Virus record (IMG/VR): IMGVR_UViG_2534681940_000028 | DNA: 46,844 bases | Source: a virus | Lineage: Duplodnaviria > Heunggongvirae > Uroviricota > Caudoviricetes | Reading direction: 5' to 3' (one strand) | Shown: positions 1 through 46,844 of the stretch, in pieces | Numbering within the stretch: the stretch's first letter is position 1 | Layout: the number at the start of each line of letters is the position of its first letter | The notes under the pieces: generated by a model | The model's database searches: none | Seen by the model: the letters and a program-made list of their open reading frames with translations, nothing else | Told to the model about the DNA's origin: nothing | Made by a program: the position numbers and the translations under genes

Positions 1-225
1 GCTCTTCAGACGCTGACGTTCAGCGCTGGTGAGCCCACCATCACCGCCCCCGGTATCCCGCTCATGCTGGCGAACCCAGACACGCAGAGTCTCCGGCGTA
101 CAGCCAATCTTTGGGGCAATGGAACAAATTGCCGCCCACTGTGAGTCATATTCATCCTGACTTTCCAGAACCATACGAATCGCCCGCTGACGGACTTCGG
201 GGGAAAAACGAGTATTTTTAGTCAT
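1..225 (-). CDS. IS3-family transposase OrfA, N-terminal part (partial, runs off window)
   Basis: Minus-strand ATG at 225-223 preceded by AAAGAGG; translation [60 protein letters not shown] transposase OrfA-like. Confidence 0.6.
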
Positions 226-279
226 CCTGTTTACCTCTTTCTCAGGGAGTTTAGTCTCCAGGATTTCCGGGGCGGTTCA
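1..279 (-). mobile_element. IS3-family insertion sequence, left end only (IS629/IS1203-like); continues beyond window start
   Basis: Minus-strand terminal sequence TGAACCGCCCCGGAAATCCTGGAGACTAAACTCCCTGAGAAAGAGG ends at 279 and leads into orfA start; matches my recollection of IS3-family ends. Confidence 0.55.
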
Positions 280-337
280 CCCACAGCTTTGCAGAGTGGG
301 CTGTGGGTGATTTCAACAGGCAAAAGGAGACAGTCCT

Positions 338-517
338 TTGCGACAAGTTAACCGCTGGTTCAAAGATCACTACGGAGTGCCCGTCAGAGTCATTCGTTGG
401 GAACCGGAAACACAACGGGTTATCTACCTCCGCGAAGGCTATGAGCATGAGTGCTTCAGCCCGCTCGAACAGTTTCGTCGTAAATTCAGGGAAATAGAGG
501 TCGGTCATGAGCACTAA
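338..517 (+). CDS. small hypothetical protein (59 aa), TTG start
   Basis: AAGGAG at 324-329, TTG at 338; open frame to TAA 515-517; overlaps start of next gene by 11 nt; not in ORF track because non-ATG start. Confidence 0.3.
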
Positions 518-1448
518 ATTAACCGGCTATGTATGGGATGGTTGCGCTGCGTCAGGCATGAAGTTATCCAGCGTGGCAATTATGGCCCGCCTGGCTGATT
601 TCAGTAATGACGAAGGTGTGTGCTGGCCATCAATTGAAACCATTGCCCGCCAGATTGGCGCGGGGATGAGCACCGTCAGAACGGCTATCGCACGGCTGGA
701 AGCAGAAGGCTGGTTAACGCGTAAGGCGCGTCGCCAGGGTAACCGCAATGCGTCGAATGTTTATCAGCTTAACGTTGCGAAGCTTCAGGCAGCGGCATTT
801 TCTCAACTGTCAGATTCTGACCCGTCAAAATCTGACGCATCAAAATCTGACCCGTCAAAATTTGATGCGTCGAAATCTGGCAAAAAAGCGGGTTTTCACC
901 CGTCAGAATCTGGCGGGGATCCGTCAGTAAAATCAAAACATGATCCGTCAGATAAAAAACCTTCTCGTCCGGACGCTTCGCAACCGGACACGCAGACGGA
1001 TGAACAGGATTTTTTAACTCGCCATCCTGATGCGGTTGTATTCAGCCCTAAAAAGCGCCAGTGGGGGACGCAGGATGATTTGACCTGTGCACAGTGGCTC
1101 TGGAAAAAAATCATCGCCCTGTACGAGCATGCCGCCGAATGTGACGGCGAGGTGGTTCGTCCCAAAGAACCGAACTGGACAGCCTGGGCAAACGAAATTC
1201 GCCTGATGTGTGTGCAGGATGGTCGTACTCATAAACAAATCTGCGAGATGTACAGCCGCGTCAGTCGCGATCCGTTCTGGTGCCGTAACGTGCTCAGCCC
1301 GTCGAAGCTGCGGGAAAAATGGGATGAGCTTTCCCTGCGCTTATCGCCGTCCGTCAGCACGTACACCGAAAAACGCGAGGACCCGTACTTCAAAGCCAGT
1401 TACGACAACGTGGACTACAGCCAGATCCCGGCAGGATTCAGGGGGTGA
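507..1448 (+). CDS. phage replication initiation / replisome organizer protein (N-terminal HTH, central low-complexity repeat, conserved phage C-terminal domain)
   Basis: 313 aa; N-terminus LSSVAIMARLADFSNDEGVCWPSIETIARQIGAGMSTVRTAIARLEAEGWL is HTH-like; central SDPSKSDASKSDPSKFDASKS repeats; position at head of nin-like module. Confidence 0.7.
   Translation: MSTKLTGYVWDGCAASGMKLSSVAIMARLADFSNDEGVCWPSIETIARQIGAGMSTVRTAIARLEAEGWLTRKARRQGNRNASNVYQLNVAKLQAAAFSQLSDSDPSKSDASKSDPSKFDASKSGKKAGFHPSESGGDPSVKSKHDPSDKKPSRPDASQPDTQTDEQDFLTRHPDAVVFSPKKRQWGTQDDLTCAQWLWKKIIALYEHAAECDGEVVRPKEPNWTAWANEIRLMCVQDGRTHKQICEMYSRVSRDPFWCRNVLSPSKLREKWDELSLRLSPSVSTYTEKREDPYFKASYDNVDYSQIPAGFRG
811..960. repeat. tandem degenerate ~30-bp repeats (CCGTCAAAATCTGAC type) inside the replication gene; candidate iterons / origin
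   Basis: Direct repeats tctgacccgtcaaaatctgacgcatcaaaa / tctgacccgtcaaaatttgatgcgtcgaaa, then further CCGTCAGA-containing copies. Confidence 0.45.
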
Positions 1449-1450
1449 GC

Positions 1451-1939
1451 ATGAGTCTTTTGAATGACGTTCAGAAATTCATTGAAGCCCATCCGGGCTG
1501 TACTTCCGGAGACATTGCGGATGCTTTTGCAGGTTACTCACGGCAGCGCGTTCTGCAGTCTGCAAGCAAGTTACGTCAGAGTGGGCGTGTGGCTCACCGT
1601 TGTGAAGGGGATACACGCAGACATTTCCCGCGCCTGACTGAGAGAGCGCAGGAGCCGGAACCACAACCAGTTCGTGAAACCAGACCTGTGCGCAATTTCT
1701 ATGTCGGCACTAACGATCCCCGGGTGATTTTGTGCCTGACCCGCCAGGCTGAAGAACTGGAGTCCAGGGGCTTATACCGTCGTGCTGCAACGGTGTGGAT
1801 GGCGGCATTCCGTGAAAGCCACTCCCAGCCAGAACGAAACAATTTTCTGGCGCGTCGTGAGCGGTGCTTACGGAAAAGCAGCAAGCGCGCTGTATCGGGT
1901 GAAGAGTGGTATCTGTCAGGGAATTACGTGGGGGCTTAA
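1451..1939 (+). CDS. hypothetical protein with C-terminal PerC/ANR-like domain
   Basis: C-terminal AEELESRGLYRRAATVWMAAF...RRERCL resembles PerC-family signature; ATG 1451 (alternative GTG 1445) overlaps upstream stop. Confidence 0.5.
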   Translation: MSLLNDVQKFIEAHPGCTSGDIADAFAGYSRQRVLQSASKLRQSGRVAHRCEGDTRRHFPRLTERAQEPEPQPVRETRPVRNFYVGTNDPRVILCLTRQAEELESRGLYRRAATVWMAAFRESHSQPERNNFLARRERCLRKSSKRAVSGEEWYLSGNYVGA

Positions 1940-2592
1940 TGAGTAATAAATATTGCCAGGCGCTGGTGGAGCTGCGGAACAAACCAGCCCATGAACTGAA
2001 GGAAGTGGGCGATCAGTGGCGCACGCCGGACAACATTTTCTGGGGAATTAACACCCTGTTTGGCCCGTTTGTTCTGGATCTGTTCACTGACGGTGATAAC
2101 GCCAAATGTGCCGCTTATTACACTGCGGAAGACAACGCGCTGGCGCATGACTGGTCAGAACGTCTTGCGGAGCTTAAAGGTGCTGCCTTTGGTAATCCCC
2201 CATACAGCCGCGCCAGTCAGCATGAGGGGCAATACATCACCGGCATGCGTTACATCATGAAGCATGCCAGTGCCATGCGTGATAAAGGCGGGCGCTATGT
2301 TTTCCTGATCAAAGCTGCCACCAGCGAAGTGTGGTGGCCGGAAGATGCAGATCATATTGCTTTTATTCGCGGGCGTATTGGTTTTGAACTGCCTGCCTGG
2401 TTTATCCCGAAGGATGAGAAGCAGGTGCCGACAGGCGCTTTCTTCGCTGGTGCTATTGCTGTTTTCGACAAGACCTGGAAGGGACCGGCAATCAGCTACA
2501 TCGGGCGCTATGAACTTGAGGCATGTGGTGAGGCCTTTCTGGCGCAGGTTCGCCAGCAGGCAGAAAAACTGGTCAGGGAGATGGCGGCATGA
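1939..2592 (+). CDS. phage DNA N6-adenine methyltransferase (Dam-type)
   Basis: NPPY motif (GNPPYS); ATG at 1939 overlaps upstream TAA (TAATG); ORF-track start 1906 is an in-frame upstream Met. Confidence 0.7.
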   Translation: MSNKYCQALVELRNKPAHELKEVGDQWRTPDNIFWGINTLFGPFVLDLFTDGDNAKCAAYYTAEDNALAHDWSERLAELKGAAFGNPPYSRASQHEGQYITGMRYIMKHASAMRDKGGRYVFLIKAATSEVWWPEDADHIAFIRGRIGFELPAWFIPKDEKQVPTGAFFAGAIAVFDKTWKGPAISYIGRYELEACGEAFLAQVRQQAEKLVREMAA

Positions 2593-2915
2593 CGACGTTA
2601 ACTCAATGCCAGCAGCAGGTGCTGGATATGCTGATTTCTTATCAGAAAGAACGTGGCTTCCCGCCAACCAATCAGGAGGTGGCAACCATGCTGGGATACC
2701 GTTCAGTGAATGCAGCGGTGGAGCATCTTCGCGCACTGGAGAAAAAAGGCGTCATCACGATAAAGCGTGGCGTGGCCCGGGGGATAACGCTTCATATCGC
2801 GGTGAAGGACGACGACAGCGAGGCGGTCGGGATTATCCGCGCACTGCTTGCCGGTGAGGAAAACGCAAGGCTGCGTGCAACCCACTGGTTACATGAGAGG
2901 GACCTGAAAGTATGA
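2589..2915 (+). CDS. LexA N-terminal DNA-binding-domain protein lacking the peptidase domain
   Basis: 108 aa; LTQCQQQVLDMLISYQKERGFPPTNQEVATMLGYRSVNAAVEHLRALEKKGVI closely parallels the LexA winged-helix domain; no S24 Ser/Lys peptidase region follows. Confidence 0.5.
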   Translation: MTTLTQCQQQVLDMLISYQKERGFPPTNQEVATMLGYRSVNAAVEHLRALEKKGVITIKRGVARGITLHIAVKDDDSEAVGIIRALLAGEENARLRATHWLHERDLKV

Positions 2916-3301
2916 AGCTGATCCTGCCTTTTCCGCCCAGCGTGAACACGTACTGGCGACACCCCAACAAAGGGGCGTTTGCTGGTAAGAGCCTGATAAG
3001 CGCGGCGGGGCGAAAATTCCAGAGCGCGGCGTGCGCAGCAATAGTTGAGCAGTTACGTCGTCTGCCGAAACCAACGTCGGCACCTGCTTCAGTGGAGATC
3101 GTGTTGTTTCCTCCGGATAACCGGATCCGCGATCTGGACAACTATAACAAGGCGCTGTTTGACGCCCTGACCCACGCGGGTGTGTGGGAAGACGACAGTC
3201 AGGTGAAAAGAATGCTGGTGGAGTGGGGACCGGTTATCCCGGAAGGGAAGGTCGAGATCACTATCAGTAAGTACGAGAAAACGGCGGGTGCAGCCGCCTG
3301 A
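2912..3301 (+). CDS. rusA: crossover junction endodeoxyribonuclease RusA (Holliday junction resolvase)
   Basis: 129 aa; N-terminal LPFPPSVNTYWR and overall RusA-like layout; nin-region position. Confidence 0.85.
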   Translation: MKLILPFPPSVNTYWRHPNKGAFAGKSLISAAGRKFQSAACAAIVEQLRRLPKPTSAPASVEIVLFPPDNRIRDLDNYNKALFDALTHAGVWEDDSQVKRMLVEWGPVIPEGKVEITISKYEKTAGAAA

Positions 3302-3320
3302 TTAAGAGGAGAAACGAAGT

Positions 3321-4130
3321 ATGAATAATCTGATGGTCATTGATGGTATTGAAGTTCGTCGTGATGCTTATGGGCGTTACAGCCTGAACGATCTGCATCG
3401 CGCAGCAGTAGCATCTGGTGCAAATGCCAGAACCAAGGAGCCGGGAAAGTTTCTTTCCAGCCAACAAACTGTTGAGCTTGTTCATGAATTGACCAACACC
3501 CAGAATTTGGGTGTTGACCCGGTGAGTGTGATTCATGGGGGAAATGAACGGGGAACGTATGTCTGCAAGGAACTGGTGTATGCCTATGCAATGTGGATCA
3601 GCCCGTCATTCCATCTGAAGGTGATCCGTACTTTCGATATGGTAACCAGCGCACCGGAAAAATTATCCGGACAGGCTGCTGACAAGATGCAGGCTGGCGT
3701 GATCCTGCTGGACTTTATGCGCCGGGAGTTAAACCTGTCTAACTCTTCAGTGCTTGGTGCCTGTCAGAAACTCCAGGAGGCTGTTGGCTTACCGAATCTG
3801 GCACCGCGCTATGCCATTGATGCTCCTGCTGACGCGCCTGATGGCTCAAGCCGCCCCACGCTATCATTGAGTGCACTGCTGAAGCAGTATGGTATCCGCC
3901 TGACAGCTAATCAGGCATATCACCAGATGGCGAAGCTGGGGATCGTTGAACAACGTGAACGATACAGCCGCACTGCGATTAACAACATCAAAAAATTCTG
4001 GTCGCTGACAGCGAAAGGCTGCATGTTCGGCAAGAACATCACCAGTCCCGCAAATCCGCGCGAGACGCAGCCGCATTTCTTCGAATCCCGATTCCCTGAG
4101 CTGTTAAAGCTGCTCGATACCGTTCATTGA
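3321..4130 (+). CDS. KilA-N domain protein (antirepressor-like)
   Basis: 269 aa; N-terminal KilA-N-like region; RBS GAGGAG upstream. Confidence 0.6.
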   Translation: MNNLMVIDGIEVRRDAYGRYSLNDLHRAAVASGANARTKEPGKFLSSQQTVELVHELTNTQNLGVDPVSVIHGGNERGTYVCKELVYAYAMWISPSFHLKVIRTFDMVTSAPEKLSGQAADKMQAGVILLDFMRRELNLSNSSVLGACQKLQEAVGLPNLAPRYAIDAPADAPDGSSRPTLSLSALLKQYGIRLTANQAYHQMAKLGIVEQRERYSRTAINNIKKFWSLTAKGCMFGKNITSPANPRETQPHFFESRFPELLKLLDTVH

Positions 4131-4131
4131 G

Positions 4132-5127
4132 GTGACCGTGAGAGCACTACTGACTCCTGAAATTGCCCCGCGTATGGGGATCGTATTGTTCAGGCCAGGT
4201 TCAGAGCTGATGCCCCTGTTTATGCAGGGGCGTGTCCTGCTGGAGCCTGAGCCGGAACGTTATTCATCTTTCGCCAGTGGTGCCGTTCCGGCGGCATCAC
4301 AACCGCTGGCGGATGATCCTGCCGTTCGGGCCGTGTTCCGCAATGAGGCAGTGATCCGTCGTGCTGGTGGCGTGGAATGTCTTGAAAGCTGGTTACTTCG
4401 TGAAAAAGGCTGCCAGTGGCCTCATTCCGACTGGCACAGCGAGAACATGACCACAATGCGACACGCTCCGGGTGCAATCCGTCTGTGCTGGCACTGCGAT
4501 AACCAGCTGCGCGATCAGTTCACGGAACGGCTGGAATCAATGGCAACGGATAACTGTGCCCGCTGGGTGTTGTCTGTTGTGCGTCGGGATCTCGGTTTTG
4601 ATGACAGTCACGTTGTGACAATGCCGGAACTGTGCTGGTGGCTGATTCGTAATGACCTGGCGGATGCCTTACCGGAAAGTGCAGCCCGTAAGGCACTTAG
4701 ATTACCGAAGCCTGTTGTGCCGTCTGTTACCCGGGAAAGTGACCTTGTGCCTTCGGTTCCTGCCACCAGCATCATCCAGGATAAAGCGAAAAAGGTGCTG
4801 GCGCTGAAAGTGGATCCTGAGTCGCCGGAGTCTTTTATGTTACGCCCAAAACGTCGCCGCTGGGTTAATGAAAAGTACACGCGCTGGGTTAAGACACAGC
4901 CGTGTGCATGTTGTGGAAAGCCTGCTGATGATCCCCACCACCTGATAGGTCACGGTCAGGGAGGAATGGGTACAAAAGCGCATGACCTCTTTGTGTTGCC
5001 TTTGTGCAGAAAGCATCACGACGAGCTGCATGCGGATACCGTGGCATTTGAAGAGAAGTATGGCTCCCAGCTGGAGCTGATATTTCGTTTTATCGATCGT
5101 GCGCTGGCAATAGGCGTACTGGCGTAA
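4132..5127 (+). CDS. DUF968-like nin-region protein with C-terminal Cys/His (HNH-like) motif
   Basis: 331 aa; C-terminus CACCGKPADDPHHLIGHGQGGMGTKAHDLFVLPLCRKHHDELH; GTG start assumed. Confidence 0.5.
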   Translation: MTVRALLTPEIAPRMGIVLFRPGSELMPLFMQGRVLLEPEPERYSSFASGAVPAASQPLADDPAVRAVFRNEAVIRRAGGVECLESWLLREKGCQWPHSDWHSENMTTMRHAPGAIRLCWHCDNQLRDQFTERLESMATDNCARWVLSVVRRDLGFDDSHVVTMPELCWWLIRNDLADALPESAARKALRLPKPVVPSVTRESDLVPSVPATSIIQDKAKKVLALKVDPESPESFMLRPKRRRWVNEKYTRWVKTQPCACCGKPADDPHHLIGHGQGGMGTKAHDLFVLPLCRKHHDELHADTVAFEEKYGSQLELIFRFIDRALAIGVLA

Positions 5128-5140
5128 GTGGAGAACGAGC

Positions 5141-5893
5141 ATGAACTTTGAAGCCTTACCGAAATATTACTCCCCAAAATCTCCAAAATTGAGCGATGAC
5201 GCACCGGCGACAGGCTCTGGTGGTTTAACAATTACGGATGTAATGGCTGCGCAGGGGATGGTGCAGTCGAAAGCACCGCTTGGGTTTGCCTTATTCCTGG
5301 CAAAAGTTGGTGTTCAGGATCCTCAGTTTGCGATTGAAGGTCTGCTCAATTACGCGATGGCACTGGATAACCCGACATTGAACAAATTGAGTGAAGAAAC
5401 CCGGCTACAGATCATTCCTTACCTTGTGAATTTTGCCTTTGCTGATTATTCCAGGTCTGCGGCAAGTAAGGCTCGCTGTGAGCATTGTGCTGGTACTGGA
5501 TTTCATGATGTATTGCGCGAGGTGGTGAAACACTCCAGAAGCGGGGAATCTGTTATCAAGGAAGAGTGGGTGAAGGAACTGTGTCAGCATTGTCATGGTA
5601 AGGGAGAAGTCAGCACAGCGTGCAGAGGGTGTAAGGGTAAAGGTATTGTCCTGGATGAAAAAAGAACCAGGCTTCATGGCACGCCTGTTTATAAGGTTTG
5701 TGGGCGTTGCAATGGAAACCGGTTTAGCCGTTTACCAACCACACTGGCGCGGCTTCATGTCCAGAAGCTGGTACCAGACCTGACGGATTATCAGTGGTAC
5801 AAAGGATATGCAGATGTCATTGATAAACTGGTTACAAAGTGCTGGCAGGAAGAAGCGTATGCTGAGACACAATTGAGGAAAGTGACGAGATGA
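5141..5893 (+). CDS. late-gene antitermination protein Q-like
   Basis: 250 aa with paired CxxC motifs (CEHCAGTG, CQHCHGKG, CRGCKGKG, CGRCNG); located immediately upstream of lysis region. Confidence 0.7.
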   Translation: MNFEALPKYYSPKSPKLSDDAPATGSGGLTITDVMAAQGMVQSKAPLGFALFLAKVGVQDPQFAIEGLLNYAMALDNPTLNKLSEETRLQIIPYLVNFAFADYSRSAASKARCEHCAGTGFHDVLREVVKHSRSGESVIKEEWVKELCQHCHGKGEVSTACRGCKGKGIVLDEKRTRLHGTPVYKVCGRCNGNRFSRLPTTLARLHVQKLVPDLTDYQWYKGYADVIDKLVTKCWQEEAYAETQLRKVTR

Positions 5894-5924
5894 ATGATTT
5901 TCGACGAAAATGGCGACATGATGC

Positions 5925-5952
5925 TTGCATTTTTCAAAAAAATGGATAATAT
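5925..5952 (+). promoter_or_regulatory. candidate late promoter (PR'-like) downstream of Q
   Basis: TTGCAT (5925-5930), 16-nt spacer, TAATAT (5947-5952); followed by terminator at 5997-6026. Confidence 0.4.
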
Positions 5953-5996
5953 TTTCTCAATGATAGGCATTGTGTGTCCGGCTTTAATAAAAAGTA

Positions 5997-6026
5997 GAAA
6001 ACCCGCTGATGTGCGGGTTTTTTTTC
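5997..6026 (+). terminator. rho-independent terminator (tR'-like)
   Basis: Stem CCCGC (6002-6006) / GCGGG (6013-6017), loop TGATGT, then T8 run. Confidence 0.6.
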
Positions 6027-6046
6027 GGAATTTTAGATGTGTGGCA

Positions 6047-6076
6047 TTGAAATGGTATTCGGCGAGTAGGTAGAAT
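6047..6076 (+). promoter_or_regulatory. candidate sigma70 promoter of the moron
   Basis: TTGAAA (6047-6052), 18-nt spacer, TAGAAT (6071-6076); about 28 nt upstream of ATG 6104. Confidence 0.4.
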
Positions 6077-6103
6077 TTAAACTTTCGTCTCGTCTGGATC
6101 GAC

Positions 6104-6646
6104 ATGATGTTTCAAGCCTTCCAAACAGCAGTATTTAAAAATGTTGCAGAGTATTTAAAAGGGCGCTTCCCTCATAAGTCGTTAGGGCTCGTATATGCCG
6201 ACGAGCTGGTACTAAAAGATATGGAGTTCCTCAAGGCTAACAATAAACTGCGGTGGGATCCCGGACTAAAGTCGCGAGTGTTTATGGATATGATGGAAGA
6301 ACACCCGATAAAACTAGTTGTTTATTATCGTGGGGAGCCTATTGGATTTGCATTTGGGTGTTACTGTAAGCCGAAAAATGCGGTGCATATTTGCTGGATG
6401 GAAAAACGTAATGATGCACATGAAGACCTAGACCATCAGATGCTTGGTATCGTTTTGGATTGCTTCTCTGCATATGCACGATTTCTGAACCTTCAGGGTG
6501 AATCTATTGATTCGATAGCTTTAGTTAGTCCAGTTGATGGGGCAATAAGATACTATACTGAAAGTGGTTTTGAGTACATTGCTGATTACGAACGAGGTGG
6601 TTGCGCAATGGTGCTTAGGAGCGTTTTACCTAACCAATCAGTGTGA
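6104..6646 (+). CDS. moron-encoded protein, possible GNAT-fold acyltransferase
   Basis: 180 aa, visibly AT-rich; C-terminal pattern LGIVLDCFSAYARFLNLQGESIDSIALVSPVDGAIRYYTESGFEYI resembles GNAT core; own promoter and downstream terminator. Confidence 0.45.
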   Translation: MMFQAFQTAVFKNVAEYLKGRFPHKSLGLVYADELVLKDMEFLKANNKLRWDPGLKSRVFMDMMEEHPIKLVVYYRGEPIGFAFGCYCKPKNAVHICWMEKRNDAHEDLDHQMLGIVLDCFSAYARFLNLQGESIDSIALVSPVDGAIRYYTESGFEYIADYERGGCAMVLRSVLPNQSV

Positions 6647-6837
6647 GTTAGATTCTTAATTTCTCCAGAATCATTACAAAAGTATTGAAAACCTCTTTTA
6701 GTTGATGCAATCTGGATCCACACAAAGCACACACAAAATGTACTACGCTTTACTTTATACATCTTCAGGTAACAAACTTTGTTGCCTTTATGCTTCAAAG
6801 AAGCAACTACAGCTTAGTGCTGAACAAGGGGATTTTT

Positions 6838-7023
6838 ATGAAACATCATGAGCAGATAGAGATTGAGGCAGCTAAAGTCGTCGCCGAACTCTTTGCTGGC
6901 AATGCATCTCCAATGGAAACCTTTGGTATTACATGGAGTCAAACTCAGATGTTAGAGCGTAAGAATCCTGGTGTAGTGATCAAACTAGTACCGGATGACG
7001 GTAAAAAACTTGCGTATTGCTGA
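6838..7023 (+). CDS. small hypothetical protein (61 aa)
   Basis: AAGGGGAT at 6826-6833 before ATG 6838; ORF-track start 6790 is upstream in-frame. Confidence 0.35.
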   Translation: MKHHEQIEIEAAKVVAELFAGNASPMETFGITWSQTQMLERKNPGVVIKLVPDDGKKLAYC

Positions 7024-7082
7024 TAATTTTTAAAGATTTTTTCAGCTAGAGAATCGATTATTTTACTATAAATCGCGAAGGA

Positions 7083-7108
7083 GCCCCACATATTGTGGGG
7101 CTTTTTGT
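7083..7108 (+). terminator. rho-independent terminator closing the moron
   Basis: Stem GCCCCACA / TGTGGGGC with TATT loop, followed by TTTTTGTTT. Confidence 0.6.
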
Positions 7109-7280
7109 TTCATCTTAGTTAGCCGTTATTCACATTCACTACTTTGCTACTTATCCACTGTAAAAATAAATTGTGAATTATTTTGTGGCTTATTGTTAGT
7201 GTTCTATCAATTTTGTGTGTGATATTCCATTGGCGTGGTTATTATCTGTGCATCGCACTTAAATGTATAAAGCTCACTAG

Positions 7281-7595
7281 TTGAGACAATCCTACCACCA
7301 GTTGGTGGTATCTCATGATTCACTGAATTGCAAATCTTCTGAATTGCTGGATGAGTTTAAATCTCACCGGCGCTATTTCTCCGTATCAGTCTCCGTGCCT
7401 TATACCGATGTCAGGACGCATAAGCCCGTTCAGTTCTACCCGGGTAAACATCCGTGCGAGAAACCGGCGGATATGCTCAGGCAAATAATCAATGCCAGTA
7501 GTCGACCTGGTGATCTGGTTGCTGATTTCTTTATGGGATTCGGTTCCACAATAAAAGCAGCAATGGCGCTGGGGCGTCGGGCGTTAGGTGTTTAA
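7281..7595 (+). pseudogene. DNA methyltransferase (N4/N6 family) C-terminal fragment
   Basis: Contains HPCEKP and FFMGFGST motifs typical of the C-terminal half of permuted amino-methyltransferases; no N-terminal half; in-frame TAA at 7593 followed by 19 further sense codons. Confidence 0.5.
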
Positions 7596-7731
7596 CTTGA
7601 GTCAGAGCGGTTTAATCAGACGGTGAAAGAGGTAAGTGAACTGGTGGGGAAATAATTCTGGTGGCCACGTTGCGTGGCCTTTTTATTTCCAACACAGCAC
7701 CCGCAAATATCGCGAGGTGAGAGATGACGAA

Positions 7732-8067
7732 ATGCCTCATAACCCAAATACCTGGCCGGACTGGCTGGAGTTGTTTCAGAGCTGGTGGCGTGGAGACACA
7801 CCGCTGGGTGCAGTGATTATGTCGATCGTTATGGCTGGTTTGCGCATCGCCTATTTTGGCGGTGGTGGTGGCTGGAAGCGAAAAACGCTCGAGATTTTGC
7901 TATGTGGCGCTCTGACGCTGACCTTTGCATCCGCTCTTGAGTATGTCGGATGGCCTAAATCACTTTCTGTTGCCATTGGTGGTGGGGTGGGGCTGATCGG
8001 TGTCGATGCTATTCGTGGGGCTGCAATGCGAGTAATCGGTAACAAATTTGGTGGCTCTAAGGAGTAA
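7732..8067 (+). CDS. holin (class I, lambda S-like topology)
   Basis: 111 aa from ATG 7732; hydrophobic segments (AVIMSIVMAGLRIAYF, ILLCGALTLTFASAL, SVAIGGGVGLIGV) and charged C-terminus; directly upstream of endolysin. Confidence 0.65.
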   Translation: MPHNPNTWPDWLELFQSWWRGDTPLGAVIMSIVMAGLRIAYFGGGGGWKRKTLEILLCGALTLTFASALEYVGWPKSLSVAIGGGVGLIGVDAIRGAAMRVIGNKFGGSKE

Positions 8068-8070
8068 TTT

Positions 8071-8547
8071 ATGCAGGTACTAAATTCCCAGCGTAAAGCT
8101 TTCCTTGATATGGTGGCTTGGTCAGAAGGAACGGATAACGGACGACAACCGACACGTAACCACGGTTATGACGTTATTGTCGGTGGTGAACTCTTCACTG
8201 ATTACTCCGATCACCCTCGCAAACTTGTCACGCTAAACCCCAAACTCAAATCAACAGCCGCCGGACGTTACCAGCTTCTTTCACGTTGGTGGGATGCTTA
8301 CCGTAAACAGCTTGGTTTGAAAGACTTCTCCCCCAAAAGCCAGGACGCTGTGGCATTGCAGCAGATTAAAGAACGTGGCGCTTTACCGATGATTGATCGT
8401 GGTGATATTCGTCAGGCTATCGACCGTTGCAGCAATATCTGGGCTTCGTTGCCGGGCGCTGGTTACGGTCAGTTCGAGCATAAGGCTGACAGCCTGATTG
8501 CAAAATTCAAAGAAGCAGGCGGAACGGTCAGAGAGATTGAGGTATGA
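8071..8547 (+). CDS. R: endolysin, lambda R-type lytic transglycosylase
   Basis: 158 aa; sequence is near-identical to phage lambda R as I recall it (RKAFLDM...[11 protein letters not shown]...[22 protein letters not shown]). Confidence 0.9.
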
Positions 8548-9005
8548 GCAGAGTAACCGCGATTATTTCCGCTCTGGTTATCTGCATCATCGTTTGCTTG
8601 TCATGGGCTGTTAATCATTACCGCGATAACGCCATTACCTACAAAGCCCAGCGCGACAAAAATGCCAGAGAACTGAAGCTGGCGAACTCGACAATTACTG
8701 ACATGCAGATGCGTCAGCGTGATGTTGCTGCGCTCGATGCAAAATACACGAAGGAGTTAGCTGATGCGAAAGCTGAAAATGATGCTCTGCGTGATGATGT
8801 TGCCGCTGGTCGTCGTCGGTTGCACATCAAAGCAGTCTGTCAGTCAGTGCGTGAAGCCACCACCGCCTCCGGCGTGGATAATGCAGCCTCCCCCCGACTG
8901 GCAGACACCGCTGAACGGGATTATTTCACCCTCAGAGAGAGGCTGATCACTATGCAAAAACAACTGGAAGGAACCCAGAAGTATATTAATGAGCAGTGCA
9001 GATAG
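8544..9005 (+). CDS. Rz: i-spanin Rz
   Basis: 153 aa, N-terminal TM segment then coiled-coil; overlaps endolysin stop; lambda Rz-like. Confidence 0.85.
8764..8946 (+). CDS. Rz1: o-spanin Rz1 (lipoprotein) embedded in Rz in +1 frame
   Basis: 60 aa; lipobox VVVGC; proline-rich [15 protein letters not shown]; nested in Rz. Confidence 0.8.
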
Positions 9006-9036
9006 CGCTGCCCATATCGATGGGCAACTCATGCAA

Positions 9037-9330
9037 TTATTGTGAGCAATACACCCGCGCTTCCAGCGGAGTATAAATGCCTAAAGTAATAAAACCGAGC
9101 AATCCATTTACGAATGTTTGCTGGGTTTCTGTTTTAACCACATTTTCTGCGCCGCCACAAATTTTGGCTGCATCAACAGTTTTCTCCTGTCCAATTCCCG
9201 AAACGAAGAAATGATGGGTGATGGTTTCCTTTGGTGTTACTGCTGTCGGTTTGTTTCCAACAGTAAACGTCTGTTGAGCACATCCTGTAATAAGCATTGC
9301 CAGAGCGGCAGAAAATAACATTTTTTTCAT
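9037..9330 (-). CDS. bor: Bor lipoprotein (serum-resistance protein)
   Basis: 97 aa from ATG 9330; MKKMLFSAALAMLITGCAQQTF lipobox; matches lambda Bor as I recall it; SD AGGA upstream. Confidence 0.85.
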   Translation of the reverse strand: MKKMLFSAALAMLITGCAQQTFTVGNKPTAVTPKETITHHFFVSGIGQEKTVDAAKICGGAENVVKTETQQTFVNGLLGFITLGIYTPLEARVYCSQ

Positions 9331-9510
9331 CTTATTATCCTGCATTGTTAAAAACGGCAGAATCCTATGTGACAACAATTAAACGATAGTTAAATGGATT
9401 GATGAAAATTAAAACTATATAGGTGTACGGTCAGACTATTGGAGGTAGTCAGGATTTGAATGTCAGTCTGTTGTCGGCATTCTGGCAATGCAATTTGGAT
9501 AAAGCGGGGA

Positions 9511-9633
9511 TTAAAAAGATAGAGGCGAGCCGGTCAGGTAGAAATGAATCAGGCTCAAAGTGAAGCGGAAAAGGTCTGTGGCACAAACTGATGCTGCCAT
9601 AATTACAGCCTGATGACTTGTGGAATGAAACAT
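9511..9633 (-). CDS. small hydrophobic peptide (40 aa)
   Basis: Strong SD AAGGAGG then ATG (minus strand, 9633-9631); below ORF-track size cut-off. Confidence 0.25.
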   Translation of the reverse strand: MFHSTSHQAVIMAASVCATDLFRFTLSLIHFYLTGSPLSF

Positions 9634-9855
9634 GTTGAACCTCCTTAATTGATGTGATTCGAGTGAGGAAGGCATTCTGTCCTTCTATAGTGTCCAGTAA
9701 ATCAAACAGGAAGCTTGTCTCACGTGTGAGACAAGCCTCTCCATTAGCGAGTTGTATTGATTACAACTCTTCAAAGAATTCATTACTGGGTAGATGAAAA
9801 TAGTTTCACGACGAATGGAGGAGGCTATGTCGGTAGCTTCTTCATTGGAGTACAT

Positions 9856-10206
9856 ATGCCACCACGAACCCCAAAAGCCTGCCGAGTTCGCGGCTGCCGC
9901 CATACCACGACTGACCCGTCAGGTTATTGCGAAAGCCACAAAAGCGAGGGCTGGAAGCAATACAAGCCAGGCCAGTCCCGACACCAGCGCGGTTATGGTT
10001 CGAAATGGGATGTTATCCGGGGGCGTGTACTAAAGCGTGACAAAGGCCTGTGTCAGTTGTGTTTGCGTGCCGGTGTGGTGCGCGAGGCGAAAACCGTTGA
10101 CCACATCATCCCTAAAGCGCATGGCGGCACTGATGCCGACAGCAATCTGCAGAGCCTGTGCTGGCCGTGTCATAAGGCGAAGACGGCCCGTGAACGGCTG
10201 AAGTAA
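9856..10206 (+). CDS. HNH endonuclease (terminase-associated)
   Basis: 116 aa from ATG 9856; Cys/His-rich with DHIIPKAHGG...N...CWPCH motif; immediately upstream of terminase small subunit. Confidence 0.75.
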   Translation: MPPRTPKACRVRGCRHTTTDPSGYCESHKSEGWKQYKPGQSRHQRGYGSKWDVIRGRVLKRDKGLCQLCLRAGVVREAKTVDHIIPKAHGGTDADSNLQSLCWPCHKAKTARERLK

Positions 10207-10224
10207 GAACCAGTTCCCACTGCC

Positions 10225-10295
10225 AGAGGGGAGGGGCGGGTCAAATCCCTGTGACCTGACGTCTTCCGGACTGCCCGCCCCATCGTTTTTTTATA
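10225..10295. other. candidate cos / packaging-site region
   Basis: GC-rich inverted repeat GGGGCGGG (10233-10240) ... CCCGCCCC (10274-10281) then T-run, between HNH and terS. Confidence 0.3.
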
Positions 10296-10331
10296 CCCGC
10301 GAAAAATGAAATTTAACCAGGAGTGCCGCAT

Positions 10332-10826
10332 ATGGCTGGAACGGCGGGGCGTTCCGGGCGTCGCCCCAAGCCAACGGCGCGCAAGGCGCTGGCCGGAAAC
10401 CCCGGCAAGCGAGCCCTGAACAAAGATGAACCTGTTTTTACGCCCATCAAAGGTGTTGAGCCACCGGAGTGGTTCGCTGAAGAAGATCTCCCTCTCGCCA
10501 CGATCATGTGGCAACTGACAACCAAAGAACTCTGCGGTCAGGGCCTGCTGTGCGTGACTGACCTCGCGGTGCTTGAGCGGTGGTGCGTGGCCTATGAGTT
10601 CTGGCGACGTGCCGTGAAAAATATTGCCAGACAGGGCAACACCATCACCGGTGCAATGGGCGGCATGGTCAAAAATCCGGAGCTGACCGCCAAAAAAGAA
10701 CAGGAGTCCGAGATGAGCAGTACGGGGGCAATGCTCGGACTCGACCCCAGCAGCCGCCAGCGTCTGATTGGCCTGGCGGGGCAGAAGAAAGCCACTAACC
10801 CGTTTCTGAAAATTATCGAATCATGA
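10332..10826 (+). CDS. terminase small subunit (P27 family)
   Basis: N-terminus [14 protein letters not shown] typical of P27-family TerS; AGGAG 8 nt upstream of ATG 10332; GTG 10323 is an alternative start. Confidence 0.8.
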
Positions 10827-12556
10827 GCCGGAAATCTTACCCCAACGTAAATGCTGCAAATCAGTATGCCCGTGATGTCGTGCGCGGAAAGATTGTGGCC
10901 TGCCAGTTTGTGATTCAGGCCTGCCAGCGCCATCTTGATGACCTGATGGCGGAAAAAAGTAAGTCGTTTCGTTACCGCTTCGACAAGGACCTGGCTGAAC
11001 GGGCCGCGAAATTTATTCAGCTGTTGCCGCACACCAAGGGTGAGTGGGCATTCAAACGGATGCCCATCACGCTGGAGCCGTGGCAGCTCTTTGTGATCTG
11101 CTGCGCGTTTGGCTGGGTCAATAAAGGCTCCCGGCTGCGCCGCTTCCGGGAGGTGTATACCGAAATCCCCCGTAAGAACGGCAAATCGGCAATCTCTGCC
11201 GGTGTCGCCCTGTATTGTTTTGCCTGTGATAACGAGTTCGGCGCGGAAGTGTATTCCGGTGCCACGACGGAGAAACAGGCATGGGAAGTCTTTCGTCCGG
11301 CACGACTGATGTGTAAACGCACACCCATGTTGACGGAAGCGTTCGGGATTGAGGTTAACGCCTCAAACATGAACCGTCCGGAGGATGGTGCGCGGTTTGA
11401 ACCGCTGATCGGTAACCCTGGTGATGGTTCATCACCCCACTGTGCGGTGGTGGATGAATATCACGAGCACGCCACCGATGCGCTTTATACCACGATGCTT
11501 ACCGGGATGGGGGCGCGACGTCAGCCACTGATGTGGGCCATCACCACCGCCGGGTACAACATTGAGGGGCCGTGCTACGACAAGCGGCGGGAAGTTATCG
11601 AGATGCTCAACGGTTCGGTACCCAACGATGAACTGTTCGGGATCATCTATACCGTTGATGAAGGTGACGACTGGATCGACCCGCAGGTGCTGGAAAAAGC
11701 CAATCCAAATATTGGCGTGTCGGTTTATCGCGAATTTTTGTTAAGTCAGCAGCAGCGTGCGAAAAATAACGCCCGTCTGGCAAACGTCTTTAAAACAAAA
11801 CACCTCAATATCTGGGTGTCGGCGCGTTCGGCGTATTTCAACCTGGTGAGCTGGCAGAGCTGCGAGGATAAATCACTGACCCTTGAGCAGTTCGAGGGGC
11901 AGCCGTGCATTCTGGCCTTTGACCTGGCGCGTAAGCTGGATATGAACAGCATGGCGCGACTTTATACCCGCGAGATTGACGGTAAAACGCATTACTACAG
12001 TGTGGCCCCGCGTTTCTGGGTACCGTATGACACGGTGTACAGCGTCGAGAAAAATGAAGATCGCCGGACAGCCGAACGCTTTCAGAAATGGGTGGAAATG
12101 GGCGTTCTGACTGTTACCGCTGGTGCGGAGGTGGATTATCGGTACATCCTCGAGGAGGCCAAAGCGGCGAACAAAATCAGCCCGGTCAGTGAGTCACCCA
12201 TCGACCCCTTCGGGGCGACCGGGCTGTCGCATGACCTTGCTGATGAAGACCTGAACCCCATCACCATCATTCAGAACTACACCAACATGTCCGATCCGAT
12301 GAAAGAGCTGGAAGCGGCGATTGAATCGGGGCGCTTTCATCATGACGGCAATCCCATCATGACCTGGTGTATCGGCAACGTGGTCGGCAAAACCATTCCG
12401 GGTAACGATGATGTGGTGAAGCCTGTCAAGGAGCAGGCGGAAAACAAAATCGATGGTGCGGTTGCGCTGATTATGGCGATCGGTCGGGCAATGCTCAAAG
12501 AACCCGACGATTTCCTCTCATCTCTTGATCCGGACGATGCTCTCTTAATTCTATGA
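10823..12556 (+). CDS. terminase large subunit
   Basis: 577 aa; Walker A-like [13 protein letters not shown]; ATGA overlap with terS stop. Confidence 0.9.
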
Positions 12557-12714
12557 AATCACTAATTGCTGATGTTATCGGGCTGGCTGGTTTTGGCCTG
12601 CTTACGTGCGGGTTTTACCTGCAGTTTGGTATGGCTCCGGCTCTGATGCTGTCCGGCGGTTTACTGCTGGTGGGCGCACTGGCTATGGCCAGAAGGGGGA
12701 CGCGTGCTGCTTGA
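12553..12714 (+). CDS. small membrane protein (53 aa)
   Basis: ATG 12553 overlaps terL stop (ATGA); hydrophobic [46 protein letters not shown]. Confidence 0.3.
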
Positions 12715-13930
12715 TGCTCTGTTCAGAAGTAAATCACTGGAGAATCCTTCCACCCCGATAACCGGGGATGCCGTTGATACTGATGGGCTGTTCCGGACAG
12801 ACGTTTATGTCAGTCCTGAAACTGCGATGAAACTGGCTGCGGTGTATTCCTGTATCTATGTCCTGTCTTCCAGCCTTGCCCAGATGCCGTTGCATGTTAT
12901 GCGCAGGCACAATGGGAAGGTTGAGCCCGCACGCGATCATCCGGCGTTTTATCTGGTTCATGATGAGCCCAATACCTGGCAAACCAGTTACAAATGGCGC
13001 GAACTGAAGCAACGTCACATCCTTGGCTGGGGGAATGGGTATACCTGGGTGAAACGTAATCGTCGCGGTGAAGTCATATCCCTGGATTGCTGTATGCCGT
13101 GGGAAACGACGCTGATGAATACTGGTGGCCGATATACCTACGGTTTGTACAACGAATATGGGGCGTTTGCGATCAGCCCCGACGATATGATCCACATCCG
13201 TGCGCTGGGTAATAATCAGAAGATGGGGCTGAGTCCGATTATGCAACATGCCGAAACAATAGGCATGGGGATGAGCGGTCAGAAATACACAGAAAGCTTC
13301 TTCAGCGGTAATGCCCGTCCGGCGGGGATAGTATCCGTTAAAAGCGGACTCAATAAGGACAGCTGGGGCTGGCTTAAAGATCAGTGGCAGAAGGCATCGC
13401 AGGCGTTACGCAGCCAGGAAAACAAAACCATGCTGCTGCCAGCCGATCTGGATTACAAGGCACTGACTGTGTCGCCAGTTGACGCTCAGATCATTGACAT
13501 GATGAAACTGAACCGTTCAATGATTGCCGGTATTTTCAATATTCCTGCGCACATGATTAATGACCTCGAAAAAGCCACCTTCTCCAATATTTCTGCGCAG
13601 GCGATTCAGTTTGTCCGCTACACGATGATGCCGTGGGTAACGAACTGGGAGCAGGAGCTTAACCGTCGCTTGTTTACCCGCGCTGAGTTAGCCGCCGGGT
13701 ATTACGTTAGGTTCAATCTGACGGGGCTTTTACGCGGAACTCCGCAGGAGCGCGCGCAATTCTATCACTTCGCTATTACCGATGGATGGATGAGCCGTAA
13801 TGAAGCCCGCGCATTCGAGGATATGAATCCGGTTGAAGGGCTGGATGAGATGCTGGTAAGCGTGAATGCTGCTAACCCGGCAGGAGATTTTAAGCCCCCA
13901 AAAAATGATGAGGGAAAAACCAATGAATGA
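12704..13930 (+). CDS. portal protein (HK97 family)
   Basis: 408 aa directly after terL; HK97-type portal-like sequence; GTG start assumed. Confidence 0.85.
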   Translation: MLLDALFRSKSLENPSTPITGDAVDTDGLFRTDVYVSPETAMKLAAVYSCIYVLSSSLAQMPLHVMRRHNGKVEPARDHPAFYLVHDEPNTWQTSYKWRELKQRHILGWGNGYTWVKRNRRGEVISLDCCMPWETTLMNTGGRYTYGLYNEYGAFAISPDDMIHIRALGNNQKMGLSPIMQHAETIGMGMSGQKYTESFFSGNARPAGIVSVKSGLNKDSWGWLKDQWQKASQALRSQENKTMLLPADLDYKALTVSPVDAQIIDMMKLNRSMIAGIFNIPAHMINDLEKATFSNISAQAIQFVRYTMMPWVTNWEQELNRRLFTRAELAAGYYVRFNLTGLLRGTPQERAQFYHFAITDGWMSRNEARAFEDMNPVEGLDEMLVSVNAANPAGDFKPPKNDEGKTNE

Positions 13931-14525
13931 CCGTGAAATCCGTTGTTACAGCGGTGAGGTGCGTGCTGAGCGGCATGACGATAACCCTGCGCACATTATC
14001 GGTTATGGATCGGTGTTTGACTGTCGTTCTGAGCTGATATTTGGTTCATTCCGCGAAATCATCCGGCCCGGCGCTTTTGACGATGTGCTTGGTGATGATG
14101 TACGCGCACTGTTTAACCACGATCCTAATTTTATTCTTGGGCGTAGTGCAGCAGGCACGCTGAATCTTTCAGTTGATGAGCGCGGATTGCGCTATGACAT
14201 CCAGGCTCCGGAGACACAGACCATTCGTGATCTGGTGCTGGCCCCGATGCAACGTGGAGATATTAACCAGTCATCTTTTGCTTTCCGTGTCGCCCGTGAC
14301 GGCGAGGAGTGGTATCAGGATGAGGACGGGGTTGTTATTCGCGAGATAACCCGCTTTTCCCGTCTGCTGGATGTCAGTCCTGTGACATATCCTGCCTATC
14401 AGGAGGCTGACTCGGCTGTTCGCTCCATGAAAGCATGGCAGGAGGCGCGCAACAGCGGCGCGCTACAGAAAGCCATTAATCAACGTATGGCGCGTGAACG
14501 CGTCCTGACCCTTCTTAACGCGTAA
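13923..14525 (+). CDS. prohead maturation protease (HK97 family)
   Basis: 200 aa from ATG 13923 (overlaps portal stop); position between portal and capsid. Confidence 0.8.
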   Translation: MNDREIRCYSGEVRAERHDDNPAHIIGYGSVFDCRSELIFGSFREIIRPGAFDDVLGDDVRALFNHDPNFILGRSAAGTLNLSVDERGLRYDIQAPETQTIRDLVLAPMQRGDINQSSFAFRVARDGEEWYQDEDGVVIREITRFSRLLDVSPVTYPAYQEADSAVRSMKAWQEARNSGALQKAINQRMARERVLTLLNA

Positions 14526-14535
14526 AGGAAACATC

Positions 14536-15765
14536 ATGAAACTGCATGAACTGAAACAGAAACGTAATACTATCGCAACTGACATGCGCGCCCTGAATGA
14601 AAAAATTGGTGATAACGCATGGACGGAAGAGCAGCGCACTGAGTGGAACAAAGCAAAATCCGAACTGGAAGCGCTTGATGAACGAATTGCACGCGAAGAA
14701 GAACTGCGTCGTCAGGATCAGGCGTACATTGAAAGCAATGAGGAAGAGCAGCGTCAGAATCTTGATCCGGAAAACAATCCACAACAGGATGAGAAACGAG
14801 CTCAGGTTTTTGATAAGTGGATGCGTCACGGTGCCAGTGAGCTGACATCAGAAGAACGAAAGGCGTTGCGTGAACTTCGTGCCCAGGGCGTAGCTCAGGA
14901 TGAAAAGGGCGGATATACCGTACCAGAAACATTCCTGGCGAAAGTTGTTGAGAAGATGAAATCCTACGGTGGCATCGCCAGTGTGGCGCAGATTCTTACC
15001 ACTTCTGACGGTCGCACTATGGAGTGGGCAACAGCTGATGGTACTTCCGAAGTTGGTGTTCTGCTGGGCGAAAATGAAGAAGCCGGTGAAGAAGACACCG
15101 ATTTCGGTATGGGAAGCCTTGGGGCGCTCAAAATGACATCGAAAATAATTCGTGTGTCTAATGAGTTGCTGCAGGACAGTGCGATCGATATGGAAGCTTA
15201 TCTTGCCCGTCGCATTGCTGAACGTATTGGTCGTGGTGAAGCCCGTTATCTGATTCAGGGAACTGGTGCTGGTACGCCTAAACAACCCAAAGGGCTGGTC
15301 GCATCTGTGACCGGCACAACACAGACTGCCGCGGCAAATACGGTGAAGTGGCAGGAAATTCTGGCTCTGAAACACAGCATTGATCCTGCATATCGTCGCG
15401 GACCGAAATTCCGCCTGGCGTTTAACGATAATACGCTGAAACTGATCAGTGAGATGGAAGACGGTCAGGGACGCCCTTTATGGTTGCCGGATATTGTTGG
15501 TGTGGCACCTGCTTCAGTGTTGAATGTACCGTATGTCATTGATCAGGAAATTGATGATATCGGGGCGGGTAAAAAATTCATGTTCTGTGGTGACTTTGAT
15601 CGCTTCATTATCCGTCGTGTGCGATACATGATTCTTAAACGTCTGGTTGAGCGTTACGCGGAATATGATCAGACCGGTTTTCTGGCCTTCCATCGTTTTG
15701 ACTGTATCCTGGAAGACACCTCTGCCATTAAAGCGCTGGTGGGGAAAGGTAGCGTTGGTGGTTGA
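14536..15765 (+). CDS. major capsid protein (HK97 fold) with N-terminal delta/scaffold domain
   Basis: 409 aa; N-terminal charged coiled-coil region then capsid domain; follows protease. Confidence 0.85.
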   Translation: MKLHELKQKRNTIATDMRALNEKIGDNAWTEEQRTEWNKAKSELEALDERIAREEELRRQDQAYIESNEEEQRQNLDPENNPQQDEKRAQVFDKWMRHGASELTSEERKALRELRAQGVAQDEKGGYTVPETFLAKVVEKMKSYGGIASVAQILTTSDGRTMEWATADGTSEVGVLLGENEEAGEEDTDFGMGSLGALKMTSKIIRVSNELLQDSAIDMEAYLARRIAERIGRGEARYLIQGTGAGTPKQPKGLVASVTGTTQTAAANTVKWQEILALKHSIDPAYRRGPKFRLAFNDNTLKLISEMEDGQGRPLWLPDIVGVAPASVLNVPYVIDQEIDDIGAGKKFMFCGDFDRFIIRRVRYMILKRLVERYAEYDQTGFLAFHRFDCILEDTSAIKALVGKGSVGG

Positions 15766-15788
15766 TTAGTCTTTTTACGTAATACAGC

Positions 15789-15833
15789 ACGCCGCGTAAT
15801 GCGGTTTTTTTGTGCCCGCGTTCTGGCGGGCAC
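15789..15833 (+). terminator. two hairpins downstream of capsid gene (terminator-like, then RBS-proximal stem)
   Basis: CCGC gtaat GCGG + T7 run (15792-15811), then perfect 8-bp stem GTGCCCGC/GCGGGCAC (15812-15833) abutting AGGAGG. Confidence 0.35.
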
Positions 15834-15843
15834 AGGAGGTTTT

Positions 15844-16167
15844 ATGCTGTTAAAAATGGAAGAGATTAAGCTTCAGCTCCGTCTGGATGATGATTTCTCT
15901 GATGAAGATGAGTTGCTTGAACTGCTTGGTAAGGCCGCTCAGAGTCGTACGGAAAACTTCCTTAACCGTAAGTTGTATGCAACCGCAGATGACAGGCCTG
16001 CGGATGATCCTGATGGGCTTGTGATATCTGATGATGTGAAGCTGGCACTTCTGCTACTTGTCAGCCATTTCTACGAAAACCGCTCAACGGTTACAGACGT
16101 TGAGAAAATGGAGTTGCCAATGAGTTTTAACTGGTTGGTTGCTCCTTATCGCCTTATACCACTATGA
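15844..16167 (+). CDS. head-tail connector protein (gp6-like)
   Basis: 107 aa from ATG 15844 with AGGAGG upstream; ORF-track start 15799 is upstream in-frame. Confidence 0.6.
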   Translation: MLLKMEEIKLQLRLDDDFSDEDELLELLGKAAQSRTENFLNRKLYATADDRPADDPDGLVISDDVKLALLLLVSHFYENRSTVTDVEKMELPMSFNWLVAPYRLIPL

Positions 16168-16574
16168 AAATTCGTCAGGCGCAGACCAGCGCAACCTACA
16201 TACTGCCGGACCCCGGCGAACTGAATAAACGCGTCCTGATCCGCCAGCGGGTGGATATGCCCGCGGATAACTTTGGCGTGGAGCCTCAATACCCGGTTGC
16301 GTTCCGGGCATGGGCGAAGGTTATCCAGACCAGTGCCACCACCTGGCAGGAAACCGCGCAGACCGGGGACGCCATCACCCATTACATCACCATTCGCTAC
16401 CGCCGCGGGATCACTGCTGATTATGAGGTGGTCTGTGATGACAGTGTGTACCGGGTGAAACGTCAGCGCGATCTGAACGGGGCGCGGCGCTTTCTGCTGC
16501 TGGAGTGTACGGAACTGGGCGAATTTACGCAGAGTCACGGAGGCAGCAATGGCGACTCCCTTTTTTCACGTTGA
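16164..16574 (+). CDS. head-tail adaptor / head closure protein
   Basis: 136 aa; ATGA overlap with upstream gene; neck-module position. Confidence 0.5.
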   Translation: MKIRQAQTSATYILPDPGELNKRVLIRQRVDMPADNFGVEPQYPVAFRAWAKVIQTSATTWQETAQTGDAITHYITIRYRRGITADYEVVCDDSVYRVKRQRDLNGARRFLLLECTELGEFTQSHGGSNGDSLFSR

Positions 16575-17055
16575 TGTTCAGCAGCCCGCCGAGATGCGCT
16601 TTAACCGCGCCCGTGTCCGGCGGGCGTTTGTCACGATTGGGCAGCGTCATATGCGTGATGCCCGTCGGCTGGTGATGCGCCGTGCGCGGTCGGCACCGGG
16701 TGAAAACCCCGGTTATCAGACCGGACGCCTGGCTCGTTCGATTGGTTACATGGTGCCGAGAGCCAGTAAAAAGCGAGCCGGTTTTATGACACGCATTGCC
16801 CCTAACCAGCGCAACGGGAAGGGGAACCGGATGATCTCTGGTGACTTCTATCCGGCGTTTCTGTTTTTTGGTGTCCGGGGAGGAGCAAAACGTCGTCGTA
16901 GTCATCATCGTGGTGCATCCGGTGGCAGCGGCTGGCGGCTGGCTCCACGTAATAACTTTATGGTGGAAACGCTTGAAAAGAACCGCAGCTGGACACGCTA
17001 TTTTCTGGCGCGAGAATTACGTAAATCACTGAAGCCTGAGCGACGACGCAGATGA
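16549..17055 (+). CDS. neck / virion morphogenesis protein (Mu gp36-like or HK97 gp10-like)
   Basis: 168 aa basic protein; position between head closure and tail genes. Confidence 0.45.
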   Translation: MATPFFHVDVQQPAEMRFNRARVRRAFVTIGQRHMRDARRLVMRRARSAPGENPGYQTGRLARSIGYMVPRASKKRAGFMTRIAPNQRNGKGNRMISGDFYPAFLFFGVRGGAKRRRSHHRGASGGSGWRLAPRNNFMVETLEKNRSWTRYFLARELRKSLKPERRRR

Positions 17056-17612
17056 AACTGACGCCTGTTATTGCTGCGCTGCGTGCCCGCTGCCCGTATT
17101 TTGAAAACCGGGTGGCAGGCGCGGCACAGTTCAAAAATCTGCCGGAGGTCGGAAAGCTGAGACTCCCGGCGGCGTATGTGGTACCGGGTGATGACTCTCC
17201 GGGAGAAAACAAAAGCCAGACCGACTACTGGCAGGAGCTGAAAGAGGGCTTCTCCGTGGTTGTCATACTGAGTAACGGGCGTGATGAGCTCGGTCAGTTT
17301 GCTTCGTATGATGTGGTGGACGATGTCCGGCAGATGCTCTTTAAGGCCTTGCTGGGCTGGAACCCGGAAGCGTGCGGTAACCCGATTACCTATGACGGCG
17401 GCACGCTGCTGGATCTGAATCGTCATGAGCTGATTTATCAGTTCGATTTTTCGGTCATCAGCGAGCTGACTGAAGACGATACCCGCCAGCAGGATGATCT
17501 GAACAGTCTGGATGAACTGCAAACGCTGGCGATTGATGTTGATTATCTCGAGCCCGGTAACGGGCCTGACGGCGATATCGAACATCACACCGAAATAACC
17601 CTTCCTTCCTGA
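17052..17612 (+). CDS. tail completion protein (Mu gp37-like), hypothetical
   Basis: 186 aa acidic protein; position upstream of sheath. Confidence 0.4.
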   Translation: MKLTPVIAALRARCPYFENRVAGAAQFKNLPEVGKLRLPAAYVVPGDDSPGENKSQTDYWQELKEGFSVVVILSNGRDELGQFASYDVVDDVRQMLFKALLGWNPEACGNPITYDGGTLLDLNRHELIYQFDFSVISELTEDDTRQQDDLNSLDELQTLAIDVDYLEPGNGPDGDIEHHTEITLPS

Positions 17613-17620
17613 GGATCCTC

Positions 17621-17791
17621 ATGTTTGTCAAACCTGTTAAAGGGCGGTCAGTGCCTGACCCTGCCCGCGGCGACCTTTTGCCCGCCGAAGGGCGAAATGT
17701 TGACGAGAACAACTACTGGCTGCGCCGTGAAGCAGCGGGTGATATCCGGCGCGTGAATAAAAAGGTGAACACCGATGACGATAAGCTTTAA
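17621..17791 (+). CDS. small phage protein (56 aa) preceding tail sheath
   Basis: ATG 17621, open to TAA 17789-17791; overlaps sheath start; below ORF-track cut-off. Confidence 0.35.
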   Translation: MFVKPVKGRSVPDPARGDLLPAEGRNVDENNYWLRREAAGDIRRVNKKVNTDDDKL

Positions 17792-19271
17792 CACCATTCC
17801 GTCGAATACGCTGGTTCCGTTGTTTTATGCGGAAATGGATAACCAGGCGGCGAATACTGCACAGGACAGCGGAGCATCGCTGCTGATTGGTCATGCCAAT
17901 AACGGTGCAGAGATTGTTGCCAACAGTCTGGTACTGATGTCGTCGGCAGACTATGCACGCCAGATTTGTGGTGCGGGAAGTCAGCTGGCGCGTATGGTCG
18001 AGGCTTATCGCCAGACTGACCCGTTTGGCGAGCTGTATGTGATTGCCGTTCCTGAATCCACAGGTGCGGCGGCAACAGTTACGCTGACGGTGACCGGGGC
18101 GGCAACCGAAACCGGCACGGTGAATGTGTATGTAGGACGTACCCGCGTGCAGGCACCGGTGACTAACGGCGATAACGTCACGATGATTGCCAGCAGTATC
18201 CAGGATGCCATCAATGCCGTTCCGACCCTGCCGTTTACGGCTTCATCTTTGGCAGGCGTGGTCACACTGACCGCGCGTCATAAGGGGCTTTGTGGGAATG
18301 AAATTCCTGTCAGCCTCAATTACTACGGCTTTGGTGGGGGCGAAGTGCTGCCAGCGGGCGTACAGATTGCCGTGGCGACGGGTACCGCCGGAACGGGTGC
18401 TCCGGTTCTCACCGGCGCGGTGGCTGCAATGGCGGATGAGCCGTTTGATTATATCGGCCTGCCGTTCAACGACACGGCCTCCGTTAACACGCTGGTGACC
18501 GAGATGAACGATACCAGCGGTCGCTGGAGCTATGCGCGTCAGCTGTATGGTCATGTGTATACGGCAAAGATCGGCACGCTGTCAGAACTGGTGACCGCAG
18601 GTGACCAGTTTAACCAGCAGCACATTACCCTGGCGGGGTACGAAAAAGAGACCCAGACGCCTGCCGACGAGCTGGCGGCAAGCCGTACCGCCCGCGCAGC
18701 GGTGTTTATCCGCAACGATCCGGCACGTCCCACGCAGACCGGTGAGCTGGTGGGTATGCTGCCTGCGCCGAAGGGGAAACGGTTCACGATGACCGAACAA
18801 CAGACCCTGCTGTCTCATGGCGTGGCAACGGCGTATGTCGAAAGCGGGGTACTACGCATTCAGCGTGATGTCACCACGTACAGGAAAAACGCTTACGGGG
18901 TTGCGGATAACAGTTACCTCGACAGTGAGACGCTGCATACCAGCGCGTATGTACTGCGCAAACTGAAATCCGTCATTACCAGTAAGTACGGGCGTCACAA
19001 GCTTGCCAGTGACGGTACCCGCTTTGGTCCCGGTCAGGCGATTGTCACCCCGGCGGTGATCAAAGGGGAACTGCTGGCAACCTACCGTCAGCTTGAGCGT
19101 GCGGGGATCGTGGAAAACTACGAACTGTTTAAGCAGTACCTGGTTGTGGAGCGTGATGCCAGCGATCCGAACCGCCTGAACACGCTGTTCCCGCCTGACT
19201 ATGTTAACCAGCTGCGTGTCTTTGCCGTGGTTAATCAGTTCCGTCTTCAGTATTCAGAGGAGTCTGCATAA
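17775..19271 (+). CDS. tail sheath protein (Mu gpL-like)
   Basis: 498 aa; followed by tube, chaperone and tape measure in canonical myovirus order. Confidence 0.75.
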   Translation: MTISFNTIPSNTLVPLFYAEMDNQAANTAQDSGASLLIGHANNGAEIVANSLVLMSSADYARQICGAGSQLARMVEAYRQTDPFGELYVIAVPESTGAAATVTLTVTGAATETGTVNVYVGRTRVQAPVTNGDNVTMIASSIQDAINAVPTLPFTASSLAGVVTLTARHKGLCGNEIPVSLNYYGFGGGEVLPAGVQIAVATGTAGTGAPVLTGAVAAMADEPFDYIGLPFNDTASVNTLVTEMNDTSGRWSYARQLYGHVYTAKIGTLSELVTAGDQFNQQHITLAGYEKETQTPADELAASRTARAAVFIRNDPARPTQTGELVGMLPAPKGKRFTMTEQQTLLSHGVATAYVESGVLRIQRDVTTYRKNAYGVADNSYLDSETLHTSAYVLRKLKSVITSKYGRHKLASDGTRFGPGQAIVTPAVIKGELLATYRQLERAGIVENYELFKQYLVVERDASDPNRLNTLFPPDYVNQLRVFAVVNQFRLQYSEESA

Positions 19272-19627
19272 TGGCCCGTATCGGGGGAACCTGTTATTTC
19301 AAAATTGACGGTCAGCAGCTATCGCTGACCGGCGGCATTGAGGTGCCCATGAACAAAACGGTTAACGATGACATCATCGGCCTGGACGGTTCAGTGGACC
19401 GCAAGGAAACTCACCGTGCGCCTTATGTCAAAGGGACCTTCAAGGTGCCGAAGAATTTTCCGGTAAGCAAAATCACCTCGTCTGATGAGATGACCATCAC
19501 TGCCGAGCTGGCGAACGGTCAGGTCTATGTACTGTCGTCTGCCTGGCTGCACGGCGAAGCGAACCATAATGCCGAAGAAGGCACGGTTGATCTTGAGTTC
19601 CACGGTGAAGAAGGGGATTACCAGTAA
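19271..19627 (+). CDS. tail tube protein (Mu gpM-like)
   Basis: 118 aa directly after sheath. Confidence 0.7.
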   Translation: MARIGGTCYFKIDGQQLSLTGGIEVPMNKTVNDDIIGLDGSVDRKETHRAPYVKGTFKVPKNFPVSKITSSDEMTITAELANGQVYVLSSAWLHGEANHNAEEGTVDLEFHGEEGDYQ

Positions 19628-19896
19628 TGAAAGAGCTTGAGTTAAAGAAACCGATTACTGCTCATGGCGAGACACTCTCCGTACTGGAGTTTGATGAACC
19701 CACCGGGAAGGATGTCCGCGAGCTGGGGTATCCCTACCAGATGAATCAGGATGAGTCAGTCAGACTTCTGGCGCATGTGGTGTCGAAATACATTGTGCGG
19801 CTGGCGAAAGTGCCGCAAAGCTCTGTCGACCAGATGTCTCCGGCAGACCTGAATGCAGCGGCGTGGCTTGTGGCTGGTTTTTTCCTCCAGGCCTGA
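19627..19896 (+). CDS. tail assembly chaperone (short form)
   Basis: 89 aa between tube and tape measure; ends just after slippery TTTTTTC. Confidence 0.6.
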   Translation: MKELELKKPITAHGETLSVLEFDEPTGKDVRELGYPYQMNQDESVRLLAHVVSKYIVRLAKVPQSSVDQMSPADLNAAAWLVAGFFLQA

Positions 19897-20051
19897 CGGC
19901 TGAATACCTCACTGATCGCTTCTTTGACTGCGCCAGCTACTGGCGCATTAATCCTTTCGAATTGCTGAATATGCCGATCAGTGAAATTCCCTTGCTGGTC
20001 AGTCAGGCAAACAGGATAGAGCAGGAGAAACGCACACATGGCGGAATTTGA
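19627..20051 (+). CDS. tail assembly chaperone, predicted -1 frameshift fusion product
   Basis: Slippery heptamer T TTT TTC at 19878-19884; -1 frame stays open to 20051, abutting tape-measure start. Confidence 0.45.
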
Positions 20052-21873
20052 GCTTAAGGCGTTGATCACCGGTGTCGACAGGCTTTCTCCCGCGCTGTCG
20101 AAAATGCAAAAGAAAATCCGGGGATTTAAACGCCAGGCGGAAGAAGCGTCACAGGGTGGGCTGGCGCTTGGTGGCGGACTGGCAGCGGGTCTGACGCTTT
20201 CCCTGAAATCTTATGCCGATCAGGAAAACGCCGCCACCGGGCTGAAAGTCGCCATGATGGATGCGAACGGCGAGGTTGGAAAGAGCTTTCAGGACATCAA
20301 TAAACTGGCTATTGGCCTGGGTAACCAGCTACCCGGTACAACGGCTGATTTCCAGAACATGATGCAGATGCTGGTGCGTCAGGGGATCCCGGCAGAAAAC
20401 ATTCTTGGCGGTGTGGGTAAAGCGACAGCTTATCTTGCGGTACAACTGAAAAAAACACCGGAAGCGGCTGCTGAGTTTGCTGCAAAGATGCAGGATGCTA
20501 CCGGAACGGCGTCAGAAGACATGATGGGGCTGTTCGACACTATCCAGAAGGCGTTTTATCTGGGTGTTGACGATACCAACATGTTGTCCTTCTTCACTAA
20601 AACCAGCTCTGTTCTGAAGATGGTGAACAAGGACGGTCTTCAGGCTGCACAGAGCCTTGCCCCCATCAGCGTCATGATGGATCAGATGGGGATGAACGGG
20701 GAGTCGGCAGGTAACGCCCTGCGAAAAGTTATCCAGTCCGGATTAAGCGTTAAGAAAATCAGGGACGTCAATAAAATCATGGCCCGCCAGAAACTCGGGG
20801 TACAGCTCGATTTTACTGACGGCAAAGGAAGTTTTGGCGGTCTTGATAACATGTTCAGGCAACTGGCAAAGCTGCGAAAACTGACCGACGTTAAGCGAAC
20901 AGGTGTACTTAAGGCAATATTTGGTGATGATGCCGAAACCCTTCAGGTGGTCAATGCACTAATCGATAAAGGAAAGGATGGCTACGATCAGATCCAGCAG
21001 AAGATGAATAAACAGGCCAGCCTGAATAAACGTGTTCAGGCCCAGCTTGGTACGCTGTCCAACCTGTGGGAGGCAATGACGGGGACCGCAACTAACGGCC
21101 TTGCGGCTATTGGCGGCGCATTTTCTGGTGACGCCAAAAATATCACGCAATGGCTGGGGGAGTTAGGGGAAAAATTCACGAAGTTTGCGGATGAAAATCC
21201 CCGGGTTATTCGCGGCGTCGTCGGGCTTGCTGCCGGTCTTGCGATTCTGAAACTGGGATTGATGGGCGTTGGCGGTGCCATCAGTATTGTCAGCAGGATC
21301 ATGTCGATGACGCCGATTGGAATGATTGCGACGGCGATAGCCCTGGCTGCGGGATTAATTATCACTAACTGGGATGTTGTCGGACCTTATTTCAAGAAGC
21401 TCTGGGAAACCATTGGTCCTTATTTTGAGGCTGGCTGGGAACTTCTGAAGAAGGTTTTTGCCTGGTCGCCGCTGGGGATGGTAATCAATAACTGGGGACC
21501 GGTTGTTAAGTGGTTTCAGGATATGTGGGACAAACTGAAGCCAATTATTGAGTGGTTTACCGACAGTTCCGGTGACACGGTCGATGCCATTAACTCTGCG
21601 CAGTGGGGCGCGGGTGCTTATGATGCTTATGGGACGGGAATACCGGCACGGGGATACACACCTTATCAGGCGGTAGATCCGGCTCAGTCAAACAACGCCT
21701 CCGGTGCCACAGGCCCGAATCCCTTCATGATTAACAAAGCTTCTGCGCCAAAAGTTGATGGTGAGATCAAGGTCTCTTTTGTGAATTCGCCTCCGGGTAT
21801 GCGGGTTATGGAAACGCGATCCAGCGGTTTTGATGTCAGCCATGATGTTGGCTATACGCGCTTTGGCAGGTAA
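20038..21873 (+). CDS. tail tape measure protein
   Basis: 611 aa, Ala/Gly-rich with hydrophobic central segment; follows chaperone. Confidence 0.8.
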   Translation: MAEFELKALITGVDRLSPALSKMQKKIRGFKRQAEEASQGGLALGGGLAAGLTLSLKSYADQENAATGLKVAMMDANGEVGKSFQDINKLAIGLGNQLPGTTADFQNMMQMLVRQGIPAENILGGVGKATAYLAVQLKKTPEAAAEFAAKMQDATGTASEDMMGLFDTIQKAFYLGVDDTNMLSFFTKTSSVLKMVNKDGLQAAQSLAPISVMMDQMGMNGESAGNALRKVIQSGLSVKKIRDVNKIMARQKLGVQLDFTDGKGSFGGLDNMFRQLAKLRKLTDVKRTGVLKAIFGDDAETLQVVNALIDKGKDGYDQIQQKMNKQASLNKRVQAQLGTLSNLWEAMTGTATNGLAAIGGAFSGDAKNITQWLGELGEKFTKFADENPRVIRGVVGLAAGLAILKLGLMGVGGAISIVSRIMSMTPIGMIATAIALAAGLIITNWDVVGPYFKKLWETIGPYFEAGWELLKKVFAWSPLGMVINNWGPVVKWFQDMWDKLKPIIEWFTDSSGDTVDAINSAQWGAGAYDAYGTGIPARGYTPYQAVDPAQSNNASGATGPNPFMINKASAPKVDGEIKVSFVNSPPGMRVMETRSSGFDVSHDVGYTRFGR

Positions 21874-21933
21874 TGAAAAATTAATCTGTTAATGAGTCCC
21901 ACTCCGGTGGGATTTTTTATGTACGGAGTTTAT

Positions 21934-23262
21934 ATGACGTGGAAAGACAGACTTCAGGACGCGTCATTTCGCGGTGTGCCGTTTAAGGTTGAAGAAGAAA
22001 GTGCGGGAACCGGTCGTCGTGTGGAAACGCACGAATACCCGAACCGCGACAAACCCTATACCGAAGACCTGGGGAAAATCACTTTCCGCCCGTCCATCAC
22101 AGCTTATGTGGTGGGAGATGACTGCTTTGACCAGCGCGATCGCCTGATTGACGCGCTGAATAAACCCGGTCCCGGCACGCTTGTCCATCCGACTTACGGT
22201 GAGCTGAAAGTCTGTGTTGACGGGGAAGTTCGGGTCAGCACATCGAAGAGTGAAGGGCGTATTGTCCGCTTTGACCTGAAGTTTGTCGAAGCGGGAGAAC
22301 TCTCTTACCCCACTTCAGGTGCGGCGACGGCGCAGACGCTGATGTCATCCTGTTCTGCACTGGATGACTGCATCAGTGACAGCTTCAGTGGTTTCAGTAT
22401 CGATGGCGTGGCAGATTTTGTGCAGAACGACGTCGTCGGTAATGCCAGCACAATGCTTGGGTATGTTTCTGATGCGATGAAAGTGGTGGATTCTGCCGTA
22501 TCGGATGCCGCCAGGCTGTTGCAGGGGGATATCTCGGTACTTCTGCCGCCACCATCGTCAGGCAAAAATTTCGTTGAGCAGGTGCAGAAAATGTGGCGTA
22601 CCGGGAAACGCCTTTATGGTAACGCCAGCGACCTGGTCACCATGATCAAAACGCTTTCCGGTGTCAGCCTCGGCAGCGATCTGCAACCGCGCGGCGTCTG
22701 GAAAACGGACAGTAAAACTACCGCCACGGCGACGCAGCAGCGTAACGTGGTTGCCAGCACCCTTCGTACGACCGCAATCAGCGAAGCGGCGTATGCCGTC
22801 ACACGATTGCCTGCGCCCACAACTTCCGCGGTGATGCAGAATGCCACAGTAGGGCAGTCAACAACACCCGCGCAGAGCACCGGCTGGCCTTCTGTCACGC
22901 ATCCGGCACTGAACAATGCACCGGCGGTGAAAAACACGGTTGACCTGCCAACGTGGGAAGAACTGACCGACATTCGCGACACACTGAATACGGCAATTGA
23001 TAAGGAGTTGTCCCGTACAACCAGTGATGCGCTGTTTCTGGCGCTGCGCCGGGTGAAAGCAGATCTGAATGCGGATATCAACACGCGCCTTGAACAGTCT
23101 GCACGGATCATTCAGCGCACGCCGGATGAGGTTTTACCCGCGCTGGTGCTGGCGGCGACCTGGTTTGATAACGCGGCGCGTGACGCGGACATTATCCGGC
23201 GTAATGCCATTACGCATCCCGGCTTTGTGCCGGTGATCCCTCTGAAGGTGCCAGTGCAATGA
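21934..23262 (+). CDS. DNA circulation protein (Mu gpN / gp43-like)
   Basis: 442 aa from ATG 21934 (MTWKDRLQDASFRGVPFKVEEE); position after tape measure. Confidence 0.65.
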   Translation: MTWKDRLQDASFRGVPFKVEEESAGTGRRVETHEYPNRDKPYTEDLGKITFRPSITAYVVGDDCFDQRDRLIDALNKPGPGTLVHPTYGELKVCVDGEVRVSTSKSEGRIVRFDLKFVEAGELSYPTSGAATAQTLMSSCSALDDCISDSFSGFSIDGVADFVQNDVVGNASTMLGYVSDAMKVVDSAVSDAARLLQGDISVLLPPPSSGKNFVEQVQKMWRTGKRLYGNASDLVTMIKTLSGVSLGSDLQPRGVWKTDSKTTATATQQRNVVASTLRTTAISEAAYAVTRLPAPTTSAVMQNATVGQSTTPAQSTGWPSVTHPALNNAPAVKNTVDLPTWEELTDIRDTLNTAIDKELSRTTSDALFLALRRVKADLNADINTRLEQSARIIQRTPDEVLPALVLAATWFDNAARDADIIRRNAITHPGFVPVIPLKVPVQ

Positions 23263-24338
23263 ACGACAATGTCACGCTACGGGTAAATGGCCGGGAGTGG
23301 AATGGCTGGACATCGGTGCGCATCGGTGCCGGTATTGAACGGCTGGCGCGGGATTTCAGTGTGGAGATCACTCGCCAGTGGCCGGGAGATGAGGGTATCA
23401 CCACGCTTCAGCCGCGCATTAAAAACGGTTCAAAAGTGGAAGTGCTGATTGGTGATGAGCTGGTGATCACCGGCTGGGTGGAGGCGACTCCCGTTCGTTA
23501 CGATGCCCGTTCGGTCAGCACCGGTATTGCCGGACGTAGTCTGACGGCTGACCTGATTGACTGTGCAGCCGAACCGACACAGTTTAACGGACGCTCGCTG
23601 GTGCAGATTGCGCAGGCGCTTGCTGCGCCTTTCGGCATTGAGGTGGTGAACAGCGGTGCGCCGTCGGGTGTTATTCCTGATGTTCAGCCTGATCACGGTG
23701 AAACGGTGATTGAGGTTATCAACAAAATACTCGGTCAGCAGCAGGCGCTGGCTTACGACGATCCGCACGGCAGGCTGGTGATTGGCGGTATTGGCTCAAC
23801 GCGGGCACATACCGCGCTGGTACTTGGGGAAAACATCCTTTCCTGTGATACGGAGAAGAGTATCCGGGAGCGGTTTTCTGTTTACCAGGTGGCGGGGCAG
23901 CGTGCCGGAAACGACGATGATTTCGGTGAGGTCACCACCACCGCGCTGCGGGCCCGCACAGAGGACGCATTTATTGCCCGTTACCGTCCGATGTATATCA
24001 GGCAGACAGGGCAGGCCACGGGGGCAGGCTGTATTGCGCGTGCTGACTTTGAAGCCCGACAACGGGCGGCGCGGACGGATGAAACCACCTATGTGGTGCA
24101 GGGCTGGCGACAGGGTAACGGTACGCTGTGGCAGCCCAACCAGCGGGTGATTGTCTTCGATCCAGTCTGTGGTTTCGACAATACCGAACTGCTTGTCTCG
24201 GAAGTCACGTTTACTCAGGACCAGAACGGCACCCTGACGGAAATCCGTGTCGGCCCGCCTGATGCTTATCTGCCTGAACCCGAAGCCCCCGGCGCGCGGA
24301 AAAAGAAAAAAGCCAGAGTACAGGAGGACCCGTTCTGA
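23259..24338 (+). CDS. baseplate hub protein (Mu gpP / gp44-like)
   Basis: 359 aa; overlapping start/stop with neighbours; baseplate module order. Confidence 0.6.
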   Translation: MNDNVTLRVNGREWNGWTSVRIGAGIERLARDFSVEITRQWPGDEGITTLQPRIKNGSKVEVLIGDELVITGWVEATPVRYDARSVSTGIAGRSLTADLIDCAAEPTQFNGRSLVQIAQALAAPFGIEVVNSGAPSGVIPDVQPDHGETVIEVINKILGQQQALAYDDPHGRLVIGGIGSTRAHTALVLGENILSCDTEKSIRERFSVYQVAGQRAGNDDDFGEVTTTALRARTEDAFIARYRPMYIRQTGQATGAGCIARADFEARQRAARTDETTYVVQGWRQGNGTLWQPNQRVIVFDPVCGFDNTELLVSEVTFTQDQNGTLTEIRVGPPDAYLPEPEAPGARKKKKARVQEDPF

Positions 24339-24886
24339 TGAGGACGATTGAAGCCATGCAGCGACAACTTCTCGGCCTGATTGCGCGGGCAGTGGTGAAA
24401 AGCATCAGTGCCGCCACGAAATGTCAGACCGTGGATGTGTCCCTGATTGCCGGTGAACCCAAAGCCGGGGTTGAACATCTTGAACCCTACGGTTTTACCG
24501 CAAGGGCAAACAGCGGCGCGGAAGCGGTGGTGTTGTTTCCGGATGGCGACCGTTCTCATGCGGTGGTTGTTACGGTGTCGGACCGGCGCTACCGCCTGAA
24601 AGGGTTGCAGACGGGTGAGGTGGCTGTCTATGACGATCAGGGGCAGTCTGTGACGCTGACCCGGGAGGGGATCGTGGTGGACGGTGCAGGTAAAACGATC
24701 ACGTTTCGCAATTCACCTAAAGCACGTTTTGAAATGGACCTGGAAGTGACAGGACAGGTGAAAGACCTGTGCGACTCCAGCGGCACTACCATGTCAGCGA
24801 TGCGGCTTGCCTATAACGGGCATCGTCACAGAGAGAACGGTCAGGGCAGTAACACCGACAAACCGGATAAAGCGATGGAGGCATGA
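24338..24886 (+). CDS. baseplate spike / assembly protein V (Mu gp45-like)
   Basis: 182 aa; TGATG overlap. Confidence 0.65.
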   Translation: MRTIEAMQRQLLGLIARAVVKSISAATKCQTVDVSLIAGEPKAGVEHLEPYGFTARANSGAEAVVLFPDGDRSHAVVVTVSDRRYRLKGLQTGEVAVYDDQGQSVTLTREGIVVDGAGKTITFRNSPKARFEMDLEVTGQVKDLCDSSGTTMSAMRLAYNGHRHRENGQGSNTDKPDKAMEA

Positions 24887-25311
24887 TGGAACTGTGGCTG
24901 ACGGTGAACGGTAAACGCACCTGCGCCAGCGCACCGCTGGATCCGCTGACCCGCGCCGTGGTGATTTCCCTGTTTACCTGGCGGCGGGCGGAGCCTGATG
25001 ACAACGCCGACGTCCCGATGGGATGGTGGGGGGATACCTGGCCTGCGGTACAGAATGACCGTTACGGCTCACGACTGTGGCTGCTTCAGCGCAGCAAACT
25101 GACCAATCAGCTGGTGCAGACAGTAAGGGGGTATATCCGCGAATGCCTGCAATGGATGATTGATGACGGCGTGGTGTCCCGTATTGATCTGGATATCCGC
25201 CGCACCGGGATTAATGAGCTGGGTAACAGTATCACCCTCTGGCGTCGTGACGGACCGGTAATGATTTCTTTTGATGATCTGTGGAGTGCGATAACGCATG
25301 GCGGACAGTGA
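24883..25311 (+). CDS. baseplate protein (Mu gp46 / GPW-like)
   Basis: 142 aa; position in baseplate module. Confidence 0.6.
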   Translation: MMELWLTVNGKRTCASAPLDPLTRAVVISLFTWRRAEPDDNADVPMGWWGDTWPAVQNDRYGSRLWLLQRSKLTNQLVQTVRGYIRECLQWMIDDGVVSRIDLDIRRTGINELGNSITLWRRDGPVMISFDDLWSAITHGGQ

Positions 25312-26356
25312 ATTTCAGCGCCCGACGCTGGCAGAAAATATCAGTATGCTCCGTAACGATTTATTCGCCAGGCTGGACGTCAGCGACACGCTCCGGCGCA
25401 TGGATGAAGACGTGCGGGCAAAGGTGTATGCGGCGGCGCTGCATACGGTTTACGGTTACATCGATTATCTGGCAATGAACATGCTGCCTGACCTGTGCGA
25501 TGAGTCCTGGCTGGCGCGACATGCTGCGATGAAACGGTGTCCGCGCAAGGGGGCCACGGCTGCCAGCGGGTATATGCGCTGGGAAGGTGTCAGCGATGGC
25601 CTGAAGGTGACCGCCGGGAGCGTGATTCAGCGCGATGACCTGGTTCAGTACACGGCAACTGCTGATGCAACCAGCTCCGGTGGTGTCCTGCGCGTGCCGA
25701 TCGCCTGCTCAAGTGCAGGCGCGGTCGGTAACGCTGACGACGGTACGGCATTAATCCTGGTCACGCCGGTGAATGGTCTGCCGTCTTCCGGTGTTGCAGA
25801 TACCCTGACTGGCGGATTCGATACTGAAGATCTGGAAACGTGGCGCGCCCGCGTCATTGAGCGGTATTACTGGACGCCTCAGGGCGGGGCTGACGGGGAC
25901 TATGTTGTCTGGGCTAAAGAAGTGCCCGGCATTACCCGCGCATGGACATACCGTCACTGGATGGGAACGGGAACTGTCGGTGTGATGATTGCCAGCAGTG
26001 ACCTGATTAATCCCATTCCGGAAGAATCAACGGAAACGGCGGCAAGACAACACATTGAGCCACTGGCCCCGGTGGCAGGCTCTGATTTGTATGTATTCAG
26101 GCCGGTGGCGCATAAAGTGGATTTTCATATCCGCGTGACGCCGGACACACCGGAAATACGGGCTGCCATTACCGCGGAGTTGCGTTCGTTCCTGCTGCGT
26201 GATGGTTATCCGCAGGGAGAACTCAAGGTATCGCGTATCAGTGAGGCGATTTCCGGTGCGAACGGGGAATACAGCCATCAGTTGCTTGCACCGGTGGACA
26301 ATATCTCCATTGCGAAAAACGAACTGGCGGTACTGGGGACGATTTCATGGACGTGA
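25298..26356 (+). CDS. baseplate J-like protein (Mu gp47-like)
   Basis: 352 aa; position in baseplate module. Confidence 0.75.
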
Positions 26357-26931
26357 CAAACGATGATTACATCCGCCTGTTATCGGCACTGTTGCCGCCC
26401 GGTCCGGCGTGGTCAGCCAGCGATCCGGCGATTGCCGGTGCGGCACCGTCATTAACCCGTGTTCATCAGCGTGCGGATGCCCTGATGCGGGAGCTGGATC
26501 CTCGCACCACCACTGAACTGATAAACCGCTGGGAGCGTCTGTGCGGTCTGCCGGATGAATGTATTCCGGCGGGAACGCAGACCCTTCGCCAGCGTCAGCA
26601 ACGGCTGGATGCGAAGGTTAACCTGGCGGGCGGCATCAACGAGGATTTTTATCTTGCACAGCTTGCTGCCCTGGGCAGACCAGATGCCACCATCACGCGA
26701 TACGACAAAAGCACTTTCACCTGCTCATCGGCCTGTACTGACGCGGTGAATGCGCCGGAATGGCGGTATTACTGGCAGGTCAACATGCCAGCCACCACCA
26801 ACTCCACCTGGATGACATGTGGCGATCCCTGTGATTCCGCACTGCGTATCTGGGGTGACACCGTTGTCGAGTGTGTGCTTAACAAACTCTGCCCGTCGCA
26901 AACCTACGTAATTTTTAAATATCCGGAGTAA
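26347..26931 (+). CDS. tail protein, DUF2313 / YmfQ-like (Mu gp48-like)
   Basis: 194 aa; immediately upstream of tail fibre gene. Confidence 0.6.
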
Positions 26932-26934
26932 TCC

Positions 26935-27705
26935 ATGCATCGTATAGACACGAAAACCGCGCAGAAGGATAAGTTCGGCGCGGGTAAGAACGGTTTTACC
27001 CGTGGTAACCCCCAGACCGGCACGCCTGCCACCGATCTGGATGATGACTACTTTGACATGTTGCAGGAGGAACTTTGCAGCGTGGTGGAGGCATCCGGTG
27101 CCAGCCTGGAGAAGGGGCGGCACGACCAGTTACTTACCGCACTTCGCGCGCTGCTGTTAAGCCGCAAGAATCCGTTTGGCGATATCAAATCGGATGGCAC
27201 TGTGCAAACGGCTCTCGAAAACCTTGGTTTGGGAGAAGGCTCTGCATTACCTGTTGGTGTGCCTGTTCCATGGCCTTCAGCCACACCGCCAACAGGCTGG
27301 CTGAAATGCAACGGTGCGGCTTTTTCTGCTGAAGAATACCCGGAACTGGCAAAGGCTTATCCGACAAATAAATTGCCTGATTTACGTGGTGAGTTTATTC
27401 GTGGCTGGGATGACGGGCGCGGTATTGATGCAGGACGTGTTTTATTGAGCATTCAGACAGGGATGCTGGAAAAACACCGCCATATTGTTGTTGCCAATGA
27501 TGGTTACGACACAAAAGATGAATGGGAACTGGCTACGATTTTCAAAAAGACATACACACAAGGACGGGGACTTGATGCCACAAATACAGGAGGGAGTCTG
27601 ATCCCATCACCGACACTTCATTCACGAGGGAGTATCGGTAATACTGGCGGGAGTGAAACCCGTCCACGAAATATTGCATTTAACTATATCGTGAGGGCTG
27701 CATAA
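26935..27705 (+). CDS. tail fibre protein (constant N-terminus + currently expressed variable C-terminus)
   Basis: 256 aa; crossover site lies inside the gene at 27213-27239; Gly-rich fibre-like C-terminus. Confidence 0.7.
27213..27239. repeat. invertase crossover site (left; gix/pix-like)
   Basis: TCGAAAACCTTGGTTTGGGAGAAGG; core TTGGTTTGGGAGAAG is repeated inverted at 29103-29117. Confidence 0.55.
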
Positions 27706-28307
27706 TGGATAACGCCGTATTAAATAGCGAGCTTATTGCCACGAAGGCGGGGAATATTACCGTCTATAACTATGATGGTAAAACTCGGGAATATATTTCT
27801 ACTTCAAATGAATATCTTGCCATTGGTGTCGGTATCCCTGCATATTCCTGTCTGGATGAACCTGGTATACATAAGGCGGGTTATGCTATCTGCCGTTCGA
27901 TGGATTTAAACTCATGGGAATATGTGCCAGACCATCGCGGTGAAATCGTCTATAACACCGAAACGGGAGACGCCAAAGAAATCACAGCTCCGGGTGATTA
28001 TCCTGAAAATACAACCACTATCGCCCCGTTAACGCCATTCGATAAATGGGATGGTGAAAAATGGGTGACAGATACTGAGGCACAACACGGTGCCGCAGTA
28101 GAAGCGGCAGAAGCACAGCGCCAGTCACTGATTGATGCAGCAATGGCTTCCATCAGTCTGATTCAACTGAAATTGCAGGCCGGACGTAAACCGACGCAGG
28201 CAGAAACAACCAGACTTAACGCTGTGCTGGATTACATTGACGCGGTGACGGCAACAGATACCAGCACCGCGCCGGATGTCATCTGGCCTGAACTGCCGGA
28301 GGCGTAG
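27705..28307 (+). CDS. tail fibre assembly protein (current orientation)
   Basis: 200 aa; TAATG overlap with fibre gene. Confidence 0.7.
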   Translation: MDNAVLNSELIATKAGNITVYNYDGKTREYISTSNEYLAIGVGIPAYSCLDEPGIHKAGYAICRSMDLNSWEYVPDHRGEIVYNTETGDAKEITAPGDYPENTTTIAPLTPFDKWDGEKWVTDTEAQHGAAVEAAEAQRQSLIDAAMASISLIQLKLQAGRKPTQAETTRLNAVLDYIDAVTATDTSTAPDVIWPELPEA

Positions 28308-28731
28308 GCCATTCAATATCTGGCGCACTGGAGGTATCAACCAGCTCCAGTGCATCCAGATAATCCAGCCACAAATTATATTGCGCCAGTTCCTCACCTT
28401 TCAGACGACCAATAGCGGCTTTACCGGGCCATTGTTTACTGTTCATGTATTCGTTGGCCTGGTTAATTAGTAGCTGTCTTTCTGATTCAGTAATTTCAAT
28501 AAGTTCTTCATGCGTGGGTGGAGGAATATCTGCCCACGCAGGCAGCCCATCATCTCCGGCAATACGGATTTTTCCTTGTGGCGGTTCAGCCATAAACTCA
28601 CTGATAATATTTTGATTTACTTCCTTAGCGTCTGATAAATCCCATCCCTCTGATTTATATTTATCAATCATATCCACAGGGAAAAAAGCATTATGCCTTG
28701 CGCTATAAACATATTCATTCATATAAATCAC
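28279..28731 (-). CDS. tail fibre assembly protein (alternative orientation)
   Basis: 150 aa on minus strand inside the invertible segment; C-terminus parallels the + strand tfa. Confidence 0.65.
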   Translation of the reverse strand: MIYMNEYVYSARHNAFFPVDMIDKYKSEGWDLSDAKEVNQNIISEFMAEPPQGKIRIAGDDGLPAWADIPPPTHEELIEITESERQLLINQANEYMNSKQWPGKAAIGRLKGEELAQYNLWLDYLDALELVDTSSAPDIEWPTPPAVQAR

Positions 28732-28742
28732 CCTGAATAAAA

Positions 28743-29117
28743 TTACTCACCAACAGCCCACCAACTGTAATTCATCGATACCGTGTCGCTGGTTGATGAC
28801 GTTCTGTAAGCAGAATTAAAGCCGGTTAACGTTGGGCCTTCTGCAGTCATCACGAACCCTCGCCCAGCGCCTAAAGGCGCACCGCCATCACCAGAATGAG
28901 TAAGCATGGCGCAGTCCGCTTTTTTGGAGAAAGGGATGCTGAATGTAATTCTCATTGTTTGCGTCGATAATGTCGGCGTAACCGCACCACGACCATATTG
29001 CAGGATTTTCCCGTTGGGTAATTTCATCCATCCATCACCACTGGCAAAAGAGGCCATGTCCGGTATCTGATTTTCCCCTGTCCCCACATCCCGTTTTGCC
29101 GCTTCTCCCAAACCAAC
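28743..29117 (-). CDS. alternative tail fibre variable C-terminal segment (promoterless until inversion)
   Basis: Minus-strand frame opens at right crossover site; the LNVGLGE junction parallels ENLGLGE in the expressed fibre. Confidence 0.55.
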   Translation of the reverse strand, partial: VGLGEAAKRDVGTGENQIPDMASFASGDGWMKLPNGKILQYGRGAVTPTLSTQTMRITFSIPFSKKADCAMLTHSGDGGAPLGAGRGFVMTAEGPTLTGFNSAYRTSSTSDTVSMNYSWWAVGE

Positions 29118-29126
29118 GTTTAAGAA
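29092..29126. repeat. invertase crossover site (right; gix/pix-like)
   Basis: Inverted copy CTTCTCCCAAACCAA of the left-site core. Confidence 0.55.
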
Positions 29127-29183
29127 AATGCAGAGATTATGGCTAACTGGCATCATCCCCGGTTTTTACTCAGGGGAATGCTC

Positions 29184-30667
<1,484 letters not shown>

Positions 30668-30747
30668 CTAAGTCTTTGAATTTACATAGTACAAAAAAGA
30701 TACTTTTCCTCATAATGTGAATTAATTTTATGTTTCGTTTGATGATT

Positions 30748-30813
30748 GGACCGGTCTCGAAAACCGGAGTAGGGGCAACTCTACCGGGGGGGCAAATCCC
30801 CCTCTCTCCGCCA
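30748..30813 (+). other. 3' portion of a tRNA-Ser(CGA) gene (serU-like), decayed; presumptive prophage att remnant
   Basis: Anticodon stem-loop CCGGT-CTCGAAA-ACCGG (anticodon CGA), long variable arm, T-arm, acceptor 3' strand and CCA; T-loop reads GGCAAAT not TTCAAAT; no 5' half upstream. Confidence 0.6.
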
Positions 30814-31386
30814 CTTTATCAATGACTTATCTCCCGACTTCCCGCCTTGCTTTTCCTAAACAGAACAATCGTAGAATATTCTTGAAGGGTTAGATCGTCA
30901 CTGTTTTCTGTTCGATACTGTGACATTCAGCACTTGATTCGCTATGGATCTGACAGGAAGGTTTCGAGCGAAAATCTGCAGTTATTCAGTCGTTTTCTTA
31001 TCGGTCACCATTATTCTTTTAGACATTGATCCTACAAAGCTGCCGCAAAGTTGGTGGTGGGAACTGAAGTTGCGTAGAGAAGGGGTCAATACCCGGAGGC
31101 AAACATGGGCTGGCAAAAGTGTAGCGGTATTAGGCGCAGCTATTTAGCCTAGTTATGTTTTATGAAAACTTGATATCATATAAGTGTCTTACTTATTGGC
31201 TGTAAATAAGTTTTTCCTAAGGAATTGTTTCTTGAGTATCATTTGTAACTGTAACGGAATTTATAATCCTTTGCTTTATTGTTACGGTATTTTTTATCAC
31301 ACCCTATTTTTAGTGGTTTTTTATACTGAAGTTTGGCAAAGTGAACTTTATATACATATACTTCATCCTGGTTTCAGTTAAATTGG

Positions 31387-32139
31387 GTGGATGATATGGC
31401 AACTACATGTTCAGTTATATTGATTTTGGAGTCCTTTGATGTTTATTTCGGAAAAGAGAGTGTGTTTCTGGAGAGAGGTTCATCTGTACTTGTCGACTCT
31501 AGCTCTAGAGATTTTTTCCTGACATATCCTGAAAGAGTGATAGTGGCGGATTTTGGCGCTGAGTTTATTAGTCGCTATTTGAAAGCTAATAACTTAAGGG
31601 ATATTTCTGATTGTAGGGAATATCCATCTTATTTAAAAATAAACTTTGCTGACTTCAGTTTAATTAAAGGATTAATTAGTTGGGCTAATCACTGTGCTGA
31701 ATACATAGAAATTTTTGATGAGTCTATTGCTTTTACATGTCTCTCTGCATTTTCTTCTGAAAAACAATTTGGAGTATTTCTGTTTGGATGTTTGAAAAGC
31801 ACAGGGGCTAAAGTTAAAACGATTATTCATACGGATTTATCTGCACCATGGCGTCTTAAGGATATATCATCAAGATTATATCTCAGCGAAAGTTTACTAA
31901 AGAGGAAATTGAAAGAAGAGGGGGTATCATTCAGTAAGATCATACTTGATGAGAGGATGCAAATGGCTGAATATTTACTCAGCACTCGTTGTTATCCTAT
32001 TAGTAAAGTAGCTAAGGTCTGTGGTTATGCCAGTGTCTCATACTTTACTTATGTATTTAGACGTTATTTTGGTGTTTCTCCAAGTCAATACTCTCAGAGG
32101 AGTTCAGAAAGTAAAATTCTTACTCACCAGGGAATCTGA
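31387..32139 (+). CDS. AraC-family transcriptional regulator (AppY/EnvY-like), AT-rich
   Basis: 250 aa; C-terminal AraC HTH (WRLKDISSRLYLSESLLKRKLKEEGVSFSKIILDERMQMAEYLL...CGYASVSYFTYVFRRYFGVSP) resembles AppY as I recall it. Confidence 0.75.
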   Translation: MDDMATTCSVILILESFDVYFGKESVFLERGSSVLVDSSSRDFFLTYPERVIVADFGAEFISRYLKANNLRDISDCREYPSYLKINFADFSLIKGLISWANHCAEYIEIFDESIAFTCLSAFSSEKQFGVFLFGCLKSTGAKVKTIIHTDLSAPWRLKDISSRLYLSESLLKRKLKEEGVSFSKIILDERMQMAEYLLSTRCYPISKVAKVCGYASVSYFTYVFRRYFGVSPSQYSQRSSESKILTHQGI

Positions 32140-32180
32140 TCATTGTTCTTGCCCCCTTATTTCCAGACAGGGGGTGTATC

Positions 32181-32546
32181 TTAAGTTAACGTTACCCGCT
32201 GACGTCGATATTCTCGCGGAGAGCGATAACCCAACGCACTGTGCGGATGGTTTTCATTGTAATGTTCGATCGCCACTGCAAGATTATGCAATGCCGTTCT
32301 TACATTCGGTTTCGGCATGAACGCGATATAGTCTTCCTTCATCGTTTTCACGAACCTTTCTGCAATTCCATTACTCTGAGGACTGCTGATTGCCGTTGTG
32401 CAGGGCTCCAGATTCAACTCTCTGGCGAACTGCCGTGTTTCATGCGCTCTATACGCTGAACCGTTATCTGTCAGCCACTGGATGGACTGTTCCGGTACTT
32501 TATCGCCAAAGCGTTTTTCTATCGCTCCTAACATGACATCCTGCAC
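32181..32546 (-). pseudogene. IS3-family transposase OrfB C-terminal fragment (IS2-like)
   Basis: 121-aa minus-strand ORF with DDE-region tail ...[19 protein letters not shown]...[17 protein letters not shown]; upstream part of the transposase is absent or frame-broken. Confidence 0.6.
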
Positions 32547-32893
32547 TGTCGCTTTATCGTAACCTCCCGTGCTTGCGGCCCAGTCTATGGCTTCACGATC
32601 GCAACAGTCCAGGGCGATTCATCTGGGCCAATCCTCGCTCATAACAGGCATTCACTTCAGTCATGGCAGAAAGGTATGCATGCTGGAGAAGTCGTGAAAG
32701 AAAAGAAGACTGCTGCGCCGTTTGTCGTCACGTTTATCTTCATTGGCTATGCAAGTCGTAATACAAGGTGGGACAAAACTGAGACACATAAGGCCTCGCA
32801 ATGGCTTGCAAGGCTTTACATGTTTTGATGTGGTGGGACGTGTGAGCGCAGTGTTGATGGGGTAATGCTTTGAATTAGAAGCGGATTCTTATA

Positions 32894-32939
32894 ATTCGTA
32901 ATGCGAAGGTCGTAGGTTCGACTCCTATTATCGGCACCA
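32894..32939 (+). other. 3' 46 nt of a tRNA-Thr(CGU) gene (thrW-like); att site of the P4-like element
   Basis: ATTCGTAATGCGAAGGTCGTAGGTTCGACTCCTATTATCGGCACCA: anticodon CGT, T-arm GTAGG-TTCGACT-CCTAT, acceptor strand, CCA; 5' half missing. Confidence 0.65.
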
Positions 32940-33101
32940 TCTCAACTTCCTCAAACGTCCGTATTAGTCCATAAAATCTCTGATTTATAACATTTTTTAT
33001 TCTTTTAAGTCCATAGTAGTCCGTAACCATCCAGTAGAATCCGGTACTGAATGTGTATAGGATTGTGTATATGTTCCTGTTCGGTCTGGATTCCTATACA
33101 C

Positions 33102-34283
33102 ATGCCTTTAAACGATATGCAGATTCGCCGCGCTAAGCCTGAAGCTAAAGCCTATACATTTGGAGATGGGCTAGGGTTGTCATTACTTATAGAACCTAAT
33201 GGAAGCAAGAGTTGGCGGTTCCGCTATCGCTATGCCGGCAAACCCAAAATGATCTCGCTTGGTGTTTACCCAACGATCACCCTTGCCGATGCTCGTTCCC
33301 GTCGTGATGAAGCTCGAAAACTTGTGGCAGAAGGAAAGAACCCTAGTGAGGTTCGAAAAGAGCAAAAGCTAGCTATGCAAACAGAGTCAGAGAACGCCTT
33401 CGAAAAGATAGCCAGAGAGTGGCATCAACTTAAATCTGCTAAATGGTCGGCGGGATATGCATCAGACATCATGGAAGCGTTTAAGAACGACATTTTTCCT
33501 TATGTCGGAACAAGGCCTGTGGGAGAGATTAAACCGCTAGAGCTGCTGAACGTTCTGCGTAAAATTGAGAAACGTGGTGCGTTGGAGAAAATGCGCAAAG
33601 TGCGGCAGCGTTGCTCCGAAGTGTTTCGCTACGCAATTGCAACGGGTAGGGCGGAGTACAATCCTGCGGCTGATCTCTCCAGCGCTCTCGAAGTACACCA
33701 ATCCAATCATTTCCCATTCCTAAAAGCTGATGAGATACCTGATTTTCTACGTGCCTTAGAGGGTTACTCCGGGAGTAAGCTTGTCCAGATAGCCACGAAA
33801 TTACTGATGATTACGGGTGTGAGAACCATCGAATTACGCGCGGCATTATGGCAAGAATTTGATCTGGATAACGCTATTTGGGAAATTCCTGCTGAAAGGA
33901 TGAAAATGCGTAGGCCACATCTTGTGCCCTTATCATCTCAAGCGGTAGATTTACTCAATGAACTCAAGATCATGACAGGGAACTATCGTTATGTTTTTCC
34001 AGGGCGGAACGATCCGAATAGGCCAATGAGCGAAGCGAGTATAAATCAAGCCATTAAGCGTATTGGGTATGGAGGAAAAGTCACTGGACATGGTTTTCGT
34101 CATACCCTTTCTACAATCCTGCATGAGCAAGGTTTTGAGAGTGCTTGGATTGAAATCCAGTTGGCTCATGTAGATAAAAATTCTATTAGGGGGACTTATA
34201 ACCATGCTCAATATTTTAGTGGAAGGAAGTCTATGATGGACTGGTACAGTAATTTGATATTTGAAAGACTAAAAAGGAGTTAA
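33102..34283 (+). CDS. tyrosine integrase (P4-like)
   Basis: 393 aa from ATG 33102; N-terminal arm-binding region MQIRRAKPEAKAYTFGDGLGLSLLIEPNGSKSWRFRYRYAGK; C-terminal R...HxxR...Y catalytic region; directly downstream of tRNA fragment. Confidence 0.85.
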   Translation: MPLNDMQIRRAKPEAKAYTFGDGLGLSLLIEPNGSKSWRFRYRYAGKPKMISLGVYPTITLADARSRRDEARKLVAEGKNPSEVRKEQKLAMQTESENAFEKIAREWHQLKSAKWSAGYASDIMEAFKNDIFPYVGTRPVGEIKPLELLNVLRKIEKRGALEKMRKVRQRCSEVFRYAIATGRAEYNPAADLSSALEVHQSNHFPFLKADEIPDFLRALEGYSGSKLVQIATKLLMITGVRTIELRAALWQEFDLDNAIWEIPAERMKMRRPHLVPLSSQAVDLLNELKIMTGNYRYVFPGRNDPNRPMSEASINQAIKRIGYGGKVTGHGFRHTLSTILHEQGFESAWIEIQLAHVDKNSIRGTYNHAQYFSGRKSMMDWYSNLIFERLKRS

Positions 34284-34286
34284 TTT

Positions 34287-35290
34287 GTGTCTCAACCACT
34301 TTCGGAAATATTGACATGGGATGATGAACAATGGGAGGTATTTGTCCATGATTGGCTTATTGTCTGTAAATCAGATGATTACCCGTGGAGCGAACGTTTG
34401 GGAGGAGCTGGAGATAAAGGTAGAGACGTTGTTGGATATAAATCGGATCCTAACGTAGAAGGTTATTCTTGGGATAATTATCAATGCAAACTGTACAAAA
34501 AAAGTTTAGGGTTCTCTGATGTTGTAGTTGAGTTTGGAAAACTTATCTATTTTACTCTGAATGGTGATTATCCCATCCCTCAGAAGTACTTTTTTGTGGC
34601 ACCCTATGATTTATCTACTACATTTTCTAATTTATTGAAAAATAAAAACGAGCTTAAAAAAGCAGTCCTTGATTCATGGGATTCAGCAATTTCAAAAAAT
34701 AACTAAAAAGATTGATATTCCATTAGATGATGAAATAAAAAATATATTGAGGATTTTGATTTTAGTATTTTTTACTCTCTACCCTTATCATTGATTTTAA
34801 ATGATATTGCAAATACACACCTTTATTTTAAGTACTTTAACGAGCTGTATGTCGTGAGAATCCCTCCAAATGAAATTCCAACATACAATTCAAAAAAGAG
34901 TCTGTATATGTTAATGCACTGCTTCAAGCCTATTCAGAGCATGGAAATAAAACTTATAGTTCTTTCTTAGAGCTTGATGATCCATACAGACGACACTTTA
35001 ATAATAGTAGAAATGATTTTTATTTTGCATCTTCGCTTGAGGTTTTTGTCCGCGAAGTATTTAAAGATGATGTATTCAAAGCATTGAAATGTTACATTTC
35101 ATCTTCAATTGAACCCGTCTTTTATGAAGACCATAATTATGCATTTATTAGGTGTAATGCAGTCTTGAAGCAGGCTGTTCTGACACCAATTGCACATTCA
35201 GTACTATCAAAAATATGTGAAGCAAATGATAAAAAAGGAATATGCCATCATTTGGTTAATGATGGTGAAGTAATTTGGACGGTGAGATAA
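34287..35290 (+). pseudogene. Lamassu/ABC-3C-like effector with N-terminal Mrr-type restriction-endonuclease domain, frameshift-disrupted
   Basis: First 139 aa intact with GAGDKGRDVVGY...YQCKLY (Mrr-cat-like); coding continues in at least three other frames to 35290. Confidence 0.4.
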
Positions 35291-35748
35291 TGGTTAGAAT
35301 TTATAATTCAAGTTTAGAAGTGGCATGTCGAATGGCGAAAGTGCTCGTCGCTATTTATCCTTCTTCATTAAGCCTTGAACGGCTTATTTGTTTTGATTTT
35401 ATTTTAGTAAATCTTAAGGATTTTTTACCTGAAGAGATTAGTCTTCATCCTCCAATACCCCGTAGAGATGCTCAGTTAGCCCTAAAACGAGAGATTGTTT
35501 TAGAATCATTGGCTTTGTTGCAAGGCTATGAACTAGCCTCAAAAATTTATACACATCGTGGTTTTGTATATAAAGCTTCTGAAAAAACATATGCATTTAC
35601 AAATTCTCTACATAATGAATATGTTGCGCAGATGGAGCATAATATAAATTTGGTGGTTAAGTTATATAGTGATATTCCTGATGAGCAGTTGCAATCAATT
35701 ATAAAAAATAAAATTGGCAAATATGATATGGAATTTAATTATGAATGA
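35290..35748 (+). CDS. small middle-component protein of the three-gene cassette
   Basis: 152 aa from ATG 35290 (TTG 35275 alternative); start overlaps upstream stop, stop overlaps downstream ATG (ATGAATGA). Confidence 0.4.
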   Translation: MVRIYNSSLEVACRMAKVLVAIYPSSLSLERLICFDFILVNLKDFLPEEISLHPPIPRRDAQLALKREIVLESLALLQGYELASKIYTHRGFVYKASEKTYAFTNSLHNEYVAQMEHNINLVVKLYSDIPDEQLQSIIKNKIGKYDMEFNYE

Positions 35749-37557
35749 CAATTTTTTTACGTTCAGAAAAATAAAGGTAACCGGATTCAATAAATTAGAT
35801 GCTATAATTGAATTTGGTTCTAAATTGACTATTTTATATGGTGGTTCTGACTCTGGAAAAACATACATATATTATTTGATTCGATATTTATTAGGGAGTG
35901 AAAAACTAAAAATAAAGATATCGATCATGCTCAAGGTTATGATTTAGCCTATCTGGAATTTAATTTTCAAGGTAGGGTAATGACAATTGAGAGGTCTCTT
36001 CAGGATAGCGCCCATTACAGATTATATGATTCGAGCATTGAAAATGTTAGTGAAGCTAATCTGTTGATGGTTTTTTCCAAAAGTGCTTCGTCTAAAAAGA
36101 GTTTTTCATCATACTTTTATGGTAGGTTGAATTTCAAAGAGGCTAAAGTAAGAACAAACTTAAGTAATACTCTTCATAAATTTAATCTTAATAATGTTTT
36201 TGAATTTTTTGTATTGATGAATTAAGAGTGTTAACTGAGAAGTCGTTAATTCTTTCTGATATTCCTAGCGAGGAGACAAAAAGAAAGTCTGAATTTAAAT
36301 TCCTTTTAACTCAGAGAGATGATACTAACTCCTTAGCAGAAAAACCAAATAAAAAAGCAAGATATTTTTAAAAAAATCAAATTGCAAATATTTATGAGGA
36401 ATTGAAAGCGCAATTAATTTATCCTGAATATGATCAAGTCATTGTTTCAAGAGAACTTGAGAAAGTAGAGCAAGATATTGAATCATCGAAAGATATATTG
36501 AAAGGTATTGTTGATGCACTTGATGATAAGAAGCAATTATTAAAAGAGTTAAGTGATGAATTATATTCAATCAGTGACAGGGAAAAATACTTATCATTAC
36601 TCATTGAAAGATTTAGTCTTCTTAAAGACCAATACTTTATAGATCTACAAAGAATAGATGTTGTATCACAGGCGAATTTCTATTTAAATAATTTTGCAGA
36701 TATTTATTGTGAGTTCTGTAATACACCGCAAAAAAAGAAAATGAAATATCATATGATGATTGTTTTTTGTCGTGTAATGCAGAAAAATTGAAAATCAAAA
36801 GCCAGCTGAAAGGATTAATTGAATCAATCGGATCTAATGTTCGCGAACATGAATTAATTATGTTAAGAAAAAATGATGTTAATGAAATTTATCAATCAGA
36901 AAAAAGTGATTTTAAGACGTTAGAAGATAAAAATATAAAACAATACATTCATCTCTTGAATCACTTTATGAATATAAAGACAATCTTTTAATGGATCACA
37001 CAAAACATAGCATTCTATCTTCATTACAAGATAAAGAAGATGATGTTGACGAACTTAAATACTCCGCCGAGGACTTTGACTCCTTAACAGTAGCTGATTT
37101 GTATGATATAGAAATAGCGATGCAAGACTTTTTGAATGATATAAATTTTGAAAATTCTAAAGATAACAAAGTGCGATTTGACGAAGATACATATGACTTT
37201 AATATCAATGGGAAACGCCGAGGAATGTTTGGTAAAGGTACCCGTGCAGTAATGCATGCTATATTTACCATTTGCTTTGCGGAATTTTTATCAAGAAAAG
37301 GGAATCCATTCATTGGATTTGTTGTGCTTGATAGTCCATTAGTGACGCACTTTGATAAAGATAGAGGGGGTTCTCTATCGGATGTTAATAGCGTCAGTCT
37401 CAGTGATTCATTTTATCACGCATTAATCAAAAGGGACTATAATTTCCAGATTGTAATTCTTGAGAATAAAGGTCCGACGTTCCAAATAAAAATTAATGAT
37501 GCAAATAAAATCCATAACTTAAATAAGAATGGAAGCTCTGGTTTTTATCCTGTTTAA
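35741..37557 (+). pseudogene. SMC-like ABC ATPase (LmuB-like), frameshift-disrupted
   Basis: N-terminal Walker A GGSDSGKT; middle coiled-coil pieces; C-terminal Walker B-like IGFVVLDSPL; split over five ORF fragments in different frames. Confidence 0.5.
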
Positions 37558-37966
37558 TACATTAAAAATATAACTGCTAATTGGGGTGCTCGAAATTATA
37601 TTTCGTTTCGAGCGCTCAGTTCATTTCTAAATAATTTGCAAAATTATTTTGGGTACTTTCGCCTCTACACTTCCTTCGGGTGGTTCCACAATAATGGATC
37701 TCACCGGCGTTTGATATTTTATAATCTAACCCCTTAGCGCGCGCAGCCCCCCACGCCTGCTCGCTTCGCTTAACAGACTGGTTTTCATGCATTCCGCAAA
37801 TCGTCTCAGAAGCCACCACACAAGGGCTTTCGCGTCAAAAATGGTGCATGAGAATCATGCGTTTTCATGCGCTATAGACATGCACTCATGCGCTCTCAGG
37901 CCAGCCAGGGAAAAGGCGTAAAAAATCCCAGTACTGGACCGGGATTACGTGGGCTTTTTTTGCTAA

Positions 37967-38239
37967 TCAGACAGGAATTTGCTGACGGCTTGACAGCTTT
38001 GACGCGGAGCCATAGCGATTGAGAGTTTGCTGTTGTTTTTCCGGCATTTGTGCTTTCTCTGATTCCTGTTCATTGCGCCGGGGCTTCATGATTATCGTAT
38101 CCACACTTTCCAGTGCGGTAAATGTGTAGGAACATTCAAGATTCTGGCACTGATACCATGAGCGTTTAACCGATGGTGCTTCATAGGCGGAGGTTCTGGC
38201 GTGTGCCGTCGTACCGCATTCGGGACATTTAAGTGCCAT
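37967..38239 (-). CDS. Ogr/Delta-family zinc-finger late transcription activator
   Basis: 90 aa; CPECGTTAHARTS...YQCQNLECSYTF four-Cys motif as in P2 Ogr / P4 Delta. Confidence 0.75.
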   Translation of the reverse strand: MALKCPECGTTAHARTSAYEAPSVKRSWYQCQNLECSYTFTALESVDTIIMKPRRNEQESEKAQMPEKQQQTLNRYGSASKLSSRQQIPV

Positions 38240-38244
38240 TAATA

Positions 38245-38796
38245 TTACTCCTGCATGCCGTTAATGTAATCCAGACGTTGCTGAAAGCGCAGTTGTTGTG
38301 CAGGGGTGTAAGAGCTCTGGCAATCACGAACCATCATGGGGTCAGGCATCACACCGGATTCATCCAGAATCATACGATAATCCCCGGCAATTTCAGGCGG
38401 TGTTATTGCCAGCTGGCGAACCAGAGCATTGCGTAATATACGGGACGCAACGTCAACCCCTCCGCGCCCCTTCAGGAACGGAGCCAGTGCAGATGTCAGG
38501 GCTGCTCCATTCGCCTGCATAAAATTGCTGAGAGCGTCTTCTGTGCAGGCCTCCATCAGTTGATGCTGCGAGTAAATGCATTCGCGCGCAGCACAGTTAA
38601 TTTGCCATTTCAGCACATCCAGATGTTCCCGCTGTAATTCGAGCTGTCGAGCATAATCTGCTGGTTTTTCCATGGCAGTGAGGAGTGATTCTATCTGTTG
38701 TTCAACGGCTTTTCGGCTCTCACTATGTCCAGCCCACAGAATACGGGCATTTCTAAAACTGATAAGCGCTTGGTCTGGAGTGACTCGGGCCATCAT
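38245..38796 (-). CDS. Psu-like polarity suppression / capsid decoration protein
   Basis: 183 aa; size and motifs (ANGAALTSALAP, TPAQ) resemble P4 Psu as I recall it; gene order sid-psu-delta. Confidence 0.55.
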   Translation of the reverse strand: MMARVTPDQALISFRNARILWAGHSESRKAVEQQIESLLTAMEKPADYARQLELQREHLDVLKWQINCAARECIYSQHQLMEACTEDALSNFMQANGAALTSALAPFLKGRGGVDVASRILRNALVRQLAITPPEIAGDYRMILDESGVMPDPMMVRDCQSSYTPAQQLRFQQRLDYINGMQE

Positions 38797-39545
38797 ACTG
38801 CTTTCTCCTTCTCAGCACGTTCCTGACGAACCTTCATTTTATGCATAGCTGCTGGAGAGAGTTTATTACTGAAATCCAGACGGGCCGCATAATCCGGGGC
38901 AACTCCCGCCAGTTTAAACACGGGGTCCTGTTCGGGCATCGCATCGTTAGTCAGAGCCGGTCTGGTGATATGTTTATGAATAAAATCTTTCAGCAGTGTG
39001 TCCGGGTCATTAACTGAATGCACCACACCGACAACTGCGCTGGCTTCCCTGCCCATTGTTGATTTGAGCAGGCTTAGTGTCTGGATTAGTGCTTTTCCAT
39101 GCGACTGCATAAAATCTTCCCAGATTTGTTTTGCGCGAATACCCACAAGGGTGTCGTGCGCGTGGATATACTTTCCGGCTAATTCCGCAGCCTCCTGCGG
39201 CAAAAGTGCATTTTCGCTTTCCTGAGCCGCCAGCAGCTCATCAAAATCCTCAAGCGTTTCTCGTCCCAGCGCAATTTCCGTGCGCAGTTTTTTCATTTCC
39301 TTTGAGACTACGCCCTGACTTTCACGAAATAGCGTGCGCCACTCCTCATTCAGGGCGTTCGTCGTGGCTTCCATTTCAGCGCGGCGCTGGCGGATTGTCG
39401 CAATATTATCCGCTGCCGCTTTTTGCTGACGACGTGCTTCAAGCCATGCAGATTTGGTGGCATTCACTTTCTCAAGCGCCTGTTGCGTCGAAACAGGGAT
39501 AGAAATTTCAACGATCGGGTTATTGTTCTGTTCTGGGATTGTCAT
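38793..39545 (-). CDS. Sid-like capsid size determination protein
   Basis: 250-aa alpha-helical, charged protein at head of the sid-psu-delta operon; assignment by position and composition. Confidence 0.45.
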   Translation of the reverse strand: MTIPEQNNNPIVEISIPVSTQQALEKVNATKSAWLEARRQQKAAADNIATIRQRRAEMEATTNALNEEWRTLFRESQGVVSKEMKKLRTEIALGRETLEDFDELLAAQESENALLPQEAAELAGKYIHAHDTLVGIRAKQIWEDFMQSHGKALIQTLSLLKSTMGREASAVVGVVHSVNDPDTLLKDFIHKHITRPALTNDAMPEQDPVFKLAGVAPDYAARLDFSNKLSPAAMHKMKVRQERAEKEKAV

Positions 39546-40477
39546 GTCAGCACCTAGTGGTTTGTCGTGGTGTCAATTGTGCTGTGATGCATACAAAGCT
39601 GCCATTGAACGCCATTGTGCGAGCGACAAGACAAAGACTGAACCGCCCCGGACCTCTTTTGGCTAGCCAGAAAAGGCCTCGTTTAACTAAGGCTGTTTCA
39701 GACTTACCTTAACTATTCACTACTATTCACTTAGGTAAAAAAATAGGTAATACAGAAGGTTATAAGGTGAAGGGTTGGCATGGCAGTATTCATCGACTGT
39801 TCATAACTGTTCACATGGGAATAAAATTATTTATGGTATTTTTTCATAATGGGTGGTTTTTTTATTCCTCGTAGCTATTTGTTTTTTGCTCCTCACCACT
39901 ATTCACCCTTATTCAGGAGTATTCAACAGGCACATAAATAGACTGCATGTTTTTGCCGGGGAATAACATTTTCGCCTCTGGCCATGGTGTTGCATTTCAT
40001 ACTGATTTTTATAAAACTAGATCTGTCCGGTTCTTTATGGATTCATTCGGATATATTTTACGATTTAAGGTGATGTTATTTAATATCAAGGTTTTTATGC
40101 AGGCCCAATGTTTATAAGTTGGATGCGATTCAAAAATATGCCCGGAAATTGGGGCCTGCAATGCAAGGCCTCGTGTAGAAGTTGTACTGCCTTGCTGTAT
40201 TGGCGGTGGGGTTAGCACTATCAGGTGCAATGACCCATAGGATAGTAAACCCTGGGTGAATGGTAGTTCCTATTAATGCTCCTGTATTTATAGTCCGCAG
40301 GCATGGTATTTATTATGTCATTTTATATGGTTTAATCGGGCTTTAAATTCCATAAAATCAATATGTGACGCTAAATAAAAAATGCGTGCGCAGGTGGTTT
40401 ATATACACATAATAAGGAACTACCTGAACCCGGATAAATTCATCCGGACTGTTGTGGAAATTAAAGAGGGTAGATAA

Positions 40478-40738
40478 ATGCGTAATATTTCTGTGTCTGC
40501 GCCAGCTCCTGCTGCGCCATTATTTCCTGTATCGAACCATCATGAGCGATTTTTACGCCTGCCTGAGGTGATGCACTTATGCGGGTTGTCCCGTTCGACC
40601 GTTTACGACCTGATCAGCCGCGATGCGTTTCCGAAGCAGATCCCGCTTGGCGGTAAAAATGTCGCCTGGGCACAGTCTGAGGTCAGCGCATGGATGGCGG
40701 ACCGCATCAGCGCCCGTGGGCGGGGATGTGATGCATGA
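40478..40738 (+). CDS. AlpA-family regulator / excisionase-like HTH protein
   Basis: 86 aa; [40 protein letters not shown] matches AlpA/Vis-type HTH. Confidence 0.6.
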
Positions 40739-41292
40739 TGATACCTGCATACATTAAATACCTTTATTCTGGCTTGCTTACTGTCGTCATTTCCAGGTAT
40801 AGTTTTTCCGCTGTCGCAAAATCGGCAGCCGGAATTGGCGTTCCGTATAACTTATTGGCGACAATTGACGCCCCTTGCGTCTTTTTTTACGTCGTAGCTC
40901 AGGCACAACCATTTTCAGGGCTGTGGTGTTTATGCTTACACCATGGTTCTATCGAGATAATGGTAGTCCGGGCGGGGCAGCCTTCGGGCTGGCCGGTTTC
41001 CAATAAGGCCGGTTACGCCAACCCCGTTCGGGCTGCCACCAGTGAAATTGGCGTTTCCGGTGGTAGCAATAACCGCTACTTATTGGAGGCTGCCATCATG
41101 GCTACAATCCTCACCCCGTCACACCCGCAATATGTCTTTGTGTTTGCCGCAATCCGCCGTGCTGACACTCACCCCCGCATCTGTATGCTTCGCACTGTCT
41201 CCTGCGATGAGCGTTCCGCGCGCCGTTTGCTAGTCCGAGATTATGTACTCTCCCTTTCTGCACGGCTGCCTGCCGGGGAGGTGACGCTATGA
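40735..41292 (+). CDS. hypothetical protein (true start possibly ATG 41098, giving 64 aa)
   Basis: ORF-track frame; 5' two-thirds overlaps a GC-rich repeated-hairpin region and may be non-coding; GGAGG precedes ATG 41098. Confidence 0.3.
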
Positions 41293-41510
41293 ACCAGTTT
41301 GAGATTTCCTACGACGATGTTGTAAGGCTGAAACATTTACGCAATGTGGGTGAGTATGTAACTGGCATGGCAGCCCTGCAGGACTGTTATGAAAAGCCAG
41401 CAGGTGCCCAATGCGAACAACTGGTTTCCCTCATTTATCTGATGACAGAGCAACTGGATGGAGTGGTGCAACGCTGCCATGACGACCTGATGAATGCGGA
41501 GGTGGCCTGA
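41289..41510 (+). CDS. hypothetical protein (73 aa)
   Basis: ORF with start overlapping upstream stop; operon position upstream of primase. Confidence 0.4.
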
Positions 41511-41833
41511 TGATATGCTGTGAATCTCTTCTGGCACTTCGTGCCGCTCTGTATCGCCGTGCCGTTGCCTGTGCCTGGCTGGCTCTAAGCAATCATCAGG
41601 AACGTTATTCCGGCCTGACGCTCGCTGAACTTGAAGATGCCATAGCCCGCGAGCTGGAAGGGTTCTATCTGCGCCAGCATGGGCAGCAAAGAGGGCTGGA
41701 AATTGCCTGCGCGTTGCTTTCGGATCTGATGGAGTCGGGGCCGCTTAAAGCCTGTCCGGTTCTCTCACTGCTCGGAATGACGGTCATGGATGAACTTTGT
41801 TCCCGTCACCTCAACAAACCAGCGCTGCACTAA
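41510..41833 (+). CDS. hypothetical protein (107 aa)
   Basis: ORF with ATGA-type overlap; operon position upstream of primase. Confidence 0.4.
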
Positions 41834-41846
41834 GGAGGGCCGCACA

Positions 41847-44180
41847 ATGTCAGGAATGAAAGTTAGCCAGGCTGAGAAAGCAGCTCGGGGTCACTGGTCA
41901 AGAATTTTACCTGCGCTGGGCGTAAATGTACTGAAAAATCGGCACCAGCCCTGCCCGGTCTGTGCCGGGAAAGACCGCTTTCGATTTGATGACCAGGAAG
42001 GGCGGGGAACGTGGTTCTGTAACCAGTGCGGGGCAGGTGATGGCCTGGCGCTTGTAAGTAAAGTACTGGATGTAGGCATTAGTGAAGCGGCAGACAGAAT
42101 AAACGGCATTATCGGAAACCTGCTGCCAGTATCTCAGGGAATGCTTGAATCTGGTTCTCCTGAAAAAGAGGACGGGAGAAAAGCTGCAGCAGTGCTGGCT
42201 GCCCGTTTGTTTGATAAGTCCCGCCAGACCACTGGCAATGCCTATCTGACGAGTAAAGGGTTTCCTGCACTGCCTTGCCGGGAATTAACCGCTATGCATA
42301 AAGTCGGTGGTGTGGCATTTCGCGCGGGAGATCTTGTCGTTCCATTGTATGCAGATGGAGAGCTGGTAAATCTGCAGTTAATCAACGCTAATGGGGGCAA
42401 ATGCTTCCTTAAAGGCGGTCAGGTTAAGAATGCCTTTTACCTGGTTGAAGGTACTGCCAAAGCAGCCAAACGGCTCTGGATAGCGGAAGGATATGCCACC
42501 GCACTTACTATCAACTATCTGACTGGCGATGCTGTCATGGTGGCCTTTTCGTCCGTCAATTTCCTTTCCCTGGCGAGCATTGCCTGCAGTGAGTACCCAA
42601 CGCACCAGATAATTATTGCTGCTGACCGCGATCTCAACGGTGCGGGGCAAACAAGGGGCGCAGCTGTTACCGGGGCCTGCAATTGCACAATGGCGCTCCC
42701 GCCTGTGTTTGGTGACTGGAACGATGCATTCACGCAAAACGGCGAAGAAGCCACCCGGCATGCAATTCATGAAGTAATAAAACCAGCTGTTGCCAGCCCC
42801 TTCGACACAATGAGCGAAGCTGAATTTACCGCGCTGAGCGTCAGCGAAAAAGCGCAGAGGGTAGTGGATCACTATAAAAATTCACTGGCAGTAGACCCGA
42901 ACGGGCAGCTCCTTTCACGCTATGAGGCGGGGGCCTGGAAAGTTATCTATTACGCCGATTTTGCCCGTGATGTCGCTGCGCTGTTTCAGCGCCTCGACGC
43001 ACCTTTTTCATCCGCGAAAATTGCGTCTCTCGTGGAAACCCTCAAACTGATCGTTCCGCAACAGCAGAATCCGGCGCGGCAACTTATCGGATTTCGCAAC
43101 GGTGTGCTCGATACCCGGACAGGATTGTTCAGCCCGCACGATAAGAAGCACTGGTTACGTACGCTGTGCGAGGTGGATTACACGCAGCCCGTTGACGGTG
43201 AGTCACTGGAAACCCATGCCCCGGCATTCTGGCGCTGGCTGGATCGTGCCGCAGGTTTTAATCCTGAAAAACGGGACATTATTCTGGCTGCATTGTTTAT
43301 GGTGCTGGCTAACCGTTATGACTGGCAGCTGTTTCTGGAGGTCACTGGCCCTGGCGGAAGTGGAAAGAGTATTCTTGCTGAAATAGCAACCATGCTGGCG
43401 GGTGAAGATAACGCGACCTCGGCAACCATTGAAATGCTTGAGTCGCCAAGAGAACGAGCTGCGTTAATAGGTTTTTCACTGATTCGACTTCCCGACCAGG
43501 AAAAGTGGAGCGGTGACGGGGCCGGACTAAAAGCCATCACTGGCGGCGATGCGGTATCCGTTGATCCCAAATATCAGAACGCCTATTCAACCCACATCCC
43601 GGCGGTCATCCTGGCTGTGAACAATAATCCGATGCGCTTCACTGATCGTAGTGGTGGAGTTTCACGCCGAAGGGTGATCCTGCATTTCCCCGACCAGATA
43701 GCCCCGGAGGAACGCGATACCCAGCTCAAAGAGAAAATTGCCAGTGAGCTAGCGGTGATTGTTCGCCAGCTTATGCAGCGTTTCAGCGACCCAATGAGTG
43801 CCAGGACATTGCTTCAGTCACAGCAGAACTCCGATGAAGCGCTCACCATCAAACGTGATGCTGATTCAGCTTTTGATTTTTGCGGCTACCTTGAGGTCCT
43901 ACCTGACACCACGGGCATGTTTATGGGGAACGCTAATATTGTTCCACGTCAGCCTCGAACTTACCTCTACCATGCCTATCTGGTCTACATGGAGGCTAAC
44001 GGCTATAAAAATACGCTCAGTCTGACCATGTTTGGCAAGGGGCTACCGTTAATGCTCAAGGAATATGGGCTGCAGTATGAGAAACGACGGACCAATCAAG
44101 GAATGCAGACTAATCTGGCCCTAAGAGAGGAAAGCAATGCTGACTGGTTGCCAAAATGCGATGAGTTTGCAGCGAAATAA
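41847..44180 (+). CDS. P4 alpha-type primase-helicase (zinc-binding + TOPRIM + D5-like helicase domains)
   Basis: 777 aa from ATG 41847 with TAAGGAGG upstream; N-terminal CPVC...CNQCG zinc motif; Walker A TGPGGSGKS. Confidence 0.8.
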   Translation: MSGMKVSQAEKAARGHWSRILPALGVNVLKNRHQPCPVCAGKDRFRFDDQEGRGTWFCNQCGAGDGLALVSKVLDVGISEAADRINGIIGNLLPVSQGMLESGSPEKEDGRKAAAVLAARLFDKSRQTTGNAYLTSKGFPALPCRELTAMHKVGGVAFRAGDLVVPLYADGELVNLQLINANGGKCFLKGGQVKNAFYLVEGTAKAAKRLWIAEGYATALTINYLTGDAVMVAFSSVNFLSLASIACSEYPTHQIIIAADRDLNGAGQTRGAAVTGACNCTMALPPVFGDWNDAFTQNGEEATRHAIHEVIKPAVASPFDTMSEAEFTALSVSEKAQRVVDHYKNSLAVDPNGQLLSRYEAGAWKVIYYADFARDVAALFQRLDAPFSSAKIASLVETLKLIVPQQQNPARQLIGFRNGVLDTRTGLFSPHDKKHWLRTLCEVDYTQPVDGESLETHAPAFWRWLDRAAGFNPEKRDIILAALFMVLANRYDWQLFLEVTGPGGSGKSILAEIATMLAGEDNATSATIEMLESPRERAALIGFSLIRLPDQEKWSGDGAGLKAITGGDAVSVDPKYQNAYSTHIPAVILAVNNNPMRFTDRSGGVSRRRVILHFPDQIAPEERDTQLKEKIASELAVIVRQLMQRFSDPMSARTLLQSQQNSDEALTIKRDADSAFDFCGYLEVLPDTTGMFMGNANIVPRQPRTYLYHAYLVYMEANGYKNTLSLTMFGKGLPLMLKEYGLQYEKRRTNQGMQTNLALREESNADWLPKCDEFAAK

Positions 44181-44186
44181 CTGACC

Positions 44187-44209
44187 TAAGACCGGCTGTG
44201 CCGGTCTTA
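44187..44209. terminator. hairpin between convergent primase and orphan gene (terminator-like, no U-tract)
   Basis: 9-bp stem TAAGACCGG / CCGGTCTTA with CTGTG loop. Confidence 0.3.
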
Positions 44210-44312
44210 AATCCGCTACAGGAAATTATCTCAAAATATATATCGATAAAATTTAAAAGTTATATGCTAAGGCGTCAGCGGAAAATGCATCTAATTCATT
44301 GTTAGATGATGT

Positions 44313-45269
44313 TTATTTTTGAATTGATTTAAACATCCCATCGAGTTGTAATTTATTTATGTCGGTTTTCTTTATGGCTTTAATTAAGTTTTCAATAACT
44401 TCCAAAGAAAAAATTACATCTTTCTTTTCAATTCTAACCCCCCCGTGGTGGCTGCAAGCATTAAGGATGTCCTTTGTAATTTCAACATCATTTTTCATTA
44501 ATGGTTCATAGTCCAGAGCCTCAATAACAGAAACTAAACTACCTAGCATTTGCTCTTGGTATTGAACGTTGTTTAAATGCATTATACGAATATTAACAAG
44601 CATGAGAATATATTCTAAATATCTCCTGGCAGTATTTCCTTTCTCTTGTAAAGAATCACGATCATATTCCTCAATACTCATGACTTCATTATGTAAAGAG
44701 GCTATTTTGTGCTCTGCTAATGAAATATTTATCGCATCCATGAGGTTTCGTGAGAAGCCTGTAGATGTAACATGACCATTTGCGGGCCTTGTTAAAATAC
44801 ATGTAGTATAGCAATTTATATTTGGGGTCTGGATTGTCTCATTTACTCTTTTAACCGTTCTATAAACGTCTACCATATAAGAACCTGAGTTTTCAAATGA
44901 ACATGAAGAGCATTTTGTATTATATATTCTATTTAGAGATAACTGATTGTGATAGTATCCCTTTAAGAAAGCATATATAGTGTCATTAAACTCGACAAAC
45001 ACAACGGACTCAATATATATATGGAATTTATCATTGGGGTGCCACTCTAATTCAAGTCTTCTTGTAGAGTCATCAAAGGAAAAGTTTGAAATAAAATCCC
45101 AGTTACCTAAATCTATAAAATCAACGATATTTCTACCTGCACCATGGATATTTTTATTTATTAAAGTTGTGATTGAGTTTTTTATAATGTCCCAATCATG
45201 AATTTCATGATCGAATTTATTATTGATGGTTTCTTTTATTTGATTGGAAAAGTTTGAATAACTAGTCAC
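44313..45269 (-). CDS. AT-rich hypothetical protein (318 aa), orphan cargo at right end of satellite
   Basis: Long intact minus-strand ORF in strongly AT-rich DNA; no confident family match by eye; C-terminal RRYLEYIL...NACSHHGG region weakly HEPN-like. Confidence 0.55.
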   Translation of the reverse strand: MTSYSNFSNQIKETINNKFDHEIHDWDIIKNSITTLINKNIHGAGRNIVDFIDLGNWDFISNFSFDDSTRRLELEWHPNDKFHIYIESVVFVEFNDTIYAFLKGYYHNQLSLNRIYNTKCSSCSFENSGSYMVDVYRTVKRVNETIQTPNINCYTTCILTRPANGHVTSTGFSRNLMDAINISLAEHKIASLHNEVMSIEEYDRDSLQEKGNTARRYLEYILMLVNIRIMHLNNVQYQEQMLGSLVSVIEALDYEPLMKNDVEITKDILNACSHHGGVRIEKKDVIFSLEVIENLIKAIKKTDINKLQLDGMFKSIQK

Positions 45270-45801
45270 TTGTTAGCCTCAAAATTAATAATGAGTATTA
45301 AAATTTAATTGATATTGTCTATAAAATGTAGCGATGCAATTTTATTGCAACGAAATGATTTTTACAACATACCATTATCGCTAAACAAAATCGCACCCAT
45401 CAAATCAACTTACGTTACAATCACTACAAAGCGATTGCATTTAAATTCAAAACAGTTTTCTGTTGGGCGCATTTTTTGTTGTACTGGACTAAAGAGAAAA
45501 AATGGGGTAAGGAACAAATACCTTCCGTGCTCAAAAATTAGGTTTTTATGCACTTATTAATCAGTCAAGGTGAACAGTAAAGTGTTCACTTCTTATCAAT
45601 CGTTAATTTCATATCTTTTTGAATATTAATGAAAAAAAACACAATGAGTAGTATGAACAGTTTTCCCCCAAAAAAAGTTTTTTCTGCCTTGAGAATGCGC
45701 GGAAAGCGAACGCCTTCACCAATGTGTATAGGGGTGTGTGTAGTTTAAATCTTCTATTTTAATTTATGTATTAAAATCATTGTGTTGGTGGCGATTATTG
45801 G

Positions 45802-45818
45802 TTCCTATTATCGCACCA
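45802..45818 (+). repeat. degenerate direct repeat of the tRNA-Thr 3' end (presumptive attR of the satellite)
   Basis: TTCCTATTATCGCACCA versus CTCCTATTATCGGCACCA at 32922-32939. Confidence 0.4.
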
Positions 45819-45944
45819 TTTAAATCAAGTAGTTACCCCATATTTAAATACACCACGTTTCCTCCTGTGCCGCATTTGTGCCATTGTAACCCTGGCAATT
45901 AATCAAAATACTGTTCTGACATCAGGCAATGCAGGTGCAGACAT

Positions 45945-46844
45945 TTAAGCCAATTGCTGCCGCCATTCCTTAACGTGGTCAATCAGAGCGCGGAGCTTTG
46001 GTGCAATATTGCGACGCTGTGGGAAATACAGATAGAAGCCCGGAAATTGTGGAAGAAAGTCATCAAGCAGAGATACAAGCTTACCGCTTTCAATATACGG
46101 CCTGAAAGTTTCCTGAGTGGCAATTGTTATTCCTCCGCCGGCAAGAGCCAGCCTCAACATCAGACGCAGATCATTAGTCGTAATCTGCGGTTCAATCGCA
46201 AGGTCGAAAGCTCTCCCGTTTTCTTCAAATGGCCAGCGATAAGGCGCAACCTCCGGGGACTGACGCCAGCCGATACACTTATGATTCACAAGTTCACGCG
46301 GATGAACAGGTGTGCTGTTGGCTGCGAGATAGGAGGGAGAGGCAACGACCATTTCACGCTGCCTGCCGGTAAGGGGCACAGCAATCATGTCTTTTTCAAT
46401 GACCTCTCCGAGCCTTACGCCAGCATCGTAACCTGCGGCCACGATATCGAATTCCTCATCCGTGACAACAATATCAAGCGTAACGGCTGGATTGGCTGCT
46501 GCAAACGAAGCGATTAGCGGACCTGAAAGAAATTCTTCAGCTATTGACGTCACCGCGATTCTGAGAAGTCCGCGTGGCACATGGTCAGAAACCATCTCTT
46601 CGAACGCTGCCTCAATACCGGATAAAGGTAATGACAGCGATTTATGCAGCCGTTCTCCCGCTTCTGTCAAATTAACTGAGCGCGTGGTCCGCATTACAAG
46701 CATTGTCCCGAATGCATCTTCAAGGCGTCTTATTCCCTGACTGACCGCTGAACGGGTAACGCCCAGCCGTGCGGCGGCTTTACTAAAATTACTCTCTTCT
46801 GCTACCGCGATAAAAATGGGTAAAAGATTAAGATCGATTTTCAT
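45945..46844 (-). CDS. LysR-family transcriptional regulator
   Basis: 299 aa; N-terminal LysR HTH (LNLLPIFIAVAEESNFSKAAARLGVTRSAVSQGIRRLE); start codon at window edge 46844-46842. Confidence 0.8.
   Translation of the reverse strand: MKIDLNLLPIFIAVAEESNFSKAAARLGVTRSAVSQGIRRLEDAFGTMLVMRTTRSVNLTEAGERLHKSLSLPLSGIEAAFEEMVSDHVPRGLLRIAVTSIAEEFLSGPLIASFAAANPAVTLDIVVTDEEFDIVAAGYDAGVRLGEVIEKDMIAVPLTGRQREMVVASPSYLAANSTPVHPRELVNHKCIGWRQSPEVAPYRWPFEENGRAFDLAIEPQITTNDLRLMLRLALAGGGITIATQETFRPYIESGKLVSLLDDFLPQFPGFYLYFPQRRNIAPKLRALIDHVKEWRQQLA

What the first reader, a model, noticed from the sequence alone, without database searches (positions are those of the whole stretch)
5894..7330. Self-contained AT-rich moron between Q and the lysis genes
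Between the Q gene and the holin lies an AT-rich unit with its own promoter (TTGAAA-18-TAGAAT), a 180-aa protein with GNAT-like core features, a 61-aa ORF and a strong terminator. It is preceded by a PR'-like promoter plus short-leader terminator typical of Q-dependent late control. This Q-S interval is the classic site for lysogenic-conversion and defence cargo in lambdoid phages. A GNAT-type enzyme plus a small partner could be a toxin-antitoxin-like or modification function that is uncharacterized here.
Basis: partly seen in the sequence, partly recalled or inferred. Interest (0 to 1): 0.55.

Follow-up and report, generated by a model that had tools for sequence, protein, structure and literature searches.

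The report
Mobile GNAT-plus-partner prophage moron
Between the late-gene activator Q and the lysis genes of this E. coli O157:H7 prophage sits a portable two-gene cassette with its own promoter-like site and terminator, encoding a divergent GNAT-fold enzyme and a 61-residue partner protein, both uncharacterised; it occupies accessory slots of many prophages, including a known anti-phage defence hotspot, so it is a testable candidate for a new protective system.

Summary
Window 6025-7285 is an AT-rich (39% vs 49% GC) cargo block placed right after the tR' terminator of the Q module. It has replaced the 5' two-thirds of a DNA methylase gene. It holds a promoter-like site (6047-6076), ORF180 (6104-6646), a 191-nt spacer, ORF61 (6838-7023) and a strong terminator (7078-7106).

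The Q/PR'/tR' block occurs in about 2230 of 5426 complete E. coli genomes, the cargo in only 98. It is an insertion, not phage core.

ORF61 is a small helical protein with no known fold. The two genes are paired in every intact locus, across Enterobacterales and one Psychrosphaera. They co-diverge (r=0.95) under strong purifying selection (dN/dS about 0.05).

The cassette sits in many prophage slots, including the P2 gpA-gpQ defence hotspot. The spacer is itself under selection.

Function is untested. Best guess: a lysogen-expressed protective or exclusion module with a GNAT effector and a small controlling partner.

The parts
5141..5893 (+). Q antiterminator gene (context, not part of the moron)
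   Evidence: Pfam PF03589, E 8e-53. Annotated as antitermination protein.
5925..5964 (+). Candidate PR' late promoter: TTGCAT 5925-5930, 16 nt, TAATAT 5947-5952. A -10-like AATGAT follows at 5959-5964, a possible sigma-dependent pause element.
   Evidence: Read from the sequence. Lies in the block conserved with mEp460 and about 2230 E. coli genomes. Below the threshold of the promoter scan. The pause-element analogy to lambda PR' comes from memory. Inferred, not shown.
5997..6024 (+). tR'-like intrinsic terminator ending the short PR' leader. Also the left junction of the cargo.
   Evidence: dG -15.9 kcal/mol, z -3.8. Homology to mEp460 and to Qin-type Q blocks stops at 6021-6025. Equivalent hairpins with different loop or stem bases occur in L003 and L047.
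6047..6076 (+). P1, the moron's own sigma-70-like promoter: TTGAAA-18-TAGAAT
   Evidence: 10 of 12 matches. Same hexamers, 18-nt spacing and offset (-57 to -61 from the start codon) with divergent spacers in L047, L030, L048, L003, L049, L032, L033, L016 and L005. Weaker versions in L034, L058 and L055. Not mapped experimentally.
6104..6646 (+). ORF180, a divergent GNAT-fold protein (WP_021519681, phrog_11949). The likely true start is ATG 6107.
6647..6837 (+). Conserved non-coding spacer. Contains P2-like TTGAAA (6685-6690), 17 nt, CAATCT (6708-6713); a covarying hairpin at 6767-6787; and a second hairpin just upstream of the ORF61 Shine-Dalgarno sequence.
   Evidence: Identity to relatives is 0.53-0.81, against 0.32-0.58 at 4-fold degenerate sites of the flanking ORFs. 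The P2-like site is conserved. The hairpin has compensatory changes in 4 of 8 pairs. Other clades have a true intrinsic terminator at this position.
6838..7023 (+). ORF61, the small helical partner protein (WP_000680348, phrog_11292)
   Evidence: Always follows ORF180 homologues. The family has 43 clusters, all 49-85 aa, with no Pfam domains on record. AF2 gives three helices plus a disordered tail, pLDDT 76. No PDB fold match. dN/dS 0.04-0.05.
7078..7106 (+). Intrinsic terminator closing the moron
   Evidence: 13-bp stem with 6 GC pairs, followed by a T-run. dG -20.2 kcal/mol, z -4.7. Non-homologous terminators sit within about 150 nt (most within 100 nt) after ORF61 in nearly all other loci.
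7107..7285 (.). AT-rich non-coding trailer of the cargo block
   Evidence: Found only in the same 98 E. coli genomes as the module. GC 33% for 7024-7285.
7286..7595 (+). 5'-truncated N6/N4 DNA methylase pseudogene (right junction; collateral damage, not part of the module)
   Evidence: Pfam PF01555 matches profile positions 156-209 only. PGAP note: 'missing N-terminus'. Homology to mEp460 resumes at 7286. An intact 350-aa gene follows the module in L047.

Best explanation
Window 6025-7285 is a horizontally mobile, self-contained 'moron'. Its core is a strictly conserved unit with two genes and a conserved spacer:
- P1 promoter
- ORF180, a divergent GNAT-fold acyltransferase-like enzyme
- a conserved structured spacer with its own promoter-like site and a hairpin or terminator
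- ORF61, a small helical partner protein
- an intrinsic terminator

Shown:
- It is cargo, not phage core.
- The two proteins are real, co-inherited and under strong purifying selection.
- ORF180 has a GNAT fold.
- The unit carries its own transcription signals wherever it lands.

Inferred:
- In the lysogen, P1 expresses ORF180 independently of the repressed late operon.
- During lytic growth, Q-modified RNA polymerase starting at PR' reads through tR' and through the cassette's terminators to reach S-R-Rz.
- ORF61 is transcribed at least partly on its own, from the spacer, so the ratio of the two proteins is regulated.

Most likely mechanism (inference, unproven):
- ORF180 is the effector. It transfers an acyl group to a cellular or phage macromolecule. 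The conserved Tyr151 and Glu100 would act as catalytic residues. The atypical, invariant E-K-R-x-D-A-H-x-D loop would hold the donor.
- ORF61 is its cognate controller: an inhibitor, antitoxin-like protein or specificity subunit.
- Together they give the lysogen protection against superinfecting or competing phages, as an exclusion or abortive-infection-type accessory system.
For: Insertion status:
- The Q+PR'+tR' block is in about 2230 genomes, the cargo in 98, all at least 99% identical.
- The junctions lie at 6024/6025 and 7285/7286 relative to mEp460.
- The cargo is AT-rich.

Mobility. The same cassette occurs in these settings:
- after Q genes matching different Pfam models (PF03589, PF06530, DUF1133/PF06576)
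- before an intact methylase and after a methylase
- after the lysis cassette, next to a pyocin gene
- between tail genes K and I/J
- at integrase-proximal prophage ends
- in the gpA-gpQ slot of two P2-like prophages, which Rousset et al. 2022 (PMC9122126, read) define as an anti-phage hotspot

Defence neighbours:
- A putAbiC/AbiP-like gene is adjacent in L055. The PADLOC candidate PDC-S49 is adjacent in L059.
- PMC13586616 reports that 6 of 8 randomly chosen unknown cargoes from the main defence loci of P4 satellites protected against phages, and that unknown genes in P2 and P4 hotspots are often predicted to be antiviral.

Own transcription signals:
- P1 is conserved at a fixed offset, and a terminator follows ORF61 in nearly every locus.

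Obligate pairing:
- 54 of 54 loci plus 6 distant loci carry both genes.
- Pairwise identities of the two proteins correlate at r=0.95. dN/dS is 0.04-0.05 for both.

Fold:
-.
- The motif-B-like Y150-Y151-x-x-x-G-F156 and E100/R102 are invariant or nearly so.

Spacer under selection, with a conserved promoter-like site:
-.
Against: - No experiment or transcript data bears on this module. Promoter and function are inferred from sequence alone.
- Neither protein hits any of 5027 PADLOC models. The literature searches found nothing on this pair.
- 'Guilt by location' is weak. The same Q-to-lysis slot holds a Tad2-like anti-defence gene in Xenorhabdus, and holds toxins, methylases and bacteriocins elsewhere.
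- The CoA P-loop (Q/R-x-x-G-x-G/A) is replaced by R-N-D-A-H-E, with several invariant acidic residues. Acetyl-CoA use is therefore uncertain, and the protein could be a non-catalytic binder.
- ORF61's model is only moderately confident (pTM 0.37). No complex prediction could be run.
- In several clades a terminator lies downstream of the P2-like site. The transcription logic of the spacer is not understood.
Confidence: 0.4

Rival explanations
1. A classical type II toxin-antitoxin addiction module. ORF180 would be a TacT/AtaT-like GNAT toxin that acetylates charged tRNA. ORF61 would be its proteic antitoxin. The main role would be stabilising the prophage rather than defence.
For: - The pair is obligate and co-diverges.
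- A toxin-first gene order with a separate promoter-like site for the small gene recalls mqsRA, higBA and hicAB (from memory).
- One locus keeps only a decayed ORF61 remnant without ORF180. No locus keeps ORF180 alone.
Against: - The toxins score no better than RimI, NatD and many other GNATs.
- The known GNAT toxin-antitoxin pairs place an RHH antitoxin upstream in a tight operon (from memory). Here the small gene is downstream and 80-226 nt away, often beyond a terminator.
- ORF61 is modelled as all-helical, with no RHH or HTH Pfam hit.
- The P-loop is non-canonical.
Confidence: 0.15
2. A counter-defence or anti-host function that serves the phage itself. ORF180 would be a GNAT that inactivates a host immune protein or signal by acylation, as the anti-CRISPR AcrVA5 does. 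ORF61 would be an Aca-like regulator or cofactor.
For: - The cassette is carried by an active temperate phage (vB_EcoM-689R6, 99.8% identical).
- It is read through by Q-dependent late transcription (inferred from position and strand).
- In Xenorhabdus the same slot carries a Tad2-like anti-defence gene next to an ORF61 remnant.
- There is precedent for GNAT-fold anti-defence proteins (AcrVA5, from memory).
Against: - Counter-defence genes are normally expressed early. Here the cassette lies in the late region and has its own promoter and terminator, which suggests expression in the lysogen.
- ORF61 has no HTH signature, unlike Aca proteins.
- The cassette lies in the P2 hotspot and next to Abi-like and PDC genes.
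Confidence: 0.15
3. A lysogenic-conversion resistance or detoxification enzyme. ORF180 would acylate a small molecule (antibiotic, microcin, aminoacyl-nucleotide or toxic metabolite) to benefit the host. ORF61 would be an accessory or chaperone protein.
For: - One locus lies next to a chloramphenicol acetyltransferase gene. Another lies next to an S-type pyocin and immunity pair.
- The moron architecture is typical of host-benefit genes such as bor/iss, which is also present in this window.
Against: - A small-molecule enzyme has no obvious need for a strictly co-evolving 60-aa partner with its own regulated expression.
- Distribution is rare and patchy and confined to prophages.
- The invariant acidic/His loop is unlike those enzymes.
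Confidence: 0.12
4. ORF61 is the substrate. ORF180 would acylate or otherwise modify the small protein or peptide, which would then act as a signal, bacteriocin-like factor or modified effector (RiPP-like logic).
For: - The ORF61 core (residues about 10-50) is conserved. The C-terminal tail is variable and modelled as disordered, and often ends in Cys. This recalls the leader/core layout of modified peptides.
- The pairing is obligate.
Against: - The cassette has no exporter, protease or further tailoring genes. Its neighbours differ from locus to locus.
- The C-terminal Cys is lost in distant members.
- ORF61 has no signal peptide or hydrophobic segment (GRAVY -0.22).
Confidence: 0.05

Closest known systems
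Morons of lambdoid phages (Juhala/Hendrix concept; e.g. bor/iss, lom, and stx in the Q-S interval)
   Same: - An extra transcription unit with its own promoter and terminator.
- Deviant base composition.
- Present in some but not all closely related phages.
- Located just downstream of tR', so it is also read through under Q control.
   Different: - The cargo is a conserved two-gene unit with a selected spacer, of an undescribed family, rather than a single known conversion gene.
- The same unit also occupies tail-gene, integrase-proximal and P2 hotspot sites.
GNAT/RHH type II toxin-antitoxin systems (TacAT, AtaRT, KacAT, ItaRT)
   Same: - A GNAT-fold protein of about 175 aa, paired with a small cognate protein on mobile elements.
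- A conserved Tyr in the alpha4 'YxxxGF' motif.
   Different: - Gene order is reversed.
- A spacer of about 80-226 nt with its own signals separates the genes, instead of a tight operon.
- The partner is all-helical, without an RHH domain.
- The P-loop is non-canonical.
- There is no sequence-level relationship.
Cargo of the P2 gpA-gpQ hotspot (old, tin and other anti-phage systems; Rousset et al. 2022, PMC9122126)
   Same: Distant homologous pairs (about 32% identity) occupy exactly this slot in two P2-like prophages. One lies beside an AbiC/AbiP-like gene.
   Different: - No member of this family has been tested or listed as a defence system.
- The window's copy is in a lambdoid Q-S interval, not in P2.
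AcrVA5-type GNAT anti-CRISPR with acr-aca operon logic (from memory)
   Same: A small GNAT-fold enzyme on prophages, followed by a small regulatory-size gene.
   Different: - ORF61 shows no HTH.
- The genes are not in a tight operon.
- The cassette has a late-region or hotspot location and moron signals.

Membership tests
Moron (autonomous accessory transcription unit in a phage genome) | Present in some members of a phage group and absent from close relatives at the same site | tested here: met
   The Q+PR'+tR' block is in about 2230 of 5426 E. coli genomes, the cargo in 98. mEp460 carries other genes between the same junctions.
Moron (autonomous accessory transcription unit in a phage genome) | Own promoter upstream | tested here: inconclusive
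   TTGAAA-18-TAGAAT matches 10 of 12 positions. It is conserved at -57 to -61 across at least 13 distinct loci with divergent spacers. No transcript mapping was possible.
Moron (autonomous accessory transcription unit in a phage genome) | Own intrinsic terminator downstream | tested here: met
   7078-7106, dG -20.2 kcal/mol, z -4.7. Non-homologous terminators follow ORF61 in nearly all loci.
Moron (autonomous accessory transcription unit in a phage genome) | Base composition different from the surrounding phage genes | tested here: met
   GC 39.2% for 6025-7285, against 48.8% for the window, 47.8% for Q and 50.7% for the lysis genes.
GNAT superfamily (GCN5-related N-acetyltransferases) | Core fold b1-a1-a2-b2-b3-b4-a3-b5-a4-b6(-b7) | tested here: met
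GNAT superfamily (GCN5-related N-acetyltransferases) | Motif A pyrophosphate-binding loop Q/R-x-x-G-x-G/A between b4 and a3 | tested here: not met
   The loop reads R102-N-D-A105-H-E107. E100, K101, R102, D104, A105, H106 and D108 are invariant, and there is no Gly.
GNAT superfamily (GCN5-related N-acetyltransferases) | Sequence-profile membership (Pfam Acetyltransf_* models) | tested here: not met
   No hit for the window protein. 1 of 27 family members hits PF00583, at E 0.11. There is no PDB sequence relative.
GNAT superfamily (GCN5-related N-acetyltransferases) | Acyl-CoA binding and acyl transfer | not testable with these tools
   The only support is the indirect conservation of Y150, Y151 and F156 (alpha4 'YxxxGF') and of E100.
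GNAT/RHH type II toxin-antitoxin (TacAT/AtaRT/KacAT/ItaRT) | Antitoxin gene upstream of the toxin in a tightly coupled bicistronic operon | tested here: not met
   The small gene is downstream. The gap is 147-226 nt in 54 loci, and 80-155 nt in four of the distant loci. Many clades have an internal terminator.
GNAT/RHH type II toxin-antitoxin (TacAT/AtaRT/KacAT/ItaRT) | Antitoxin with an N-terminal ribbon-helix-helix DNA-binding domain | tested here: not met
   The ORF61 model is all-helical (H3-18, H25-28, H33-42) with no N-terminal strand. It has no Pfam or NCBIfam family and no PDB fold match.
GNAT/RHH type II toxin-antitoxin (TacAT/AtaRT/KacAT/ItaRT) | Toxicity of the GNAT and its neutralisation by the partner | not testable with these tools
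   Needs expression experiments.
Catalogued anti-phage defence systems (PADLOC-DB 2.0) | Match to a model of a known or candidate defence protein | tested here: not met
   No hit for ORF180, for ORF61 or for the distant ORF180 homologues. Only neighbouring genes hit: AbiP-like and PDC-S49.
acr-aca anti-defence operon | Downstream small HTH repressor (Aca) in one operon with the effector | tested here: not met
   ORF61 has no HTH family hit. The genes are separated by a spacer with its own signals.

The most novel reading that the evidence does not exclude
The cassette is a previously unrecognised three-part anti-phage or exclusion system of prophages. It would consist of a divergent GNAT-fold effector whose donor-binding loop has been remodelled (invariant EKRxDAHxD), a selected regulatory RNA/promoter spacer, and a 60-aa helical controller. 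It would move as a unit between lambdoid Q-S intervals, tail regions, prophage ends and the P2 gpA-gpQ defence hotspot.
Probability: 0.3. Interest if true: 0.7.

Novelty: new variant of a known kind. Interest (0 to 1): 0.5.

Why it matters
The Q-S interval of lambdoid prophages in pathogenic E. coli is where Shiga toxin and other conversion genes sit, so any conserved cargo there may affect lysogen fitness.

This cassette encodes two protein families with no functional annotation; PHROGs lists both only as families of unknown function. It has clear signatures of function:
- strong purifying selection on both genes
- obligate pairing
- its own transcription signals
- a spacer under selection

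It recurs in slots known to hold anti-phage systems. It is small (about 1.1 kb), which makes it easy to clone and test.

If it protects against phages, it would add a GNAT-based effector with an unusual donor loop to the defence repertoire, and an example of a system with a separately regulated small partner. If it is a toxin-antitoxin or anti-defence module, it would still define a new family.

Tried and rejected
- Sequence-family searches for ORF180 and ORF61 returned only PHROG families of unknown function. Libraries tried: Pfam, NCBIfam, PADLOC, PHROGs and PDB sequences, with single sequences and with profiles.
- The afdb50 Foldseek library was not available.
- The ORF61 model found no PDB fold.
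- A single-sequence search of 1.84 billion representative proteins found only 25 relatives. The family could not be bridged by sequence to an annotated GNAT family.
- Literature searches found no description of this pair. Terms included the accession and GNAT/prophage/defence keywords; DefensePredictor and the P2/P4 hotspot papers were also checked.
- The one plasmid hit (CP044351) is an indel-ridden copy of the same prophage, 94.6% identical over 5.5 kb with frameshifts everywhere. It is not an independent context or a pseudogene case.
- A possible small ORF starting at the conserved ATGCAATCT in the spacer was rejected. By reading the spacer sequences printed, its length varies from 2 to 48 codons, its frame is not kept, and it has no Shine-Dalgarno sequence.
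- The 59-aa ORF at 5894-6073 was rejected as spurious.
- Rfam gives only sub-threshold hits. The best relevant one is isrK-like, 19.7 bits against a gathering score of 50, over the PR' leader.
- The exact transcription logic of the spacer could not be settled from sequence. The open question is whether the P2-like site lies before or after the internal terminator.
- A 'conserved core gene of the phage family' reading was rejected.
Full report
**Where the window comes from.** The region 5850-7650 is 100% identical to a chromosomal prophage of E. coli O157:H7 strains such as FRIK944. It is 99.8% identical to the isolated temperate phage vB_EcoM-689R6. The local gene order is:

| Feature | Coordinates |
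|---|---|
| KilA-N protein | 3321-4130 |
| DUF968 protein | 4132-5127 |
| Q antiterminator (PF03589) | 5141-5893 |
| the finding | see below |
| 5'-truncated N6/N4 DNA methylase pseudogene | 7281-7595 |
| lambda-family holin, lysozyme, Rz | up to 9005 |
| iss/bor, minus strand | 9037-9378 |

**Check of the observation.**
- A hairpin with an 8-T run at 5997-6024 folds at -15.9 kcal/mol (z -3.8). The hairpin at 7078-7106 folds at -20.2 kcal/mol (z -4.7).
- The promoter scan finds TTGAAA-18-TAGAAT at 6047-6076, 10 of 12 matches. By count this is not above the shuffled background (2 found, 4.3 expected). Its credibility rests on conservation, described below.
- ORF180 is 6104-6646. ORF61 is 6838-7023.
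- GC content is 39.2% for 6025-7285 against 48.8% for the window.
- A PR' candidate precedes tR': TTGCAT 5925-5930, 16 nt, TAATAT 5947-5952, followed by a -10-like AATGAT at 5959-5964. It lies in the block conserved with other Q modules. It is below the scan threshold, so I treat it as plausible only. The analogy to the lambda PR' pause element is from memory.

**Boundaries and insertion status.**
- Against phage mEp460, which has the same Q type, homology runs 5100-6024 and resumes at 7286-7719. In between, mEp460 carries two other small genes and an intact 350-aa methylase.
- The Q+PR'+tR' block (query 5500-6103) is found in about 2230 of 5426 complete E. coli genomes, including Qin ydfT of K-12. 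Homology always ends at about 6021-6025, at the end of tR'.
- The cargo is in only 98 genomes, single copy, all at least 99% identical. It always comes with the same AT-rich trailer and the truncated methylase. It is in 1 of 50,697 phage records.
- The unit is therefore an insertion spanning 6025-7285. The stretch 5894-6024 belongs to the Q module.
- In metagenomic relative L047, the cassette lies between tR' and an intact methylase. The window's copy therefore also carries a deletion of the 5' part of the methylase.

**The large protein.**
- ORF180 has no hit in Pfam, NCBIfam, PADLOC or PDB sequences. Its only match is PHROG 11949, of unknown function.
- Its family is small. It has 28 clusters at 90% identity and 25 representatives at 50% identity out of 1.84 billion proteins.
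- An AlphaFold model built on 27 homologues has pLDDT 87 and pTM 0.85. Its element order is helix, then b1-a1-a2-b2-b3-b4-a3-b5-a4-b6-b7, which is the GNAT topology plus an N-terminal helix.
- The alignment shows an invariant block W98-M-E-K-R-N-D-A-H-E-D-L-D-H-Q112. It spans the end of b4 and the start of a3. Canonical GNATs carry the Q/R-x-x-G-x-G/A pyrophosphate loop at this position. Here it reads R-N-D-A-H-E, with several acidic residues.
- The alpha4 motif Y150-Y151-x-x-x-G-F156 is kept. Its spacing matches the catalytic Tyr motif of RimI and TacT-type enzymes. That comparison is my own reading, from memory of those enzymes.
- So the fold is GNAT. Catalysis is plausible, but the acyl donor is uncertain.

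**The small protein and the pairing.**
- ORF61 (PHROG 11292, unknown function) belongs to a family of 43 clusters, all 49-85 aa, none with a Pfam domain on record.
- Its model has three helices (3-18, 25-28, 33-42) and a low-confidence tail, pLDDT 76 and pTM 0.37. It has no PDB fold match.
- The conserved core is roughly [VL][VA]xxLFxxGxxPMExFGxxWxxxxxLExxxP.
- In all 54 loci retrieved from genomes, viral contigs and metagenomes, an ORF61 homologue lies 147-226 nt downstream of the ORF180 homologue on the same strand.
- The same holds for six more distant loci with 28-38% identity (L055, L058, L059, L061, L063, L065). One of these small genes was not called by the gene finder and was found by ORF listing.
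- Pairwise identities of the two proteins across 20 distinct loci correlate at r=0.95. Both genes have dN/dS of 0.04-0.05 at dS of about 1 or more.
- One Xenorhabdus locus keeps only a truncated ORF61 remnant, next to a Tad2-like gene. No locus keeps ORF180 alone.

**The cassette is an autonomous, mobile unit.** The homologous pair occurs in these settings:
- after Q genes matching different Pfam models (PF03589, PF06530, DUF1133/PF06576)
- before or after a methylase
- between the lysis cassette and an S-type pyocin/immunity pair in Pragia
- between tail genes K and I/J in Erwinia
- at integrase-proximal prophage ends next to mtfA, in Citrobacter and others; this was the most frequently recorded variant among those looked up
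- beside HicB and CAT genes in Photorhabdus
- in two P2-like prophages, in the slot between replication gene A and portal gene Q

Rousset et al. 2022 describe that P2 slot as the old/tin anti-phage hotspot (PMC9122126). In one of the two P2-like prophages the neighbour is putAbiC/AbiP-like. In a Psychrosphaera locus the neighbour is the PADLOC candidate PDC-S49.

Transcription signals travel with the cassette.
- A promoter-like site of the form TTGA(A/G)N-18-TAnnnT sits 57-61 nt upstream of the start codon in the window and in at least 12 other distinct loci. The spacer sequences between the hexamers differ.
- A non-homologous intrinsic terminator follows ORF61 within about 150 nt (most within 100 nt) in nearly every locus.
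- DNA homology between the window and its 81-83% identical relatives runs from the tR' hairpin to four bases past the ORF61 stop codon.

**A third element: the spacer.**
- The 191-nt spacer is more conserved than neutral sites. Identity to six relatives is 0.81, 0.77, 0.58, 0.53, 0.68 and 0.56. The corresponding values at 4-fold degenerate sites of the flanking genes are 0.57, 0.58, 0.34, 0.42, 0.40 and 0.32.
- It contains a nearly invariant TTGAAA-17-CAATCT (6685-6713). Analogous promoter-like sites occur in other clades.
- It contains a hairpin at 6767-6787 with compensatory changes in 4 of 8 pairs.
- At the hairpin's position, the Erwinia, Photorhabdus, Pragia and Limnobaculum clades and several metagenomic clades carry a clear intrinsic terminator.
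- This suggests that the two genes are regulated separately. One possibility is that ORF180 transcripts stop in the spacer and ORF61 depends on its own promoter or on read-through. The order of the signals is not consistent enough to decide.
- A conserved small ORF in the spacer was ruled out by reading the sequences.

**Interpretation.**
- Shown: a mobile, selected cassette of two genes plus a conserved spacer, with a GNAT-fold protein and an obligate small partner. It is inserted after tR' and carries its own promoter-like site and terminator.
- Inferred: expression from P1 in the lysogen; read-through under Q during lytic growth; and a role for ORF61 as controller of ORF180.
- My preferred function is a lysogen-protective (exclusion or abortive-infection-type) system with a toxin-antitoxin-like internal logic. 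It rests on four points: location, including the P2 hotspot and its defence neighbours; the moron signals; the strict pairing; and the report that 6 of 8 randomly chosen unknown cargoes from P4 defence loci protected against phages, with unknown P2/P4 hotspot genes often predicted antiviral (PMC13586616).
- This is circumstantial, and I give it 0.4.
- Anti-defence, small-molecule detoxification, classical addiction and peptide modification remain open. The report's rival section lists what would separate them.

**Comparison with known systems.**
- The unit meets the structural definition of a moron on the features that could be tested.
- It has the GNAT fold but fails the canonical motif A and all sequence models.
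- It fails the defining organisation of GNAT/RHH toxin-antitoxin systems: order, coupling and RHH domain.
- It matches no catalogued defence or Aca model.
- I therefore file it as a new, undescribed protein-pair family carried in a known kind of element. I do not file it as a member of TacAT-like systems.

**Verdict.** The novelty lies in the uncharacterised, strictly paired family, its conserved spacer and its recurrent placement in accessory and defence slots. Function is unproven. Interest is moderate (0.5), because it gives a compact, directly testable candidate.

Noticed in passing
window 6647-6837: The non-coding spacer between ORF180 and ORF61 is more conserved than 4-fold degenerate sites of the flanking genes. 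It carries a near-invariant TTGAAA-17-CAATCT and a covarying hairpin. Other clades have a true terminator at the hairpin position.
   Followed up: partly
window 7281-7595: A 5'-truncated N6/N4 DNA methylase pseudogene. The gene is intact (350 aa) in mEp460 and in L047, where the cassette sits upstream of it. The window copy therefore lost about 750 bp of the gene along with acquiring the AT-rich trailer 7107-7285.
   Followed up: yes
window 5930-6026: Sub-threshold Rfam hits over the PR' leader and tR' (isrK 19.7 bits, AgrB, Trp and Leu leaders). This is consistent with a short, 6S-like terminated leader RNA of about 65-70 nt. None reaches the gathering score.
   Followed up: no
window 9037-9378 (minus strand): An iss/bor lipoprotein gene (increased serum survival) lies downstream of Rz on the opposite strand. 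It is a second, classical moron in the same window.
   Followed up: no
window 7663-7679: A GC-rich hairpin plus T-run (GGCCACGTTGCGTGGCC TTTTTATTTC) lies between the methylase remnant and the annotated holin start (about 7732). It falls inside the longer mechanical ORF 7636-8067. It looks like another terminator that Q-modified polymerase must pass.
   Followed up: no
L055 5686-5862 and L061 6639-6842: Distant homologues of the pair (about 32% identity) lie in the gpA-gpQ hotspot of two P2-like prophages. In L055 they sit beside a putAbiC/AbiP-like gene. The small gene in L055 was not called by the gene finder.
   Followed up: yes
L070 4211-5162 (Xenorhabdus bovienii): In this Q-to-lysis interval, a 223-aa protein with a Tad2-like (Thoeris anti-defence) domain and DUF7823 precedes a truncated, orphan ORF61 remnant. 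There is no ORF180 homologue in the locus.
   Followed up: partly
L010 6001-9037 (Pragia fontium): The cassette lies after the lysis genes. It is followed by an S-type pyocin (433 aa) and a putative immunity gene, upstream of the terminase genes. This forms a cluster of cargo genes.
   Followed up: no
L016 4115-7156 (Erwinia rhapontici): The cassette is inserted on the same strand inside the tail gene cluster, between a gpK-like (NlpC/P60+JAB) gene and the gpI/gpJ genes. This is an unusual moron site.
   Followed up: no
L060 (CP044351.1, 'plasmid' p194195_1): This 111-kb IncX4-typed plasmid record holds a copy of the same prophage region that is 94.6% identical and riddled with indels. It looks like an uncorrected long-read assembly or misassembly rather than a real plasmid-borne variant.
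   Followed up: partly
L059 6581-8410 (uncultured Psychrosphaera): The most distant pair (28% identity, and lacking the EKRxDA motif) lies next to a 609-aa KAP-family NTPase that matches the PADLOC candidate system PDC-S49.
   Followed up: no

What the first reader, a model, noticed from the sequence alone, without database searches (positions are those of the whole stretch)
19878..20051. Programmed -1 ribosomal frameshift in the tail assembly chaperone gene
A canonical slippery heptamer T TTT TTC lies 4 codons before the chaperone stop. The -1 frame remains open for about 55 further codons and ends at the tape-measure start, the conserved G/GT-type arrangement of tailed phages.
Basis: partly seen in the sequence, partly recalled or inferred. 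Interest (0 to 1): 0.45.

Follow-up and report, generated by a model that had tools for sequence, protein, structure and literature searches.

The report
Tail chaperone -1 frameshift, SfV-like prophage

Summary
An in-phase T_TTT_TTC heptamer lies at 19878-19884, three sense codons before the stop of an 89-aa PF10109 tail assembly chaperone gene (19627-19896). That gene sits between the tail tube and tape-measure genes. The -1 frame then runs 55 codons to a stop at 20049-20051, 14 nt inside the tape-measure gene (ATG 20038).

- NNT TTT TTY is invariant in 32 distinct sequence contexts, from Enterobacterales to Burkholderiales, Methylococcales and P2. The residue before Phe-Phe changes (G/R/N/S/V) and neighbouring synonymous sites vary freely.
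- Substitutions switch to third-position bias in the -1 frame exactly at the heptamer.
- The 50-59-aa extension is conserved as protein, whereas the 0-frame tail is not.
- Half of the phage relatives have no start codon for the -1 ORF.
- A profile of the fusion aligns across the junction with P2 E+E' (E 1.5e-5).

No conserved stimulatory RNA structure or SD was found, which a genome paper citing Xu 2004 also reports for P2. The fusion is annotated in none of the records inspected (SfV, SfI, SfII, one PGAP E. coli genome). This is a new member of a well-known kind and of low interest. Expression itself was not tested.

The parts
19627..19896 (+). Tail assembly chaperone gene, 0-frame product of 89 aa (the 'E/G-like' short form). 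Its ATG overlaps the tube gene stop (TAATG).
   Evidence: The ORF is. Pfam PF10109 Phage_TAC_7 matches at E 1.9e-16. PGAP names it 'phage tail assembly protein'.
19878..19884 (+). Slippery heptamer T_TTT_TTC, in phase (GGT TTT TTC).
   Evidence: Read directly. NNT TTT TTY is invariant in 32 distinct contexts. GGT TTT TTC is present in 77 of 80 near-identical IMG/VR loci.
19884..20051 (+). The -1 frame extension of 55 codons plus the stop (the 'E-prime/T-like' part). The predicted fusion is join(19627..19884, 19884..20051), 141 aa, with junction ...LVAGFF|PPGLTAEY...
   Evidence: Third-position substitution bias lies in this frame. The extension matches phrog_32181 at E 4.7e-40. The hhalign match to P2 E+E' spans the junction.
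20038..21873 (+). Tape measure protein gene. Its start lies 14 nt inside the -1 extension.
   Evidence: PF10145 matches at E 1.3e-26.
19271..19627 (+). Tail tube gene immediately upstream.
   Evidence: PF10618 Tail_tube matches at E 3.3e-33.
17775..19271 (+). Contractile tail sheath gene.
   Evidence: PF04984, PF17482 and PF17481 match.
19924..19951 (+). Local RNA hairpin with an 8-bp core GCGCCAG.../...CUGGCGC at 19929-19947. It is listed only to record that it is probably NOT a frameshift stimulator.
   Evidence: Fold of the 80-nt downstream segment containing this hairpin: z = -2.3. The hairpin starts 39-44 nt after the heptamer, whereas stimulators normally sit 5-9 nt away (own knowledge). 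It is kept mainly by invariance in the close clade and is absent in the SfIV/phiP27/ST64B clade.

Best explanation
This is a programmed -1 ribosomal frameshift of the tailed-phage tail-assembly-chaperone type. Most ribosomes translating the chaperone mRNA stop at 19894-19896 and make the 89-aa protein. A minority slip back one base when the P- and A-site tRNA-Phe sit on UUU UUC and re-pair on UUU UUU. Those ribosomes continue in the -1 frame for 55 codons and make a 141-aa fusion that shares the first 86 residues.

By analogy with lambda G/GT and P2 E/E+E', the common N-terminal part coats the tape-measure protein. The frameshift-only C-terminal domain recruits the tube protein. The fixed low ratio of long to short form is needed for tail assembly, and neither form ends up in the virion.

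Shown here: the anatomy, the conservation, the frame switch of selective constraint, and homology to P2 E+E'. Inferred: that the fusion is made, its ratio, and its binding partners.
For: - Anatomy: the geometry is exact, and the gene is PF10109, lying between tube and tape measure.
- Phage relatives: seven (SfV, EPP-1, AH07, SfIV, phiP27, ST64B, YeP1) carry T_TTT_TTC/T at the homologous codons. Each has a -1 extension of 52-53 aa that ends a few nt inside the tape-measure gene. Their 0-frame tails vary from 3 to 21 codons and are unrelated.
- Genome loci: 32 of 32 loci in which an in-phase T6-7 run was found, from different species, show the same arrangement. Extensions are 50-59 aa and usually overlap the tape-measure start by 8 nt.
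- Site conservation: across 32 distinct contexts, the codon before the run is GGT, CGT, AAT, AGT or GTT. That is five amino acids, always ending in T. The first Phe codon is always TTT, while adjacent Ala/Val codons vary freely at synonymous sites.
- Frame switch: substitutions by codon position for window vs EPP-1 are 18/9/49 in frame 0 upstream of the heptamer and 9/6/28 in frame -1 downstream. SfIV vs phiP27 downstream gives 6/3/25.
- No independent start: four of eight phages have no ATG/GTG/TTG in the -1 frame from its opening to 60 nt past the heptamer.
- Gene callers: only about 7 stand-alone ORF clusters exist among 1.84 billion representatives. Four of them (P0122, P0126, P0128, P0129) start upstream of the run and read it as 'FF'.
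- P2 comparison: the P2 record annotates E (91 aa) and E+E' (142 aa, join, 'site of -1 translational frameshift', essential tail protein), ending 8 nt into gene T. P2 has GGT TTT TTG at the aligned G-F position.
- Profile match: the hhalign profile of 18 fusions against P2 E+E' gives E 1.5e-5 and probability 80%, over 119 columns spanning both halves.
- Motif: U_UUU_UUC and U_UUU_UUU are measured -1 shift motifs in E. coli (0.12% and 0.33% unstimulated, 7.6% and 10% with the IS3 pseudoknot). P2's U_UUU_UUG gives 0.118% unstimulated (PMC4066793 supplement).
Against: - There are no expression data of any kind for this family.
- No stimulator is conserved, and the bare motif gave only about 0.1% in a reporter context. 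The real efficiency is therefore unknown.
- Pfam PF06528 (P2 GpE') does not hit the extension, so homology of the C-terminal part to E' rests on the hhalign result alone.
- Three of 80 near-identical IMG/VR loci have G at the X position (GGG TTT TT[CT]). The X position is therefore not absolutely fixed; those copies may be defective, or A-site-only slippage may suffice.
- No deposited record inspected annotates the fusion.
Confidence: 0.88

Rival explanations
1. The same 141-aa fusion is made by transcriptional slippage. RNA polymerase would add one extra U on the T6 run, putting the extension in frame on a subset of mRNAs.
For: The site is a homopolymer (T6 here, T7 in many relatives). Sharma et al. 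note that UUUUUUU is under-represented in all three frames in E. coli, possibly because of transcriptional slippage (PMC4066793).
Against: Runs of 6-7 are shorter than those known to give efficient RNAP slippage (usually 8-9 or more; own knowledge). The run is strictly in X_XXY_YYZ phase in 31 of 32 contexts, with T kept at the wobble position of five different preceding codons. That is the signature of tandem tRNA re-pairing. The one exception is the T8 run of L126, which still contains the heptamer. The homologous P2 site TTTTTTG has only a T6 run and is annotated as a translational frameshift.
Confidence: 0.07
2. The -1 ORF is an independent small gene (62 aa from GTG 19863), translated from its own start as one record annotates it. 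No frameshift would occur.
For: A GTG lies 21 nt upstream of the heptamer end in the -1 frame. ON470584 annotates a separate 'hypothetical protein' there. A few stand-alone ORF calls exist in public data.
Against: No SD precedes the GTG; the upstream sequence is CCTGAATGCAGCGGC. SfIV, phiP27, ST64B and YeP1 have no start codon at all in that frame, and AH07 has only a TTG 24 nt downstream. Yet the extension is conserved as protein in all of them.
Confidence: 0.03
3. Coincidence: the 141-nt gap between the chaperone and tape-measure genes is non-coding, and the T-run merely encodes Phe-Phe.
For: An open -1 frame across the gap arises in 9% of shuffles. T6 runs are common in the window: 33 on the + strand.
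Against: The -1 translation is conserved at the amino-acid level down to about 30% identity. Substitutions are third-position biased in that frame. NNT TTT TTY is invariant. The fusion is homologous to P2 E+E' across the junction.
Confidence: 0.02

Closest known systems
Phage P2 genes E and E+E' (-1 frameshift at T_TTT_TTG; Christie et al. 2002 as cited in PMC3091744; annotated in NC_001895)
   Same: - Both are myovirus genes lying between the tube (P2: FII) and tape-measure (P2: T) genes.
- The N-terminal part is PF10109 in both.
- Product sizes are nearly identical: 89/141 aa here, 91/142 aa in P2.
- The heptamer sits on the aligned Gly-Phe codons (GGT TTT TTN).
- The extension ends inside the tape-measure start (8 nt in P2 and in SfV, 14 nt here).
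- No stimulatory RNA structure is found.
- Supporting results; PMC3091744.
   Different: - The last base is C/T instead of G, so the A-site tRNA is Phe rather than Leu and re-pairs fully.
- The C-terminal extension is not recognised by Pfam PF06528 and falls in a PHROG of unknown function.
- The rest of the tail module is Mu-like, not P2-like.
Phage lambda G / GT (G_GGA_AAG; Levin 1993, Xu 2004/2013/2014 as summarised in PMC5009743)
   Same: The logic is the same. [quoted passage not shown] A low-level -1 shift fixes the ratio of short to long product. No stimulator is needed, and the products are absent from virions.
   Different: Lambda is a siphovirus. There is no detectable sequence similarity, the heptamer is different, and the lambda T part is larger.
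Phage Mu gp41 (-2 frameshift; Xu 2004 as cited in PMC2628397 and PMC5009743)
   Same: Both belong to Pfam family PF10109 and sit in a Mu-type tail gene order: sheath, tube, chaperone, tape measure, DNA-circularisation protein, gpP hub.
   Different: Mu shifts by -2 on a G-run. Here the +1/-2 frame is closed after 10 codons, and only the -1 frame is open. The profile match to a hand-built Mu -2 fusion is not significant (probability 5.7%).
dnaX / IS3-family -1 frameshift sites
   Same: All use tandem-slippage X_XXY_YYZ heptamers read by E. coli ribosomes.
   Different: Those sites depend on an upstream SD and/or a downstream hairpin or pseudoknot at 5-9 nt. None is conserved here.

Membership tests
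Conserved tail-assembly-chaperone frameshift of tailed phages (Xu, Hendrix & Duda 2004 type) | The gene pair lies between the major tail (tube) gene and the tape-measure gene. | tested here: met
   Tube is at 19271-19627, the chaperone at 19627-19896 and the tape measure at 20038-21873.
Conserved tail-assembly-chaperone frameshift of tailed phages (Xu, Hendrix & Duda 2004 type) | A second ORF overlaps the 3' end of the first in another frame, lacks its own conserved start, and ends at the tape-measure gene. | tested here: met
   The -1 ORF is open to 20051. Four of eight relatives have no start codon in that frame. The extension ends -1 to +14 nt from the tape-measure start in 31 loci.
Conserved tail-assembly-chaperone frameshift of tailed phages (Xu, Hendrix & Duda 2004 type) | An in-phase slippery sequence in the overlap is conserved among relatives beyond what coding requires. 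| tested here: met
   NNT TTT TTY appears in 32 of 32 distinct contexts, with five different preceding amino acids.
Conserved tail-assembly-chaperone frameshift of tailed phages (Xu, Hendrix & Duda 2004 type) | Both products are made at a fixed ratio, both are required for tail assembly, and both are absent from virions. | not testable with these tools
   This needs expression, genetics or mass spectrometry.
P2 E / E+E' family | An N-terminal Phage_TAC_7 (PF10109) domain. | tested here: met
   E 1.9e-16, above the gathering score.
P2 E / E+E' family | A C-terminal GpE' domain (PF06528) encoded in the -1 frame. | tested here: inconclusive
   PF06528 hits P2 E' (2.1e-22) but not the SfV-type or phiP27-type extension. 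However, hhalign of the fusion profile against P2 E+E' aligns through the extension (E 1.5e-5, probability 80%).
P2 E / E+E' family | A T_TTT_TTG heptamer on the Gly-Phe codons near the end of E. | tested here: met
   The site is at the homologous position, but the last base is C (or T in other clades) instead of G.
Mu gp41-type -2 frameshift | The extension is encoded in the +1/-2 frame. | tested here: not met
   The +1 frame is open for only 10 codons across the gap.
Stimulated -1 PRF (dnaX / IS3 type) | A conserved upstream SD-like element or a downstream hairpin/pseudoknot 5-9 nt from the heptamer. | tested here: not met
   RNAalifold finds no conserved structure. The only solid hairpin lies 39-44 nt away. 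There is no SD in the 14 nt upstream. No Rfam family matches.

The most novel reading that the evidence does not exclude
No SD or RNA structure is conserved, and bare U_UUU_UUC shifted only about 0.1% in an E. coli reporter. The family may therefore depend on an undescribed stimulator. Candidates are the nascent peptide encoded just upstream ([WM]-x-[VI]-x-G-F-F) or the immediate 3' context.

A second possibility concerns the SfV-type -1 extension. Pfam's GpE' model does not recognise it and PHROGs lists it as 'unknown function'. It may be a distinct tube-recruiting domain specific to Mu-type tail tubes.
Probability: 0.12. Interest if true: 0.4.

Novelty: new member of a known kind. Interest (0 to 1): 0.2.

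Why it matters
The main value is for annotation. The 141-aa frameshift product is missing from every record inspected: RefSeq SfV, SfI and SfII and one PGAP-annotated E. coli O157:H7 genome. The identical or near-identical locus occurs in 918 of 5,426 complete E. coli genomes. Only one of those was checked in detail, but the 15 top rows list no feature between the assembly-protein and tape-measure genes. An essential tail-assembly protein is therefore probably missing from all of them.

The locus also shows that a Mu-type tail module can use the P2-type -1 T-run site rather than Mu's -2 site. In addition, the family offers a clean natural series (T_TTT_TTC, T_TTT_TTT, T_TTT_TTG) for studying stimulator-free frameshifting. 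None of this changes current understanding.

Tried and rejected
- Downstream stimulatory RNA. The local fold shows an 8-bp hairpin at 19929-19947 (the 80-nt segment containing it folds at z = -2.3). It lies 39-44 nt from the heptamer and is absent from the other clade. Alignment folds of 7, 14 and 10 relatives found nothing conserved near the site. Rfam found nothing either.
- Natural in-frame fusions as proof. The full-length hits P0001-P0006 turned out to be singleton, indel-ridden assemblies and are artefacts.
[quoted passage not shown] It concerns sb21/sb22, not the chaperone sb15, so it is irrelevant here.
- Structure prediction of the fusion. As a single sequence it gave pLDDT 46 and is unusable, so no fold search was run.
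- Solved-structure search with the profile. It returned only chance hits.
- Mu -2 fusion comparison. The match was not significant.
- IMG/VR scan. It returned only near-identical copies, which helped only for checking T-run stability.
- Multi-repeat hits P0123-P0125 in the representative search. These are unrelated tandem-repeat proteins.
- Literature. Xu et al. 2004 and Christie et al. 2002 are not held in the library. I could not check whether SfV is already listed there. Full-text searches found no paper describing this site.

Full report
**What is at the coordinates.**
- The + strand around 19870 reads GCT GGT TTT TTC CTC CAG GCC TGA in the frame of an 89-aa ORF (19627-19896).
- T_TTT_TTC therefore occupies 19878-19884 in the X_XXY_YYZ phase needed for tandem tRNA slippage.
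- The stop is the fourth codon after the heptamer.
- Re-reading base 19884 opens CCT CCA GGC ... for 55 codons, to a TGA at 20049-20051.
- The next gene starts at ATG 20038.

**What the genes are.**
- Pfam assigns the 89-aa ORF to PF10109, 'Phage tail assembly chaperone proteins, E, or 41 or 14' (E 1.9e-16).
- The upstream genes encode the tail sheath and tail tube.
- The downstream genes encode a tape-measure protein, a Mu-type DNA-circularisation protein and a Mu gpP-type baseplate hub.

**Where the locus occurs and how it is annotated.**
- The stretch is 98.9% identical to Shigella phage SfV and 98.3% identical to SfI and SfII.
- The best matches, all E. coli O157:H7-type strains, are 100% identical. 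The locus is present in 918 of 5,426 complete E. coli genomes.
- The long product is not annotated in any inspected record.
- RefSeq and GenBank SfV leave the 141-nt gap empty, and so does PGAP.
- One phage record calls the -1 ORF a separate hypothetical protein.
- A tblastn search with the extension found no joined CDS under any of the 10 phage matches.

**Chance.**
- In this window's long ORFs, in-phase X_XXY_YYZ heptamers occur about 53 times per 13,426 codons. Of these, 23 contain only A/T.
- Dinucleotide shuffles keep the -1 frame open across the gap 9% of the time.
- Finding both together at the end of this particular gene has a probability of the order of 1e-3.
- That figure is suggestive, not decisive. 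The comparative data settle the question.

**Comparative evidence: phages and genome loci.**
- Seven phages were examined: SfV, EPP-1, AH07, SfIV, phiP27, ST64B and YeP1. Their fusion proteins are 29-76% identical to the window's fusion (SfV nearly identical).
- All have T_TTT_TTC or T_TTT_TTT at the homologous codons.
- All have a -1 extension of 52-53 aa that ends a few nt inside the tape-measure gene.
- Their 0-frame continuations differ in length (3 to 21 codons) and in sequence.
- A scan of one genome per species returned 38 loci.
- In all 32 loci where an in-phase T6-7 run was found, the arrangement is the same. These include Derxia (Burkholderiales) and a Methylococcales MAG.
- In those loci the extension is 50-59 aa and the overlap with the tape-measure start is usually 8 nt.
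- The endosymbiont copies L124, L127 and L128 carry upstream indels and look like pseudogenes.

**Comparative evidence: the site itself.**
- In 32 distinct nucleotide contexts, the three codons are NNT TTT TTY (TTG in P2).
- The preceding codon is GGT, CGT, AAT, AGT or GTT, so the amino acid changes but the third-position T does not.
- The first Phe codon is TTT in 32 of 32 contexts.
- The Ala and Val codons just upstream use all synonymous alternatives.
- This is selection on the nucleotides of the heptamer, not on the protein.

**Frame switch of constraint.**
- Window vs EPP-1, upstream of the heptamer: substitutions by codon position are 18/9/49 in frame 0.
- Window vs EPP-1, downstream of the heptamer: 9/6/28 in frame -1.
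- SfIV vs phiP27, downstream: 6/3/25. The other pairs agree.
- The extension is conserved as protein (invariant A103, P110, A128, R130; motif A-x-[YF]-W-[RK]-[IL]-N-P).

**Independent initiation.**
- SfIV, phiP27, ST64B and YeP1 have no ATG, GTG or TTG in the -1 frame from where it opens to 60 nt beyond the heptamer.
- The window's GTG at 19863 has no SD.
- A search of 1.84 billion representative proteins found only about seven short stand-alone calls. Four of them (P0122, P0126, P0128, P0129) begin upstream of the run and read it as 'FF'.
- Independent initiation of the -1 ORF is therefore not a viable explanation.

**Relation to known systems: P2.**
- The P2 record annotates E (91 aa) and E+E' (142 aa). 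E+E' is a joined CDS with 'site of -1 translational frameshift' and is called an essential tail protein. It ends 8 nt into gene T.
- P2 reads GTC GGT TTT TTG TCG, and the G-F codons align with those of the window.
- A profile of 18 fusions aligns with P2 E+E' over 119 columns spanning both halves (E 1.5e-5, probability 80%).
- Pfam's GpE' model PF06528 does not detect the SfV-type extension. That extension matches only phrog_32181, 'unknown function'.

**Relation to known systems: Mu and lambda.**
- Mu belongs to the same Pfam family and has the same tail gene order, but it is reported to use a -2 shift (PMC2628397; PMC5009743).
- Here the +1/-2 frame is closed. A hand-built Mu -2 fusion gives no significant profile match.
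- The lambda G/GT model supplies the functional reading. G and the G part of GT bind the tape measure, the T part recruits the major tail protein, the ratio is critical, and neither protein is in virions (PMC5009743).

**Mechanism.**
- U_UUU_UUC and U_UUU_UUU are among the heptamers measured as -1 shift-prone in E. coli.

| Heptamer | No stimulator | IS3 pseudoknot |
|---|---|---|
| U_UUU_UUC | 0.12% | 7.6% |
| U_UUU_UUU | 0.33% | 10.2% |
| U_UUU_UUG (P2) | 0.118% | 0.765% |

- These values come from the PMC4066793 supplement.
- I found no stimulator. There is no SD-like element in the 14 nt upstream.
- There is no conserved structure in alignments of 7, 14 and 10 relatives.
- There is no Rfam match.
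- The one solid hairpin (19929-19947) lies 39-44 nt away and is clade-specific.
- A genome paper citing Xu 2004 reports that P2 also lacks a downstream structure (PMC3091744).
- The efficiency in the native context is therefore unknown.
- Transcriptional slippage on the T-run cannot be excluded by sequence alone. The strict phase conservation and the short run argue for the ribosomal mechanism.

**Caveats.**
- Three of 80 near-identical IMG/VR copies have GGG instead of GGT before the run.
- Nothing here demonstrates that the protein is made.
- I could not read Xu et al. 2004 or Christie et al. 2002 to see whether SfV-type phages were already listed.

**Verdict.** The finding is real and correctly interpreted. 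It is an unannotated member of the well-known tail-chaperone frameshift class, closest to P2 E/E+E'. Its value is for annotation more than for new biology.

Noticed in passing
window 33051-46844: A second mobile element follows the SfV-like prophage. It has a P4-type integrase (33051-34283), Psu (38793-39545, - strand) and a P4 alpha-like primase-helicase (41790-44180). It is therefore a P4-like satellite adjacent to the helper-type prophage.
   Followed up: partly
window 34287-37557: Between the satellite's integrase and psu lies an AT-rich Lamassu-type defence locus that looks degraded. It has an LmuA fragment (34287-34706, matching only positions 10-140 of a 336-position model) and an apparently intact LmuC (35275-35748). 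LmuB is split over at least three ORFs in different frames (35714-35947, 36402-36791, 36991-37557).
   Followed up: partly
window 36730-36737: An in-phase A_AAA_AAG heptamer (A7 run) sits 17 codons before the end of one LmuB fragment, with an 84-codon open -1 frame. It is most likely a frameshift mutation or homopolymer indel in a pseudogene, not recoding.
   Followed up: no
window 10823-29000: The prophage is a mosaic. It has HK97-type head genes (TerL, portal, PF05065 capsid) joined to a Mu-type contractile tail and baseplate, yet the chaperone frameshift is of the P2 (-1, T-run) type and not the Mu (-2) type.
   Followed up: partly
window 20045-20051 vs L001 2268-2275: In this window the -1 extension is two codons longer (…HGGI, 14-nt overlap with the tape-measure gene) than in SfV and most relatives (…HG, 8-nt overlap). 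A substitution just after the tape-measure ATG removes the usual stop.
   Followed up: no
L124, L127, L128 (Pantoea bathycoeliae and Arsenophonus endosymbiont loci): The endosymbiont copies of the chaperone gene carry extra indels upstream of the T-run that permute the frames. They are apparently decaying prophage genes.
   Followed up: no
window 29684-30622 (-): A 312-aa ORF with a LEM-3-like GIY-YIG nuclease domain lies just after the tail-fibre region of the prophage.
   Followed up: no

Follow-up and report, generated by a model that had tools for sequence, protein, structure and literature searches.

The question raised by this locus is how a P4-like satellite came to lie beside only the 3′ part of a tRNA gene. 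The window, i.e. the whole 46,844-nt stretch of DNA analysed here, had been interpreted in a sequence-only reading as carrying a satellite that begins with the last 46 nt of a tRNA-Thr(CGU) gene, continues with a P4-type integrase, and ends with a one-base-deleted copy of the last 17 nt; the missing 5′ half of the tRNA was ascribed to either tandem integration or an IS-mediated deletion. The satellite is the P4-like prophage Sp2 of E. coli O157:H7 Sakai. It is of little importance as a discovery: the element and its tandem arrangement, which is an ordinary one, are already in the Sakai annotation and the literature, Sp1 and Sp2 being annotated back to back at thrW in the Sakai record and termed a compound prophage in published work. 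Sp2 (NC_002695 310628-323514) shares with the window the gene order, the 17-nt/16-nt boundary repeats, the 46-nt upstream junction and the ISEc48 fragment; the two differ in that a 10.6-kb remnant, Sp1, lies upstream of Sp2 in Sakai, whereas a nearly full-length SfIV-like prophage lies there in the window (as in strains FRIK944 and MA11), and in that the window copy has extra homopolymer indels. The counterpart of Sp2 in EDL933 is CP-933I.

Two attachment sites in one tRNA piece

The left boundary is as the sequence-only reading described it: positions 32894-32939 (plus strand) are identical at 46 of 46 positions to the annotated 3′ end of tRNA-Thr(CGU), thrW, in E. coli O157:H7 FRIK944 and MA11; ARAGORN finds no tRNA gene in the 46,844 nt, from which an intact tRNA is absent; and a 393-aa tyrosine recombinase with 38% identity to P4 Int follows at 33102-34283 (plus strand). 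The piece comprises tRNA nucleotides 31-76, and its first base is the last one 5′ of the anticodon loop.

Alignment with phage genomes identified the origin of this breakpoint. The 46-nt piece and the 125 nt to its left (P arm, 32769-32893, plus strand) match the SfIV-type attP of Shigella phages: over 172 nt, window 32769-32940 has 98.3% identity to positions 23073-23244 of Shigella phage SfIV, between gtrA and int, and the 60 nt of P arm adjoining the core are identical at 59 positions. SfIV has the order P arm, identical 46 nt, P′ arm, int, and a 46-bp core at thrW has been reported for the attP of SfIV, SfI and SfV (PMC3851460; PMC3636060). The serotype-converting Shigella phages SfIV, SfI, SfII, SfV and SfX (and P22) have an attP with a 46-bp thrW core; the match of core and P arm at 32769-32939 is to that of SfIV. 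The P arm forms the right end of an upstream prophage that shares HK97 head and Mu-like tail modules with SfV and SfIV; unlike SfIV-type phages, this prophage has a GIY-YIG protein, an AraC regulator and an IS fragment in place of the attP-adjacent gtr serotype-conversion genes. Homology to phage phi458 begins at ~32632.

The other half of the phage attachment site lies outside the window and is seen in FRIK944 and MA11, which are 99.9% identical to it. In both genomes an intact thrW is followed by an SfIV-type P′ arm and integrase (attL), and the prophage runs 38.2 kb from there to the 46-nt copy, so that, taken literally, no intact tRNA stands immediately upstream of the satellite and one stands at this distance in near-identical genomes. 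The “5′-truncated tRNA” serves two elements simultaneously, as attR for the upstream prophage and as attL for the satellite, and nothing has been deleted. The satellite's attL core is formed by the final 17 nt of the piece, TCCTATTATCGGCACCA (32923-32939, plus strand); the integrase-proximal P′ arm beyond it (32940-33101, plus strand) is the sequence that follows intact thrW in strains DEC5A, 493/89, 2571 and F6321. A partial tRNA beside an integrase is the expected mark of a second integration in the same tRNA, not of damage, and its length identifies the att core of the second element (46 bp for the SfIV/P22 type).

The window itself begins within an IS629/IS1203 copy (positions 1-278), whose junction with the prophage is absent from all complete E. 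coli genomes searched; in the source strain, the prophage's left end and thrW could have undergone rearrangement or loss.

Occupation of thrW and the order of integration

The locus is found in several states in E. coli. The empty site, proA-thrW-yagP, occurs in 948 complete genomes, with a flank identical to the window from 45819; positions 45819-46844, which carry the LysR-family gene yagP on the minus strand, are native chromosome on the thrW-distal side, contiguous with thrW at empty sites. The right-hand repeat of the satellite ends exactly where this chromosome resumes. In 120 genomes the satellite directly adjoins an intact thrW; these include O55:H7 DEC5A, O157 493/89, 2571 and F6321. 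The DEC5A copy is 99.7% identical over 13.96 kb and has the identical attR. A third state is seen in LSU61, where another thrW island precedes the same satellite; the 46-nt copy is present there too, with no IS nearby. In LSU61 the upstream slot is filled by a CP4-6-like island, and in strain G47-1 such an island is found in the downstream slot. In E. coli K-12, CP4-6 is likewise integrated at thrW and leaves a partial thrW copy, ptwF, at its far end; it is a different element with a different integrase.

These states suggest the following history. A P4-like satellite would have entered thrW through a short core corresponding to the last ~17 nt of the tRNA, giving thrW-int...alpha-TCCTATTATCGCACCA-yagP as the first product, an arrangement still found in DEC5A and 493/89. 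A temperate phage of SfIV-like type, with an HK97-type head and a Mu-type tail, would later have entered the same, still intact thrW through its 46-bp core; this event would duplicate the core, move the intact tRNA to the far-left end of the phage, and leave the second 46-nt copy, with the phage P arm on its left, ending against the satellite's integrase arm. We consider tandem integration at the 3′ end of thrW in this order, satellite before phage, very probable. The sequences show directly the tandem structure, the identities of the two att halves, and the empty and ancestral sites.

Two other histories have to be weighed against it. The phage could have come first, its attR (a 46-nt copy that includes the 17-nt core) then serving the satellite as a secondary attB; this order would yield the very product observed, which is equally compatible with it, and Sp10 and Rac provide a documented precedent for a resident prophage's attR acting as attB (PMC2669165). 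Because the reverse order gives the same product, and because precise excision of the phage would also recreate the “ancestral” arrangement, the order of integration rests on parsimony. On that ground the phage-first order is quite improbable: DEC5A and 493/89 carry satellites 99.7-100% identical to that of the window at an intact thrW without any phage, and these strains, together with LSU61 with its other island, show a constant satellite whose upstream occupant varies. The remaining alternative, the IS-mediated deletion offered by the sequence-only reading, would have taken the first 30 nt of a thrW once intact beside the satellite; it draws on a partial IS3-family element that is indeed present ~280 nt upstream (32181-32615, minus strand), among the cargo of the upstream prophage. 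This fragment is labelled “integrase core domain, partial” by PGAP in FRIK944 and “ISEc48 Family: IS3 partial” as a repeat_region in the Sakai record, and has PHROG transposase matches. It ends ~260-280 nt short of the tRNA piece, and the interval is attP arm from the phage; the breakpoint agrees to the nucleotide with the 46-bp att core published for such phages (PMC3851460); and the same 46-nt junction is found in LSU61 away from any IS. The deletion is refuted by the SfIV attP alignment and is extremely improbable; the ISEc48 fragment is context only, not the cause of the truncation. Of the two explanations for the missing 5′ half, tandem integration thus stands and IS-mediated deletion falls.

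The single-G repeat at the right end

The right-hand repeat, at 45803-45818 (plus strand), reads TCCTATTATCGCACCA, i.e. the 17-nt tRNA end less one G, as had been claimed. Only two sites in the window lie within edit distance 1 of the 17-mer, against ~0.003 matches per shuffled window, and the Sp2 feature of the Sakai record stops directly before this repeat. The missing G might reflect decay after integration that locked Sp2 in place: in Sakai, Sp2 did not form circles (PMC2669165 Table 2), all 343 genomes that hold the satellite-chromosome junction share the gap, and a related, independent satellite in G47-1 has GG in its right-hand core. Against decay, the single-G core lies beside unrelated P arms at the right end of independent satellites in E. 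coli 65COLEC, AR_0019 and 2017.06.05CC; of 5 E. coli satellites chosen irrespective of their attR, 4 had it; and it recurs in Enterobacter, Citrobacter and Kosakonia satellites. Identical deletions are unlikely to recur, which makes decay of the right-hand repeat an unlikely explanation for both the gap and the failure to circularise.

The single G, which is predominant and not universal, appears from these comparisons to be a recurrent trait among satellites of this integrase family rather than a private decay mutation, and it most likely originates in the attP of the satellite itself (no free attP was recovered). Given its recurrence in independent satellites, we infer that the crossover lies in the last ~7 bp (GCACCAT); strand exchange there would rebuild the tRNA intact and retain the satellite's single-G variant in attR. 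We lean towards the view that a single-G core is built into the attP of thrW-targeting P4-type integrases and limits strand exchange to this segment, and that a misplaced crossover or repeat-mediated loss occasionally transfers the defective single-G version to the tRNA gene in the chromosome. Full-length thrW genes whose acceptor stem is damaged are present in Citrobacter murliniae, Klebsiella spallanzanii and a Buttiauxella MAG. The right-hand repeat would map the probable crossover region and may explain such occasional damage in other enterobacteria.

Gene content, helper and variable regions

The assignment to P4-like satellites is supported: with the epsilon/Ash component taken in the profile sense, all seven core components that define the group (Moura de Sousa & Rocha 2021, PMC8628076) are present, namely int, psu, delta, sid, alpA, epsilon/Ash and alpha. 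The integrase (intS, ECs_0289 in Sakai; ORF open from 33051) has Pfam Arm-DNA-bind_3, Phage_int_M and Phage_integrase domains and matches P4 Int with E 1e-99. The sid, psu and delta genes named by the sequence-only reading are adjacent in one minus-strand operon: sid (capsid size determination) at 38793-39545, with 23% identity to P4 Sid over its full length (E 5e-12) and a match to phrog_6165 (E 5e-96); psu (polarity suppression/capsid decoration protein) at 38245-38796 (Pfam Psu, E 4.8e-42); and delta, a single-domain Ogr/Delta zinc-finger late activator, at 37967-38239 (Pfam Ogr_Delta, E 1e-16). The Sakai record labels the sid product “phage capsid size determining protein”, and PGAP mislabels it “septation initiation protein”.

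The remaining core genes lie on the plus strand. An alpA/vis-type HTH regulator of excision and regulation (40478-40738; Pfam Phage_AlpA, E 1.2e-19) precedes an Ash-family ORF (40735-41292; Pfam Phage_ASH, E 4.8e-30) in a region with 69% DNA identity to P4 8180-8961. The ORF overlaps a P4-type RNA immunity region (40797-41043) that comprises a c4-a1b1 target/isrK at 40797-40887 (Rfam isrK, 71.9 bits; gathering score 50) and the C4 (CI) antisense RNA at 40956-41043 (Rfam C4, 84 bits; gathering score 45). At 41289-41833 follow a conserved 73-aa ORF (phrog_10110), which shows no BLASTP similarity to P4 epsilon, and a DUF5375 ORF homologous to P4 ORF106, and at 41847-44180 the alpha primase-helicase (Pfam Zn_Ribbon_Prim, Toprim_3, D5_N, DUF5906, Pox_D5), with 72% DNA identity to P4 alpha. 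An earlier description of Sp2 as P4-like scored int, xis and replication functions as conserved (PMC2669165); its xis is the Vis/AlpA-type regulator at 40478-40738.

Like satellite phage P4 (NC_001609), the element combines the seven core components with C4/CI RNA immunity, insertion into the 3′ end of a tRNA gene, an integrase adjoining the tRNA and a variable hotspot that separates int from the late operon. It differs from P4 in its target (thrW vs. leuX), its late gene order (sid-psu-delta vs. sid-delta-psu) and its delta protein (single-domain Ogr-like, 90 aa vs. 166 aa); in having no homologue of P4 epsilon by BLASTP and no canonical P4 cos 19-mer; and in its hotspot cargo, a decayed Lamassu system vs. 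gop/beta/cII. The canonical P2/P4 cos 18-mer is absent from the window at up to 3 mismatches. A degenerate cos-like motif of doubtful function, GGCGTGGGGGGCTGCGCGCGC (37737-37757, minus strand), was aligned by eye to the P4 cohesive end GGCGAGGCGGGGAAAGCACCGCGCGC; it occupies the place of cos in P4, with the hotspot on one side and the late operon on the other, lacks ~4 bases, and is shared by no other phage in INPHARED or IMG/VR, the only occurrences in IMG/VR being copies of the Sp2-type satellite.

The sequence-only reading also proposed that the satellite parasitises a P2-like helper rather than the co-resident HK97/Mu-type prophage, which is plausible and reasonable for a member of this family. 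A TGT-N12-ACA dyad at 39616-39633, ~80 nt upstream of the sid ATG, is a candidate Ogr/Delta-responsive late promoter element, and the satellite has no DNA in common with the neighbouring prophage; together these lend some support to a P2-like helper. The motif is of low information content, with 10 occurrences in the window, so that its position alone is suggestive. In Sakai, the sole P2-like prophage, Sp13, is without morphogenesis genes and defective (PMC2669165).

Two regions vary. The hotspot at 34287-37557 (plus strand) holds a decayed Lamassu (ABC-three-component) defence system, recognized by PADLOC on the LSU61 copies, where the LmuA, LmuC and LmuB matches each span only part of the profile; the system comprises LmuA in two pieces, LmuC, and LmuB in at least two pieces. 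The window copy is broken further by homopolymer indels, and ECs_0293 of the Sakai hotspot is an annotated pseudogene. The second region, between alpha and attR, contains a 318-aa ORF (44313-45269, minus strand) that has no match in Pfam, PADLOC, NCBIfam or PHROGs, and this place is taken by different genes in other thrW satellites.

The tRNA-Thr piece and the upstream prophage

ARAGORN found no tRNA gene across the 46.8-kb window. The sequence-only reading placed a tRNA 3′ piece and then a P4-type integrase at the left boundary of the P4-like satellite (32894-45818), and comparison agrees: 32894-32939 (ATTCGTAATGCGAAGGTCGTAGGTTCGACTCCTATTATCGGCACCA) matches, at every position, nt 31-76 of thrW, the tRNA-Thr(CGU) gene annotated in E. 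coli O157:H7 FRIK944 and MA11, and a P4-type tyrosine integrase gene lies to its right (33102-34283). The right-hand repeat (45803-45818; TCCTATTATCGCACCA) equals the last 17 nt of the tRNA (TCCTATTATCGGCACCA) minus one G, the one-base difference noticed earlier, and these are the only two copies of the tRNA-end repeat in the window at an edit distance of ≤1 (about 0.003 in shuffled windows), so the similarity of the boundary repeats holds.

The missing 5′ half of the tRNA had been ascribed either to tandem integration or to an IS-mediated deletion, and the DNA left of the piece argues for the former. The stretch of 172 nt that ends at the tRNA piece matches, at 98.3% identity, the region between gtrA and int of Shigella phage SfIV, whose genome has the order P arm, these 46 nt, P′ arm, and int. 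The SfIV attP at thrW is 46 bp long and identical to the attP of SfI and SfV, and the core is also common to SfII, SfX, and P22 (PMC3851460, PMC3636060). In FRIK944 and MA11, proA and an intact thrW are followed by an SfIV-type P′ arm and integrase, and from there a prophage whose head genes are HK97-type and whose tail genes are Mu-type extends 38.2 kb to the 46-nt copy. These 46 nt thus form the core of the upstream prophage's attR and, because the int-proximal arm of the satellite starts directly on their right, double as the satellite attL. A deletion mediated by the nearby IS3-family fragment (partial ISEc48, about 32181-32615), which lies in the phage cargo region where SfIV has its gtr genes, is refuted: the fragment ends ~280 nt from the tRNA piece, and an intact SfIV-type attP arm lies between them.

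In the upstream prophage (about 27700-30600 and about 9037-9378), a GIY-YIG protein and an AraC regulator take the place of the SfIV gtr genes; an iss/bor-like lipoprotein gene and an invertible tail-fibre segment with a Pin-type invertase are also present.

The window is 99.93-99.97% identical to FRIK944 from 279 to 46844. Its first 278 nt are the end portion of an IS629/IS1203 copy, which meets the SfIV-like prophage in the interval flanked by ymfL and a DUF4222 gene. None of 5,426 complete E. coli genomes has this 278|279 junction, so the exact strain is not among them and the junction is a strain-specific insertion or IS-mediated deletion; a deletion here could have taken out the left arm of the prophage together with thrW. 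The window is one base shorter than FRIK944 in eight A/T homopolymers (29838, 34694, 34737, 34892, 35908, 36205, 36730, and 39737); these losses, which disrupt several satellite ORFs in the hotspot, are probably assembly errors. At 23490-23505, the window has 16 nt missing from FRIK944, in a baseplate gene that PGAP flags as frameshifted in that strain.

Occupancy of thrW and order of integration

A synthetic empty-site query, in which proA-thrW was fused to window 45819 onward, aligned over its full length, at ~99% identity, in 948 complete E. coli genomes; in strain 88-3493, for example, the tRNA (with GG) is directly followed by TTTAAATCAAGTAGTTACCCC... and a LysR gene. As such empty sites join thrW straight to the sequence at 45819, all of the DNA from thrW to 45818 is inserted. 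The satellite is prophage Sp2 of E. coli O157:H7 Sakai, in whose record "prophage Sp1" (300042-310627) and "prophage Sp2, P4-like phage" (310628-323514) lie back to back at thrW, and the annotated boundaries of Sp2 are exactly the two repeats. Sp1 and Sp2 have been located at thrW, where another O157:H7 strain has what the authors call a "compound prophage" (PMC8190617). The satellite and its tandem arrangement are thus already annotated and published, and neither is novel.

A second synthetic query, intact thrW fused to the satellite P′ arm, matched 120 genomes, with 100% identity in O157 strains 493/89, 2571, F6321, and CEC13002 and 99.8% in O55:H7 DEC5A. The DEC5A satellite is 99.7% identical to that of the window over 13.96 kb, the whole element, with an intact thrW on one side and the same single-G repeat on the other. 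The O55:H7 lineage is accepted as the progenitor of O157:H7, and strain 493/89 is a member of the sorbitol-fermenting clone, which branched early. In O157:H7 LSU61 the same satellite lies behind a different, CP4-6-like island, and the 46-nt copy is again at the junction. From strain to strain, the satellite stays the same and what lies upstream of it changes. The reverse order, in which the upstream phage integrated first and the satellite second, would yield an identical final structure; the most parsimonious order is that the satellite integrated first and the second element later.

In LSU61, the CP4-6/CP4-57-like island that replaces the SfIV-like phage (locus L005, 4519-5838) carries CbtA/YeeU toxin-antitoxin genes and has its integrase at its right end. 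The left arm of Sakai Sp1 (L142, 4043-5048), with an intD pseudogene and lambda-like CI/Cro/O/P, differs from that of the full-length FRIK944 prophage (L002, 12061 onward), and the two have the right end, tail fibre through attR, in common. This makes Sp1 a mosaic or a deletion derivative, not a simple truncation.

The single-G core of the right-hand repeat

The 16-nt, single-G form of the repeat is present in 343 of the 343 genomes with this junction, and a "restored" version in none, so the missing G is not an assembly artefact. Independent thrW satellites in E. coli 2017.06.05CC, 65COLEC, and AR_0019, whose adjoining P arms are unrelated, likewise end on the right with the single-G core. 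The core is also seen at a degraded array in E. coli HCM-25C-3 and, in three IMG/VR contigs, where one satellite adjoins another. A scan of GTDB genomes with the 16-mer returned mostly chance matches in unrelated phyla, and only Enterobacterales loci were kept; the core lies 3′ of a P4-type alpha gene in Enterobacter sp., Citrobacter amalonaticus, Citrobacter sp., and Kosakonia quasisacchari. When E. coli satellites were picked regardless of attR, four of five had the single G and one (G47-1) the 17-nt GG form; the left, tRNA copy is GG in every satellite case. No free attP joining the single-G core to the satellite P′ arm was found in IMG/VR, where the three candidate matches were all tandem arrays, sited downstream of a thrW copy, and not circles; OR845657, from the phage database, was rejected as chromosomal proA-thrW-int contamination.

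The G47-1 satellite (L139, 27591) carries SIR2 cargo, and a CP4-6-like island lies beyond its GG core. In Citrobacter sp. Cu233 (L120) the P arm is very similar to that of G47-1 but the core is of the single-G form, so close relatives differ between G and GG.

On the simplest reading, the attP of this integrase family would usually carry a single G, and strand exchange would occur to the right of that G, where the sole identity is the 7-bp GCACCAT. Seven base pairs is a typical overlap length for tyrosine recombinases. Were the single G native to attP in this way, the imperfect repeat would be uninformative about decay.

Full-length thrW genes with the single G occur in three species-representative genomes: Citrobacter murliniae (L028, 3760-3833), a Buttiauxella MAG (L037, 2064-2137), and Klebsiella spallanzanii (L040, 3076-3149). 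Here the satellite-type single G lies in the 3′ acceptor strand (TATCGCACCA, opposite 5′ GCCGATA), so the acceptor stem is damaged. The C. murliniae site otherwise looks empty, and these genes may be scars of misplaced satellite exchange.

Gene content, packaging and cargo of the satellite

P4-like satellites are defined by seven core components (PMC8628076), and all seven are present here (int, psu, delta, sid, alpA, Ash, and alpha), which bears out the P4-like assignment and the sid, psu, and delta genes first recognized from the sequence alone; there is also a C4/CI immunity RNA and an isrK/a1b1 region. Compared to P4, the late operon runs sid-psu-delta, its delta protein has a single domain and 90 aa, no homologue of P4 epsilon was found, the hotspot carries a decayed Lamassu system, and the canonical cos 19-mer is missing. 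Clustering of the P4 ori/crr octamer GGTGAACA was not significant. The Sid homologue (38793-39545, minus strand) bears the PGAP name "septation initiation protein" in many RefSeq genomes, which appears to be a name-propagation error for capsid size determination protein.

The canonical P2/P4 cos is absent from the satellite. A degenerate cos-like 21-mer at the position expected for cos (37737-37757) occurs only in copies of Sp2 and in no helper-type phage, INPHARED contains nothing that matches the spacer between the hotspot and delta, and no helper was identified through a shared cos. A blastn comparison (word size 11) found no DNA common to the satellite and the neighbouring prophage, and hence there is no sign that the satellite borrows the packaging site of that prophage. 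Some 80 nt ahead of the sid start lies a TGT-N12-ACA dyad, placed as in late promoters that Ogr/Delta proteins activate; as evidence, the motif is weak. As expected for the family, the putative helper would be a P2-like phage. Asadulghani et al. classed Sp2 as P4-like, counted int, xis, and replication among its conserved functions, saw no circularisation of it, and reported that Sp13, the sole P2-like prophage of Sakai, is without most morphogenesis genes (PMC2669165). Given the doubtful cos and this failure to circularise, the satellite may be stranded. In our gene assignment, the xis function of Sp2 is a Vis/AlpA-type regulator.

The int-delta hotspot (34287-37557) holds a pseudogenised Lamassu system (LmuA-LmuC-LmuB) in which LmuA and LmuB are each split; the splits are already present in O55:H7 DEC5A and in LSU61, and ECs_0293 is a pseudogene in the Sakai annotation. 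Between alpha and attR, a 318-aa ORF (44313-45269, minus strand) has no match in four profile libraries (Pfam, PADLOC, NCBIfam, and PHROGs); since related satellites have a different gene of about 365 aa in its place, this interval looks like a second variable cargo site. One further satellite copy (L012; IMG/VR UViG 2923272612_000005) has the equivalent of window 37801-41718 deleted, with loss of the delta/psu/sid operon and the immunity region.

What the first reader, a model, noticed from the sequence alone, without database searches (positions are those of the whole stretch)
34287..37557. Lamassu/ABC-3C-like three-gene cassette in the satellite's int-proximal hotspot, apparently inactivated by frameshifts
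Directly after the integrase, where P4-like satellites usually carry variable defence cargo, there is an AT-rich cassette: a gene with an N-terminal Mrr-type PD-(D/E)xK nuclease domain, a small middle gene, and an SMC-like ABC ATPase (Walker A GGSDSGKT, coiled-coil middle, Walker B-like VVLDSP). This matches Lamassu (ABC-3C) architecture. The nuclease gene and the ATPase gene are each split over several reading frames while the middle gene and the translational-coupling overlaps are intact. This suggests recent decay or homopolymer sequencing errors in AT-rich DNA.
Basis: partly seen in the sequence, partly recalled or inferred. Interest (0 to 1): 0.6.

Follow-up and report, generated by a model that had tools for sequence, protein, structure and literature searches.

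The report
Decayed Lamassu defence cassette in satellite
This is a broken copy of a known three-gene anti-phage system (Lamassu with an Mrr-type nuclease) in the cargo slot of a P4-like satellite of E. coli O157:H7; three of its eight defects are real and shared by the whole lineage, and the other five or so look like sequencing errors, so the finding is correct but ordinary.

Summary
The observation and the interpretation both hold. Window 34287-37557 lies between the integrase and delta/psu/sid of a P4-like satellite. It encodes LmuA (Mrr-type nuclease plus CTD6), LmuC (MC2, intact) and LmuB (short SMC/Rad50-like ABC ATPase).

Conceptually repaired products are 335, 152 and 606 aa. They match PADLOC LmuA, LmuC and LmuB end to end (8e-89, 3e-36, 6e-118). 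They are collinear with intact 3279-nt cassettes in Proteus mirabilis and in a Pantoea alhagi P4-like satellite.

The window carries eight lesions:
- **Lineage-wide (3):** a -1 in an A-run of lmuA, a -1 in an A-run of lmuB (both also in O55:H7), and a TTA>TAA nonsense codon found in all O157:H7 examined.
- **Subset of O157 (1):** A8>A7.
- **Essentially private to this window (the rest):** all are 1-nt contractions of A/T runs of 6 or more. This matches a window-wide pattern of 8 indels, all contractions, against 4 SNPs, and points to homopolymer under-calling.

No intact copy was seen among the E. coli genomes sampled. Substitutions within the clade are 8 nonsynonymous to 1 synonymous. This is a dead member of a known family, already annotated as ABC-3C in RefSeq, and of low interest.

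The parts
33102..34283 (+). P4-type tyrosine integrase. The RefSeq start gives 393 aa; the longest ORF starts at 33051.
   Evidence: Pfam Arm-DNA-bind_3, Phage_int_M and Phage_integrase; RefSeq annotation of near-identical DNA
34287..35290 (+). lmuA pseudogene: N-terminal Mrr-type PD-(D/E)xK nuclease plus ABC-3C CTD6 oligomerisation/sequestration domain. Intact length would be 335 aa.
   Evidence: The repaired protein matches PADLOC LmuA PDLC03852 at 8.4e-89 over model positions 10-333 of 336. Pfam CTD6 scores 7.7e-30. It is collinear with 335-aa genes in L005 and L007.
34401..34490 (+). Nuclease active-site motif GGAGDKGRDVVGY ... YQCK (D...QxK)
34694..34699 (+). Lesion 1. This A-run is A6 in the window and A7 in all other E. 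coli examined, including O55:H7. Intact cassettes have 8 nt here. It separates the nuclease domain from CTD6 at about codon 137.
34737..34742 (+). Lesion 2. A7>A6, seen in the window and in one other assembly (2017C-4109).
34892..34897 (+). Lesion 3. A7>A6, seen only in the window.
35290..35748 (+). lmuC (ABC-3C middle component 2), intact at 152 aa. It overlaps the lmuA stop by 1 nt and the lmuB start by 8 nt.
   Evidence: Pfam MC2 5.4e-30; PADLOC LmuC 2.9e-36
35741..37557 (+). lmuB pseudogene: short SMC/Rad50-like ABC ATPase. Intact length would be 606 aa.
   Evidence: The repaired protein matches PADLOC LmuB PDLC03863 at 6.2e-118 over model positions 3-608 of 610. It is 87% identical to the intact 606-aa Proteus protein P0001. 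The AF2 model of P0001 best matches solved LmuB chains.
35840..35863 (+). Walker A, GGSDSGKT
   Evidence: G34, S36, G39 and K40 are invariant
35908..35912 (+). Lesion 4. A6>A5, seen only in the window.
36205..36210 (+). Lesion 5. T7>T6, seen in the window and in the error-rich ATCC 43888 assembly.
36369..36371 (+). Lesion 6. An in-frame TAA at codon 211, where O55:H7, Proteus and Pantoea have TTA (Leu). It is present in every O157:H7 sequence examined.
36708..36719 (+). CxxC zinc hook (CEFC) at the coiled-coil apex
   Evidence: C324 and C327 are invariant. The AF2 model has helices at 233-317 and 339-439 flanking this site.
36730..36736 (+). Lesion 7. A8>A7, shared with part of the O157:H7 genomes (for example strains 272 and 2017C-4109). 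TX 265-1, O55:H7 and Proteus have A8.
36929..36933 (+). Lesion 8. A6>A5, present in all E. coli examined including both O55:H7 genomes. It shifts the frame at about codon 399.
37321..37338 (+). Walker B of the short-Lamassu type, hhhhD[S] (VVLDSP)
   Evidence: D532, S533 and P534 are invariant; the motif definition is in PMC12663957
37584..37617 (+). Hairpin with a 13-bp stem and a T-rich tail: the likely terminator of the cassette.
   Evidence: consensus scan only
37967..39545 (-). Satellite genes delta (37967-38239), psu (38245-38796) and sid (38793-39545), which bound the hotspot on the other side.
   Evidence: Pfam Ogr_Delta at 1e-16, Psu at 4.8e-42, and Psu-like at 7e-10

Best explanation
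What it is. The region is the remnant of a short, type II Lamassu system with an Mrr-type nuclease effector, in the order lmuA-lmuC-lmuB. It is AT-rich cargo in the psu-int hotspot of a P4-like satellite of E. coli O157:H7.

How the intact form works (inferred from family membership and published structures, PMC12663957 and bioRxiv 10.1101/2025.03.14.643221). Two LmuB protomers plus LmuC hold a monomer of LmuA by its C-terminal domain. When the complex senses DNA ends or phage replication intermediates, LmuA is released. LmuA then tetramerises and its nuclease cuts DNA, which aborts the infection.

Why this copy cannot do that.
- lmuA is frameshifted between the nuclease domain and the CTD.
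- lmuB carries a nonsense codon at residue 211.
- lmuB also carries a frameshift at about residue 399.
The two frameshifts were already present in the O55:H7/O157:H7 ancestor. The nonsense codon arose on the O157:H7 branch. A further A8>A7 occurs in part of the O157 genomes.

The extra lesions. The window has five more 1-nt contractions of A/T runs. Most are probably homopolymer under-calls in this assembly and not biology. The cassette is therefore a neutrally drifting fossil.
For: Shown by tool results:
- Full-length, collinear PADLOC matches of the repaired proteins, and Pfam CTD6 and MC2.
- Intact cassettes coding for 335, 152 and 606 aa in Proteus (L005) and in a Pantoea P4-like satellite with the same int>cassette>delta/psu/sid layout (L007).
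- A 3279-nt alignment in which the E. coli copies differ in length only at A/T runs.
- Lesions 1 and 8 are present in both O55:H7 genomes and in all O157 examined. The TAA is present in all O157 examined and in neither O55 genome.
- In a spread sample of 60 of the 310 matching records, the full-length O157 cassettes are 3276 or 3277 nt in 53 of 56 cases. None is 3279 nt.
- No full-length LmuB more than 87% identical was found among 5.8 billion proteins.
- Within the clade there are 8 nonsynonymous substitutions (one of them nonsense) to 1 synonymous. Against Proteus there are 114 nonsynonymous and 194 synonymous codon differences.
- Against strain TX 265-1 the whole window shows 4 SNPs and 8 indels. 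All 8 indels are -1 in A/T runs of 6 or more, and one of them truncates the reading frame of an otherwise intact GIY-YIG gene.
- Every matching record differs from the window by at least 4 indels in this cassette.
Against: - No reads are available, so the error status of the window-private contractions is an inference.
- The contractions are enriched in the cassette: 5 of 8 A/T runs of 7 or more, against 2 of 15 outside (Fisher p = 0.026). Real neutral slippage in a pseudogene would also predict this.
- Other finished genomes show private run-length changes here too (O55 DEC5B, RM12579, ERL04-3476). Some real slippage therefore does occur.
- The mechanism of the intact system is transferred from Cap4-type Lamassu of Vibrio cholerae and from the Salmonella enterica system. 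It was not tested for an Mrr-type member.
- Loss of function is inferred from sequence and was not assayed.
Confidence: 0.88

Rival explanations
1. All the interruptions are assembly artefacts, and the strain really carries an intact, functional Lamassu system.
For: Seven of the eight lesions are length changes in A/T homopolymers, and the DNA is 27-34% GC. The window shows a systematic contraction signature. At least one RefSeq assembly of this locus (ATCC 43888) is riddled with indels.
Against: Lesions 1 and 8 are identical in every E. coli assembly inspected, from different laboratories, including two O55:H7 genomes. Lesion 6 is a base substitution (TTA>TAA), not a run-length call. In the spread sample of 60 of 310 records, none has the intact length of 3279 nt. 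The 8:1 ratio of nonsynonymous to synonymous substitutions within the clade indicates relaxed selection.
Confidence: 0.02
2. The window-private contractions are real mutations. On this reading the strain carries a further-decayed copy, because slippage in long A/T runs is neutral in a pseudogene.
For: Contractions are enriched in the dead cassette relative to the rest of the window (p = 0.007 for runs of 6 or more). Other finished genomes carry private run-length variants in the same cassette. One window variant (34737) recurs in strain 2017C-4109.
Against: All 8 of 8 changes are contractions, with no expansion. There are 0 private SNPs in the cassette and only 4 SNPs in 46.5 kb, against 8 indels. 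Two contractions lie outside the cassette, and one of them alters an otherwise conserved GIY-YIG gene. No other genome shares more than one of them.
Confidence: 0.12
3. The homopolymer tracts act as a contingency (phase-variable) or programmed-frameshift switch. On this reading a subpopulation expresses a working system.
For: Several long A/T runs sit at the frame breaks, and run lengths vary between strains at 34737, 36730, about 36867 and about 36899.
Against: Restoration in O157:H7 would need at least two independent frame corrections plus reversion or read-through of a TAA codon. No sampled genome is in the ON state. In the intact Proteus and Pantoea genes the sites of lesions 1, 2, 3 and 5 are not homopolymers at all, for example CCAATAAAA. 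The runs are therefore not a conserved switch. The substitution pattern is neutral.
Confidence: 0.02
4. The fragments are unrelated small genes, and the Lamassu resemblance is superficial. This is the refutation condition the first reader set.
For: RefSeq annotates six separate CDSs, three of them as 'hypothetical protein'.
Against: The fragments are collinear with single genes of 335 and 606 aa in two other genera. Single-base repairs give full-length profile matches.
Confidence: 0.01

Closest known systems
Short (about 600-aa LmuB) type II Lamassu with an Mrr effector ('Lamassu-Mrr'; the ABC-3C system with MC2 and CTD6 of the Aravind-group classification)
   Same: Gene order is lmuA-lmuC-lmuB with overlapping reading frames. 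LmuB would be 606 aa and has Walker A Gx4GKT, Walker B hhhhDS and one CxxC hook. LmuC belongs to MC2. LmuA combines an Mrr-type nuclease with CTD6. All three give full-length PADLOC matches (family features from PMC12663957).
   Different: This copy is a pseudogene array with 3 lineage-wide lesions and more in the window. No activity is expected.
Salmonella enterica LmuACB (PDB 9hqu/9hqx) and Vibrio cholerae DdmABC / Lamassu Vc-Cap4 (9nxx, 9ny*, 9ux*)
   Different: Sequence identity is only 9-14%. No PDB relative is detectable by sequence. The effector here is Mrr-type, not Cap4-type.
Intact orthologous cassettes in Proteus mirabilis (L005 6543-9821) and in a Pantoea alhagi P4-like satellite (L007 4332-7610)
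   Same: Both are 3279 nt, and LmuB is 87% and 75% identical respectively. The Pantoea copy sits in the same satellite slot (int > cassette > delta/psu/sid) next to proA.
   Different: These copies are uninterrupted. At several of the lesion sites they have mixed sequence where E. coli has pure A/T runs.
Defence cargo of the P4 psu-int hotspot (Rousset et al. 2022, PMC9122126; NAR 2026, PMC13586616)
   Same: The location and the AT-rich cargo character are the same.
   Different: PMC13586616 reports that recognisable defence pseudogenes are rare in P4 hotspots, at under 1% of P4 pseudogenes. This locus is one such rare case, and it is fixed in a whole pathogenic lineage.

Membership tests
Lamassu (short, type II) / ABC-3C | LmuB: an SMC/Rad50-like ABC ATPase of about 600 aa with Walker A Gx4GK[S/T] and Walker B hhhhD[Q/S/T/E] | tested here: met
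   The repaired protein is 606 aa. PADLOC LmuB scores 6.2e-118 at full length. GGSDSGKT and VVLDSP are present and invariant in the family. The criteria come from PMC12663957. The fold of the intact homologue is closest to solved LmuB and then to Rad50.
Lamassu (short, type II) / ABC-3C | A short antiparallel coiled coil between the head halves, optionally with a CxxC zinc hook | tested here: met
   The AF2 model of P0001 has helices at 233-317 and 339-439 with the apex at 318-338. CEFC lies at 36708-36719, and C324 and C327 are invariant.
Lamassu (short, type II) / ABC-3C | LmuC middle component encoded between or next to lmuA and lmuB | tested here: met
   Pfam MC2 scores 5.4e-30 and PADLOC LmuC 2.9e-36. 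The gene is an intact 152-aa ORF at 35290-35748.
Lamassu (short, type II) / ABC-3C | LmuA: an N-terminal effector domain fused to an ABC-3C C-terminal domain that is sequestered by LmuB2C | tested here: met
Lamassu (short, type II) / ABC-3C | Uninterrupted reading frames, i.e. a potentially functional system | tested here: not met
   There are eight lesions in the window and at least three in every E. coli copy examined. The locus is a member by descent, but a pseudogenised one.
Lamassu (short, type II) / ABC-3C | Confers anti-phage or anti-plasmid protection | not testable with these tools
   This needs plaque or plasmid-stability assays.
Mrr-type PD-(D/E)xK nuclease (Pfam Mrr_cat, PF04471) | Restriction-endonuclease fold with a catalytic D...(D/E/Q)xK motif | tested here: met
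Mrr-type PD-(D/E)xK nuclease (Pfam Mrr_cat, PF04471) | Significant match of this sequence to the Pfam Mrr_cat profile | tested here: inconclusive
   The E. coli sequence gives no hit at E<0.1. Ten of 64 full-length homologues do hit Mrr_cat, the best at 1.6e-6, and three carry a precomputed PF04471 hit.
P4-like satellite, psu-int defence hotspot | P4 core genes (int, delta, psu, sid, alpA-like, primase-helicase alpha) with the cargo between psu and int | tested here: met
   Pfam hits on the window ORFs, the RefSeq annotation and the hotspot definition in PMC9122126. A cos site was not located.

The most novel reading that the evidence does not exclude
The remnant may not be inert. The intact lmuC, the free-standing 138-aa Mrr nuclease fragment or the LmuB fragments could have a residual or new role. 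For example, they might titrate or interfere with other Lamassu systems or with phage anti-Lamassu factors. Alternatively, the A/T runs might allow rare slippage back to an ON state. A more modest version is that the locus documents a defence pseudogene retained in a P4 hotspot across the whole O55:H7>O157:H7 radiation. That would be a counter-example to the 'swap without pseudogenisation' model of PMC13586616.
Probability: 0.04. Interest if true: 0.55.

Novelty: already known. Interest (0 to 1): 0.15.

Why it matters
The practical value is mostly in annotation and quality control.

- **Annotation.** The O157:H7/O55:H7 P4-like satellite carries a dead Lamassu-Mrr system. Gene-by-gene annotation splits it into six CDSs, three of them labelled 'hypothetical'. 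Tools that need complete systems may not report it.
- **Assembly quality.** AT-rich defence cargo attracts homopolymer errors, so apparent extra decay in a single assembly should not be over-read.
- **Biology.** The locus is a dated example of stepwise pseudogenisation: two frameshifts before the O55/O157 split, then a nonsense codon, then a further slip. It sits in a P4 hotspot, where a recent survey found recognisable defence pseudogenes to be rare.

No new mechanism or family is implied.

Tried and rejected
- **PDB by sequence.** Single-sequence searches with LmuA and LmuB found nothing meaningful, and neither did the LmuA profile. Only fold comparison linked the proteins to solved Lamassu structures.
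- **Pfam Mrr_cat.** The E. coli LmuA sequence gave no direct hit. The Mrr assignment therefore rests on homologues, the invariant motif and the fold.
- **cos site.** A P2/P4 cos sequence recalled from memory (GGCGAGGCGGGGAAAGCAC) has no match within 3 mismatches. My recollection may be wrong, so no conclusion is drawn about cos.
- **Promoters.** The promoter scan is uninformative: 22 sites found against 20 expected.
- **Earlier catalogues.** The supplements of Rousset et al. do not contain the RefSeq protein accessions of this cassette. A search for Lamassu + O157 + pseudogene found no paper that describes this locus.
- **tRNA.** No tRNA gene lies in the window. In related genomes the thrW attachment region lies beyond the upstream prophage.
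- **Apparent truncations in other genera.** I checked whether the Proteus and Pantoea lmuA genes listed as truncated (145 and 201 aa in L004 and L006) were also decayed. They are not. The DNA is identical or indel-free relative to L005 and L007, so only the gene calls differ.
Full report
**1. Observation**

Window 34287-37557 is a sharply AT-rich block, with GC of 0.27-0.34 against about 0.50 in the flanks. It starts 3 nt after the stop of a tyrosine integrase gene. On the + strand it breaks into about a dozen short ORFs.

GGSDSGKT lies at 35840-35863 and VVLDSP at 37321-37338. The middle gene at 35290-35748 is a clean 152-aa ORF. Both gene junctions keep their overlaps: TAATG at 35288-35292 and ATGAATGA at 35741-35748.

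**2. Source and context**

From about 28 kb onward the window is nearly identical to E. coli O157:H7 chromosomes. The cassette is found at 99% identity or more in 309 of 5426 complete E. coli genomes. Window 8000-32000 is a prophage shared at 100.0% identity with several O157:H7 strains, and 92 genomes hold at least 80% of it.

Around the cassette, Pfam identifies:
- Int (Arm-DNA-bind_3, Phage_int_M, Phage_integrase);
- Ogr/Delta;
- Psu;
- a Psu-like Sid;
- a P4 alpha-type primase-helicase.

RefSeq adds an AlpA-like HTH protein, an Icd-like protein and DUF5375. This is a P4-like satellite. The cassette occupies the psu-int interval, which is the P4 defence hotspot defined by Rousset et al. (PMC9122126).

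**3. What the cassette encodes**

RefSeq annotates near-identical DNA as six CDSs:
- hypothetical protein, 139 aa;
- ABC-three component system protein, 205 aa;
- ABC-3C middle component 2, 152 aa;
- AAA family ATPase, 210 aa;
- hypothetical protein, 129 or 196 aa;
- hypothetical protein, 188 aa.

Pfam gives CTD6 at 7.7e-30, MC2 at 5.4e-30 and AAA_23 at 1.9e-7. I joined the fragments with single-base repairs, which gives proteins of 335, 152 and 606 aa. These match PADLOC models end to end:

| Protein | Model | E-value | Model positions |
|---|---|---|---|
| LmuA | PDLC03852 | 8.4e-89 | 10-333 of 336 |
| LmuC | PDLC03871 | 2.9e-36 | 10-155 of 156 |
| LmuB | PDLC03863 | 6.2e-118 | 3-608 of 610 |

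A search of 5.8 billion proteins found full-length 606-aa relatives in Proteus mirabilis (87% identity) and Pantoea alhagi (75%). Their loci carry uninterrupted genes of 335, 152 and 606 aa. In Pantoea the cassette sits in the same place in a P4-like satellite next to proA, in the order int > cassette > delta/psu/sid.

**4. Domain-level tests**

*LmuA.*
- An alignment of 64 homologues has an invariant GxGDxGxD...QxK motif.
- Ten of the 64 match Pfam Mrr_cat. The E. coli sequence itself does not reach E<0.1.
- An AF2 model of the closest intact database homologue, P0038, has pLDDT 94.5.
- Next come Mrr/FokI-type nuclease-bearing chains: LlaBIII at 10.0, AF1548 at 9.3, AspBHI at 9.0 and FokI at 8.8 (Foldseek agrees).

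*LmuB.*
- The family has an invariant Walker A, a CxxC pair (C324 and C327), a GKGxR motif and D-S-P at Walker B.
- The AF2 model of P0001 has pLDDT 85.6. It shows two head halves joined by helices 233-317 and 339-439.
- Its best Foldseek matches are solved LmuB chains (9uxh, 9hqu/9hqx, 9ux7, 9nyg; 1e-14 to 5e-11), followed by Rad50 and SMC proteins.

These features match the published definition of short Lamassu in PMC12663957. That definition calls for an LmuB of about 600 aa, Walker A Gx4GK[S/T], Walker B hhhhD[Q/S/T/E], zero to two CxxC hooks, and Mrr among the effector types. The cassette is therefore a short type II Lamassu with an Mrr-type effector.

**5. Anatomy of the damage**

The two intact cassettes are both 3279 nt and align without gaps. 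The E. coli copies lack bases only inside A/T runs.

| Lesion | Window position | Change | Where it is found |
|---|---|---|---|
| 1 | 34694-34699 | intact cassettes have 8 nt; A7 in other E. coli; A6 in the window | -1 in every E. coli examined, including two O55:H7; a further -1 in the window only |
| 2 | 34737 | A7>A6 | window and strain 2017C-4109 |
| 3 | 34892 | A7>A6 | window only |
| 4 | 35908 | A6>A5 | window only |
| 5 | 36205 | T7>T6 | window and the indel-ridden ATCC 43888 assembly |
| 6 | 36369-36371 | TTA>TAA, LmuB codon 211 | all O157:H7 examined; not O55:H7, Proteus or Pantoea |
| 7 | 36730 | A8>A7 | window, strains 272 and 2017C-4109; TX 265-1, O55:H7 and Proteus keep A8 |
| 8 | 36929 | A6>A5 | all E. 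coli including both O55:H7 |

Supporting calls for the table are 13, 38 and 57.

In a spread sample of 60 of the 310 matching records, 56 O157 records cover the whole cassette. Their lengths are as follows:

| Cassette length | O157 records |
|---|---|
| 3277 nt | 37 |
| 3276 nt | 16 |
| 3275 nt | 1 |
| 3278 nt | 1 |
| 3262 nt | 1 |

None has the intact length of 3279 nt, and none has the window's 3271 nt.

**6. Which lesions are real and which are artefacts**

*Lineage-wide lesions (1, 6 and 8).* I take these as real:
- They are identical in every E. coli assembly I inspected, from different laboratories.
- Lesion 6 is a base substitution, not a run-length call.
- Within the O55/O157 clade the cassette has 8 nonsynonymous changes (one of them nonsense) to 1 synonymous. 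Against Proteus there are 114 nonsynonymous and 194 synonymous codon differences.

That pattern means purifying selection in the past and neutrality now. The order of events follows from the distribution. Two frameshifts predate the O55:H7/O157:H7 split, the nonsense codon arose on the O157:H7 branch, and A8>A7 came later in part of the lineage.

*Window-private lesions.* The evidence points to homopolymer under-calling:
- Against strain TX 265-1 the whole 46.5-kb alignment has only 4 SNPs but 8 indels.
- All 8 indels are 1-nt contractions of A/T runs of 6 or more.
- One (29837) changes the end of an otherwise conserved GIY-YIG gene. Another (39736) is intergenic.
- No other genome shares more than one of the private contractions.

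One caveat remains. The contractions are enriched in the cassette, at 5 of 8 runs of 7 or more against 2 of 15 outside (p = 0.026). Poor consensus quality in 29%-GC DNA would explain this, but so would real neutral slippage in a pseudogene. I put about 0.8 on error and about 0.12 on real mutation. Only the reads can settle it.

**7. How it works, or worked**

This section is inferred from family membership and from published structures (PMC12663957; bioRxiv 10.1101/2025.03.14.643221).

In the intact system an LmuB dimer plus LmuC sequesters monomeric LmuA through its C-terminal oligomerisation domain. DNA ends or phage replication intermediates trigger release. LmuA then forms a tetramer that activates the nuclease, and the infected cell dies.

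Even the best O157:H7 allele cannot do this:
- Lesion 1 cuts LmuA between the nuclease domain (residues 1 to about 137, with all catalytic residues) and CTD6.
- LmuB terminates at residue 210, after only the N-terminal half of the head.
- The LmuB frame shifts again before the C-terminal half of the head, which carries Walker B.

Assembly, sensing and controlled activation are all expected to be lost. Only lmuC remains a complete gene.

**8. Comparison with what is known, and novelty**

This is a member by descent of a well-characterised family. It is recognisable with standard profiles and already labelled 'ABC-three component system' in RefSeq. It is not a new kind or a new variant.

One point is mildly notable. 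A 2026 survey of thousands of P4 and P2 elements concluded that recognisable defence pseudogenes are rare in these hotspots, at under 1% of P4 pseudogenes, and that systems are swapped before they decay (PMC13586616). Here a decayed system is fixed across the O55:H7/O157:H7 lineage. I found no paper that describes this specific locus.

**9. Verdict**

- The 'decay or sequencing error' alternative resolves to both: three or four lesions are real and four or five are probably errors.
- The finding is ordinary. Interest is about 0.15.

Noticed in passing
window 44313-45269 (- strand), inside the AT-rich island at about 44000-45700: A 318-aa ORF lies just beyond the satellite's primase-helicase, in DNA of about 30% GC. 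It has no Pfam hit at E<0.01, and RefSeq calls it a hypothetical protein (WP_000205213.1). It could be a second cargo or defence gene at the other end of the P4-like element.
   Followed up: partly
window 29837 (ORF 29684-30622, - strand): A private T7>T6 contraction extends the LEM-3-like GIY-YIG gene to a 312-aa ORF, against 257 aa in RefSeq genomes. It is probably another homopolymer under-call, and it supports the error reading for the cassette.
   Followed up: partly
window 38895 and 38793-39545; L002 39370-40123: The satellite's sid-like gene is intact in the window and in TX 265-1 (G4). In strain 272 (G5) it is annotated as frameshifted. Homopolymer differences between O157 assemblies therefore go in both directions.
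   Followed up: partly
window 39736: An intergenic A8>A7 contraction relative to both reference strains, between sid and the alpA-like gene.
   Followed up: no
window 37584-37617 (+ strand): A hairpin with a 13-bp stem and a T-rich tail lies 27 nt after the lmuB stop. It is the likely terminator of the cassette, facing the convergent delta gene.
   Followed up: no
window 1-279 and 279 to about 30600: The first 279 bases match an IS3-family IS1203 element. They are followed by a complete-looking prophage (P27-type small terminase, HK97-type head, contractile tail, invertible tail-fibre segment with pinE). Only 92 complete genomes hold at least 80% of window 8000-32000. Strain 272 has a different, degraded element at this site.
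   Followed up: partly
window 31387-32139 (+) and 32181-32546 (-): An AraC-family regulator in AT-rich DNA and a remnant of an IS integrase core lie between the large prophage and the satellite integrase. No tRNA gene is present in the window.
   Followed up: no
L010 (NZ_CP041623.1, ATCC 43888) 201-3462; L008, L009 and L012: The ATCC 43888 assembly carries more than 20 scattered 1-nt indels in this cassette, even in runs of 3-4 nt. DEC5B, RM12579 and ERL04-3476 each have one private A-run change. The AT-rich cassette attracts indels or errors across public assemblies.
   Followed up: partly
L004 vs L005 and L006 vs L007: In the Proteus and Pantoea records, lmuA is called as 145 or 201 aa in one record and 335 aa in the other. 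The DNA is identical or indel-free between each pair. The short calls are gene-calling artefacts caused by the GTG start, not truncations.
   Followed up: yes
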